Virus record (IMG/VR): IMGVR_UViG_3300044217_003911
Location: 1 to 40,333 of that record
Length of the DNA stretch: 40,333 bases
Reading direction: 5' to 3' (one strand)
Source of the DNA: a virus
Taxonomy: Duplodnaviria; Caudoviricetes
Shown: one piece after another, positions 1 to 40,333 of the stretch
Numbering within the stretch: position 1 is the stretch's first letter
Layout of the letters: each line of letters opens with the position of its first letter
Program-made: the position numbers and the translations under genes
Notes under the pieces: generated by a model
Told to the model about the DNA's origin: nothing
The model's input: the letters and a program-made list of their open reading frames with translations, nothing else
Database searches by the model: none

Positions 1-702
1 CTCGGCCACTACGCGCAACTGTGTTTCCAGTGATTTGCGGTGCGCGATTTCCTCATGCAACTGCTGATTTTGATCGCGCTCTTCGTGAAGCAACGCAAAC
101 TGCTTGCGTTGTAGGCTCTCCAGGCGCAGCAAGGCACAGAACCCCACCACGTTGGCCATAATCAACAGCAGCGCAATACGAAGCATTGCCAAGGGGCCAA
201 TTTCTGCAAACAACACGGCAAAGGCCAGAAACCCAATATTCAAATAGAGGCTGGCAAGCGCTGCCACCGTCAGCAGGTTGGGAATCAAAAGATAAAAAGC
301 CATAGTGGCTACCACCACCGCTGTTACCTGTGTGGGAAGGCTGTCAGGGCGCAACGGCACAATCAAAATGATACCTGTCGCCAGTAGCCATAGCGGCAAA
401 GCATGCAACCAGACTTTGCTGGAATAGCCGCCCCAGCGCCCGATAATGAAGGCCAGCAGAAGGCAGAAGCTCACCACCCCGATACGCATAGCGAGCAGCA
501 AATAAAACTCTTTGGTGATACCGAGAAGGTAATAATCCGAAATGGCAAACATGCCGAAGATCAACGCGGCCACAATCAGGTACAGGCAGGATTCAAACCG
601 CACCCTAGACGCAATGGACTTGCGATACATTGACTCACTGCCACTTTCACAGAACTGACCGGTCAACCAATGCACCTGATAGTGCGTTTTTAGTGAGGAC
701 AA
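1..702 (-). CDS. Multi-pass membrane sensor protein, probably a diguanylate cyclase (5' part only; runs off the window)
   Basis: Manual translation (not in ORF track): TTG at 702 with GGAG upstream (alternative ATG at 630). About 6 hydrophobic segments, then a coiled-coil ending ...HRKSLETQLRVVAE at the window edge, the kind of linker that typically precedes GGDEF domains. The catalytic domain is not visible. Confidence 0.6.
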   Translation of the reverse strand, partial: MSSLKTHYQVHWLTGQFCESGSESMYRKSIASRVRFESCLYLIVAALIFGMFAISDYYLLGITKEFYLLLAMRIGVVSFCLLLAFIIGRWGGYSSKVWLHALPLWLLATGIILIVPLRPDSLPTQVTAVVVATMAFYLLIPNLLTVAALASLYLNIGFLAFAVLFAEIGPLAMLRIALLLIMANVVGFCALLRLESLQRKQFALLHEERDQNQQLHEEIAHRKSLETQLRVVAE

Positions 703-932
703 GGTGCCATACTCCCCGAGTAAAACGGCGATTTTTCTAGATTTCGGACAGCGAGGCAGACTTCACCGACCTTTGGCTGAAGAAATAGCTTATGCCCCCA
801 TAGCTTAATGTTTTTCCATCGATCCTGAATACCGCAGGTGATGCATTTATTGCTTGAGCTCAGGCTTTCTAATGAGCCAGTGTTATACCTTCTCGGCATG
901 ACACAACGATATGTCCAAACAAGGGAAACCGA

Positions 933-1964
933 ATGTTCATATTACTCGATGATATGTCGCTTCCAGCCGCTGTTGCCCTCTTCAGTTTTTGCGCAGTCGT
1001 CATTGGTATCGTTGGCACCCGACTCACTCGAGTGGTTGATAACCTAGCTGATCGCACTGGCTTAGGCGAAGCTATTGCGGGAGCGGTTTTGCTTGGAATG
1101 GCTACCTCGCTATCAGGCATTGTGGTGTCGGTCTCTTCTGCTTGGACCGATAAGCCCGAACTGGCAATGAGTAATGCCCTGGGTGGCATCGCCGTCCAGA
1201 CGCTATTTTTAACGATCGCCGACATGGTATATCGGCGCGCCAATCTGGAACACGCGGCAGCCTCTCTTGGCAACCTGATTCAGGGGGCATTACTTTTGTG
1301 TCTCCTCAGCCTATTGCTGGTGGGGCGTTTCGCGCCTGAGTGGACTTTCTGGCAGATACATCCGATCACACCGTTATTATTTATTGCCTACCTATTTGGT
1401 CTAAGGCTGATTAAAAATGCTCACACACGACCCATGTGGTCCCCGACAAGAACCCGCGAGACGCGTGAGGACCAGCCCGATGAGTCGGCTGGAAAGCTTA
1501 CGCTCAAGCGGCTATGGCTCATTTTCCTGGGGCTCGCGCTGGCAATAGGCTTCACCGGCTGGTTGCTGGAACGTAGCGCGACGATTATTGCTGCCGAAAC
1601 AGGGCTTAGCCAAGCCGCCGTCGGTGTCCTGCTCACATCAGTCGTAACATCGTTACCCGAGCTTGTAACGACAATTGCAGCGGTACGACGGGGAGCGTTA
1701 ACGCTCGCAGTGGCTGGGATTATCGGCGGCAATGCGTTTGATACATTGTTTGCCGCCGCATCAGATGTGGCTTATCGGGGCGGCTCCATTTATCACGTCA
1801 TTCCCAATCATGTGATGCTATGGGTGGCCCTTACTGTATTGATGACGGGGGTGCTCATGTTGGGCCTTCTGCATCGCCAAGAGCAAGGGCCGGCCCGTAT
1901 TGGCTTTGAAAGCATGGCAATAATCGGCCTTTATTTGGCGGGAATCATCATACTCTTCAACTAG
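933..1964 (+). CDS. Sodium:calcium antiporter (CaCA / YrbG-like) family
   Basis: 343 aa, about 10 TM segments, two alpha-repeats: GMATSLSG...SNALGG and VVTSLPEL...GIIGGNAFD. Confidence 0.9.
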   Translation: MFILLDDMSLPAAVALFSFCAVVIGIVGTRLTRVVDNLADRTGLGEAIAGAVLLGMATSLSGIVVSVSSAWTDKPELAMSNALGGIAVQTLFLTIADMVYRRANLEHAAASLGNLIQGALLLCLLSLLLVGRFAPEWTFWQIHPITPLLFIAYLFGLRLIKNAHTRPMWSPTRTRETREDQPDESAGKLTLKRLWLIFLGLALAIGFTGWLLERSATIIAAETGLSQAAVGVLLTSVVTSLPELVTTIAAVRRGALTLAVAGIIGGNAFDTLFAAASDVAYRGGSIYHVIPNHVMLWVALTVLMTGVLMLGLLHRQEQGPARIGFESMAIIGLYLAGIIILFN

Positions 1965-2044
1965 CGGTGCGAAAGCGATCATCCCCTCGAAAAGTACTGT
2001 CTAGAACGCATAAGCCCTTCTGGGTGACCGACATTCGCCCCCAT

Positions 2045-2704
2045 TCAAGCCAACACCTCCCGGGCATTGATCAACGTCAGTCGCCCGGTTTGGAAAGCGC
2101 CGGTATCGATATAGAACACATTACCCAGCCACGTCGGCCGCTCGATGATCGTATGCCCGACCACCACCGCATCGATGCCAGTCACCGGCGTTTTGTCCAT
2201 ACGCTTGATGCGTGAGCGTCCCCACACAATTTGTTCTTTTTCGGCAGGGCCTGCATCTTCAATCGTTGACCAGTCAGCGGGCGGCTCAGCGTGAACAATA
2301 CCTACCTGCTGCCCCATCACTTCAACCTGGCGCGCGTAGGGCAAATACGTCAACGCTTCGAAGAGTATTTGGCGGACTTCGCTCCGATTCTCTTTGCTCG
2401 CCCAGGTGCCGCCGTTGATCATCCAAAGGCTTTCAGCGTTTCCACCCCTCTCCAGAGCCTCCTGAGCGAGCATTTCGTGATTACCGCGTACACCGAAAAA
2501 CCAGGGCTCGAAGGGAAGCGACAGGCACTTCAATGAATCAGCGCCCCGATCGATCAAGTCACCTACGCAAAACAGGCGGTCCTTTATCTTATCGAAATCC
2601 ACGCGAGCCATGGCCTCGATCAGCAAATCGTACTGCCCATGAATATCGCCGACGATGAAGTCCCTTCCCGCGATGTTCTTTCCGTGTTTTTGAATCAAGC
2701 TCAT
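2045..2704 (-). CDS. Ser/Thr protein phosphatase, calcineurin-like metallophosphoesterase (PphA / lambda NinI-like)
   Basis: Motifs GDIHG, GDLIDRG, RGNHE, VHA, VGHT, IDTGA; AGGAG RBS upstream. Confidence 0.92.
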   Translation of the reverse strand: MSLIQKHGKNIAGRDFIVGDIHGQYDLLIEAMARVDFDKIKDRLFCVGDLIDRGADSLKCLSLPFEPWFFGVRGNHEMLAQEALERGGNAESLWMINGGTWASKENRSEVRQILFEALTYLPYARQVEVMGQQVGIVHAEPPADWSTIEDAGPAEKEQIVWGRSRIKRMDKTPVTGIDAVVVGHTIIERPTWLGNVFYIDTGAFQTGRLTLINAREVLA

Positions 2705-2850
2705 TGCGATAGCTCCTGGTTGCAGCAGGATGCTCAGAGGCCCCGAAAAGCGAGGTTGCTAAACGGCCTCAGGCACAATTTGGACACAGTGAAAGACCGG
2801 TGCATTTAGCAGAAGGGTTATTGAGCAGAAAACGGAAGACCTAGAAACGC

Positions 2851-2877
2851 AAAAGGCCCCGTCAAAACGGGGCCTTT
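2851..2877 (-). terminator. Intrinsic terminator hairpin downstream of the tRNA 3'-end repeat
   Basis: aaaggccccgt-caaa-acggggccttt, an 11-bp stem with A/T runs at both ends. Confidence 0.75.
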
Positions 2878-2886
2878 AAAGCAAGG

Positions 2887-2904
2887 TGGCGGAGGGACAG
2901 GGAT
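2887..2904. repeat. Distal att core of the island (copy of the tRNA-Ser 3' end)
   Basis: tggcggagggacagggat is identical to 13380-13397; its reverse complement ends in CCGCCA. Confidence 0.92.
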
Positions 2905-2965
2905 CGCCTTCGCTTAGAATAAAACCCTTCAAAATCAGCATTTTATTTAAATTTTATATAGCTCA

Positions 2966-2985
2966 CTGTAACGGTTTTCTGTAAC
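2966..2985. repeat. Probable integrase arm-type sites
   Basis: Direct repeat ctgtaac at 2966 and 2979 just inside the att; a related tgtaac lies near 13298 at the other island end. Confidence 0.5.
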
Positions 2986-3125
2986 AGTTTCAACGTGCTT
3001 GTCGCCTTGAGCTACTCATAACCACAAAGTGAAAATGTAAAGTTTTAGGTTAGGTCTCTTCTATCATTGGCCACAGATTAAAATCACATGGCCTTATAAC
3101 TAAGTGGACAATCTCAAATAAAATA

Positions 3126-3887
3126 TTACATGGTGAGTTTTTCTGGATAGCCGCCAGCTTCCACAATGGCTACCTGAGTTATTATGGCTGGAACCGTTTT
3201 CCGTAACCAGTTCTGATCCGCAGTGTGCATCGGCTGAGTGCCGTCCTGACTGAATTTGCGAACCTCTAACGGATTCCCTTTGCCGGTCGAGACAAGTTCA
3301 CTTATCCGCCTAAGAACCTCTTGTGAAATATTGTATCTTTTAGCAGCTTCTCTACGCCCCCCAGCCCTGTTATCAATGCGAGTTAGTGCTGCATAAGCCA
3401 TAGATGCAAACGGCTCTCGACCTTCTTGCCATTGACGATAGCGAGCTATGAGATCACGAACAATGTCTGTGTCTACTCGGGCGAACGATGGAGGATTAGG
3501 ATAGTTACCTCGAACGATAGAAGCATGTCCTTTCATGTTGGAGGTGATTACTGCAATAGCAGTACCGCAATGAACAGACTTAACCCCAGGAGGCGGCGGA
3601 TCTTGATCTACAACTTCTGCATACTTGTAGTGGAATCGCAGTTCGTTCCCTCTACCCATCAAGTCCACATGCGCCTCCCAGGCCTCTAGCTCTGTTAATA
3701 AGGCGGCCTTAGCTTCTTCAACGCTCGCAAAGTGTTTTTTGGGCCATGCCGTTAGCTCTCCTGCCTTCAACAGATAGTGTGCTTGTTCAGCATCCCATTC
3801 AACTGAAGGGGCTTGGGATGTATACTCTATTCCCTCAGACTCTGGGTCAGCACTGAAGTATAAAACTTGAACATGTGGATCGCGCAT
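3126..3887 (-). CDS. Hypothetical island cargo protein (candidate defence)
   Basis: 253-aa ORF with AGGA upstream, protein-like composition, at the distal island end. Confidence 0.75.
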   Translation of the reverse strand: MRDPHVQVLYFSADPESEGIEYTSQAPSVEWDAEQAHYLLKAGELTAWPKKHFASVEEAKAALLTELEAWEAHVDLMGRGNELRFHYKYAEVVDQDPPPPGVKSVHCGTAIAVITSNMKGHASIVRGNYPNPPSFARVDTDIVRDLIARYRQWQEGREPFASMAYAALTRIDNRAGGRREAAKRYNISQEVLRRISELVSTGKGNPLEVRKFSQDGTQPMHTADQNWLRKTVPAIITQVAIVEAGGYPEKLTM

Positions 3888-3977
3888 CTGGGATCATCCT
3901 AGCCTTTTAAAGACCCTTAATGATAGTTTTTCGAGAATAATAGTAATGTCTATTCTATGGCAGCGAGAAAAGTTTAT

Positions 3978-5030
3978 TTATGTGTAAGAAAGATGGTTTC
4001 TCAACTTACTCACTAACTCTTTAGCAGCACTCTTTTGGCCAATAGACTCCATCCGCATACAGTAGTCATAAGTAATCAGGCTTTTAACTCCTTCATCAGC
4101 ATCAGGGAGCAGCAAAATGAACACCTTTTTACGCCTTTTGTAGCGTTCAATCAGTTCAAAAAAACTATCTCCACTATTCAGGGTATTGCTAAAAGGGATT
4201 AAAATTGCCGTTGACCTACTGATCTTTGATGTACGCTCGTCAATCCTTAAATTGTTTGTTCTTACTCCATTCTTATACATTTCATCAGTCAAATTATATA
4301 TAAAACTAGTACATTCTGGATGATTGGCAATACCATTAAACAATATTTCTAACCTGTCAGTTGACCATTTCTGCCAATTCATTGCTTTTGGCGTTAGCTC
4401 ATCTTTTTTATAACAGCAAACCACAAGACTCTTACCTAGTGATGATAGCTTATCGCTCTGAACCATACCTTTTAAACTGAGCGCATTACTAGTTACCTCC
4501 CCAAAGGCTCCGCTTTCGATATACTCTGATAGCAGTGAAGAACGGCTTCCAATTCCTCCAGAAGGTGGCACCAATGAATTAATTGAAGCCACGTACATTT
4601 TACGTAAAACTTCGAGATCGGAATAAGTCAGGTCTCTAAGAGATAATATTAAATGCCGCCTTTCTTTATGAGAAAAGTTTTTTGTAGCTATTGCCAATGT
4701 CATGTGCGCGTAAAAGGTTACCTTTTCATCTTCTATTTCACCTGCACATGCTGTAAGAAGCGCGTGAAAATCAGCTTCAGGAACATCTATATTTTCAATA
4801 TCAGCGGCATCAATACTGTTACCATTTTCTAGCAGGTAGCGACAGTAGGCATCCATCCTCTGCTGACTTAGTCTCTGTCTATAACCCCAAGCCCACTCAA
4901 CCATATTAGTTACTGCACCACCACCAGCTAATTCCATACCGCTTCTGAGAATTGATAATATAAATTTATTCCTTTCTCCGTGGTTTTCTGAAATTTGCAT
5001 CACTACTCCTGGTTTAATGAGAAAAATCAC
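3978..5030 (-). CDS. AT-rich protein: helical (Abi-alpha-like) N-terminus and TIR-like C-terminus
   Basis: Likely start near 5000-5003 (AGGAG upstream). The C-terminal ~125 aa show an alternating beta/alpha pattern: LEILF / FIYNLTDEMYKNGV / TAILIPFS / FFEL / KKVFILLL. Confidence 0.6.
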   Translation of the reverse strand: MIFLIKPGVVMQISENHGERNKFILSILRSGMELAGGGAVTNMVEWAWGYRQRLSQQRMDAYCRYLLENGNSIDAADIENIDVPEADFHALLTACAGEIEDEKVTFYAHMTLAIATKNFSHKERRHLILSLRDLTYSDLEVLRKMYVASINSLVPPSGGIGSRSSLLSEYIESGAFGEVTSNALSLKGMVQSDKLSSLGKSLVVCCYKKDELTPKAMNWQKWSTDRLEILFNGIANHPECTSFIYNLTDEMYKNGVRTNNLRIDERTSKISRSTAILIPFSNTLNSGDSFFELIERYKRRKKVFILLLPDADEGVKSLITYDYCMRMESIGQKSAAKELVSKLRNHLSYT

Positions 5031-5098
5031 CCCACCGGAAAGATGAGGCTTAATAACTAAAGGTTATCAGGTTGGTTCACAAAATGTCTTTATAGGTC

Positions 5099-5671
5099 TT
5101 ATGAGCTTTCCTTGGCTGTTCGACAGGCTCGCTTAACGGACGCCGGAGATATATCGAAACGCTCTGCTGTAGCTTTAATGCTGGCGCTGTTCTCCTGACG
5201 CCACTGAGCTACATCCTCATCATTGATGACCTTCTCCCGTCCCAGGGCTTTCCCTTCTGCCTTGGCTCGTTTGATGCCCGCTATTTGTCGCTCCTTGATG
5301 TTGGAGCGTTCAAGCTCAGCCATTGCAGTTAGCATAGTTAGCATTGCCTTGCCCATCGGTGTACTCATGTCGAAGCCTTCACGTAACGACAACACCGCTA
5401 CGCCTTTAGCCTTGAGCAAGTCCACCGTTTCTAATACGTCAACGGTATTGCGCCCTAGACGGTCGATGGCATAGACGATGATGGTATCACCCTCACGGAC
5501 GAAGTTTAGAAGCTCCCCGAGTCCCTTTCTGTCTTTCGCTTTGATAGCACCTGAGGTCGCCTCATCGACAAACCAGCGGTCAACTTTGTGCCGTTCTTCG
5601 ATGGTCGCCCGCTGCGTATCAGTGGACTGGTCTTCTGTGCTGACTCGAACATAAGCGATAGTGGCTGACAT
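5099..5671 (-). CDS. Serine recombinase (resolvase/invertase family)
   Basis: IAYVRVSTEDQ catalytic Ser motif, DRLGRN, ELERSNIKERQ, C-terminal HTH; AAGGAG RBS. Confidence 0.96.
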   Translation of the reverse strand: MSATIAYVRVSTEDQSTDTQRATIEERHKVDRWFVDEATSGAIKAKDRKGLGELLNFVREGDTIIVYAIDRLGRNTVDVLETVDLLKAKGVAVLSLREGFDMSTPMGKAMLTMLTAMAELERSNIKERQIAGIKRAKAEGKALGREKVINDEDVAQWRQENSASIKATAERFDISPASVKRACRTAKESS

Positions 5672-5689
5672 CAGGTAGCTCCTTCATGG

Positions 5690-5803
5690 TGGCTCATTAA
5701 CTATGGCTCATAATGTAGGGCATGGCTCAATGAATATCAACACCTATGAGCCAATTTTTCAGATGGCTCAAGGAATGGATCGCAAGGTGTACCTTTTGAG
5801 CCA
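5690..5803. promoter_or_regulatory. res-like site upstream of the resolvase
   Basis: Six half-sites: TGGCTCA at 5690, 5704, 5723, 5764 and its inverse TGAGCCA at 5747, 5797. Confidence 0.8.
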
Positions 5804-6096
5804 GGGATTAACTATCCAAATGGTGTCAGCTAATCGTTGTTTTAGGCGTGTCTGGTGCGTCAGTCACGTTGATTTATATTTGATTTTAAGTACCCGCTGT
5901 TCGATGGGCTATCGTTAGGATCATGTAAATTAAGCCAAACAGTATCTATCCGCCAGCAAAACATATCGACATAAAGGTATAAAACATTGATTATAAAGGG
6001 TTTACACGCATATTTATGCCTTGTAGCTTCTTTGCTGCTGGCGCTCAGTGAGGGCGCTGAAGTAACACTATCAGATAGCTATAAGGAGTCGAACCA

Positions 6097-6285
6097 ATGT
6101 GGATCAAACTAGAACGCTGGGGAATCGAGGTAGGCGTTAGCGGCCTTCTCATCAGACTTGTTATCAATGATGTCTTTATCCGTATACCGCTGGTTGGTGT
6201 GGTGGCATGGAATCCCCACGCCTTGTGCTTTGATCGGTGGAAAGATGTCAAACATGACAGGGCACACAAGCTGCAAATGCCCTAA
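6097..6285 (+). CDS. Small hypothetical protein
   Basis: 62 aa; strong RBS TAAGGAG 9 nt before ATG. Confidence 0.55.
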   Translation: MWIKLERWGIEVGVSGLLIRLVINDVFIRIPLVGVVAWNPHALCFDRWKDVKHDRAHKLQMP

Positions 6286-6535
6286 CGTTGATCGGTGGGG
6301 ATGGACGGTGAAGGCAACCGCCAACCATCCCCCTGGGTATCAAAAAAGCGACTTACTGATAGGCCATAAATGCTAGTTCTGCGGGGTTACGGGGAAGTCT
6401 AGTCGCTATATACCTATCAATACCTGCTCAGATATTCGCCGTAAAATAACCGCAAGGCCAGCCCCTTTGGAGTCCCGTTCCTCTCTGTCAGTTAATCACA
6501 AGCGAAGCTATAGACCTACCGATTACCGTTGGCCT

Positions 6536-6910
6536 CTATACCTCAAGAAAAGCCGGATCGTTGGTATCCACTGACTCCCCACGGACCAGCAAGAAGAACA
6601 AAACCAAGGCTGTTTCGAGAACCTGGGTTTCCTCCTTGAAGGAGTCGGTCACGGAGCTTCTACACGGCCCGCTTTCGCGTGATTTTCTAAGTTGGAGCAT
6701 GACCCTTTTACCTGGGCAATCTTTCCGCTCACCAAACGCCTTGGCATCAAACCGCATCAACTCATCGACAACAGCCGGTGTTATCAGCAAGTCAGGCTCG
6801 ATAAGATGGATCAGAAGGTTTCTCCTGCTGACGGTCTTGTAGAGATGCCAAAGCTTAGTCTGTGGCGCTTGCCCCTTCAGCTTGTCTACGGATCGGACCT
6901 CAAGTGTCAT
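6536..6910 (-). CDS. Hypothetical protein
   Basis: 124 aa; RBS AAGAGGT just before ATG. Confidence 0.6.
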   Translation of the reverse strand: MTLEVRSVDKLKGQAPQTKLWHLYKTVSRRNLLIHLIEPDLLITPAVVDELMRFDAKAFGERKDCPGKRVMLQLRKSRESGPCRSSVTDSFKEETQVLETALVLFFLLVRGESVDTNDPAFLEV

Positions 6911-7163
6911 ATTACCTCTTTCTCTTTCCTCGTCTCCTTCCAGGAGCGGCCACTGTTCGTCTGGGCATATGAAGATATTTAGTCCGCTGCGTCTTTAGGA
7001 AATGACACCGCGACTCATGGCCTTATGTATGGTGTTCTCTCTGAAAAAAATAGAAGGGCAATCCCTTCGGAATCTCTCAGATTTTGCACAGAACCGCCGC
7101 TGTGGTTGCTACAACTCTCGACAACTGTGAACGCAAGTGAACTTGCTAGCGAGAGCTATCAAA

Positions 7164-7595
7164 ATGAGCAACAACCAACTGACAGTCGCAGACATCACCG
7201 TTCGCCAGGACGACGCTGGCCGTTACAACCTCAACGATCTTCACAGGGCAGCCGGTGGTGAACCGAGACACAGACCTTCACTATGGCTTGAGAATAAACA
7301 AACCCGAGAACTAATAGACGAGCTTGAGGGCGAAGCAGGAAATCCTGCTTTGGTTTCATTGCATGGTGGCCGATCACCAGGAACGTTCTCTTGCAAAGAG
7401 TTGGTCTATGCCTATGCCACATGGATTAGCCCGAAGTTCTATCTGAAAGTCATTCGTGCATACGATCAGCTTCAGACTGAAGGCGTTGCGGTATCTGAAA
7501 GTGCCGCTGGTGATCTGCTCACATCTGAGCCTTTCACCAGTTCTTACCTTTTCTTCACCAGCAACATACATACCATCCTTGCGGATAGCTGGTAG
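7164..7595 (+). pseudogene. KilA-N domain antirepressor-type protein, C-terminally truncated at ~7525
   Basis: RQDDAGRYNLNDLHRAAGG...GTFSCKELVYAYATWISPKFYLKVIRAYD is KilA-N; after GDLLT the ORF reads the antisense of the BRO fragment. Confidence 0.8.
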
Positions 7596-7885
7596 CACGA
7601 TCTTAGTGACCCAATCTTGAAAGGCTTTCGCTTCACGCTTGTCCGAACGCATGACCAGCTTGTACAGGCCGGACTCGGAGATAAGCCAGACATTCTTAAT
7701 ACGTGGGTCGAATGCTGAGGGATGAATCCGATTCACCCCTTCCAATTTCTTCTCGCTATCGTCCAGCTTCCTCAGTGCGGAAGCCGTGTTGAGCTTCCCG
7801 TTGTAGATGTAAACATCCAGGGCGCGGCACACGTCTCCAGTGACGAACCAAGGCTCACCGCCCTGATCCACAACACGGATGTTTA
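7530..7885 (-). pseudogene. BRO-N domain antirepressor fragment (no proper start, truncated C-terminus)
   Basis: NIRVVDQGGEPWFVTGDVCRAL...ISESGLYKLVMRSDKREAKAFQDWVTKIVLPAIRKDGMY is a BRO-N signature. Confidence 0.82.
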
Positions 7886-8229
7886 GGTCCAGCCGTGAGA
7901 TTGCTGAAGTGGTGGAGTCTCGCCATGACAGCGTTAAGCGAACTATTAGATCACTCCGTCAGAAACACAACATCGGTCCTCCACAGGTTGTGGAATACCC
8001 CGATAGCCTTGGACGGCCCGCTGTGGAATACCACGTCAACCAACGCGACAGCTATGTGATCGTCGCTCAGCTATCCCCTGAGTTCACCGCTCGTTTGGTT
8101 GACCGTTGGCAAGAGTTGGAGAAACAGGTAGCCCAGCCCCAGGTTCCCCAATCGTTCGCCGAGGCGCTACGTCTGGCAGCGGATACTCAGGAAAAGAAGG
8201 GACTGGGCCGAATTCTCGGCCGAGCGTAA
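7879..8229 (+). pseudogene. Rha-family phage regulatory protein fragment
   Basis: SSREIAEVVESRHDSVKRTI...RDSYVIVAQLSPEFTARLVDRWQELE...PQSFAEALRLAAD, then an abrupt end. Confidence 0.8.
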
Positions 8230-8235
8230 CTAGGA

Positions 8236-8856
8236 CTACCGTGTATACGTCTGATTGGCCCAGCCAGAGCCGCCATACGATCTACCGCTGTTGCTACCGT
8301 ATGAATTGTTCTGAGGCTGCATACCAGCTACTTGGGTCGCACCGCTCGCGGCGGTTGACGCCATACCAGCATAAGCTGCCCCCTTGGAAGGCGCTTGTCC
8401 TTTCGGTACTGAGTTGATGCGGTTGACCGCCTGGGTCTGCCTGGACTGTTTCTGACGTTGAAGCTGTCCAAGTGTCCAATTCAGGTTTCGGTCGATGGTT
8501 GAGCGGTCTCGGGCAGCGGCACCAGAAATATCCCGTAGGCCAGCACTCACCGAGTTACCTGTGATACCTGCCTCACCGGCAGACACACGCGCCCGCGCCA
8601 TCTGAGAGCGAGCTTCCCTAGTCCGTTCCTCTTTCTCTTCGGTAGCTTTCTGCTGCTCCTGGGACTGGCGTGTATTGATGTCGCCATACTCCCGACCGAG
8701 CGCCTTATAGGTGTTCTGGCGGTTTTGCTTGTACATGTTCCGCTGTGCTTCAGCCCGATCGACAGCCGCTTCATACTGCTGCTGTTGGCCGTAAACCTGT
8801 GCGCCAGTGCTGATGGCCGTCATTGTGGTAGCTGCTATCATGTATGGATCACACAT
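8236..8856 (-). CDS. T7 gp14-like internal virion (ejection) protein
   Basis: MCDP start plus hydrophobic N-terminus, Q/A-rich coiled coil, ARARVSAGEAGITGNSV motif typical of Autographiviridae-type core proteins; AAGGAG RBS. Confidence 0.75.
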   Translation of the reverse strand: MCDPYMIAATTMTAISTGAQVYGQQQQYEAAVDRAEAQRNMYKQNRQNTYKALGREYGDINTRQSQEQQKATEEKEERTREARSQMARARVSAGEAGITGNSVSAGLRDISGAAARDRSTIDRNLNWTLGQLQRQKQSRQTQAVNRINSVPKGQAPSKGAAYAGMASTAASGATQVAGMQPQNNSYGSNSGRSYGGSGWANQTYTR

Positions 8857-9361
8857 TGTCGTACTCCTTCACTGTCTGTCCTTCCGCTCCTGCTACTGCT
8901 AACTTATCGGCCAGTTCGTTCTCTGGATGTCCATCGTGACCACGTACCCAATCGAACTCGACAGAGTGAACCGCTAATAGGTCATCGATCTGTTGCCACA
9001 GGTCGGCGTTCTTTACGGGTCGCTTACTCGCGGTCTTCCAGCCTTTGCGCTTCCAGTTGTGTAACCATTGAGTAGCACCGTCCATGACGTATTTGCTGTC
9101 AGTGGTAAGCTCGACAGAAGATGACTGTTTCAGTGCTGACAAGGCTTCAATGACAGCGGTCAGTTCTGCGCGATTGTTCGTCACTGGCTCCCCTTGGAGT
9201 TTATCGGCCAACTTCAGGCGATGTCCTGAGGCGCTCAGGAGAACGGCTCCCCAACCTGCTTTGGGGTTTTGCTGACCATTATTGGGACAGGCTCCATCCG
9301 TGAAAATACGGACTGTGTTTGATGGGGTCTCAGCGGTAGTAAGTGTGTTTGGTGCAACCAT
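8849..9361 (-). CDS. rnhA: Ribonuclease HI
   Basis: IFTDGACPNNG, TNNRAELTAVIEAL, TDSKYV, WKRKGWKT..PVKNADLW, WVRGHDGHPENELADKLA; all catalytic acidic residues present. Confidence 0.95.
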   Translation of the reverse strand: MVAPNTLTTAETPSNTVRIFTDGACPNNGQQNPKAGWGAVLLSASGHRLKLADKLQGEPVTNNRAELTAVIEALSALKQSSSVELTTDSKYVMDGATQWLHNWKRKGWKTASKRPVKNADLWQQIDDLLAVHSVEFDWVRGHDGHPENELADKLAVAGAEGQTVKEYDNV

Positions 9362-10283
9362 GATTTTTCGTCCTCATTGTCGGAGACAGTCGGTTCCCTT
9401 TCAGGCAGACGGACCAACAGACGGACGAAGCCGCCAGCCTGACCGACTGTCTGCGAGAATGTGCTGGTATTGATGAAATGGAATCGCTCAAGGGATGAGC
9501 GTTTGGATAGTCTGGGGGCTGGTCTATCGGCTTTGCTGACTGGCGTAATAGTCTGTGTGGAAATGCCACCTCATCGGGCACCTATAACGCTATGCGTAAG
9601 ATGGTCGTAACGATGGGCCTGATTCGTGGTTGCACCACGGTTGATTACACACGCTGTCGATGAAGCCAATAGATGATGTGAGTGGTGATCTAAAAGATGA
9701 CCTGTAAGACTTACCTGAAAGAAGTAATCTCAGGTGCCAGTCTTCTAGATCCCCCGCCACCCCGTAGTCAGCCCAACAGAAACACTGTCAGGTCGCTCGG
9801 ATTGCGCTCAGGGCCACCACCTCCTGAGAATCCTTCCGCCGTTCTTCAGGGCATCCAAGACCCAATGTCAGGTCAAATATGGATGCTCAACGCTGCACAC
9901 CTTGAGTCTGTCGGCGGGCGAAGCCGAGCAAGACACTTAGCGGCAGCTTGAACGGGCTGTGTCGGGTTGATCCTGTTCTCATGCATCCCAGCGAATGGGA
10001 CCGTTACTAAGGCTCTCCCGAAAGCGATTAAGCTACGGTTATGACGGGGCGAAGGTTGATCTCAGTATGCCGAGCCTTCTTAGATTGCCCCCAGAAGAGG
10101 CAGTCCTCTTCCTGAGGTGCAGGGTAATCAATTTGGACTTTTGCGGCCTCCTGAACGCTTTGATAGAAAAATCAGTAGTGATGCCCTGCTGAAAAAAGAA
10201 AGCGCCTTGAGCGTCAACACAGCCACTTCTATCGGGGGTGGTAAATCAGGGCGTAGAAAGTTGGTTGCTTCCTTGGCACAGGC

Positions 10284-10643
10284 TCAGCGCAATATGTCCC
10301 CAATCGTCGCGGCTAGTTCTTCACCTTTCTCGGTAAGGTGGATGAGCTTCTTACGGCGTTCTTTGGGGTCTTCCTCTGTCCAGACCAAACCGAATCCAGG
10401 TTTATCGTGTTCTTCCCACTCGGACAGAACAGCAATCGTTCTTGAGCATGTCGCCTGTTTGGTATCGGTCTGCTTTCGGAGTTCGTGCATTGAGATGCCA
10501 GGATTCGCCGCGATATAGGTGAACAGTGAAGCCATCTTGAAAGTCATGTCTGAATGAATCTGGCGAAATTCTTGGATAACGCTCAGGGCGCGCCGCAAGT
10601 AGATTCTTTCGCTCAGGGGTAGTGGTTGGGGCTGGCTGTCCAT
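10284..10643 (-). CDS. MarR-type winged-helix transcriptional regulator (putative island repressor)
   Basis: ANPGISMHELRKQTDTKQATCSRTIAVL...GLVWTEEDPKERRKKLIHLTEKG; AGAGG RBS. Confidence 0.85.
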   Translation of the reverse strand: MDSQPQPLPLSERIYLRRALSVIQEFRQIHSDMTFKMASLFTYIAANPGISMHELRKQTDTKQATCSRTIAVLSEWEEHDKPGFGLVWTEEDPKERRKKLIHLTEKGEELAATIGDILR

Positions 10644-10664
10644 TATGTGGTTCCTCTTTGTGGG

Positions 10665-10997
10665 CTACAGGAATCGTATGCTTTGATGCCTGGCGTCACA
10701 AGCCACAGCAAACCGAACGTCTAACCAGCGGGCAAAGAACACGGCCAGCTTTGGATGCGCCCAGGTGCCGCCATACCGTCCACGGGTTGAAGAAATGAGG
10801 GGAATCCCCCTCAATACTTGTTCTAATTCATTTATGTATTCATCGGTGGACTTCAGCTTAAAGAACTCACGTTGATCCTTACCGAACTGCTTAGCGGCCT
10901 TCGTCATGTTGAAGTAACCGTCTTCTCGGAAGGTCAGGGTCTTGCCGTTCCACTGTTTGGTAGCAATTGAGGTTTGTTTGATCTCAACATCAGCCAA
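10665..10997 (-). pseudogene. Second KilA-N domain fragment
   Basis: FREDGYFNMTKAAKQFGK...GRYGGTWAHPKLAVFFARWLDVRFAVACD, then stops; TTG start without an evident RBS. Confidence 0.75.
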
Positions 10998-11106
10998 TAA
11001 AGATGAGAACCAGAGATGAGAGCGCCCCCAAGCGGTGCGGCCTTGGAAGAGGACCAGTCTGACCAGCCCTCTTCTCGATGATTATGGCTCTATATGCATT
11101 TGCCTA

Positions 11107-11460
11107 TCAGCTACCGTTTAGCTTACGGTATTCCGACATCATTTTTCTCAGCTTTCGTTCCCGCTTTAAGCTCCAGTCATATTCCTTGGCCGTTAAATTT
11201 CTATTTTGCCGATCTTCTCCATTCCAAAGCATGTCTTCCAGTTCTTGTGCTTCCCGAGCCATCTCTTCGTAAGTCGGTCCAATCCAAACCTTTCGAAAAG
11301 GGTTGTATCCCTTTTGGACACAAACGATGACGCCAACCGCAATGCAGACACCTAGAATACGAACCGACATCAAATCGGCCTCTTGCCCCATTTTCACGAC
11401 ATATCCTGAAGCCAGGAACAAGACACCCGCGACAATTGCACCCAAATTCCGACCATTCAT
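11107..11460 (-). CDS. Small two-TM membrane protein
   Basis: Two hydrophobic segments followed by a charged C-terminal tail. Confidence 0.65.
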   Translation of the reverse strand: MNGRNLGAIVAGVLFLASGYVVKMGQEADLMSVRILGVCIAVGVIVCVQKGYNPFRKVWIGPTYEEMAREAQELEDMLWNGEDRQNRNLTAKEYDWSLKRERKLRKMMSEYRKLNGS

Positions 11461-11541
11461 ACCGCTCTACCCTGTCTTATTTGCTCAACAATCAGCCTAA
11501 ATTGGATGAGCATTTGGCATCAACCAATGGTTACACTAGAT

Positions 11542-13305
11542 TCAATACAGGTGGCTCAGGTCTAGCCCCCTATACTCAAGTTGACACATGGCCTCATTCA
11601 GCACGTCTAGCGAGTACCCTGCCCCGTACCTACCAGACATCCCCGATTCGCTATGGCCCTGTAGCGCGTCCATGATGTCTTTGGAAATGCCCGAGTTTCT
11701 ACAGGCGTCCTCGAAGTTGTGGCGTAGCGAGTGAAAAGCGTTTTGCTCACGTTTGACCTTGAGATCAACAAGCAGCGATATGAAGCGCTTGGAGTAAACG
11801 GACGAATAGTAACCATCATTGCCCATCCGCATGTCTGGGAACACCCGTTTGTTACCTTGCTGGCGCATCTTCTGGACATGCTCAAGGAAACCTAACCGCT
11901 TCAACTCGGGATGGATGGGCGTCTGTCGGCGACTGCCAGGGTTTTTAAGCTTTTTATCATCACCATCAACGTTGATGTCTATGATGTCGATACCATCTAT
12001 ATTTTTCACATCAGAAACATACAGTTGCAGGATTTCCTGCATCCTCGCACCGGTAAACAGACCAATCAAAGGTGCCCAATACATACCCGAGTTCGTGGGA
12101 ATTAAGGAGCCTGGCTGTTTCCAAAAGTGCAGTGACTTACAGCCGGTGAATACTGGAGCCTGGAATATCGTCTGAAGCTCGCTCAACGTGAAGGGGTCGC
12201 GTTCTTCCCGAGCGCTTTTCTTGATGGTGACTTTCAGGCCGTTCAACGGGTTGGGCGGGCATTCATCATATTGCTTCGCTGCCCAATTCCAAAAGGCACC
12301 GGCGTAGCCAATCAGCTTGTTCACGTTCTTGGCGGACATTGGAGCCATGCCCAATTCGCTAGCTCGCTCGGCTGCCCTATCGACACGAAGCCCCTTGAGT
12401 TCTTTCTGTTTCGTCCAGTTGCTAGGAAGCTTCATCAGCGTTGACTTGAAAGCCCTACCGTCAGCCTTTGCATAGGCGGCCAGCGGCTTATCCCCCGCCA
12501 CGGTGATGAATTTATCGATGGTGGCGCGATGATCGTTAGTAGTCTTTTGAGACCATCCAGGCGATTTCTCAGCTATCCATTCTTCAACGACAGCCGAAAG
12601 CCGAACACCGCTCCTAGCGTCTGCCTCTGGAACGGCGGCCTGTGAAACCTGAGAGCTAACGGTTGGTGTAGGCACCACCTCGCCTTCATTACGCGCTTGT
12701 TGGTCTTTACCTGCCCGTATATAGGCCGCTTGGATTGCTCGGACTAGAGGTCGCCAACTCGGGGAATCAGGAGACAAGGACAGCTCAACACCATCCCATG
12801 ACAAAACATCTTCAGCCTCGCCCTTGAAGAAGACATCTTGTTGACCACGGGCATAGCTGCGGCGAGTGGATGCAAGGCTATCATCAACTTCCTGGGCGTA
12901 CTCATCGAAGTCCCACCGCTCCCAGTCTGTTCCTGGTTCCCCTGGTTCTTCCTCAAAGATGCCTTCTGTCCTGATGTCTTCGTCTTCATCCAATATCGAA
13001 GCATGGTAGAGACTTGCAAGGCGCTCTATCTGTTCATCGGTTAGGTAGTCTAGGGGCTTGGCTTGGGCTGATACCCAACGGCGGTGCTTATCAAACTTTC
13101 TGTCGACCTCAACCGCAGCTTTACGGACAAGCCGCAACGCTTCGTGATAGTTGGAGGTATTGAGGGAAAAGGTCTCTTCCGCTTTGGGGTAACTGCCCTG
13201 GATGTCTTGGGGGATGGCTGCCCGATGATAGTAACGAGCGCCACGGCGATACAGGCGAGGATGTCCGGTAACTTTCACTGTGCTCATGGCCTCCCAATGT
13301 AACAC
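11542..13305 (-). CDS. int: Tyrosine integrase with DUF6538-like N-terminus
   Basis: LYRRGARYYHRAAIPQDI N-terminus; catalytic motifs FTGARMQEI, K(LKN), FHSLRHNF, LQGHS, RYG; adjacent to the att. Start may be ATG at 13287. Confidence 0.95.
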   Translation of the reverse strand: MLHWEAMSTVKVTGHPRLYRRGARYYHRAAIPQDIQGSYPKAEETFSLNTSNYHEALRLVRKAAVEVDRKFDKHRRWVSAQAKPLDYLTDEQIERLASLYHASILDEDEDIRTEGIFEEEPGEPGTDWERWDFDEYAQEVDDSLASTRRSYARGQQDVFFKGEAEDVLSWDGVELSLSPDSPSWRPLVRAIQAAYIRAGKDQQARNEGEVVPTPTVSSQVSQAAVPEADARSGVRLSAVVEEWIAEKSPGWSQKTTNDHRATIDKFITVAGDKPLAAYAKADGRAFKSTLMKLPSNWTKQKELKGLRVDRAAERASELGMAPMSAKNVNKLIGYAGAFWNWAAKQYDECPPNPLNGLKVTIKKSAREERDPFTLSELQTIFQAPVFTGCKSLHFWKQPGSLIPTNSGMYWAPLIGLFTGARMQEILQLYVSDVKNIDGIDIIDINVDGDDKKLKNPGSRRQTPIHPELKRLGFLEHVQKMRQQGNKRVFPDMRMGNDGYYSSVYSKRFISLLVDLKVKREQNAFHSLRHNFEDACRNSGISKDIMDALQGHSESGMSGRYGAGYSLDVLNEAMCQLEYRGLDLSHLY

Positions 13306-13379
13306 CTCACTGGGGCAGCCAGAAACAAAAAAGCCCCGAGGTCAGTATGTTACTGATTCCTCAGGGCCTCATGTCTGTA

Positions 13380-13438
13380 TGGCGGAGGGACAGGGATTCG
13401 AACCCTGGAAAGGCTATTAACCTTTGCCGGTTTTCAAG
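13380..13438 (-). pseudogene. 3' half of tRNA-Ser(TGA): att site shared by island and prophage
   Basis: Reverse complement CTTGAAAACCGGCAAAGGTTAATAGCCTTTCCAGGGTTCGAATCCCTGTCCCTCCGCCA gives anticodon loop, long variable arm, T arm and CCA; the 5' half is absent. Confidence 0.9.
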
Positions 13439-13642
13439 TTACATGATTATCAAGCAAGCACCACTAAAACACTGACATATAAGGGATTTCGCGCCGGACG
13501 CCCGTGACAAGATCCCCTTGTAATGCCCTCAAATTCCCTTGTTGTGACAGGAGGCACCCACTGTCAGTCACGAATCCGTCACAGCGATATTCCCGCCTTG
13601 AGGCACTCGAAAAAACCCCACCGCCTCGTCTACTCTTTCCTT

Positions 13643-14200
13643 ATGGAATTATTTAATCAGTGGCACTACATCTTTGAGTTCACCGACGCCGAGCGCGCCA
13701 AGATCCAGGCCGAAACGCGACTGCTCACTCACCGAGCGGGATACGGCATTTTGGTTGGCGTGATCACGACCCTGGCCGTCTTCCTGTCGCAGTGGCCCTG
13801 GATGGGCGAGCCTCACCTAATCCATGGCTACGCCACCTACGGCTCGCTGCCGGCTGGCCTGGTGGTCGGGCTTCTGACGCCCCACTGGATCACTTGGCAC
13901 TGCTACAAGCGCTGGCGTGATGTATGGACACCCCTGGCCAGGTCCAGGCGAGAGCTGAAGGGCCTGGAGACCCAGCCACCCACTCGCCCGGCTACGCTTA
14001 TCGAGATGGTCGATCGTCGAGTGATCAAGCTAACCCCAGGAAACTGCACGGCCCTGCTGATGTTCGGCTTTTTGGCCATCGCCATGATCCTCGGGCCAAT
14101 CCTGATGCTGAATCCGATTACCCGCGCACTGGCCGCCCTATTCTTGTTGTGCAGCTTCTTTATCTCCCTTCTCTTGGGTGACCGCCTGGGGCGTCATTAA
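13643..14200 (+). CDS. Moron-like ~4-TM membrane protein
   Basis: Opposite strand to the late operon; hydrophobic pairs; likely start MELFNQ at 13643; stop overlaps the stop of the giant gene (ttaa, 14197-14200). Confidence 0.7.
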   Translation: MELFNQWHYIFEFTDAERAKIQAETRLLTHRAGYGILVGVITTLAVFLSQWPWMGEPHLIHGYATYGSLPAGLVVGLLTPHWITWHCYKRWRDVWTPLARSRRELKGLETQPPTRPATLIEMVDRRVIKLTPGNCTALLMFGFLAIAMILGPILMLNPITRALAALFLLCSFFISLLLGDRLGRH

Positions 14201-17200
14201 CGCCCCAGTACCTCGCGACGGTACTCCCTGTTGAAGTAATCCACCTCAGACTCGATAGCCTCTTCGATTCTCTCGACGGCCTCGTTCCGTTCATCTTCCG
14301 AGATTGCTTCGTCAGCCTCGATCGCGTCGCGCTCACTGCGCAGATCTTTGAGAACCTGCTCAACTTCAGTGGCCACGTCGAAGAGGTCGATCTTCGCCTG
14401 GTGGTTACGGTAGAAGGCCTCGGCCTTGTCGGCCGGCAGGTTATCCAGCTGCTCGGCGTATTGCCCGACTTCGTCCCGGCGCTGATAGAACGTATCCATG
14501 TCACCGTAATCGCTCACGCTGCCAAGAATCTTGCCGACGAACGGTATACGCCAGCGCTCCATCTTCTCACCTTGAGCAACGCGAGAAATAGCATCGACAG
14601 TCTTCTCGGTGAAGCCGTAGGCACCACCACCGTAAAAGTTCGTGAGGTGCTGGAAGGTCTCCGGCGCGATATCGACACTGCCTGATACATACTCGCTTCC
14701 GCCGGTGAGCTTGTTGAGGAACTCGGCGAATGACTTGTAAGCGTTCGGCGTCGATCGGAATGACCGCGAGCTGTCCGGCGAGGGCGTGCCAAACGGGAAC
14801 TCTTCCCGGTAAATCGGCTGCCCTGAAAAGTCCTCGTTAACCGCCAGCTGGGTGATCGAGCGCAACAGTGTGGGCGAGATGTTCTTCGCCAGCACATTCT
14901 CTGCATCATCGGACCCCTCAAAGCCCACCGGGCTAAAGCTGCCAAGAGCCGCGAGCATAAAGTCCTGGCCAGCGCTGACAAGGTCTTTCTCGCCACTCAG
15001 GACCGCCTCAAAATGCGTGCCAATAACGGAAAACACGTTGTACCCATAGGGCAGCGGAACCGAGACATAATCCTTGTCGCCGGTCATGAGAACCAAGTTC
15101 CGCTCCTTGATATAGCTTGGGACTTTATCCCAGTACAGCTGGCCATCCTCGTCCTCGTCGGAAATCATCCGGTTAAACATGCTGAGCACGAACGAGCCGG
15201 TGACCATGCCAGCCGCAAGCTTTTGGGCCAGGTTCATTCTCGACCAAGCGTTGATCCGGCTTTTTCCTCGCTGAGGCGGGTCGATCGTGACCATGGCCCT
15301 GGCGAAGTTGGCCGTACCCTGCACGCTGGCATTGAAGAACATGTAAGCCGAGTTGAAGAGCGTGCCTAGCTCGCCCCGACGGTTAAAGTTGACGGTCATG
15401 TTTTTGGCCAACGATGCCGCCTTAGGCCGTGAGATACCGGCTTTCCGTGCATTGACGTAGGCGCTCAGACGAACCGCGTTCTCAACTGCCCCGTTGACGT
15501 TTTCAACAAAGTCGGCGGTGGCCTTGCGCCCTTTGAGCATGGCTGCCATTGAACCACCGCTGGACCTGCGCATCATCTTCTGGATAGCTTTGGCCTGGCT
15601 GTCGATGTCCTTCATGTCGAAGTAGCCCGTCTTGGCACCATCTTCCATGAACTCCTGGAAGTAATGATCCCAGATGCGCCCGGGTCCGGTGGACCGAGAG
15701 GGCTTACCTGACAGCCCCCGGTAGGCGGCGCGCATGGCTGGACGGATATCGCGAGCCGTCTGGCGAAGGATATGCTTGCCTTTGATCTTGCCGTCTTCGC
15801 GGGTTTGCTCAGCCGAGAGGTTGAGCATCGCTGTTTGGACGTCGCGCAAGAAGTTGCTGATCAAGAACTCCGGGTTGTAGCTCGTCACCAGGCTTGCCAT
15901 CGTGCGCACGACGCCACCGATACCCCGGACCAAGATGTTGTTGCTCTCAGGCCCGACGTTGCGCATGGCGTTTAGCAGGCGCTCGTTATGGAGCTTGAGG
16001 TAGAAGGTCTGGCCGTTCGACTTGACCTTGAAGTAGCGGTCATTCATTTCCATGGCCACCGGGGCCAGCTCGACAAAGATCCGCTTCTCGCCGGTATCCG
16101 GATCGGTGCGGGTGACCTTCTGGCGCTGGACGTCAGGACGATCCCGAGTGAAAACCTCCCAGACGTCAGGGTTCGGGTTGTCGTTCATGAGCGAGAGCAG
16201 GGATTGCCCCACCTCGTTCTTGCGCCGGCGGACAAGCGACTGGGTGGTATCCACGATCGCCTGAGTAGACGGTGAGGCGGCCTTGGATCTACGACCAAGC
16301 GAGGTCCGGGCCTCGCTGCCAGAGATCTCGAAACCTCGTCCCGTGCTCTGACGGCGGGCACCCTGCTCTCCGCCCGGCGCGTCCTCATCCCGAGCCCAGC
16401 CCTTGAGTGGTACATAGGCCTCGTAGCTGGCCTCCCAGGCGTCCACGGTGCCATCGGTCTCTAGTCCGCCCTCTCGGATCGCCTCTCGGCGAAGCCGGAG
16501 CATTTCATAGACGATGTTGGCCAGGCGATCGAAGTCCTCCTGCTTGCCGCTGTTCTCGACCATCTCGATGATCTCGCTGGCCTCAGCGTTCGTCATGCCA
16601 GAACCGCCATCCTGGTAGCGGCTGTCGCCTGGGTTTCGCTCGGCGATGACTTGGTTGCGCTCTGGCGCGTGTCGGGCATACAGGTAGGCGTCCAATGCCG
16701 CCTGCTCGATGTCGGTCTCGGCCAGGCCATCAGCCAGACGTTTAACGTACTGCTCCTCGAGGTTGCGGAGATCCCGCTCGGTCTTGCCGTGGAAGAGCTC
16801 CTCGGCCAGGTAGGCATCGTTTTCCTCGTTGACCTGACCACCGGTCTCCTGGATCTTCTGCTCCAGACGCTTAATCGGCAGCATCTTGTCGGCGATCTTG
16901 CGCAGGAAGGTGTCTGTCAGGGATTCATCCGGCAGTCCGAAACGGGTCGAATCGTTGTCGCTGTAGGCACCACCGGGCGGCTCCTCGATATTGACGCTCG
17001 AATCCTCGCTGGCCTGGCCGGCATCGTTGTCGAGACTGTAGCGAGGATCTGTATCAGCGCGGCCCTCGGTCCAGGCCCACTCGGGCATCAGGCCTGTCTT
17101 CTGGTCAGCAAAGACTGTATCCAGGATCCCGGCGGTGCGGTTGTGCTCACCGTAGGGGCCGAAGTTCAACCAGCTGTTCTGACCCCGGGTCTCGCTGGTC

Positions 17201-20200
17201 AGGGCGCCAATAGCGGGGCCGTGGAACAGCCGGACGTGCGCCTGCCAGGCATTCTCCTCCCCGCGAGCGCGGAACCCAGCCCCTTCCAGGCCGTGGCCGA
17301 AGGCGTCGTGAACCGCTCGGAACAGGTCGTTAGCCAGCACTCGGCGGCGCGGGCCGTCCGGTGAGCCGAACGCCCACTTGATTCCGGTATCTTCGAGCAG
17401 CGGGTTGTCGGTTGGGTCGAAGTCCTCGTCGGTGCCGAAACCGTCCTCAGTGGTGAACACCGCCATTCGCTTATTGACCCGCAGGTCGCGCATCGCGTTC
17501 CAGGGGTTGCCGTCGTAAGGGTCGGTTTCCCCGTCGAAGAAATAGAACTCGTAGCCCGCATTCACCAGGGCATCATACTGAGCCCGGGTCTGGCGGACGA
17601 GATCCTGGTAGGCTTCCTTGACGCGCGGATCCTGGGGCGCGTGCTCCATCTCTTCATAGGCCTGAGCAATTCGCTCGGCCCGCTCGACATCGACCTCTAC
17701 GTATTCGGCTTGCCTTTGGAGGTCGATTCCGTTTTGTTCGGCGTATCGCTCGGCGACTCGGTTGAGCTCCGGGTCCGGCCCTGTTGCCCCTCGTATAGTC
17801 GGCGTACCCTCAAGCGGCGTTGTGCCTCGGCTCGGCGCCCGTCCTCCTCGGTTTCCGGTCGATTGACGTCGTCCTCCGTCATTGGTGTCTCCTGTCAGTG
17901 AGTAGCGCGGATCAGTTCCCTCGAAGGGGTTGTAGCTCGGATCGTAGACCATGTAGACCACGTCCGGTTCGCCGCCATTGAAGGGGGCGAATAACTCTTT
18001 ATCCCACCCCTCGGGGCGATAATCCTCATTCCAGCTATCCCGGCCAACCTCCTTGAAGCCGTTCACGGCATAGATATCAGGAAGCACTGTATCAAAGCCG
18101 TCGAGCTTAGTACCGCCTTGCTCGACAGCGAGGACCAGCATCGGATGAACCTTACCACCGCCATCAGAGAATACACTAACGATGTCGCCGTCTTCCTTGA
18201 TCGCCAGACCGCTCTTCCCGTCCGGCGTCATGAACAGGCGCATGTTCTGGTAGTCGTTGGGAGGATAGACGTAGACGGCGGCGCCGTACTTGGATTGCTT
18301 CTTCGACTCGTTGATGGCGTCGGTGAAGCGGCGCGCGCTCTCGGGTGAGGTATCCAGCTCCTGCAGCTCCACCTCAGGGAGGCGGGTATCGCGGAGAAGG
18401 TTCCGGAATGCGGGTTTCGGGCGGTAGCTGGCGACTACCCCCCGAAGTCCTCGATCATTTCCAGGGCTTCTGCGCGTGAAACTCCGTGCCGTCTCATGAC
18501 CATCTCGGCCAGGTCGTTGGGCGGCGAACTCTCTCCGCTGCCGGTCTCTCTCGCTAAGCTCGCGGCGCTGGCCGTCTCGGGATCCAGGCCTTCCTGGAAG
18601 GGCTCGGGCAGCATTGCTTCCCCTTCGGCCTCGAGGTGCGCTTCCGGATTCTCCAGATCCGGATAGGCCAGCTCCAGATACATCTCTCTGGTAAGTGGCA
18701 GTTCCTGCCGGATCATTAGCTGTACGATCGGATCCTCCCCAGCGGTTGAAATCAATTCCGCCGGCGTGATCCCAGATCTGTCGTCTTGTCTGCTCAAGAG
18801 TTGCCCTCCCGTTCTTGAAGTCAGTCCATACATCTACAATTTTAGCAGTGTTGGCGGCCTGCGCCTTATACCCAGGCCGAAAGAGTTCGCGGATCATCTC
18901 CCAAGTTATGGACTGCATCTCTCGAGGCAACACATCGCGCTTGGCAGCGGCGTTCCGATACGCCTCGGCGTAGATGGCGTAAGTCCCGCTGATGCCGTAG
19001 GCGCTGTTACTTCCCGGGCCGGTCTCGCCCGTCACGTTGCCGCCGAAGTTGTGGAGAACCTCTCGAGAGCCTCCGGCCAAGGGCTGTAGCAGGCCAGCTG
19101 CCACGGCGTGAGTGTCGATGGTCACGAAGCCACGCTGGCTGTTGGGCGCGACGATATTGTTGTAGAAGTTGCGGACTTTGTGCTGGCCACCCAGCTGGGC
19201 GTTGAGATTGGCATCGCTGCCGTCGCGCAGCAGGTCGACCGCTTTCTTGATCTCGTTGTTGCTACCCCAGGCGACCTTGGCGTTCTCACCCCTGTCGGTG
19301 GTGGCAAAGTCGCCGAGGCTGCCGTCCGGGTTGATGTTGCGATAGGCGCGATCGTTGAAGGTCTCGTCGAAGACGCGGATCCAGGCGCCCTGGCTCATGG
19401 CATCCTCGATCTCCGATAGCCGCTTGCCCTCGATCGTCTGACGCAGTGACGCGTAGCTGTCCTTGCCATAGACCCGGTTGAGGGTGTCGGTCATGGCTGG
19501 CGACCAGGCGGTATTCTGCTGCTCGGTCCAGGTGTCGAGAAGGCGCTCAGCAAGGCTGGCGTTCTGGAACCAGTCCTTCTGTGGGCTGAGGGCAGCGATA
19601 ACACCGGCGGTCTGCTTATTACTGAGGCCATAGCGCTCGGCCCAGGTTCTGGATACCCGGTTCGCGCCTTCGTACCAGCGCTTAACCTGGTCGCGCACGT
19701 CGCTGGGCACCATATCGAACAGCCACAGCAGGTTGCTCTCGACGTGGCTGCGAAGGCGGGCCAGCTTCTTCTGCGGGGTGTTCGCTCCTGCTGTTGGTCG
19801 GAAGTTTGGGTAGTTCTCGATCAGCTCTGCCTGGCGCTCGTCGAGTTGTGCCTTGCCCAAGGTCTTAATATCCAGCTGGCCGTAGTTGGCCTGGGGATCG
19901 AACGTCTTCTTCATCGCCTTGGGGAAGCGGACGCTGACGGTCGGCGCGTTCTTGACTCGCTTGGGCAGCCCCTTCTCCCCCTCACGGATCCGGTAGCGAA
20001 CCGTGTCGCCACCCCCTTCACGGCGAGCCAGGGCTGCCTGTGAATCGGCAATCAGGTCTACGATCTCCTTGCGTCCCCATTCCTTGGCCACCCGGGGTCC
20101 GAAAGCGCGGCGCAGCCAGCGGCGGATAGCGGAGACCATCCGATCCAGGGCGGTCGAGCTCGGATCGGTTTGAGCCAGATGGGCGGCGTACTCTTCGGCC

Positions 20201-23200
20201 ACCAGCCGGTTAGCCCCTTGCCGAGATAGCCCCTCGAGCTGACCTGCATAGAGTTCGCGGATCCGGTCTTTCCACTGCTTCGGCATATCGCGGTAGATGC
20301 CACCCAGCGCGGGGTCGAGGTCACTGCCCAGCCGCCGACGAACGCCCAGGTGAAAGGCCTCGTGGAGGATCGTGGAAGCGGTGTCGGACGTGCCGTTTGC
20401 GTTAGCGGATACTACCCAGATGGTGCCGTTGTCCTGCACCCCTTTGACCATACCTTGAACGCCGTCACGTTCGATGGCCTTACGCAGTGGGGCCGGAAGA
20501 CCGTTCTCGTTAGCGACGGCCTTGACTGGAATGCCGGCATCGGCGGCACGGCGAACGACAGCTTCAACCTCCCTTTGGGCAAGCGTCTTCTGTGTGGCGC
20601 GATAACGGGTGTCTTGGCCAGCCTGGCCCTCGTCAGCGGCAGCCTCATCACGTGCCTGGTCAGGATTGCGCTCGGTGGTAACCTCCACCGCCTGCACCTC
20701 ATGGCGCTTAAGCGAGGTTCGGCCACCGCTCTGGAGATTCTCCAGCCACACCTCGCCGCTGTCGGCGTACTCCAGTACCTGGTACGGGGTATTGCCGCGC
20801 GCGTAACCAGTGCGGTTGTTGAAGGTAACGGTATCGCCAGGCTCGGCGTTATTCAGGGCAGACTTGAGCTGCTCAACCCGCCGGGCTTTTCGCTTGTTTC
20901 TGTCCTGGGTTGTTGCAGCTGACCGACCGCGCTGACGAGACTTATCGCCAGCACCCTGGTTCCGAGGCTTGCGGTTGCTGCGCTGATTGCGCGTTGGAAT
21001 CTTGCCGAACGGCTTGGTGGTATCGCCATCACGCGACCAGGAGCGAACCTCGTCGGTGGTACTCTCGGTGATCTGCCCCAGGCCATTCCATCCTTCAGGG
21101 TAGTTGGCCAGGTAGCCGCGACGGGCCGCCTCCTTGGAGGGGAAGCCGACCATGACCTTGTGCTCGTCGAAATTACCCTGCTCGTCCAGCTGGTCGATGA
21201 CGTAGGTTTTGCCAGTGTCGGGCTGATCGCCGACAAAGACATCCACGTTGTCGCCGTCGGCACCCCGCGTGCCCTTGATATCCCCATAGTCGTGGGCGAG
21301 AGTGGACGCCCACTCGTTGCCGTCGGGGTCAGTGCCACGGCGGGTGGAGCCTTTGGGGTTCTCGATGGCGACTTCCATGCCCTGAACGTTGGCCCGCCCC
21401 TTGCGGTAGTTGCCGGCCTCGGCCTGCGCTGGCGTCGGGCTGGTGTTGGTCTGCTGGCCGGCTTCCTCGATACGCGCGCGCGTTGATTGATCGCCTGACT
21501 CGATCGCCTCCATGGCCTGCTCCGGCGTCATGCGACGGATTTCGCCATCAGGATAACCAAGATCGCCCAGCTGCGTTTTCATATCGCGGGTGACCTGGGT
21601 CGGCGCCGAGGTGGGCGTCTGCGATTGCTCAGGCTCGCGCAAGCCCTGGGCTTGACCATCCGGACCAACGCGGACGCGGGGCTTCTGATCCTGGCCGACG
21701 CGGACGCGCGGCTTGTTCTGACGGCGCTGTGGTGCTTCCTGGCCAGATTCCTGCAGATCGGACGGGGCCTGGCTTTCGCTCTGATTCACCCTGTCGGCCA
21801 CTTGGTTGTAGGTGTCACCGATCGTCTCGAGCTTCTGGCGGACCTGGTTGAGGCCTTCGTTGTCCTGGTTGGCCCGGGCCAGGGTCTCCTCCTCGAAGGC
21901 CTGCTGGGCCTGCCCAGCGGCGCTATCCAGGCGCTTGACCTCCTCATCGAGGCCCTGGTCGCTGGCTCGTTTGCGCAGGGATTTAAGCGCGTCGCCATCG
22001 ACCAGCCCGTCACGCTGCTTGCGCTGATCGGGGCCGAGATCCTGACGCGGCTGGCGAATCAGATCGCCCGGGTGCGTCGGGGCCTGATCCTGCTGTTCGA
22101 TCGTTTGGTTTTCCTGGCTAGCCTGGCGATCTTGGCCGGAGCGGGTTTCGCTGGTGTCGGGTGTGGCACCCGGCGTTTCCTCGAGCAGGTTGTCGGCCTC
22201 CTGCCCCTCCTGCGGCTGCTGGTCGATACCCTGAGGGCGGACCTCGGGCTCCTGCTGGCCTTCCTGGCCGCGCTGGCCGCGCTGGCCGCCTGCTGCAGCG
22301 CCCATGCCGGCCCCCATCGCACCACCGATCGCAAGGCCACCCATGGCCGCGTTGGCTACGTTATCGGTGGGCTCAATGTCTGAGTCGGCCTTGCCCATCA
22401 CGATGTTCTCGGACACCTGCTGGCCGGCCTCCTGGGGCATTTCCTCGAAGACACCCTCGCCGACGGTGGTGCGAAGCATGGAGCCAAGTCGGGTATTAGG
22501 GCCGCCGGTCAGCACCCTGGAAAGCGCACGGTCACCCATACCACCAAAGGCACCGGTAGCCATCCCGGAGAGCACGAACGCCTGGCTTGAGGCATCCTCG
22601 GCAAGCTTGTTGCGTGCCTCTTCGAACTCCATGTCGCCTTCGCTCATCAAGCTTTTCATGGCTTCGGAGTCAGCCAGCTGCTCTTCGCTCATGCCCTTGA
22701 TCTGCTCGCGGACCTCGCGCGAGGATCCGCCACCACCCATCAGGCCTTCGGCGATACCGCCAGCCAGGGTGGCTGTGGTTGCTGCGCGCTTGGCGGCTTT
22801 TTTCGGATCGATGCCTTTGGCCAAGTTCCATGCGTAAACGCCCTTGGACAGGGCCATCGAGGGTGCCATGGAGATAGCGGTCTCGGGGATCGACTCGGTG
22901 ACCCCGGAGAAGTAGGAACGCCAGTCAGACCAAGCCGGACCTGGCTTGCCTTGCTCGCTATCCCACCAGGCTTTCTGGCGAGCCTCCCGGGTTTCCGGGG
23001 TCAGCTCTCTCTCGTTGCGCTCGATGCGATCGCTGAGGAGCTCCTCGGATTCCTTGCCGTTCATCCACTCATCGGCCTGGTCGATAGAGTCGACCACTTC
23101 CTCACCGAAGACGTTGCGCACCGCTTCACGGGTGTTGAGCGCCGCACGGTCTGCCCCCATGGATAGCAGGTTGCCGAAGTCGGTAAGAACATCCGGCTCC

Positions 23201-24006
23201 TCGTCGGGCTCTTGGGGCTCCACCATGTCGCCAAGGCCGCGCCGACGAAGGCCTGGGGCGACCTTTGAGGAGGGATCTTGCTCGTCCTCCTCGTTGCCCG
23301 GCAGCAGGCCATCCAGGCCCAGGTTGCGAAGCCCGTCCTCGAGGGTCTTTCTCCCCTTTGTCGCCAAGTCGTCATCATCCGCGACAGGGGTTTTCAGGCC
23401 CAGGGTTTCGGGTTGTTGCTGGCCCGCCTCTTCCATGGTCTCGGAAAGCGACGCCTCGGATTCTGACAGCTCATTCTGGAGACGATCCTGAGACCGCCGG
23501 CGAATAGTAGGGTGCGCGCCTTCAGTTTTCTCGCGTGATTCGGCCAGTTCCTCGCGTTGCTTGGCGACTTCGCCGACCGACTGGCTCAGTTCTGGATCGA
23601 TGGCCGGCTGATCGCCACCCTCGCGATCTTCCATCAAGCCGACCACGGCCTCATTGAGGTTCGGATTGATCCGAGGCTTTTGGTCCTGCTTGTCCTCGAT
23701 TTTTTGCCCCTGATCGACGCCACCGGAATAGCTGGCATCCGGCACTGACAGGCCGCCCGACTCTTCCGTCCCCTCACTGCCTGACTCATCTCCGCCATTC
23801 CGGAACACGTCGTTGGCGGTGGCATTGAAGAAATCGTCCCGTAGCTTACGCTCGGCGCCCTCGGGTGCCTTGGGTCTGACGTGGCGGTCATAGAATTTAG
23901 CGCGGACAGCTTGCCGAGTCTCCCAGCTTGACTCCTTGAACTCGGGTGACTCGGCGACCTGTTTCCAGGTTGGGGTCTTATTGCTCTCTTGGTTAGCGGC
24001 TTTCAC
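14197..24006 (-). CDS. Large polyvalent virion/ejection protein (InPase, HExxH peptidase, glycosylase-like, GNAT-like, HDxxGH, C-terminal LPD38)
   Basis: 3269 aa; InPase-like IENPKGSTR...HDYGDI..GADGDNVDVF...FDEHKVM (~21005-21470); HEAFH at 20350-20364; LPD38-like WDKVPSYIKERNLV...VPLPYGYN near the C-terminus; last gene of the ejection cluster. Confidence 0.9.
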   Translation of the reverse strand: MKAANQESNKTPTWKQVAESPEFKESSWETRQAVRAKFYDRHVRPKAPEGAERKLRDDFFNATANDVFRNGGDESGSEGTEESGGLSVPDASYSGGVDQGQKIEDKQDQKPRINPNLNEAVVGLMEDREGGDQPAIDPELSQSVGEVAKQREELAESREKTEGAHPTIRRRSQDRLQNELSESEASLSETMEEAGQQQPETLGLKTPVADDDDLATKGRKTLEDGLRNLGLDGLLPGNEEDEQDPSSKVAPGLRRRGLGDMVEPQEPDEEPDVLTDFGNLLSMGADRAALNTREAVRNVFGEEVVDSIDQADEWMNGKESEELLSDRIERNERELTPETREARQKAWWDSEQGKPGPAWSDWRSYFSGVTESIPETAISMAPSMALSKGVYAWNLAKGIDPKKAAKRAATTATLAGGIAEGLMGGGGSSREVREQIKGMSEEQLADSEAMKSLMSEGDMEFEEARNKLAEDASSQAFVLSGMATGAFGGMGDRALSRVLTGGPNTRLGSMLRTTVGEGVFEEMPQEAGQQVSENIVMGKADSDIEPTDNVANAAMGGLAIGGAMGAGMGAAAGGQRGQRGQEGQQEPEVRPQGIDQQPQEGQEADNLLEETPGATPDTSETRSGQDRQASQENQTIEQQDQAPTHPGDLIRQPRQDLGPDQRKQRDGLVDGDALKSLRKRASDQGLDEEVKRLDSAAGQAQQAFEEETLARANQDNEGLNQVRQKLETIGDTYNQVADRVNQSESQAPSDLQESGQEAPQRRQNKPRVRVGQDQKPRVRVGPDGQAQGLREPEQSQTPTSAPTQVTRDMKTQLGDLGYPDGEIRRMTPEQAMEAIESGDQSTRARIEEAGQQTNTSPTPAQAEAGNYRKGRANVQGMEVAIENPKGSTRRGTDPDGNEWASTLAHDYGDIKGTRGADGDNVDVFVGDQPDTGKTYVIDQLDEQGNFDEHKVMVGFPSKEAARRGYLANYPEGWNGLGQITESTTDEVRSWSRDGDTTKPFGKIPTRNQRSNRKPRNQGAGDKSRQRGRSAATTQDRNKRKARRVEQLKSALNNAEPGDTVTFNNRTGYARGNTPYQVLEYADSGEVWLENLQSGGRTSLKRHEVQAVEVTTERNPDQARDEAAADEGQAGQDTRYRATQKTLAQREVEAVVRRAADAGIPVKAVANENGLPAPLRKAIERDGVQGMVKGVQDNGTIWVVSANANGTSDTASTILHEAFHLGVRRRLGSDLDPALGGIYRDMPKQWKDRIRELYAGQLEGLSRQGANRLVAEEYAAHLAQTDPSSTALDRMVSAIRRWLRRAFGPRVAKEWGRKEIVDLIADSQAALARREGGGDTVRYRIREGEKGLPKRVKNAPTVSVRFPKAMKKTFDPQANYGQLDIKTLGKAQLDERQAELIENYPNFRPTAGANTPQKKLARLRSHVESNLLWLFDMVPSDVRDQVKRWYEGANRVSRTWAERYGLSNKQTAGVIAALSPQKDWFQNASLAERLLDTWTEQQNTAWSPAMTDTLNRVYGKDSYASLRQTIEGKRLSEIEDAMSQGAWIRVFDETFNDRAYRNINPDGSLGDFATTDRGENAKVAWGSNNEIKKAVDLLRDGSDANLNAQLGGQHKVRNFYNNIVAPNSQRGFVTIDTHAVAAGLLQPLAGGSREVLHNFGGNVTGETGPGSNSAYGISGTYAIYAEAYRNAAAKRDVLPREMQSITWEMIRELFRPGYKAQAANTAKIVDVWTDFKNGRATLEQTRRQIWDHAGGIDFNRWGGSDRTANDPAGTATYQRDVSGAGLSGSGESGSAPRGRRGSNAARALPGRPGSRDGQRRELSERDRQRREFAAQRPGRDGHETARSFTRRSPGNDRGLRGVVASYRPKPAFRNLLRDTRLPEVELQELDTSPESARRFTDAINESKKQSKYGAAVYVYPPNDYQNMRLFMTPDGKSGLAIKEDGDIVSVFSDGGGKVHPMLVLAVEQGGTKLDGFDTVLPDIYAVNGFKEVGRDSWNEDYRPEGWDKELFAPFNGGEPDVVYMVYDPSYNPFEGTDPRYSLTGDTNDGGRRQSTGNRGGRAPSRGTTPLEGTPTIRGATGPDPELNRVAERYAEQNGIDLQRQAEYVEVDVERAERIAQAYEEMEHAPQDPRVKEAYQDLVRQTRAQYDALVNAGYEFYFFDGETDPYDGNPWNAMRDLRVNKRMAVFTTEDGFGTDEDFDPTDNPLLEDTGIKWAFGSPDGPRRRVLANDLFRAVHDAFGHGLEGAGFRARGEENAWQAHVRLFHGPAIGALTSETRGQNSWLNFGPYGEHNRTAGILDTVFADQKTGLMPEWAWTEGRADTDPRYSLDNDAGQASEDSSVNIEEPPGGAYSDNDSTRFGLPDESLTDTFLRKIADKMLPIKRLEQKIQETGGQVNEENDAYLAEELFHGKTERDLRNLEEQYVKRLADGLAETDIEQAALDAYLYARHAPERNQVIAERNPGDSRYQDGGSGMTNAEASEIIEMVENSGKQEDFDRLANIVYEMLRLRREAIREGGLETDGTVDAWEASYEAYVPLKGWARDEDAPGGEQGARRQSTGRGFEISGSEARTSLGRRSKAASPSTQAIVDTTQSLVRRRKNEVGQSLLSLMNDNPNPDVWEVFTRDRPDVQRQKVTRTDPDTGEKRIFVELAPVAMEMNDRYFKVKSNGQTFYLKLHNERLLNAMRNVGPESNNILVRGIGGVVRTMASLVTSYNPEFLISNFLRDVQTAMLNLSAEQTREDGKIKGKHILRQTARDIRPAMRAAYRGLSGKPSRSTGPGRIWDHYFQEFMEDGAKTGYFDMKDIDSQAKAIQKMMRRSSGGSMAAMLKGRKATADFVENVNGAVENAVRLSAYVNARKAGISRPKAASLAKNMTVNFNRRGELGTLFNSAYMFFNASVQGTANFARAMVTIDPPQRGKSRINAWSRMNLAQKLAAGMVTGSFVLSMFNRMISDEDEDGQLYWDKVPSYIKERNLVLMTGDKDYVSVPLPYGYNVFSVIGTHFEAVLSGEKDLVSAGQDFMLAALGSFSPVGFEGSDDAENVLAKNISPTLLRSITQLAVNEDFSGQPIYREEFPFGTPSPDSSRSFRSTPNAYKSFAEFLNKLTGGSEYVSGSVDIAPETFQHLTNFYGGGAYGFTEKTVDAISRVAQGEKMERWRIPFVGKILGSVSDYGDMDTFYQRRDEVGQYAEQLDNLPADKAEAFYRNHQAKIDLFDVATEVEQVLKDLRSERDAIEADEAISEDERNEAVERIEEAIESEVDYFNREYRREVLGR
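17697..17882 (-). CDS. Nested +1-frame small ORF inside the polyvalent gene (candidate inhibitor)
   Basis: AGGAG (17889-17893) 6 nt before ATG; starts right after a TDPRYSL linker; host frame is R/G-rich over its first half. Confidence 0.5.
   Translation of the reverse strand: MTEDDVNRPETEEDGRRAEAQRRLRVRRLYEGQQGRTRSSTESPSDTPNKTESTSKGKPNT
18435..18797 (-). CDS. Nested +1-frame acidic protein (120 aa) inside the polyvalent gene (candidate immunity/inhibitor)
   Basis: GGAGG (18805-18809) 7 nt before an in-frame TTG; about 26 D/E versus 8 R/K; amphipathic helical pattern; host frame degenerates into R/G/S low complexity over this span. Confidence 0.72.
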   Translation of the reverse strand: MSRQDDRSGITPAELISTAGEDPIVQLMIRQELPLTREMYLELAYPDLENPEAHLEAEGEAMLPEPFQEGLDPETASAASLARETGSGESSPPNDLAEMVMRRHGVSRAEALEMIEDFGG

Positions 24007-24027
24007 AAGCGGCTCCTGCGTGGTGTT

Positions 24028-25380
24028 TTATCCCAGAACGCTCTGCAGAACGTCTTCAGCCTCCTCGTCAGGAGAGGGGCGAGAACGGTTGTCGCGCTCT
24101 CTGTCAGGGTTGCTGTCCCGATTCGATTCTAGTCCGGGGCGAATACCGCGATCCTGTCCAGACTCCCCTTCTCGGCCTGAGTTGCGACTGGTGTCTCGGC
24201 TTTGCTCAGTATCGCGTTCGGCGGGGCGCTCTTGGCTTCTGCCTTGACTGCCTTCCTCCGGGCCAGGCTCACGGAGGCCTGAGGGCGATCCGTTTGAAAA
24301 CATCCTTCTCGACAACCGGTCGCGCCGAGAGGAGAGATCTTCGATCTCGGCCTCGATCTCAGCACGGCGATCTTCGCTCATGCGCCGCCAGGTTGCCCCG
24401 TCGTTGCGCATCTCGTTGAGTTCGTCGAGCTGCTGATTGAGCTGGTCAAGCTGAAGCTCGTTACGACGGAAGTTCTCCCCTTGGGAGCGGTTGAGCTTCC
24501 TCCAGGCATCTTCGCGGTCCTCGGCAATGCCTTGCGCGACCATGTACTCGATGTCTTTCTGCGTGCTGGTGGGGCGGTTCCAGTAATTGCTACCGGAATC
24601 TTCGCCGCCGGCACCGCTTTTCACCGGCTTGATCTCGCCAGTGGCGGTGTTGCGCTGGATCATCCCCAAGGTATCGTGTTCCTGCAGCTCCCAGTTTTCA
24701 GTATCGCCACGCAGCATCGACAGCACGGTGGCTGCTTGCTGTCGAGCCTCTGGATTCTGGAATGACTTGCGCAGGGCGCGCATGCCTTGTGTCTGGCGAG
24801 CCAAGCTTTCGACCGGCACCTCCATGACGGCATCATCGTCCTCGCGGTTGGAGCGCCCGTCGGTCATCGGCGCTCGGTAGGAGTTTCCTTTCTCGTCAGT
24901 TACCTCAAGATCCATGGTGACGCTATCGCCGCGTGTCCCCGGATAGACCCCAGTCACCATCTTCTGGCCACCTTCACCCTTGTTAACCTGAGTGCCAAAC
25001 AACTGGTTAAACGAAGCCAGCGCCTCTGGGTCGTTGATAGAACTGTTTGAATTGGGATCAGTGACTCGCTCAGCTACGGCGAGGGCATCGTCGGTATCGT
25101 CATCAAGGGCCGGCCAGTATTTGGGGTTTTCGCGTAGCGTCTCGATCTCATCGTCACTGGGCTCCATGCCGTTGGCGATCTTGGTCAATGCGAACTCCAC
25201 TTCCTTCAGGTCGCGCGCCCGCTCGATCTCCTCCTTCTCCATTTTATACTGTTCGCGCTGCATCTCGTGCCGTTCCTGGGCGCGCTCGCTCTGCTCCTGG
25301 CCTCGCTGGTACTGATCCATGAGGCTGAAGCCCTGCTGGAAGCCGCTCGCCAGGCCGCGTGTGTCGAGTCCGTCAGCCAT
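24028..25380 (-). CDS. Internal virion / DNA ejection protein
   Basis: 450 aa; GLASGFQQGF N-terminus, coiled coils; position directly before the polyvalent protein. Confidence 0.7.
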   Translation of the reverse strand: MADGLDTRGLASGFQQGFSLMDQYQRGQEQSERAQERHEMQREQYKMEKEEIERARDLKEVEFALTKIANGMEPSDDEIETLRENPKYWPALDDDTDDALAVAERVTDPNSNSSINDPEALASFNQLFGTQVNKGEGGQKMVTGVYPGTRGDSVTMDLEVTDEKGNSYRAPMTDGRSNREDDDAVMEVPVESLARQTQGMRALRKSFQNPEARQQAATVLSMLRGDTENWELQEHDTLGMIQRNTATGEIKPVKSGAGGEDSGSNYWNRPTSTQKDIEYMVAQGIAEDREDAWRKLNRSQGENFRRNELQLDQLNQQLDELNEMRNDGATWRRMSEDRRAEIEAEIEDLSSRRDRLSRRMFSNGSPSGLREPGPEEGSQGRSQERPAERDTEQSRDTSRNSGREGESGQDRGIRPGLESNRDSNPDRERDNRSRPSPDEEAEDVLQSVLG

Positions 25381-25389
25381 ATTCGTCTC

Positions 25390-25653
25390 CTACATTATGT
25401 CACTGGCCAGCAGGCCGACTCCGGCACCGACCAGCGCACCGACTGGCCCGCCTGCCGTGCCGCCCATCTTGGCGCCGGCCATGGCACCGACCCCAGCACC
25501 AGTGCCCACCGCCTGCATTGTCTGCTGCTCTTCAGCCTGCTCCATCTGGTCTTCTAGATACCTGGCCTCGCGCTGCTGGCCAGACAGGTCTTGAAGACCC
25601 TGCATGGCCTCGCCTTCCATCTCATCGCGAAGCCCTAATAGCCCATAACTCAT
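25390..25653 (-). CDS. Small ejection protein with glycine-zipper hairpin
   Basis: C-terminal GTGAGVGAMAGAKMGGTAGGPVGALVGAGVGLLA. Confidence 0.7.
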   Translation of the reverse strand: MSYGLLGLRDEMEGEAMQGLQDLSGQQREARYLEDQMEQAEEQQTMQAVGTGAGVGAMAGAKMGGTAGGPVGALVGAGVGLLASDIM

Positions 25654-26129
25654 TGATCCATGACCTTATCGGGAATATTTGATAGCCCCATTCCGCCGGC
25701 GAGGACGGCCTGCTGTCGGTCCTGTGCGGAAATACGAGCTTGGTTGCCGGCACTCACCTGGGCAGCGGTTCGACGAACATTTCGCTCGCGGCTGTCGGCG
25801 GCTTGCTGGCGACTGCTTCTGCTTACCCCGAGCCCTTGTTGCCACTGTTCGCCGGCTTGCTCGCTGGCATCGAAAGCATGCCCCATAGCCTCCCGGGCCT
25901 GACTGGCCGAGCCTCTCGGCGCCCCTTCGCTGCGAGCGATGTTGGCAAGGTTTCTTACCTGTGGCTGAAAGCGGGCCTTCCAGTCTTCCCATTGAGCGCG
26001 GTTGAGGCGCCCCAGAAGCTCGGACGCGCCTTGATCACCGTGAAAAGCCTGGCCCGGGTTGATGGTGCGGTGTGCGCTATTCGGTATCGGGCCGATACTG
26101 GGAAGCGTGCTGCTATATGCGGTTACCAT
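25650..26129 (-). CDS. Putative internal virion protein
   Basis: Q/A-rich helical 159 aa, translationally coupled to the next gene. Confidence 0.65.
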   Translation of the reverse strand: MVTAYSSTLPSIGPIPNSAHRTINPGQAFHGDQGASELLGRLNRAQWEDWKARFQPQVRNLANIARSEGAPRGSASQAREAMGHAFDASEQAGEQWQQGLGVSRSSRQQAADSRERNVRRTAAQVSAGNQARISAQDRQQAVLAGGMGLSNIPDKVMDQ

Positions 26130-26140
26130 GTCGACCCTCG

Positions 26141-26794
26141 TCAGCCTTGATACAGTTCGTCGGAAGAATCTATAGCGGCCTGTGACACGCCGCTATCGAT
26201 GCCCAGGCCAGGGCTGTCGGCACCAATTTCATCCAGCCCGTATCGAGTGCCTGCCCCGGCCACCTGGCCGAGAAGCTGCAGGTTGGCCGACCGACGATTG
26301 AAGCGGTTGGCGGACTCGTTCCGGACATCTGCTGCCGCCACATCAGCCATATTGGCAAGCCCCTGCTGAGCCTGTCCTGACTGCCCCTGGCCAATGGCCA
26401 CGACATTCTGAAGACCCTGGATTTGCTGGTTCTCTTGCTCGAATTGCGCGCGGCCCATTGTCTCGCCACCGGCCTCAGCGCTATCTAGGTCCAGCCCTGT
26501 CATTGTGCTCTGATAGCGACCACTGCTCGGATCGATATTGCCCTCTGCCAGCTTGCCGGCCGCCTCTTCACGCATATCGCTGGCTGCCTGCTGTTGGCTC
26601 TGCATGGTGCGCCCCCGCAGGTAACTCATGCGGTCAGGGTCGGTCATCCCGCCGACCTGGCGCATGTATTCGTCTTCCAGAGGAGCGAGCTCTTGTTGCG
26701 CGAAGTTCCACTTCTCGGCGGCCACCTGGGCCAGGTGTCGTTGCTCAGGAGTGTCTTCAATAGTGTTGTCACCGCCACCGCCGTCTGTGCTCAT
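26141..26794 (-). CDS. Putative internal virion (pilot/ejection) protein
   Basis: GGGG N-terminus, Q/A/G-rich helices; coupled to the upstream gene. Confidence 0.7.
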   Translation of the reverse strand: MSTDGGGGDNTIEDTPEQRHLAQVAAEKWNFAQQELAPLEDEYMRQVGGMTDPDRMSYLRGRTMQSQQQAASDMREEAAGKLAEGNIDPSSGRYQSTMTGLDLDSAEAGGETMGRAQFEQENQQIQGLQNVVAIGQGQSGQAQQGLANMADVAAADVRNESANRFNRRSANLQLLGQVAGAGTRYGLDEIGADSPGLGIDSGVSQAAIDSSDELYQG

Positions 26795-27276
26795 TTTGGA
26801 CCTCCTTCATGAACTTCGGACGTTCCATCGAGATCCGCCAGGTAATCGTCAAGAGAGTCCTCATGGACGTGCTGGCGGATAGCGACCGACACGCGGGTCA
26901 TCCACGTCTCACCGCCTACCAAATAGGCACACTGGATAATCACACCTGCCAGTTGGTCACGTAGCACAAAGGCCAATGTGCGCTGGTGGTGATCCTCGGT
27001 CGCTTCAAGATATAGACTGGTTCGCCAATCCTGGAGCGCCTGGGCCATTAGCGGTCGCAGATAGGGTTCATGCTGGCGATAGAATGGGTTGGCGGGAAGC
27101 TCAATCAACGATTCCCAAAAAGCGGACACGACCTGATTCTTGGAGATCGGTTGATCACCGTCAATGAGGTCGTCTAAGGTCTGGGAAATACGCGACAAGG
27201 CCTCAATAAACGCGACCGCGTGCGGGTCGTCTCGAAGTACCTGTTGCAGGAATGTATGCTCGTTGGAGCGGGGCAT
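26791..27276 (-). CDS. Helical phage protein with DDxxD motif
   Basis: 161 aa; QTLDDLIDGD; GAGGT RBS. Confidence 0.75.
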   Translation of the reverse strand: MPRSNEHTFLQQVLRDDPHAVAFIEALSRISQTLDDLIDGDQPISKNQVVSAFWESLIELPANPFYRQHEPYLRPLMAQALQDWRTSLYLEATEDHHQRTLAFVLRDQLAGVIIQCAYLVGGETWMTRVSVAIRQHVHEDSLDDYLADLDGTSEVHEGGPK

Positions 27277-27483
27277 AGGCGTACCTCACGGTAGGCATAA
27301 AATTATCGTATCAATTAAAGCCAGGTTTGTCATTAATGAGAAAATCTGCCACGGGGATCTTGCCGGTTGATCATTGAGCGGACTATATAACACACGAAAT
27401 CATTTCCTCTTTACCTATAAATGTCGACTTATAAATAACGAACATAAAATTTTAACTTTAAATATCTATCGTTCGATTGGTAT

Positions 27484-28143
27484 TTAAAAAGGTGGTTCTA
27501 CAAGAAAAACTCGAAAATCCGAAATACTTTCTTGCGTGTAGTTTTCGACAACTATTTGACCGTTACTGCCAAAGCCTACCCAGGTTTCCAGATACGTTCT
27601 TGTGCCTGGGGCTACTGGTACAGACTCACAAAAACCAGGTGGCTGCATGATATAAGGGGAGTGACTCGCATATGGATTATTGGCTGTGGTGACAGACGGT
27701 TCTCCAAGATCTTCCCCAGGCGGTATATAAAGATCAACAAATCCCAGTACACTTAAATATCTTTCTCTGCTGTCAAAAACAACACTCCCCGCGCTATCAA
27801 AAACTTGAAAACCATAATTCGTAGAATAATCTGGCGAATTTTTGCGTGCTGCATAAACAGCGTAATCAATGTAGTTAGATCCACCTTTAAAACCAACAAC
27901 AAAGCGGTTATTGGCAGGCTCTCCAAATAGCGTGTAAACCTTCCCACTGCCTCGTGGGCGGACACAAAGAATTGCTTCTGGGTGTTCGCTGAAATTCCAG
28001 GGTATATATGCCAGCTTGTCGCCACACCCTGGTGCCCGTGCGCTTGATGATTGCTGCCCTGAGCCTTGAAGACTTAAATTTTGGTAATCGCCATCTATCT
28101 GTATACCGCCTTGGCTATTTCTTACAACTATGCCGTATGACAT
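27484..28143 (-). CDS. Tail tip / receptor-binding associated protein
   Basis: Repeated YG(I/F)x(V)xxxxGxxxxD motif (MSYGIVVRNSQGGIQID; YGFQVFDSAGSVVFDS); AT-rich. Confidence 0.7.
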   Translation of the reverse strand: MSYGIVVRNSQGGIQIDGDYQNLSLQGSGQQSSSARAPGCGDKLAYIPWNFSEHPEAILCVRPRGSGKVYTLFGEPANNRFVVGFKGGSNYIDYAVYAARKNSPDYSTNYGFQVFDSAGSVVFDSRERYLSVLGFVDLYIPPGEDLGEPSVTTANNPYASHSPYIMQPPGFCESVPVAPGTRTYLETWVGFGSNGQIVVENYTQESISDFRVFLVEPPF

Positions 28144-28145
28144 TT

Positions 28146-28424
28146 CTACTCCACAGCTATGACAGTTATACCCGTTGGTCCACTATCAAGCACCCAATGC
28201 TTTTCCCAATAAACAGTGGTTCCGCTAAACGTGACTTTATGCGTCGCAATGCTTCCAAGGTTTTTTCCAGTTGCCCAAATGGTAGAGCCTGCAATTTGCG
28301 GATATGATTTAGAGCCCGAGCTATTTTCACCCACAACAAAGTAATCCACATAGCGAGTTAGTTTGTCATTAGCCCTAACAACCAAGTTTCCATCATCGCT
28401 GTAAGTTTCAAGTCCGTGCGCCAT
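28146..28424 (-). CDS. Small tail tip protein
   Basis: MAHGLETYSDDGNLVV motif of the same type; coupled to the fibre gene. Confidence 0.7.
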   Translation of the reverse strand: MAHGLETYSDDGNLVVRANDKLTRYVDYFVVGENSSGSKSYPQIAGSTIWATGKNLGSIATHKVTFSGTTVYWEKHWVLDSGPTGITVIAVE

Positions 28425-29515
28425 TATAGCTGTCCCATTTTGACACGTAACAAGCCACTTCCGTCATAAACTCTAATACCTTGAGCATCTTGTTCGACAC
28501 GGGCTCCTGACCCCGCTGATTTAAGACCAAAGCTACCGTCGGGATGCAACCGCCACCCGGCAGTTGGCCAATTGGTTGATTGAGCAACGCCCGTAAACGT
28601 AGAGGCTTCTGCAACTTGCAAATTATCAACGTCAATTGCATCTGCTCTTATCAAGCCATCCACGGTGGTAATGGGGTCACCGTCGTTGTCCTCGACCTTG
28701 CCGATGGTGATAGGGCCGAGCTTGCCTTCTTCAATGGACCCATCGCGGATGATAGCGGTGTCCAACACCACGGTGGGCGTGTCATCGACATCGTCAACAA
28801 TGAGTGGGTAGACCGGATCATCATCAGGTCCAACCCGCACGGCCAGGCGCGAGGCTTGCAGGATGAGCGTTTCGTCCTCGCTGCCCAGGTCGGCAGGCTC
28901 GTCGGCAAGGTTTTTCGACAAGGTTTCCAGCAAATATCCTGCATCGGGTTCAGGCGAGGCCGATTGACCGTCGGTGCTGTGAGGCGGGCCTTCTACCCCG
29001 GCAGTCGATGTAAACGTGATCCAGTAATAGTAGTTTGGCAAGTTATTATCATCAGGTGCAGTATCGTTGACGGAATCGGTGTAGATCAGGCCGGTATCAC
29101 GCCCCACAAGAGTCGCTTTTGAGAAATTATCGCTGCTGTGTCGATAAATGTTGGTAAAAGCATGGTTATTATAGAGATCTTCAGGTTTGTCCCAAGTTAG
29201 TGTGATATTACCGAAGTGGCTCCCCTCGGCATTAAACCCTTCTGGGGGTGGCGGCGTGCTTCGGTCTTGTTCTTCGCTACTAGCACCCGACTCAATGATG
29301 GAACCAATAGCAGCACCAGGGCGCACGCTAGCCCCCTTTTTGCGCTGACCGATGCCACTTTCCAAAAGATCGCGTAACGTGACCTTTTGATCCAGAGGGT
29401 CCCCCCTAACCCCTTCCCCGGTTTCGGTGATCTCTCCTATCGCCTTTAGGTAGTCACGTTGCTCGCGCGGCAGCTTTGCCGACAGCGGCGGCAAAGTTCG
29501 ACGGCGTTTGCTCAT
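28424..29515 (-). CDS. Tail tip fibre protein (FN3-like domain plus gpJ-like C-terminus)
   Basis: PPPPEGFNA...ITLTWD...YYYWITF; C-terminal IRVYDGSGLLRVKMGQL as in central tail fibre ends. Confidence 0.75.
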   Translation of the reverse strand: MSKRRRTLPPLSAKLPREQRDYLKAIGEITETGEGVRGDPLDQKVTLRDLLESGIGQRKKGASVRPGAAIGSIIESGASSEEQDRSTPPPPEGFNAEGSHFGNITLTWDKPEDLYNNHAFTNIYRHSSDNFSKATLVGRDTGLIYTDSVNDTAPDDNNLPNYYYWITFTSTAGVEGPPHSTDGQSASPEPDAGYLLETLSKNLADEPADLGSEDETLILQASRLAVRVGPDDDPVYPLIVDDVDDTPTVVLDTAIIRDGSIEEGKLGPITIGKVEDNDGDPITTVDGLIRADAIDVDNLQVAEASTFTGVAQSTNWPTAGWRLHPDGSFGLKSAGSGARVEQDAQGIRVYDGSGLLRVKMGQL

Positions 29516-29522
29516 GATGACC

Positions 29523-31142
29523 TCACACTAACTCACTAGGGCTCGATGCGAGCTGCACCGACCGCACCTCGAAACGGCTTTGCACTTCAACTTCCCACTC
29601 CCTGGCCAAGGCATTCCCATCCGGTAGGCGAAAGACCTGGTTTTTCTCGATGTCTTCCTCGAAGACGGTGTTGCCATCAGCGATCAAGCGCAACGTAACC
29701 GGGTACTTAGCGGCGATGACCTTGCCGCACGTCAGTCCGGCATCGCCCGGCGGCACCTCATGGATCCGTGAACGCCAAGTCATCGTGAGGGGATCGCCTT
29801 CGTTCCAGACGATCAGGCTATCGTCATCGATCAGGTAAAGCCGATCGGCGGCCAAGTCGTAGTAACCGGCATCGGCCTCGATGCTAAAAAAGGTAAAGCC
29901 GTCCTGCTGCGAAAAGCGAAAGGCGCCGCCCGCGTAAAATCCCAGGTAGTCACCATCAAAGCGGAAGCCGTGGATTGTGCTTGGATCCAGGTCACGCCAC
30001 TGCGCCCGGCTCATGACTTCGCGGGTCACCACCTGCGCCTCACGGCCACCCACGGCGACCAGGCCGTCGTTGGCGGCATACAGCGCATAGTCCCCCATAT
30101 CGATCAGCGAGTCGGCGGATACACACGGTTGGCGCGAGTCGATTTCAATGGGGACCATGGCGTCGGGACTGGAACCCGTCACCAGGTAGGGCCTGCCCTC
30201 GGTGGTGACCACGAGACCGGCAGCCGTATGCTCAATGGCGACGATGTACTCAGGGAACGCCAGTTGATAGTCGACCGGCCAGGCATGCGGGCGGTAGGCC
30301 ACGCAAAAACAAAGAGTATTATCGAAGAAGCCTGCCAGGATGCCGCCCGGTAACGATGTCAGGCCTTCCATGCGGCTGTCTGGTGGTGTCCATCCTTCAC
30401 TTTGGAGGCCGGCCCCCAATTCCTCGCTGAGAACGTCGTCGGTGTAAGTGTCTGCTGAGGCATCCAGGTCCGCAACGCGCTGGTAAATCCCACCCGACTC
30501 GACGCGATAAAGGCGTTTGGTAACAATGTCGTGATCGCCGCTAGGTATCTCGGGCAGGCTAACCTCGACTTCACCGCCATCAGGGGCGTCATCAACCATA
30601 TCCCAGCGCGCGATGATGCTGCTCGGATTACTTGGCGGTCCTTCCTCACCATAAGTGCTGACCAGAGTCACAACATAGGCTGTGTCCAAGGCGGTATCGG
30701 GTTGATCACTCTCAAACACTCGGTTATCCGGTGCTGATACAGCCGGTATACCGTTCGGAGATGGGATGCCCAAGGCATAGGCCACATTGGGGTAAGGCGG
30801 GTTGCTACTGGTCAATATGTCGATGCCTCCCATTTTTGGGGCACCGTCGCCAGTCCAATAAATGCGCTGATAATCATCGTCAGCCAGCGGTGAGGCGACC
30901 GCGTGAACACGGTTATCCCAGCTCAACCACCAACCATCGCCATCGTTGCCATGCGGGTAGCGAAACAGCGCACGGGGCGTGTTGACCAGGTCGCTGCCAT
31001 CGGCGTTGGCGGCGCCTTTTTCCGGCTTGAGGGTGCCACGGCGTAGATAGACGTTTTCAGCAGTCTGGGCCGCCTGATCGGGAAGCAAGCGCGGATCCAG
31101 AATAGGTATCTCGCCTCTGAATGCGGTGTAGATCAAACGCAT
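29523..31142 (-). CDS. Tail nozzle / stabilisation protein
   Basis: 539 aa beta-rich; FRGEIPILDPRLLPDQAAQTAENV N-terminus, YVVTLVSTYGEEGPPS, PHAWP. Confidence 0.7.
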   Translation of the reverse strand: MRLIYTAFRGEIPILDPRLLPDQAAQTAENVYLRRGTLKPEKGAANADGSDLVNTPRALFRYPHGNDGDGWWLSWDNRVHAVASPLADDDYQRIYWTGDGAPKMGGIDILTSSNPPYPNVAYALGIPSPNGIPAVSAPDNRVFESDQPDTALDTAYVVTLVSTYGEEGPPSNPSSIIARWDMVDDAPDGGEVEVSLPEIPSGDHDIVTKRLYRVESGGIYQRVADLDASADTYTDDVLSEELGAGLQSEGWTPPDSRMEGLTSLPGGILAGFFDNTLCFCVAYRPHAWPVDYQLAFPEYIVAIEHTAAGLVVTTEGRPYLVTGSSPDAMVPIEIDSRQPCVSADSLIDMGDYALYAANDGLVAVGGREAQVVTREVMSRAQWRDLDPSTIHGFRFDGDYLGFYAGGAFRFSQQDGFTFFSIEADAGYYDLAADRLYLIDDDSLIVWNEGDPLTMTWRSRIHEVPPGDAGLTCGKVIAAKYPVTLRLIADGNTVFEEDIEKNQVFRLPDGNALAREWEVEVQSRFEVRSVQLASSPSELV

Positions 31143-31144
31143 CG

Positions 31145-31414
31145 TTACTGCTCCGTTACCACGACCAGAAAATCCACTTCCTTAGTTCGCGCTTGTGTGG
31201 TGTGAATCAAAGGCGAAAATTGATAGTTATTGCCGTCCTCGCCACCCTTGATCCAAAGCTTGACCGCGTTGTCCTCAATGTCGGTGCCGGTCAACTCGAT
31301 GCCGTCTGGAGCTTCCACCTCAACGTCATTCACAGTGTCGTCGTCATTGAGCCAATCGGACATATCGATGTCGTAGTCCAGGTGGTCTCCGGGTTGCTTG
31401 CGAAAGGTCTTCAT
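31145..31414 (-). CDS. Fibre-tail adaptor-like protein
   Basis: FRKQPGDHLDYDIDMSDWL...VKLWIKGGEDG. Confidence 0.65.
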   Translation of the reverse strand: MKTFRKQPGDHLDYDIDMSDWLNDDDTVNDVEVEAPDGIELTGTDIEDNAVKLWIKGGEDGNNYQFSPLIHTTQARTKEVDFLVVVTEQ

Positions 31415-31417
31415 TCG

Positions 31418-33364
31418 CTATCTCCCGATAGTGGTTTTGCGCTCGCTGGGCGCCTGGATCAGCTCGCGTGACTGCCAAGGCAACGCCAGGAGGCGTAATT
31501 GCTCGGCCACGGCCAGCAGGCGTGTCTGGGATGACAGCGCCATGTGGCGTGGACTTCCTTCGCTCAGGAAGGTCAGGTTGGTGCGAAGAATGGCTTTGCT
31601 AGACGCCATGCCATTCGCGGTGGGCACTGCCTGAAAGATAATCCCGAGCCCTGACAGACCAGTGGCCCTGGCCGCGACCGAGGTGGTGAAGGGAGGTTTG
31701 GCGTAGATCCGCGAATCCAACCGACCTAGAGCGCGCGCGGTCCGAGCAGAGTAAAAGGCTGTCAACCGCGCCATGGGCCGGGATACAACTATCGCCGAGC
31801 CGGTGGCTCGAGAACCGGGCCGAGCCAGGCGGTGCTGAGAGGCTAAATCCGTCGCTCTCACCCTGGCTATAGTGACCAACTGGCGGCGAAGGATGATGTC
31901 GCTCGAGTCACGGGCAATCGATATACCGCGCAGTGTGGGGCGGGCTATGGCTCGACAGCGTCCTTGTTGCTTCGCCAATGATGTAACCTGGAGGACGGGT
32001 TTTGCCACGAGATGCGCGCTGAACTCGGTCCTTGAGCTTGCCGTCACTTCCGACGTCAAGGTTTTGCCGTTTGTTAGCTTGGCATCGGCGTGCGCTCGCG
32101 CCCAAATAAAGCCACTTACCAGCTCGCGCTTGCCCAATGGCGACGCCGCGATTGCTTTGGCTACCCCACCCCCTTCCATAACGGCGGCTACCGACAGTTG
32201 GCTATGACTGGACGAGGAAGCAACCGCTGTCGATTCAAAAGGGGGGATAATTACTGTGGGCGGTGATACAGCGCGCCCTGTCACTGAGGTTCTAACGAGG
32301 CGCTTGCGGATTGCCCCCACTTCTTGCTTTGCAAGCGCTACCACTTGAGACGAAGCAATGCGCTTGACGTGCAAAACGCCTTGAGCAGCCGCAGATGCAT
32401 AACTCCTGCTGCTGACTGCGATGCGGGTGCTAATGCGCGCATCGGCCTTGGCGGTCGCTTCGGGAGCTGTTTCGAGCGAGACATTATTGCTTAATGAAGC
32501 CTGGGCGCTTGCCCGCGATACACCAATGGACGGCGACACCGGAACAAGAGCTATGATATTGGCTTCAAGGCTTGTTAAAGCTTTAGCAGTGGCCCTGCTG
32601 GGATTCGTGATTTTCAGGCGTTGAAAGCTAACCTCAGCGCTGGCAATTGCTATCGCACTTATATCAAGCTCAATAGGAACGATCTCGTACTCAATGCGTG
32701 CAAAACCATTCGCGCCATAGCCTGGATTACTAGGGAATCCATCCGAATACGAACCGCCGCCACCAAAAGGGTGACCATCCGAAGTATCAGGGTTTGCCTC
32801 GCTTTCAAAGTCTTCACCGCTTTGCAAACCACCTGGTGATAAAGTGCCACCAAAGTCGGATGTATGGCCGTATTCACCTAGGTACACAAAAGAGGAACTA
32901 TTGCCACCAGGACCGCCATAGCCACCGCCATTGCCGCTGTCTCCAGACCCAACGCTGCCGCCACCGCCACCGTAGTTACCGCCATCGCCGCCAGGATCGT
33001 TAGAACCGGCACCATCGCCGCCGTTGCTGCCCCCAACATTGCCGCCTACTGACAAAATGCCGCCATCACCGGGAGAGGAAAGAGCGTTCTCCCCTGCACC
33101 GCAAACCATGATGGAATCATCATTGTTGTCACGGAACTCAGTCGCGTCTTCAGAACCTCCTTCTCCGACAAAGATGGTGATGGTGTCTCCTGGGTTAACG
33201 TTCAAGTCATGAACGCCACCAGCACCCCCGCCACCAGCTTTGAAAAAGTCATCGTTACCGTCACCGCCTGGCCCAACACCGTAAAGGCGCAGTTCGGTTA
33301 TGCCATCCGGCACGGTAAAGGTGTGTTCACCGGGCTCTTTCCATTCTTTGAAGGTGTAGGCCAT
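31418..33364 (-). CDS. Tail fibre-like protein: glycine-rich N-terminal domain plus Ala/Ser-rich repeat stalk
   Basis: PGEHTFTVPDGITEL..GPGGDG...GANGFARIEY, followed by ~400 aa of A/S-rich repeats. Confidence 0.7.
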   Translation of the reverse strand: MAYTFKEWKEPGEHTFTVPDGITELRLYGVGPGGDGNDDFFKAGGGGAGGVHDLNVNPGDTITIFVGEGGSEDATEFRDNNDDSIMVCGAGENALSSPGDGGILSVGGNVGGSNGGDGAGSNDPGGDGGNYGGGGGSVGSGDSGNGGGYGGPGGNSSSFVYLGEYGHTSDFGGTLSPGGLQSGEDFESEANPDTSDGHPFGGGGSYSDGFPSNPGYGANGFARIEYEIVPIELDISAIAIASAEVSFQRLKITNPSRATAKALTSLEANIIALVPVSPSIGVSRASAQASLSNNVSLETAPEATAKADARISTRIAVSSRSYASAAAQGVLHVKRIASSQVVALAKQEVGAIRKRLVRTSVTGRAVSPPTVIIPPFESTAVASSSSHSQLSVAAVMEGGGVAKAIAASPLGKRELVSGFIWARAHADAKLTNGKTLTSEVTASSRTEFSAHLVAKPVLQVTSLAKQQGRCRAIARPTLRGISIARDSSDIILRRQLVTIARVRATDLASQHRLARPGSRATGSAIVVSRPMARLTAFYSARTARALGRLDSRIYAKPPFTTSVAARATGLSGLGIIFQAVPTANGMASSKAILRTNLTFLSEGSPRHMALSSQTRLLAVAEQLRLLALPWQSRELIQAPSERKTTIGR

Positions 33365-33386
33365 TGTTTACCCACCTATCAAGTTA

Positions 33387-33406
33387 GAAACGGCCCCGAA
33401 GGGCCG
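33387..33406 (-). terminator. Hairpin with UUCG loop (weak terminator)
   Basis: Minus strand cggccc-ttcg-gggccg-tttc directly after gene 33417-33845. Confidence 0.6.
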
Positions 33407-33416
33407 AGGTCATAGC

Positions 33417-33845
33417 TTATTTGTGGATAATCTTGAGCGAACCCGCTGATACCGACACCACGTCATCGGTCTTGAGGTCTCGCGGCTCGTCGAACGCGCC
33501 GTGGTAAAGCAGGTTACCGCCGTCTTCGGCGTCAAATAGCCCCCAATGGCTGATAGTGACATCACCATCGGCAATCGGCGGGAACTCAATGCTATTGGCG
33601 TTTTTGACCTGGCGGCCTTCGCCGTCGTTACTGTCCTCCACGGCGTCCCAGCCATCTTCAATGGCGCCTCCATCAGCGGGATCCTGCCGCACGTAGGCCG
33701 AGTCGGCTAATTCGGTGCCGCTGTTGTCATCGCCGGGATCGCTGGTGAACAACGCCAAGTAGAGGGTCGTGGGGGCGCTATAATCAACACCGTGGAAGAT
33801 GTGTTCCAGCAGGGCTTCTTCGAGATAGTCGGAAAATGCAGACAT
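33417..33845 (-). CDS. Virion structural (tail fibre-associated) protein
   Basis: MSAFSDYLEEALL...LYLALFTSDP...ISHWGLFDAEDGGNLLYHG. Confidence 0.75.
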   Translation of the reverse strand: MSAFSDYLEEALLEHIFHGVDYSAPTTLYLALFTSDPGDDNSGTELADSAYVRQDPADGGAIEDGWDAVEDSNDGEGRQVKNANSIEFPPIADGDVTISHWGLFDAEDGGNLLYHGAFDEPRDLKTDDVVSVSAGSLKIIHK

Positions 33846-33879
33846 TGATCGTTACCTCACGGTAAGTTGTTAATGGAAG

Positions 33880-34434
33880 TCAGATAAAGGGCCGTTGCTT
33901 AACGCGGCGAGCCCCTTTGGCATATCCCATTGCCGCGTTATTTCTGGCCTGGGATATGGCAGCGCTGAAGCGCTGTTCGTGGTGCGAGTAGAGATCAGGA
34001 TTTCGCCACTGCTGTGGCAGCAAGTAGAGGATCTTCCTTGCCCCGTGCCCCAGGGCTTCATGCCAGTAGGTCACCAGATCATCGGGGAGCTGACGCTTCG
34101 GCGCGGGACGACAGGCGATATCGCCATAGACCACCGACGTCTTGATGTCGGCCATGAACTTGACCTGGGTGGGACTGACCTGCTCATAGTCAACGCCCAG
34201 CACCAGAGGTCGGTCATCGGTCTTCAAGCTCACGATGCGCAGCGGCTCGCCCTCGCCCGACGACAACTCGGCGTAATCGGTATCGGCAGCAACCACTACT
34301 GGTCCCGACCGAATAACCCAGACATCGGCCTCCCGACAGAACTCCCGGGACGCGCGACTAATGACGTCCTTGATCGTGGCCCGGGGCGCCGGGATATCCA
34401 TAGCGATCTCGTCAACAAGGTCAGCTAGAGCCAT
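33880..34434 (-). CDS. Head-tail adaptor-like protein
   Basis: 184 aa; position; RASREFCREADVW. Confidence 0.65.
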   Translation of the reverse strand: MALADLVDEIAMDIPAPRATIKDVISRASREFCREADVWVIRSGPVVVAADTDYAELSSGEGEPLRIVSLKTDDRPLVLGVDYEQVSPTQVKFMADIKTSVVYGDIACRPAPKRQLPDDLVTYWHEALGHGARKILYLLPQQWRNPDLYSHHEQRFSAAISQARNNAAMGYAKGARRVKQRPFI

Positions 34435-35083
34435 CGATCTCGCCCTCCGCGTTGCTCATCAAGTCGCCCCCGGTCTTGCCCTTCAGTGAGCGAGCGAACG
34501 CCTGGTAGTGGGCCTGCGACCTACTTCTGTTAGCCTGTCCCTCGGCATCCTTGGCGAACGCCCGGTACAGCACGTAGTCGGTCAGAGCCACGGCGTAGCG
34601 ATCGTCGACGCTCAGGGCATCGTCCCTCACTTCGTCCAGGCTTTCGGTTGCATGCTGTTCCGGCGTTTTGACGTAGGAGCCTTCAACCTTGGTGCCGTTC
34701 TCGGCCGGCGGGTAGACCCAGAAGCTCTCGGGGTTTCGGGGGTCGAGCAGGTAGAACTCGATCTCCGTGGTGCTGGCCTCGGCCTGCCATCCAGGGCGCA
34801 GCTGGTCCAGGTCGGGCCTGTCCATGGGGCGGATGGCATGGCCGTCGCTGGTGGCGTAGAGCTCTTCGAGTCGAGCGCCGTCGGACGGGATCGTCTGACG
34901 CGCCCCTTTTTGAAGCTCCAGCGTATCGTTCTTGCTGTGGGCATCGGGGCGTTGTTCCGCCACGGCAACATACGCCTCGTTGAGCCACTCGATCAGCTCG
35001 CCATCCTTCCAGCGAATCCCCGTGCCTTGCTCTTGGAGGATTGTCTTTGCGCGCTCGATCACAGCGCCGACAGTCTGGGCCAT
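34421..35083 (-). CDS. Head-tail adaptor (DUF6682-like)
   Basis: RAKTILQE..IRW...ELIEWLNEA...FWVYPP...ALTDYVLYRAFAKDAE. Confidence 0.75.
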   Translation of the reverse strand: MAQTVGAVIERAKTILQEQGTGIRWKDGELIEWLNEAYVAVAEQRPDAHSKNDTLELQKGARQTIPSDGARLEELYATSDGHAIRPMDRPDLDQLRPGWQAEASTTEIEFYLLDPRNPESFWVYPPAENGTKVEGSYVKTPEQHATESLDEVRDDALSVDDRYAVALTDYVLYRAFAKDAEGQANRSRSQAHYQAFARSLKGKTGGDLMSNAEGEIDGSS

Positions 35084-35086
35084 GAT

Positions 35087-35428
35087 TTAGAGCTCCTTCA
35101 TGTGCCCAAGCTTGGCGAGGCCTGGCGTCCAGGCAAAAACCCGGCCGTTTTTGGTGCTCTTGAGCCGACGGCCTTGTGCCTTGGCCTGGGGTTTCTGTGC
35201 GCTTTTCTCAGCGGTTTTGGATTTACCCTGGGCTTCCCCATTGCCCTTGTCCTTTTCGCCCGACTTTTCGTCTCCCTGACTTGCTTCAGCGTGCTCGATG
35301 AGTTCGGCACGCAGTGTCTCGAGGCCCTTTCGCTTGCTCAGCTCAAAGCCAAGCTGCTCGGCGATAGGTTCGAGCGACTCCTTGTCCTCGGCACTCTCGA
35401 TCTGTTCAATGATCTTCTCAGCCATCAC
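35087..35428 (-). CDS. Hypothetical protein downstream of capsid
   Basis: 113 aa, AGAGGAG RBS, short helical N-terminal domain. Confidence 0.7.
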   Translation of the reverse strand: MMAEKIIEQIESAEDKESLEPIAEQLGFELSKRKGLETLRAELIEHAEASQGDEKSGEKDKGNGEAQGKSKTAEKSAQKPQAKAQGRRLKSTKNGRVFAWTPGLAKLGHMKEL

Positions 35429-35444
35429 GGTTACTCCTCTGGTA

Positions 35445-35472
35445 TAAAAAACGCCGCCTCGAAGGGCGGCGC
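35445..35472 (-). terminator. Intrinsic terminator after the major capsid gene
   Basis: Minus strand cgccgcc-cttcga-ggcggcg-tttttt. Confidence 0.85.
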
Positions 35473-35489
35473 TCTTATCGTGTCGAGCC

Positions 35490-36431
35490 TTAGCCGCGCT
35501 CGACGTACATGTGACCCATCGCGTCCGGGTCGATGACCTCGAACCCGAAGACGTTCAGACCGCGAATCAGCTTGCCGAAGTCATCCGGGTTGTCGATGTT
35601 CTCCATCGACGTCATCTGGCTCGCGAACGTCAGGGCCTTTTTATGACCGAAGATCACGTTGGTGGCCTGATTGGTGGTGGTTGGATCCTCAACCGTGGAC
35701 ATGTTGTTGCTGATGTATACGGTGAAGCGATCCAAAGTGCCCACCTTGCCGTTGCGGAAGACCGACGTGTTATCCCCCATGATGGAGGCGTCACGCAGAT
35801 CGGACTTCTTGAGCATGCCGTTCATCCAGGACGGTAGAACGATCCAGCGGTTGGTGTCCGGGGCGTTCTGCTCGTCGAGAACGGAGCCAGCGTCGACAAT
35901 GGTGTCAAGGATATTGCCCTTGGTGATGGCCAGCGGGGAATCAGTGGCCCCCATGTTGTAGTTGCCGGAGATCGCCCCGGCCTCCTGGCCGGCGTTGGCG
36001 GCGGCAGCATCTGAATAAACCGACGTGAGTACCTCTTTGTCGACGGCAATCTTCATCTGCTGACCGGCGTCATCGCTCCAGTCATCCATGAGCTGGATGT
36101 CGGCCTGGTAGGCGTCTACATCATTGATCTCGAAAGCGAAATACTTCGCTTTGTTGATCTGGAGCTCTACCTTGTCGCTGGTCGGTTTTTCGTAAGTGAG
36201 ACCACCACCGACTTCGTAGTCGTTGATGGTGATCGACGGCGTGGTACGGATTTCAACCGTGTCACCCTTGTTCTTGATCTCCCCCTCATAATCGGTATTG
36301 GAGATCTCGGCAAAGCAGGTAGAGAGATACAGCTTCTCAACCAGCTTGCCGCTCCACACCTGCGGGATAAAACCCGAGTCGGAGGTGGAGGAGTAGTCAG
36401 GGTGCTGGGCGGCGCGTGTTGGACCTGCCAT
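35490..36431 (-). CDS. Major capsid protein (P22-coat-like HK97 fold)
   Basis: FIPQVWSGKL...NTDYEGEIKNKGDTVEI...KAKYFAFEINDVD...FGKLIRGLNVFG; follows scaffold, precedes terminator. Confidence 0.9.
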   Translation of the reverse strand: MAGPTRAAQHPDYSSTSDSGFIPQVWSGKLVEKLYLSTCFAEISNTDYEGEIKNKGDTVEIRTTPSITINDYEVGGGLTYEKPTSDKVELQINKAKYFAFEINDVDAYQADIQLMDDWSDDAGQQMKIAVDKEVLTSVYSDAAAANAGQEAGAISGNYNMGATDSPLAITKGNILDTIVDAGSVLDEQNAPDTNRWIVLPSWMNGMLKKSDLRDASIMGDNTSVFRNGKVGTLDRFTVYISNNMSTVEDPTTTNQATNVIFGHKKALTFASQMTSMENIDNPDDFGKLIRGLNVFGFEVIDPDAMGHMYVERG

Positions 36432-36487
36432 GGTAAGTCACCTCTTTCAGTCGCCTCACGGCGAGTAATCGGGAACCGCCTGTCGGG

Positions 36488-37486
36488 TTACCTGACCCGA
36501 CCCTCTTTTTGGGCGGCGAAGATGTCGGCTTCGAGTTGCTCAGCCTCCTTGGGGTCAATGCGCCCGGACGCCTTCTGCTTGTAAAAGCGAGTGATGTCTG
36601 CCCCGGTCCAGATCCGCTTATTGCCGCTTCCCTGCGGCGCATCAGCGGTGGTCTTGGTCGTCTGGGGCTCAACGTCTTCCTCGGGGATCTGGCGCTCCCG
36701 GGATTGACTGGAGGACTGGCTATCGATGTGGAGTTTGAAGATGTCGATGACGCCTTTGGCGTCCAGTGCGTTCTGGGCTTCACTCAGCAGCGTTTGACGC
36801 GGCTTCCCTGTTTCAGGGTCGAACTGCGACAGGAACTCATGGAACTTGGGATCCTGGTTAATCTCCCGCCAATGGGGCACGGCCTTCTGGATATCTGTCC
36901 AAAACCGAGCTTCAGCGTCAGCCTGCTTCTCCTGCTCAAAGCGAGAGACGCGCTGGTCGAGCTCGTCGACCCGGTTGGGATCAACATCTGACTGGTTATC
37001 GCCTTTGGCGGTAATCATCCGTTGAACGAAGTCCACGAGATCCTCGCCGAAATCCTCCTTGAACTGCTCGATCTGGGCGTTATCCGGAGCACCGGATTGG
37101 CCGGAGCTGGATTGATCCTGGGTCTCGAGCTCCTGGATTTTTGCGTCCCTGTCAGCGAGATCTGTCTTAAGCTGCCGTACCTCGTCATGCAGCGCTGGCA
37201 CCTCTTTGTTGTACTTCCCTTGGATGACGTCGTGCCGATGCTTCCAGTACAGGGCGTCCTGGTCCTTCGACTGGTTGTCGTCCTTAGGAGGTTCAGCAGG
37301 GGGTTCAGCGGGTTGCTTGTCGTCGGTCGGCGAGGCCTCCAGGTCGGTCTTCGATTGCGGGTTTTGATCGCCTTCATTGGGAGCCGAGTCGTCGGTGGCT
37401 TTCACCTCGTCGGGGTTCTCTTCCGGCGTTTCAAAGTGCTTATCGGCAGCCTGTACCTGTTTGCGAACGGACTGTGGGAGTGACAT
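36488..37486 (-). CDS. Capsid scaffolding protein
   Basis: Acidic, coiled-coil; C-terminal DIFAAQKEGRVR; between portal and capsid. Confidence 0.8.
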   Translation of the reverse strand: MSLPQSVRKQVQAADKHFETPEENPDEVKATDDSAPNEGDQNPQSKTDLEASPTDDKQPAEPPAEPPKDDNQSKDQDALYWKHRHDVIQGKYNKEVPALHDEVRQLKTDLADRDAKIQELETQDQSSSGQSGAPDNAQIEQFKEDFGEDLVDFVQRMITAKGDNQSDVDPNRVDELDQRVSRFEQEKQADAEARFWTDIQKAVPHWREINQDPKFHEFLSQFDPETGKPRQTLLSEAQNALDAKGVIDIFKLHIDSQSSSQSRERQIPEEDVEPQTTKTTADAPQGSGNKRIWTGADITRFYKQKASGRIDPKEAEQLEADIFAAQKEGRVR

Positions 37487-37683
37487 TCCTTTCTCCTGTG
37501 GCGCCTCACGGCGCGACGGTGAGCCGGCAACTGCCGGGGTTCACGATTGAATGCGGGTTCCTTACCAGCTGCAGTCTGGTGTTGGAGCGCATTACCACGA
37601 CAAAGCCGCCTCTGACTGACGGTGGTAAGCCTTGTGAGTCAGAAGCGGCTTTGCGGTGGGGCCGGGTCATGCCCGGCCTGGCG

Positions 37684-37911
37684 TTAAGAGCGGTGGCGGA
37701 CCACATCAGCGGCCCGCTCAAGATCGTTGATCAGGGCCGAGAGGCTGTCAGCCCGCCCTTGCAGGCGATACAGCTCGACTTGGTTCGGTGAGGCCTCGAG
37801 CTTGTCCCGGACCTGCTCCCGGCGCGCCCGCAAATCCTCGAGGTAGGTTTTGCCTTCCGGGCTCTGGGAGATTGCTGCTAGCGCCTTCCAGCGTTTCACC
37901 TCGCTGTCCAT
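37684..37911 (-). CDS. Small conserved phage protein after portal
   Basis: 75 aa; AAGGAG RBS; LYRLQGRA motif. Confidence 0.75.
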   Translation of the reverse strand: MDSEVKRWKALAAISQSPEGKTYLEDLRARREQVRDKLEASPNQVELYRLQGRADSLSALINDLERAADVVRHRS

Positions 37912-40078
37912 CGAAATCTCCTTGGATTTTGGCCAGGATCTCGGCGATCTCGGCGATCAGTTTCTGCAGCTCAGCCGGCGCCATTTCCTCCAATCGCTGG
38001 GTTTCGGCGCGGGTATGTTGGGCTTCAGCCTGAGTCTTCTGCATGTTGGCCTGAACCCCTTGAGCATCGGCGCCATACTTCTCGGCCCGGCTTTCGCGCT
38101 CGGCGACCTCGGCCTGTTCCTTGGCGATCTGGAGCTTCTGCCTGGCCTGCTCTACCTGGCTCTGCTGGGCGCTTTGCTGCTCCATCTGTTCCTTGGTGGG
38201 CAGCAGGTCGGGCATATCCAGCCGCTCGGCGATGGAGTCGAGCAGCCGACGGCGGCCTTCCTGACCGAGAATCTGCATGTCGTAGTCGTTGGCGGTCATC
38301 TGCAGGAAGTCGTTGCGAAGCTGTTGAGTCTGCTCGCGGATGAGCATGGCGCTTGAGCCTCGCGGCACCACAGCAACATCGCCTTTGATCGATTCGTCGT
38401 CGTTGTACTGCATGTTATGGAGCCATAGCCCTTCGATGACCCGACGGATCACCCCTCGGTCGATATGGCGTATAGCGTCCTTGATGCCCTTGTTTGCCGA
38501 CTCCATCAGCATGGACAGGCCCTGGGCCGTTTCGCCGGCGCCGCTAACATCTTGGTTGCCGTAGACATAGCGGGGAATGTTGGTGGCATCGTCCGCCTTC
38601 TGCTCGAAAGCCTCGTAGACGCTCAGCAGCTCAGCAGCGTTGCTGGTCGGCTGGTAGAAATTAAGCGCCCGGTTATTGCTGGCCAAGTTGCTGTCCCGGG
38701 TGCGCCATACCTTCCATGGAAAAATGTCGTCGACGTCTTCCATGGGGTCCAAGCGATCCACATAGGCCTCAACCTGAGGGCCAGAAGATATCGCCAGGTT
38801 GTTCACGAGACCGCGTGCCGTCGCATTGCAGACGTCCTGTATGTCGCCCATCAGCTCAGGGATACCAGTGCCCCAGAACGACCCTGGCACCGGTTGAAAG
38901 CTGGCCTTGTTATGGGGCCGCCGTTCCAGCGGGTCGCGGTTGATCTTGGCGCGGATGACGTACTCACCGATGAGGATCGCTTCGATCTCGTACTCACCTA
39001 AAGGATCATCGATTTCGTCAGGGCTCATGCCCCACTGCAGCAGGGTGGTTCCCTGGGCACTGCCCCAGTAGATAAGACCGTCGATGGTCTCGCCCGGGGT
39101 CATCCATTCATGGTCACGACCCTCGAGTCGATCCCGCTCACTGTCGCCCCATAGCCAGTTTCTCAGGCCACCCTGGCCGTAATCTTTGAGAACCTCCCGG
39201 ATGCTCTTCTCGTCATACCCAGGGACGCCGATCATCTGAGTCAGCTGGGCGCGGGTGAAGCGTGCTCGCTCAATCAGGAATGAACCGTCATCGACACCGG
39301 TGGAGTCCGGACTGGGATAGAGGTCAAACGGCGAAACCCGAACAAACTCCGGGCGGATGGTCGACCCCTTGACGGGCCTCCAGCCCTCTAACCACTCGAG
39401 GGTCGGCACGCGGCGCAGTACCGGAGCGCGAATAAAGGCCGCCGGGTAGGTGACGAAGTCCTCCACGAACCCTTCTAGGGCGTCTTCCCAACCGCCTTCA
39501 GCGAGCTGATCATCGATCAACTCTTCGTGTTTTTCGGCTGCCTTCTTGGCGCGATCCTGTGCGGCCTGGCGAAGCTTTTCGCGCGACTTCTCGACTATCT
39601 CCTCCATGTCGACCTGCTGCCCCTGCTCCCTGAGCTGCTGGGCCTGGGCCTGGATCTGGTCGGCCAGCGGCCTAAGATAGGCGTCGGGCACGTCGGCGAT
39701 CGGGGTCGGGTCGAGCCCCCAGGGACGCTCGTTTGTCGGCATCAAGATGTCACGAATCCAGGCCGCAGCCGCGCGGCACTTGGTGGTCGTGATCATCATG
39801 AAGACCTCGGACCCGCCTTCCTTCCTGATAGCCGCCCTTTTCTCGGCGCTGTACTCACCCTTGCGGCGGCGCAGGCAGTCAAGCAGACGCTCGTGTACGT
39901 CTTCCTTGGCAGCTCGAGCGCCCTCCCAGGCGCGGCGGATATGGGCACCAAGGGATGACTCGACCAGCTCACGACGGCGCTCCTGCTCGGCCATCATCTG
40001 CTGTTCCTGCTCCTCTTCCTTGAGGCTCGAAGCGCTTCGGAACTGCAATAGCCCCAGGTCCTTAGCCATGCTGCGCAC
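37748..40078 (-). CDS. Portal protein
   Basis: 776 aa; RVSPFDLYPSP, SFWGTGIPELM, ETAQGLSMLM, Q-rich C-terminal barrel region; first head gene in the window. Confidence 0.88.
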   Translation of the reverse strand: MRSMAKDLGLLQFRSASSLKEEEQEQQMMAEQERRRELVESSLGAHIRRAWEGARAAKEDVHERLLDCLRRRKGEYSAEKRAAIRKEGGSEVFMMITTTKCRAAAAWIRDILMPTNERPWGLDPTPIADVPDAYLRPLADQIQAQAQQLREQGQQVDMEEIVEKSREKLRQAAQDRAKKAAEKHEELIDDQLAEGGWEDALEGFVEDFVTYPAAFIRAPVLRRVPTLEWLEGWRPVKGSTIRPEFVRVSPFDLYPSPDSTGVDDGSFLIERARFTRAQLTQMIGVPGYDEKSIREVLKDYGQGGLRNWLWGDSERDRLEGRDHEWMTPGETIDGLIYWGSAQGTTLLQWGMSPDEIDDPLGEYEIEAILIGEYVIRAKINRDPLERRPHNKASFQPVPGSFWGTGIPELMGDIQDVCNATARGLVNNLAISSGPQVEAYVDRLDPMEDVDDIFPWKVWRTRDSNLASNNRALNFYQPTSNAAELLSVYEAFEQKADDATNIPRYVYGNQDVSGAGETAQGLSMLMESANKGIKDAIRHIDRGVIRRVIEGLWLHNMQYNDDESIKGDVAVVPRGSSAMLIREQTQQLRNDFLQMTANDYDMQILGQEGRRRLLDSIAERLDMPDLLPTKEQMEQQSAQQSQVEQARQKLQIAKEQAEVAERESRAEKYGADAQGVQANMQKTQAEAQHTRAETQRLEEMAPAELQKLIAEIAEILAKIQGDFDGQRGETLEGASSNLPEPGRQNLPRGFAGAPGAGPGQARGLTEPSRAVSPARAG

Positions 40079-40313
40079 CCTCCGTCAACGCCTTGTAGAT
40101 TGCTCGGTTGGCGTTGGTATGGTCACGGCGACGGCGCGACATATTGCGTTGCATCGGCGGCAACTGAGAGAAAAGGTTCTTGGTGTAGCCGCCCGGATCC
40201 TCCAGAAACTCCAGGAACTTGATCGTCAGAGTCACCCCCATATTGCCCTCGATATCGAAGACCAATCGCATGCCGGGCTCTGGCTTACTCGGCTTCTCCT
40301 GGATCACGATCAT
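40062..40313 (-). CDS. Hypothetical phage protein upstream of portal
   Basis: ORF ends overlapping the portal RBS (GGAGG); its start may lie further upstream. Confidence 0.55.
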   Translation of the reverse strand: MIVIQEKPSKPEPGMRLVFDIEGNMGVTLTIKFLEFLEDPGGYTKNLFSQLPPMQRNMSRRRRDHTNANRAIYKALTEGAQHG

Positions 40314-40333
40314 GTCAATCTGGACCGGTCTTT

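Follow-up and report, generated by a model that had tools for sequence, protein, structure and literature searches.

Small +1-frame genes nested beside enzyme-like modules in a giant phage polyvalent-type protein gene

The embedded spanins of phage lambda (Rz/Rz1) consist of a small +1-frame gene inside the larger gene of its functional partner, and form one fixed pair used in lysis, whereas the set of nested genes described here is modular and swappable. Phage polyvalent proteins (Iyer et al. 2017; PMC5512222) are giant multi-enzyme proteins predicted to be injected together with the DNA, and resemble the protein studied here in combining InPase and LPD38, both phage-type domains, with HExxH and GNAT-like domains. 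In contrast, DUF7178 and the HDxxGH module are absent from the relevant passages of that paper, which describe no partner genes; the terms ‘overlap’ and ‘self-intoxication’ do not occur in its main text. A 2811-aa LPD38 polyvalent virion protein, gp47 of phage phi24B, is a proposed ejection protein (10.64898/2026.04.10.717836) and is similar by description alone, its other listed domains being different. In the MuF toxin-immunity pairs (Jamet et al. 2017; PMC5576092), virion-linked variable enzyme domains are, in the passages on their arrangement, located at the C terminus and followed by small immunity ORFs. The present locus shares a virion-linked variable enzyme domain and an adjacent ORF of <150 aa. 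However, its modules are internal and serial, and its partners are encoded within the host gene in a different frame, sometimes upstream of their module, and fuse with neighbouring partners; no MuF domain was matched in the 3269-aa protein. The ShiLan element, as outlined in PMC11855218, is also an alternate-frame gene in an insertion in which the main frame stays open as a loop, but it is a selfish homing HNH nuclease inside a phage methylase, while here small partners are tied to an in-frame module. The OAFI design (10.1101/2024.11.07.622342) places an inner gene, in another frame, within an outer gene's flexible region; it is engineered in the parts of that work on its design, and the present locus is a natural, repeated version. 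The nested scaffold of 10.64898/2026.09.13.751334 is described there as in frame and hence was set aside as a precedent. No description of nested module-partner genes in polyproteins was found in open-licence PMC or bioRxiv.

The window, i.e. the whole stretch of caudoviricete DNA analysed (40,333 nt; IMGVR_UViG_3300044217_003911), encodes a 3269-aa protein on the minus strand (14197..24006; all features below are on this strand), assigned to phrog_616 and the DarB-like phrog_10089. Three disparate domains scored above the Pfam cut-off, namely InPase (PF18823; aa 860-991, 21034..21429, E 2.9e-53), DUF7178 (PF23802; aa 1413-1516 in a module at 18742..19941, E 1.7e-25) and LPD38 (PF18857; aa 2959-3157, 14536..15132, E 3.3e-41). 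Several such enzyme and LPD domains in one polypeptide characterize polyvalent proteins. The gene closes a structural block: genes for portal, head, tail fibre and internal virion proteins precede it on its own strand. An integrase gene is carried by the same element. By analogy with phi24B, whose virions contain an LPD38-bearing giant protein according to the portion of that study on virion content (10.64898/2026.04.10.717836), the product is likely an internal virion or ejection protein that is packaged and injected.

A reading made from the sequence only, before any searches, had described the middle of this gene as a string of enzyme-like modules. The InPase domain and the HExxH and HDxxGH motifs were confirmed; the labels ‘glycosylase’ and ‘GNAT’ are tentative and derive from homology to phage proteins annotated by their depositors. 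The HExxH...E zincin-like metallopeptidase-like module (approximate limits 20010..20607; HEAFH at 20364-20350) had no Pfam match, and its block was 48% identical in a Halomonas prophage relative (L098). The DUF7178 profile matched the ‘glycosylase’ gp22 of Microbacterium phage Cece (Prob 98.8). No Pfam, PDB-sequence or hhalign match to HhH-GPD proteins of the Nth/MutY/AlkA type was obtained, with 12 sequences only, and no paper on DUF7178 was found in open-licence PMC or bioRxiv. The GNAT-like module (17917..18429) matched proteins of Streptomyces phages annotated as acetyltransferases (tblastn E down to 4e-11) and also minor capsid proteins, where it stands at the end, and had no Pfam or PDB sequence match. 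The HDxxGH module (17047..17823) yielded a confident alignment-based model (pLDDT 94; single-sequence fold, 36) without a Foldseek match at E<=0.001. The best structural comparisons were VIA (Z 2.9, rmsd 5.7, 98 aligned) and YbeY (Z 2.0, rmsd 5.0, 105 aligned), and the absent match does not show a new fold. PDB sequence searches with the profiles of HDxxGH, DUF7178, GNAT and the partner family A1 (see below) returned nothing meaningful, and all viral clusters obtained from the ESM Atlas were either unnamed or DUF7178. Four module borders in the window carry an R[FY]S motif, which was rejected as a conserved cut site because it is not general (5/100, 3/55 and 0/52 cases).

The giant gene contains 23 off-frame ORFs of at least 35 aa, 20 in the +1 and 3 in the +2 frame. 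Two of the +1 ORFs, A (120 aa, 18435..18797) and B (61 aa, 17697..17882), occupy Arg/Gly-rich linkers of the main frame, and the tail of B extends into the beginning of the HDxxGH module. Only these two had a coding-like codon score above zero in their own frame (0.10 and 0.03), and the main-frame score over the same stretches was negative (−0.16 and −0.12). Their D+E content was 0.20-0.22 versus 0.00-0.05 in the other 18 +1 ORFs, which had initially been viewed as ordinary shadows. Each linker ORF had also been credited with its own Shine-Dalgarno sequence. This held for B, in which AGGAG (17889..17893) is positioned 6 nt before the ATG. ORF A has GGGAGG (18805..18810), but it precedes the TTG at 18797 rather than the ATG at 18833; the latter would extend the ORF to 132 aa and, unlike the TTG, has no ribosome-binding site. 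Read by eye, homologues of ORF A have an ATG at about the position of the TTG. Searches of the phage collection with ORF A (blastn) and P0004 (tblastn) gave no matches.

In homologues, pN/pS in the +1 versus the main frame was 0.49/1.42 for A1 and 0.38/1.51 for A2, the two parts of ORF A, and 0.40/1.51 for B, as calculated from non-independent sequence pairs in alignments made on the +1 peptide. Domain controls showed the reverse, with 0.28-0.30 in the main frame and 1.37-1.60 in +1. The frame-specific selection that had been proposed as a check on homologues was thus present. For B, the main-frame HDxxGH domain served as the anchor for an ungapped comparison of 55 non-redundant loci. Between codons −26 and −13, variability shifted from the third to the first codon position of the main frame, the latter being the wobble position of +1. 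The +1 frame was open with a start codon in 53/55 loci, and in these the interruption or loss that would have spoken against a gene was not seen. A1 had a start codon in 48/48 loci and an SD-like motif, by a loose pattern used without a control, in 47/48; the A2 stop was <=1 codon from the motif end in 33/35. Purifying selection in the alternate frame, combined with own starts and stops, identifies nested same-strand genes. Conserved starts and large families likewise bore out the claim that both linker ORFs are real. Constraint falls on the +1 gene, whereas the linker that the main frame encodes is an unconstrained passenger, or read-through. This points to the capture of small genes, and ‘overprinted’, the term first applied to them, had the relation the wrong way round.

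The idea that the +1 ORFs are functionless shadows or dead remnants is scarcely tenable. They are known here from sequence alone, and the C-terminal half of B, in which the stops vary, shadows the HDxxGH domain, but the selection, the conserved starts and stops, the large families and the free-standing copies contradict it. So does the frame bias in a redundant set of 290 host ORFs, in which 161 candidates were in +1 and 13 in +2, four families accounting for 126 of the 161. Programmed frameshifting is improbable, whether it would join DUF7178 to A1 and so truncate the polyprotein, or return a B-HDxxGH product with an internal start to the main frame. Conservation in B crosses from the +1 to the main frame within about 5 codons, as such a shift would have it, and DUF7178 and A1 are fused in frame in one called protein, P0065 (a single sequence among the best 150 A1 clusters). 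However, many loci have a +1 stop just upstream of the SD-preceded start codon, A2 terminates at a conserved stop ahead of its own module, A1 is also found free-standing and on the opposite strand, and no slippery heptamer was seen by eye at the crossover in the window.

Judged by their sequences, the two ORFs comprise three partner families. ORF A is a fusion of A1 (18582..18752), an acidic family of ~55 aa with the core motif PLTRENYL that is the partner of DUF7178, and A2 (18435..18557), a GNAT partner family of ~30-40 aa that stops just before the GNAT-like module. B has a core of ~20 aa with the motif PETEEDG...RR. The initial expectation of one partner per linker was therefore right as to adjacency to one module and wrong as to one family per ORF. 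A1 was located directly after DUF7178 in 62/62 matches (60 on the same strand, 2 as convergent genes), A2 directly before the GNAT-like module in 37/37, B before the HDxxGH module in 69/70 and another family, C, beside its own module in 10/10, counts that are inflated by physical linkage and shared descent in loci fetched by module. Partner matches in loci fetched via another module adjoined their own module in 19/19 cases. The suggested co-occurrence check, which included free-standing genes, thus gave a positive result, A1 being seen in nested, terminal, free-standing and convergent forms.

The A1 profile matched 1,508 protein clusters. Among the best 150, the median length was 80 aa and fusions of A1 with A2, B or C occurred; partners fuse when their modules become neighbours. 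A1 was acidic, with a mean net charge of −4.4 and negative values in 46/50. The HDxxGH subclades differed in partner family (B in 31/34 rows of one clade, C in 7/15 of another), and B had one origin on the HDxxGH tree, a quick version. No consistent Pfam or PHROG match was found for the partner families. The Halomonas prophage retained the backbone and B with its DUF7178+GNAT block replaced, so the proposed swapping of cassettes was seen in one relative. Swappable modules are strung together in the giant gene, and three of them each have their own +1-frame partner gene in an adjacent linker.

Like toxin-immunity systems, the locus has a small cognate gene adjoining each of these modules and variable effector domains on a conserved carrier, as seen in the Halomonas prophage and in the many host contexts of the modules. 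A C-terminal effector with a downstream immunity gene was not found, since each of the three modules has an internal position in the window and A2 and B precede theirs. We hypothesize, with a probability of roughly 60%, that the partners are module-specific inhibitors. They would likely bind and inhibit their own module during synthesis of the polyprotein, and the module would be uninhibited once the virion injects the polyprotein, as is likely, into a new host. An immunity-like role is suggested by the C-terminal position of DUF7178 in 27/70 host ORFs, where MuF toxins precede small immunity ORFs, by the occurrence of the GNAT-like module as the last part of minor capsid proteins, by the acidity of A1 and by the separate partner family of each HDxxGH subclade.

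The same pairing, selection and fusion are predicted if the partners are chaperones, loading adaptors or activators that act in folding, packaging or activity, a possible but rather doubtful role. Modules without a profile match to their own partner exist, many of them distant (DUF7178, 19/69, of which 2 have a convergent gene; GNAT, 26/61; HDxxGH, 38/99), and by composition 13/19, 5/26 and 25/38 of these, respectively, had no coding-like +1 window. They often keep their conserved motifs (12/18, 19/25 and 23/40), which suits a helper role. The solo actinophage relatives Rizal gp102, Speedwell gp78 and Cece gp22 had no convincing partner-family match nearby (best E 0.047). A module that harms the infected cell could also harm the incoming phage. 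In contrast, the convergent A1 copies would have to be expressed independently of the structural mRNA, a better match to immunity than to co-translational help, and both the acidic character and the location at the C terminus are in keeping with inhibitors.

Translation of the partners would begin at ribosome-binding sites of their own on a shared late mRNA. No sigma-70-like promoter was found in 16800-21600 (0.9 expected), so it is probably the structural transcript on which the nested copies rely. This argues against superinfection-immunity factors acting mainly from the prophage, with a minor role in virion production. Such factors are highly improbable here, even with the integrase on the element, the convergent A1 copies and the kin protection proposed for MuF systems in the passages on their function (PMC5576092). 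They would share the inhibition mechanism and differ in timing. As for the origin of the partner genes, an effector-partner two-gene unit, as at MuF-type gene ends, may have become internal once main-frame reading continued across the small gene, leaving an Arg/Gly-rich linker; the direction from free-standing to nested gene is unrooted. Processing of the polyprotein may fall to the HExxH module.

There is an even chance that injection polyproteins in general grow by serially swallowing effector-inhibitor pairs, with the effector in frame and the inhibitor as a +1 linker, and that thousands of inhibitors are unannotated. If so, one of these would be a DNA-mimic-like protein that inhibits a glycosylase-like enzyme, and the rule would mark which unknown domains are toxic. 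Inhibition by nested partners would explain, in a form open to testing, how a phage makes a polyprotein of potentially harmful enzymes without poisoning the producer cell, and how toxin-partner pairs can be inserted in mid-gene. An acidic +1 frame within an Arg/Gly-rich linker is an easy sign by which to spot hidden genes, as well as effector domains whose function is unknown. Gene finders usually miss the nested partner genes, which were left unannotated in deposited genomes such as those of Rhodobacteraceae phage LS06-2018-MD07 and Limnohabitans phage DC33; the latter has a named host, which makes direct testing possible.

The minus strand of the window carries portal, head, tail-fibre and internal virion genes, the last being a 3269-aa ORF (24006-14197, minus strand) that ends the structural block and is followed by the integrase. 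A 225-aa hydrophobic ORF without a family match (13523-14200, plus strand) is convergent with this giant gene and touches its end. Between integrase and structural block, ~13350-13420 resembles a tRNA 3' end, a possible attachment site; ARAGORN found no full tRNA there. D-x-R-Y motifs lie at four module borders of the giant protein (20607, 19998, 17907 and 17043), and R[FY]S after the corresponding modules was rare in homologues. InPase, DUF7178 and LPD38 exceeded the Pfam cut-offs. InPase and LPD38 are among the phage-type polyvalent domains listed in PMC5512222. Since phi24B virions contain a giant LPD38-bearing protein (10.64898/2026.04.10.717836), we infer by analogy that the 3269-aa protein is packaged in the virion.

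The Arg/Gly-rich linkers of the giant gene house two minus-strand ORFs in the +1 frame: ORF A (120 aa; stop at 18435, best start TTG at 18797 behind GGGAGG) and ORF B (17882-17697). With codon statistics trained on ten other genes of the window, the own-frame score exceeded the main-frame score in only two of 23 off-frame ORFs, namely A and B. Both are D/E-rich, and the remaining +1 ORFs in the gene are S/T/P/R-rich. The sequence-only reading, which had picked out linker ORFs with their own Shine-Dalgarno and set the others aside as ordinary S/T/P/R-rich shadows, was borne out. The Arg-rich linker after InPase (20990-20850) showed a marginal +1 shift in codon score (0.01 vs -0.01); it contained no acidic +1 peptide, and no nested gene was called there.

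Selection on the +1 frame was assessed in 80 viral loci fetched by the HDxxGH module, 55 of them non-redundant and stacked gap-free on a main-frame anchor. At codons -26 to -13 before the anchor, the conserved residues were those of the +1 frame (E 95%, R 96%), and variability was in most cases highest at the first position of each main-frame codon; the usual third-position variability resumed from codon -12 onward. A start codon and an open +1 frame were present in 53 of the 55 loci. The +1-frame pN/pS of nested copies was 0.49 for A1 (the DUF7178 partner within ORF A; 32 pairs), 0.38 for A2 (the partner of the GNAT-like module, also within ORF A; 96 pairs) and 0.40 for B (492 pairs), against 1.42-1.51 in the main frame, although these pairs are non-independent and aligned on the +1 peptide, making the gap-free stack the cleaner test. 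In-frame domains gave the mirror image, with the main frame constrained. The main-frame linker is therefore a passenger of the nested +1 gene, and the earlier description of the partners as overprinted does not hold. The nested genes are almost certainly real.

Profiles were run over 312 loci and the window. A1 directly followed DUF7178 in 60 of 62 non-redundant matches (59 in +1, one free-standing in frame), the other two lying immediately beyond a DUF7178 gene in convergent orientation. A2 preceded the GNAT-like module in 37/37 matches and B preceded HDxxGH in 69/70, the single miss being cut by a contig edge. A fourth family, C, preceded more distant HDxxGH modules (10/10). Since retrieval was by module, a fair assessment is confined to the 19 matches in loci found through another module; every one of these adjoined its own module. 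Conversely, A1 accompanied 50 of 69 DUF7178 modules (nested in 31; in the other 19 the main frame stops at A1 or close to it), A2 35 of 61 GNAT-like modules, and B or C 61 of 99 HDxxGH modules. Coding-like +1 windows occurred at 6/19 partner-less DUF7178 modules (mid-domain control 1/69), 21/26 GNAT-like modules without A2 (4/61) and 13/38 HDxxGH modules without B or C (2/99). There are thus further partner types, but some modules have none. In a quick HDxxGH tree, B was limited to one clade (31/34 rows) and C to another (7/15).

Upstream of HDxxGH in six loci (L005, L006, L014, L078, L079, L098), a recurring +1 peptide (PPDDP.F) after a different unnamed module is probably a further partner family. 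In five others (L023, L051, L093, L096, L141), the place of A1 directly after DUF7178 is taken by acidic +1 ORFs that bear no relation to it, which suggests partner replacement. At L318:1700-1920 and in L010, B is preceded by another nested +1 ORF (~70 aa), which stops a few bases ahead of the B start; the two make up a hidden two-gene run. The near-identical loci L083 and L084 are told apart by an additional C-terminal domain, which separates DUF7178 from A1; A1 itself is still located downstream, as a free-standing gene.

The A1 profile matched 1,508 clusters in a set of 1.84 billion called proteins, although free-standing genes and products of broken contigs are mostly indistinguishable in this set. 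The best 150 had a median length of 80 aa, with five above 200 aa; the four longest cover the profile only partly or not at all and appear to be spurious. Read by eye, these 150 include A1+A2, A1+B and A1+C fusions and one in-frame DUF7178-A1 fusion. The A2 profile matched eight called proteins (55-69 aa). Neither A1 nor A2 had a consistent Pfam or PHROG match.

Module functions are weakly known. The DUF7178 profile aligned with a phage protein annotated as a glycosylase (Prob 98.8) and not with Nth/MutY/AlkA-type profiles; it is probably a DNA-acting enzyme. The GNAT label derives from matches to annotated actinophage proteins, and the confident fold prediction for HDxxGH resembled no solved structure in our matching. 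Our favoured reading is that the partners are probably module-specific inhibitors (probability roughly 0.6), since they are small, paired one-to-one and replaced clade by clade, A1 is acidic beside a probable DNA-acting enzyme and is kept even when inverted, and many DUF7178 loci show a terminal toxin-immunity-like layout, comparable to that in PMC5576092. Chaperones or activators of the same modules would match the genomics almost as well, and we regard such roles as a possible, less favoured explanation. We regard production of the +1 peptides by frameshifting as unlikely and immunity confined to lysogens as very unlikely.

Polyvalent proteins, toxin-immunity cassettes and embedded genes have all been described individually, and in ShiLan (PMC11855218) there is already an out-of-frame gene that is read through to form a loop. 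In the open-licence literature searched, we came across no account of a series of partner genes, each specific to one module, nested within polyvalent proteins. The suggested swapping of cassettes within the ORF is seen in a Halomonas sp. NO4 prophage (L098), in which the InPase, HExxH and HDxxGH modules and the C-terminal part are 48-76% identical to those of the window; it lacks DUF7178 and GNAT and has another module in their place, after which comes a +1 peptide of a different type, joined to B. Of eight deposited phage regions inspected, three had no nested partner or partner-like +1 peptide and three had profile matches to unannotated nested partners: A2 in Limnohabitans phage DC33, A1 in Rhodobacteraceae phage LS06-2018-MD07 and B in metagenomic ctQRb9. 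Partner-like +1 peptides were seen by eye in the other two, MinM2 and UtzChips. Gene 4 of Microbacterium phage UtzChips (L314:1700-1900) encodes a minor capsid protein ending in a GNAT-like module, immediately preceded by an unannotated +1 ORF of ~47 aa.

Follow-up and report, generated by a model that had tools for sequence, protein, structure and literature searches.

We report that a 120-aa open reading frame (ORF) lying in the +1 frame inside a giant phage ORF of 3269 aa is, as judged from sequence comparisons, a real gene with its own start signals, which joins two new protein families in a new variation on effector-immunity organisation. Its product is composed of two fused modules, N and C, which are probably domain-specific partners likely to bind and inhibit the enzyme-like domains flanking them, i.e. 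a glycosylase/lyase-like domain upstream and a GNAT acetyltransferase-fold domain downstream.

The window, by which we mean the whole stretch of DNA analysed, is a 40,333-base virus record that is 73% complete. Genes for portal, capsid, adaptor, tail and internal-virion proteins are followed in it by the giant ORF (14197..24006, minus strand) and then by an integrase gene. The giant ORF matches InPase, DUF7178 and LPD38 in Pfam and a DarB-like family in PHROG, and it qualifies as a polyvalent protein as described in main-text passages of Iyer et al. (2017, PMC5512222), since several conflict domains and an LPD domain are united in this single ORF within a late-gene region; InPase, LPD38, the GNAT fold and the late-gene context are shared with the proteins treated in those passages. 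From its gene position and family, the protein is likely packaged and injected; a Pfam search found no MuF delivery domain in it. Positions 1-13305 of the window carry the integrase (11542-13305), a resolvase, RNase H, Bro-N and a T7 gp14-like gene as well as the host-like genes for a Na/Ca exchanger and a metallophosphoesterase, a gene content that suggests a prophage end plus flanking host DNA.

The nested gene (18435..18797, minus strand) overlaps the bases that encode residues 1737-1856 of the giant protein. An earlier, sequence-only reading of the window had placed its TTG start at 18797, 7 nt behind a GGAGG Shine-Dalgarno (SD) sequence (18805..18809, minus strand), and its stop at 18435, and these assignments proved exact; an ATG farther upstream, at 18833, would extend the product to 132 aa. 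Its SD pairing (-10.8 kcal/mol) is the strongest among the 25 off-frame ORFs in the giant gene. The product had been described as acidic, and we counted 26 D/E against 8 K/R in its 120 residues, a D/E count far above that of the other off-frame ORFs (the next has 12, the rest 0-5; n = 25). The N-module of ~47 aa (18594..18734, minus strand) is separated by an S/A/G/E spacer (18516..18593, minus strand) from the C-module of ~26 aa (18438..18515, minus strand), and a comparison of the two modules by hhalign gave a homology probability of 20%. The N-core of the window also contains an SD-like site and an ATG, at which the C-half alone could start; this site may simply result from the codons for Glu-Gly-Glu. 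A scan of 405 long ORFs for further acidic nested ORFs returned clusters in the +2 frame, which have the appearance of conserved-domain shadows.

Direct searches with the 120-aa ORF as a single query gave no matches, and neither the ORF nor either module matched any Pfam or PHROG family; we therefore collected loci via the neighbouring domains and built profiles from those. In the ESM Atlas, one N homolog yielded a 'hypothetical' lead at 0.79 and nothing else. The N profile matched 1,792 clusters at 50% identity (E<=0.001), some of them false, including at least one among the best 150; 212 N-profile proteins were retrieved, which are called hypothetical wherever they are named and whose median length is 70 aa. 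The C-module is matched by 156 database proteins.

The third-position GC content (GC3) of the main frame drops to 0.30 in the N-core and 0.38 in the C-core, against 0.73-0.82 in the flanking domains, and is back at 0.74 in the spacer. Furthermore, among the 22 loci with a fully nested N-module the mean pairwise amino acid identity is 0.377 in the +1 frame versus 0.245 in the main frame, and among the 54 loci with a fully nested C-module it is 0.330 versus 0.244, so that for both modules the alternative frame is the better conserved across the overlap, as in an overprinted gene. The sequence-only reading, which took the nested frame to be the selected one and the main frame to be shadow-like, had named conservation of the main-frame peptide in homologs as the result that would speak against it; these identities are the reverse. 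Variation is greatest at the third base of the +1 codons, and control stretches within both enzyme domains have the opposite pattern, with the main frame more conserved. It is thus scarcely credible that the +1 peptide is itself a shadow read off-frame, or that it serves solely to control translation, without a functional product: the first ~22 codons do coincide with the conserved terminal part of the glycosylase domain, but the frame-specific conservation and the wobble pattern contradict such a view, as do stand-alone homologous genes and the covariation within the module, which suggests that N is a folded mini-domain.

The start signals are retained as well. Of 91 homologous N cores, 88 are preceded by a start codon with an SD sequence (pairing -4.4 or better), compared with 85/357 and 166/357 control positions by the same measure (24-46%); the homologs therefore keep a ribosome site and start of their own, as an overprinted gene should. 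A programmed +1 frameshift, which would make a shortened giant protein ending in the modules, could account for the nearly fixed +1 geometry and the rare in-frame fusions described below, but it is highly unlikely in view of these signals and of two further features. In several loci a +1 stop immediately precedes the ATG. Moreover, where the glycosylase domain ends its ORF, N is an ordinary small downstream gene in frame +1, 0 or +2, in some such loci with an in-frame stop just ahead of its ATG, and such separate genes lie up to 459 nt from the domain. The stops directly ahead of the ATG, along with the genes that stand apart in frame 0 or +2, point to independent initiation rather than frameshifting, and both frameshifting and a non-coding shadow are largely excluded.

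The domain upstream of the nested gene (18730..19749, minus strand, main frame), which overlaps DUF7178, is predicted to have the fold of the helix-hairpin-helix (HhH) superfamily. Its structure was predicted with a pLDDT of 93.7, and in a VIA structure search ranks 1-24 were all HhH-superfamily glycosylases or queuine-salvage relatives, the best match being Ogg2 (TM1821) with a moderate Z of 9.5 (rmsd 4.1, 186 residues aligned); Foldseek returned nothing at E<=0.001 with the same model. A lysine (K191, 19177-19179, minus strand) and an aspartate (D212, 19114-19116, minus strand) are unchanged in 44 of 44 aligned domains. We take their arrangement to fit the EndoIII-type glycosylase/lyase motif, and their catalytic role would follow by analogy. 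The domain thus resembles HhH-GPD glycosylases such as Ogg2 (TM1821), AGOG and EndoIII in fold and in the Lys...Asp-Thr-His motif pair, but differs from them in its ~10% identity and in its virion-protein context. On the other side of the nested gene, the modelled part of the downstream domain (17947..18342, minus strand, main frame) is, by its predicted structure, a GNAT fold (pLDDT 88.9; structure match with Z 11.4, rmsd 2.5, 118 aligned). The predicted structures thereby confirm both the glycosylase-like and the GNAT-like assignments made earlier from the sequence. PDB sequence searches with the two domains gave only noise, and for DUF7178 no description was found in the literature covered, in which subscription journals are thinly represented.

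The N-module is closely linked to this glycosylase domain. When viral loci were fetched by the domain, an N peptide was present in all 82 evaluable loci of 84, two being cut at a contig end; 75 of these were recognised by pattern, six by eye and one lay 459 nt farther on, and the 84 loci are redundant and include 32 that trained the N profile. When loci were instead fetched by the module, the glycosylase domain lay directly upstream in 80/80, with N in the +1 frame in 79; this set comprises the best 80 of 113 profile matches. Among 92 non-redundant loci, N is fully nested in 22, nested in a short main-frame tail in 50 and absent in one, and in 19 the main-frame stop falls inside or before the N core. 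A metagenome set collected after the profile was built (80 fetched, minus 12 redundant and 4 truncated), which may overlap the viral samples, has the N-module in 61 of 64 non-redundant loci, 60 of them in +1. In a more divergent set of 41 loci from GTDB, N was found by HMM in 23 (20 in +1, two in +2 and one in frame 0), weakly by eye in nine, and was absent from nine. In the Rhodobacteraceae phage LS06-2018-MD07, the N-module is nested and unannotated.

This linkage bears on how N might act. Ugi is a small acidic glycosylase inhibitor whose target is the host Ung, and Ung has another fold than the HhH domain of the window. Mimicry of the Ugi kind, as put forward in the sequence-only reading, is supported weakly: the N core is net negative (mean ~-4.7, and <= -3 in 87% of 327 redundant pairs), but its first helix is basic and much of the acidity of the window ORF falls at poorly conserved positions. 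If N were a Ugi- or Ocr-like DNA mimic directed against host glycosylases or other DNA enzymes, its adjacency to this domain would be mere genetic hitch-hiking. The net charge and the conserved acidic positions D4, E20, E38 and E40 accord with this, but N is never found apart from this glycosylase family in the 80 module-fetched loci and the linkage survives domain shuffling; the modest charge and the basic first helix also count against it, and the C-module would be left unexplained. We consider it very unlikely. A search for covariation between glycosylase and N in 327 pairs (effective number ~109) gave no clear signal, the top inter-chain pair being at rank 33 and driven by gaps.

Glycosylase domains that lack N make up 9 of the 41 loci in the GTDB set, 3 of the 64 metagenome loci and two of the three cultured-phage records bearing the glycosylase (CRP-738 and zth2-2, in which no N-module was found). 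The nine GTDB domains look intact, the Asp motif being kept in nine and the Lys motif in eight; N is thus not an absolute requirement, or something else takes its place in these loci. Most of the N-less GTDB glycosylases directly precede one of two other domains, and we note that two uncharacterised in-frame domains recur after N-less glycosylases, one in L292, L295, L296, L316, L319 and L333 and the other in L294, L314, L340 and L358. In a quick tree of 38 glycosylase domains, the module-less ones group together (3 changes) with low support.

These domains also weigh on the possibility that each module completes its cognate enzyme in trans, be it as an activating or structural subunit or as a folding chaperone. 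Strict linkage to the domain is equally expected of such subunits, and a precedent is offered by Cas11d, which completes Cas10d, as cited in the introduction of Zhong et al. (PMC10327210). The in-frame fusions of N to the C-terminal end of the glycosylase, in proteins P0157 and P0122, fit an activator as well as an inhibitor. On the other hand, intact glycosylase domains exist without N, the glycosylase (pLDDT 93.7) and GNAT (88.9) domains are modelled as full folds without the modules, and the fusions number only 2 among the 212 proteins scanned. Both fusions start within the domain and therefore look like fragments; P0122 (Parvibaculum indicum WP_167095705.1) is a stand-alone 111-aa gene comprising the last glycosylase helix and the N-module, possibly an orphan cassette. 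We regard the subunit or chaperone role as an unlikely alternative to inhibition.

The C-module, for its part, is associated with the GNAT domain. Of 77 non-redundant loci, training sequences being counted among them, 58 have the module just ahead of the GNAT, in the +1 frame in every case. Upstream of the C-positive linkers stand one glycosylase-like family in 29 loci, another in 15 and other regions in 13, three of which can be assigned by eye to the two families just mentioned; the window is the only C locus with the present glycosylase family upstream, and at least three different families precede C overall. The remaining 19 of the 77 GNAT loci lack C, and several of them bear other +1 peptides. 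In L084, L087 and L159, a divergent +1 peptide that the C profile does not match lies ahead of GNAT. Among loci fetched with the C profile, many of them on contigs already counted, GNAT was directly downstream in 21 of the 27 inspected (of 31); of the six without it, four were ends of an unrelated 608-aa ORF and the other two were ends of a 150-aa ORF. Two phage records contain annotated minor capsid proteins that are extended at the C-terminus by the same GNAT. In Limnohabitans phage DC33 the C-module is nested and unannotated, while none was found in Streptomyces phage R4, with a solo GNAT, or in vir075, where a small annotated gene directly follows GNAT. By eye, gp4 of Microbacterium phage UtzChips, a minor capsid gene, has an unannotated acidic +1 ORF ahead of GNAT (L330, ~1790-1930). 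In L255, L260, L263, L265 and L268, the nested ORFs behind the second glycosylase-like family have N-parts of their own before the C-module, and these are candidate partners of that family.

A third module extends the pattern. A second nested +1 gene in the window, encoding 61 aa (17697..17882, minus strand; SD pairing -7.4), lies ahead of a domain that we refer to as HDAFGH. Of 12 close loci, 10 have this module before the HDAFGH domain, in the +1 frame and in neither of the other two; where HDAFGH is the domain immediately after the glycosylase, a single ORF holds both N and the third module (L337, L422 and L480). More distant HDAFGH domains are preceded by a different +1 module (L103, 3478-3667; L122, 3520-3700; L255, 3211-3400), to which N appears, by eye, to be fused in P0119. 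N and a C-like module have also come together independently in P0142 (by profile match) and P0147 (by eye). Given these recurrent fusions, the bipartite product of the window can be read as combining the partner of each domain that flanks the linker. The proposal of two mini-domains, with the N-part tied to the glycosylase-like domain upstream and the C-part to the GNAT domain downstream, agrees with these results, since in separate profile searches with neighbours recorded N and C were separable, each with its own neighbouring domain. By these sequence comparisons, N and C are independent modules, each of which stays with its own enzyme domain when domains are shuffled.

We infer that the modules probably bind their domains and inhibit them. 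Under this scheme both proteins, giant and small, would be translated from one mRNA late in infection, and the small one would block base-excising and acetylating activities that may harm the cell in which they are made or the DNA of the phage. It would then be left behind or stripped at packaging or ejection, and with the partner lost the enzymes would become active in the next host alone. No ordinary immunity gene can come directly after an effector domain that lies midway in a 3000-aa ORF, which would explain why the partner is overprinted in +1 in the adjoining linker; and since all the modules share one frame, a recombination that takes place in the joining linker also fuses the partner modules into a bipartite ORF.

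As in toxin-immunity pairs, a small cognate ORF adjoins and co-occurs with the effector domain, with the exceptions given above. In the MuF toxin genes of temperate phages, 89.4% are followed by a small unannotated ORF, according to the sections of Jamet et al. (2017, PMC5576092) consulted; there, as here, a virion-linked effector domain has a small unannotated ORF alongside, and N as a small gene after an ORF-terminal glycosylase reproduces the MuF layout reported in those sections. The GNAT family of the window, moreover, also ends minor capsid proteins. The present case differs in that the effectors are internal to a 3269-aa protein and their partners are overprinted in linkers, where they may precede their domain and fuse combinatorially; furthermore, no MuF domain was detected here, and the toxicity of the effectors is putative. 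The intragenic antitoxins of the RpnL/RpnS system (Zhong et al. 2023, PMC10327210, in the part consulted; Koonin commentary, PMC10400984) are likewise small proteins made from an internal start within the gene of the enzyme that they control. RpnS, however, is the toxin C-terminus read in frame, whereas the partner in the window is a different protein of unrelated sequence, in the +1 frame and on the phage side. With regard to polyvalent proteins, the words 'glycosylase', 'overlapping' and 'small protein' are absent from the main text of Iyer et al. (PMC5512222), passages of which make no mention of nested inhibitors. Nested genes, in-frame Rpn antitoxins and phage toxin-immunity pairs are each already known; the literature, with subscription journals thinly covered, yielded no report of polyvalent proteins with partner modules placed out of frame. 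The lambda embedded spanins Rz/Rz1 are an example of an out-of-frame nested gene, Rz1 being the partner of the host gene's product, and resemble the present arrangement in layout.

A broader reading, which we hold tentatively but consider quite possible, is that giant polyvalent proteins carry a hidden gene layer, in which the inhibitor of each effector is overprinted in +1 in the adjoining linker, the inhibitors mark the active weapons, and N represents a new class of HhH-glycosylase inhibitor. If so, domain shuffling would automatically reassemble a matching multi-inhibitor protein. N and C are two unnamed families that annotation overlooks when they are nested, for example in the cultured phages checked, and they would account for the R/G/A-rich, shadow-like linkers of polyvalent proteins. 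A cognate partner may permit the cloning and assay of domains that are otherwise hard to express, and the role of a virion-borne HhH glycosylase on entry becomes testable. The arrangement offers a way in which a phage could produce multi-enzyme injected proteins and leave the producing cell unharmed.
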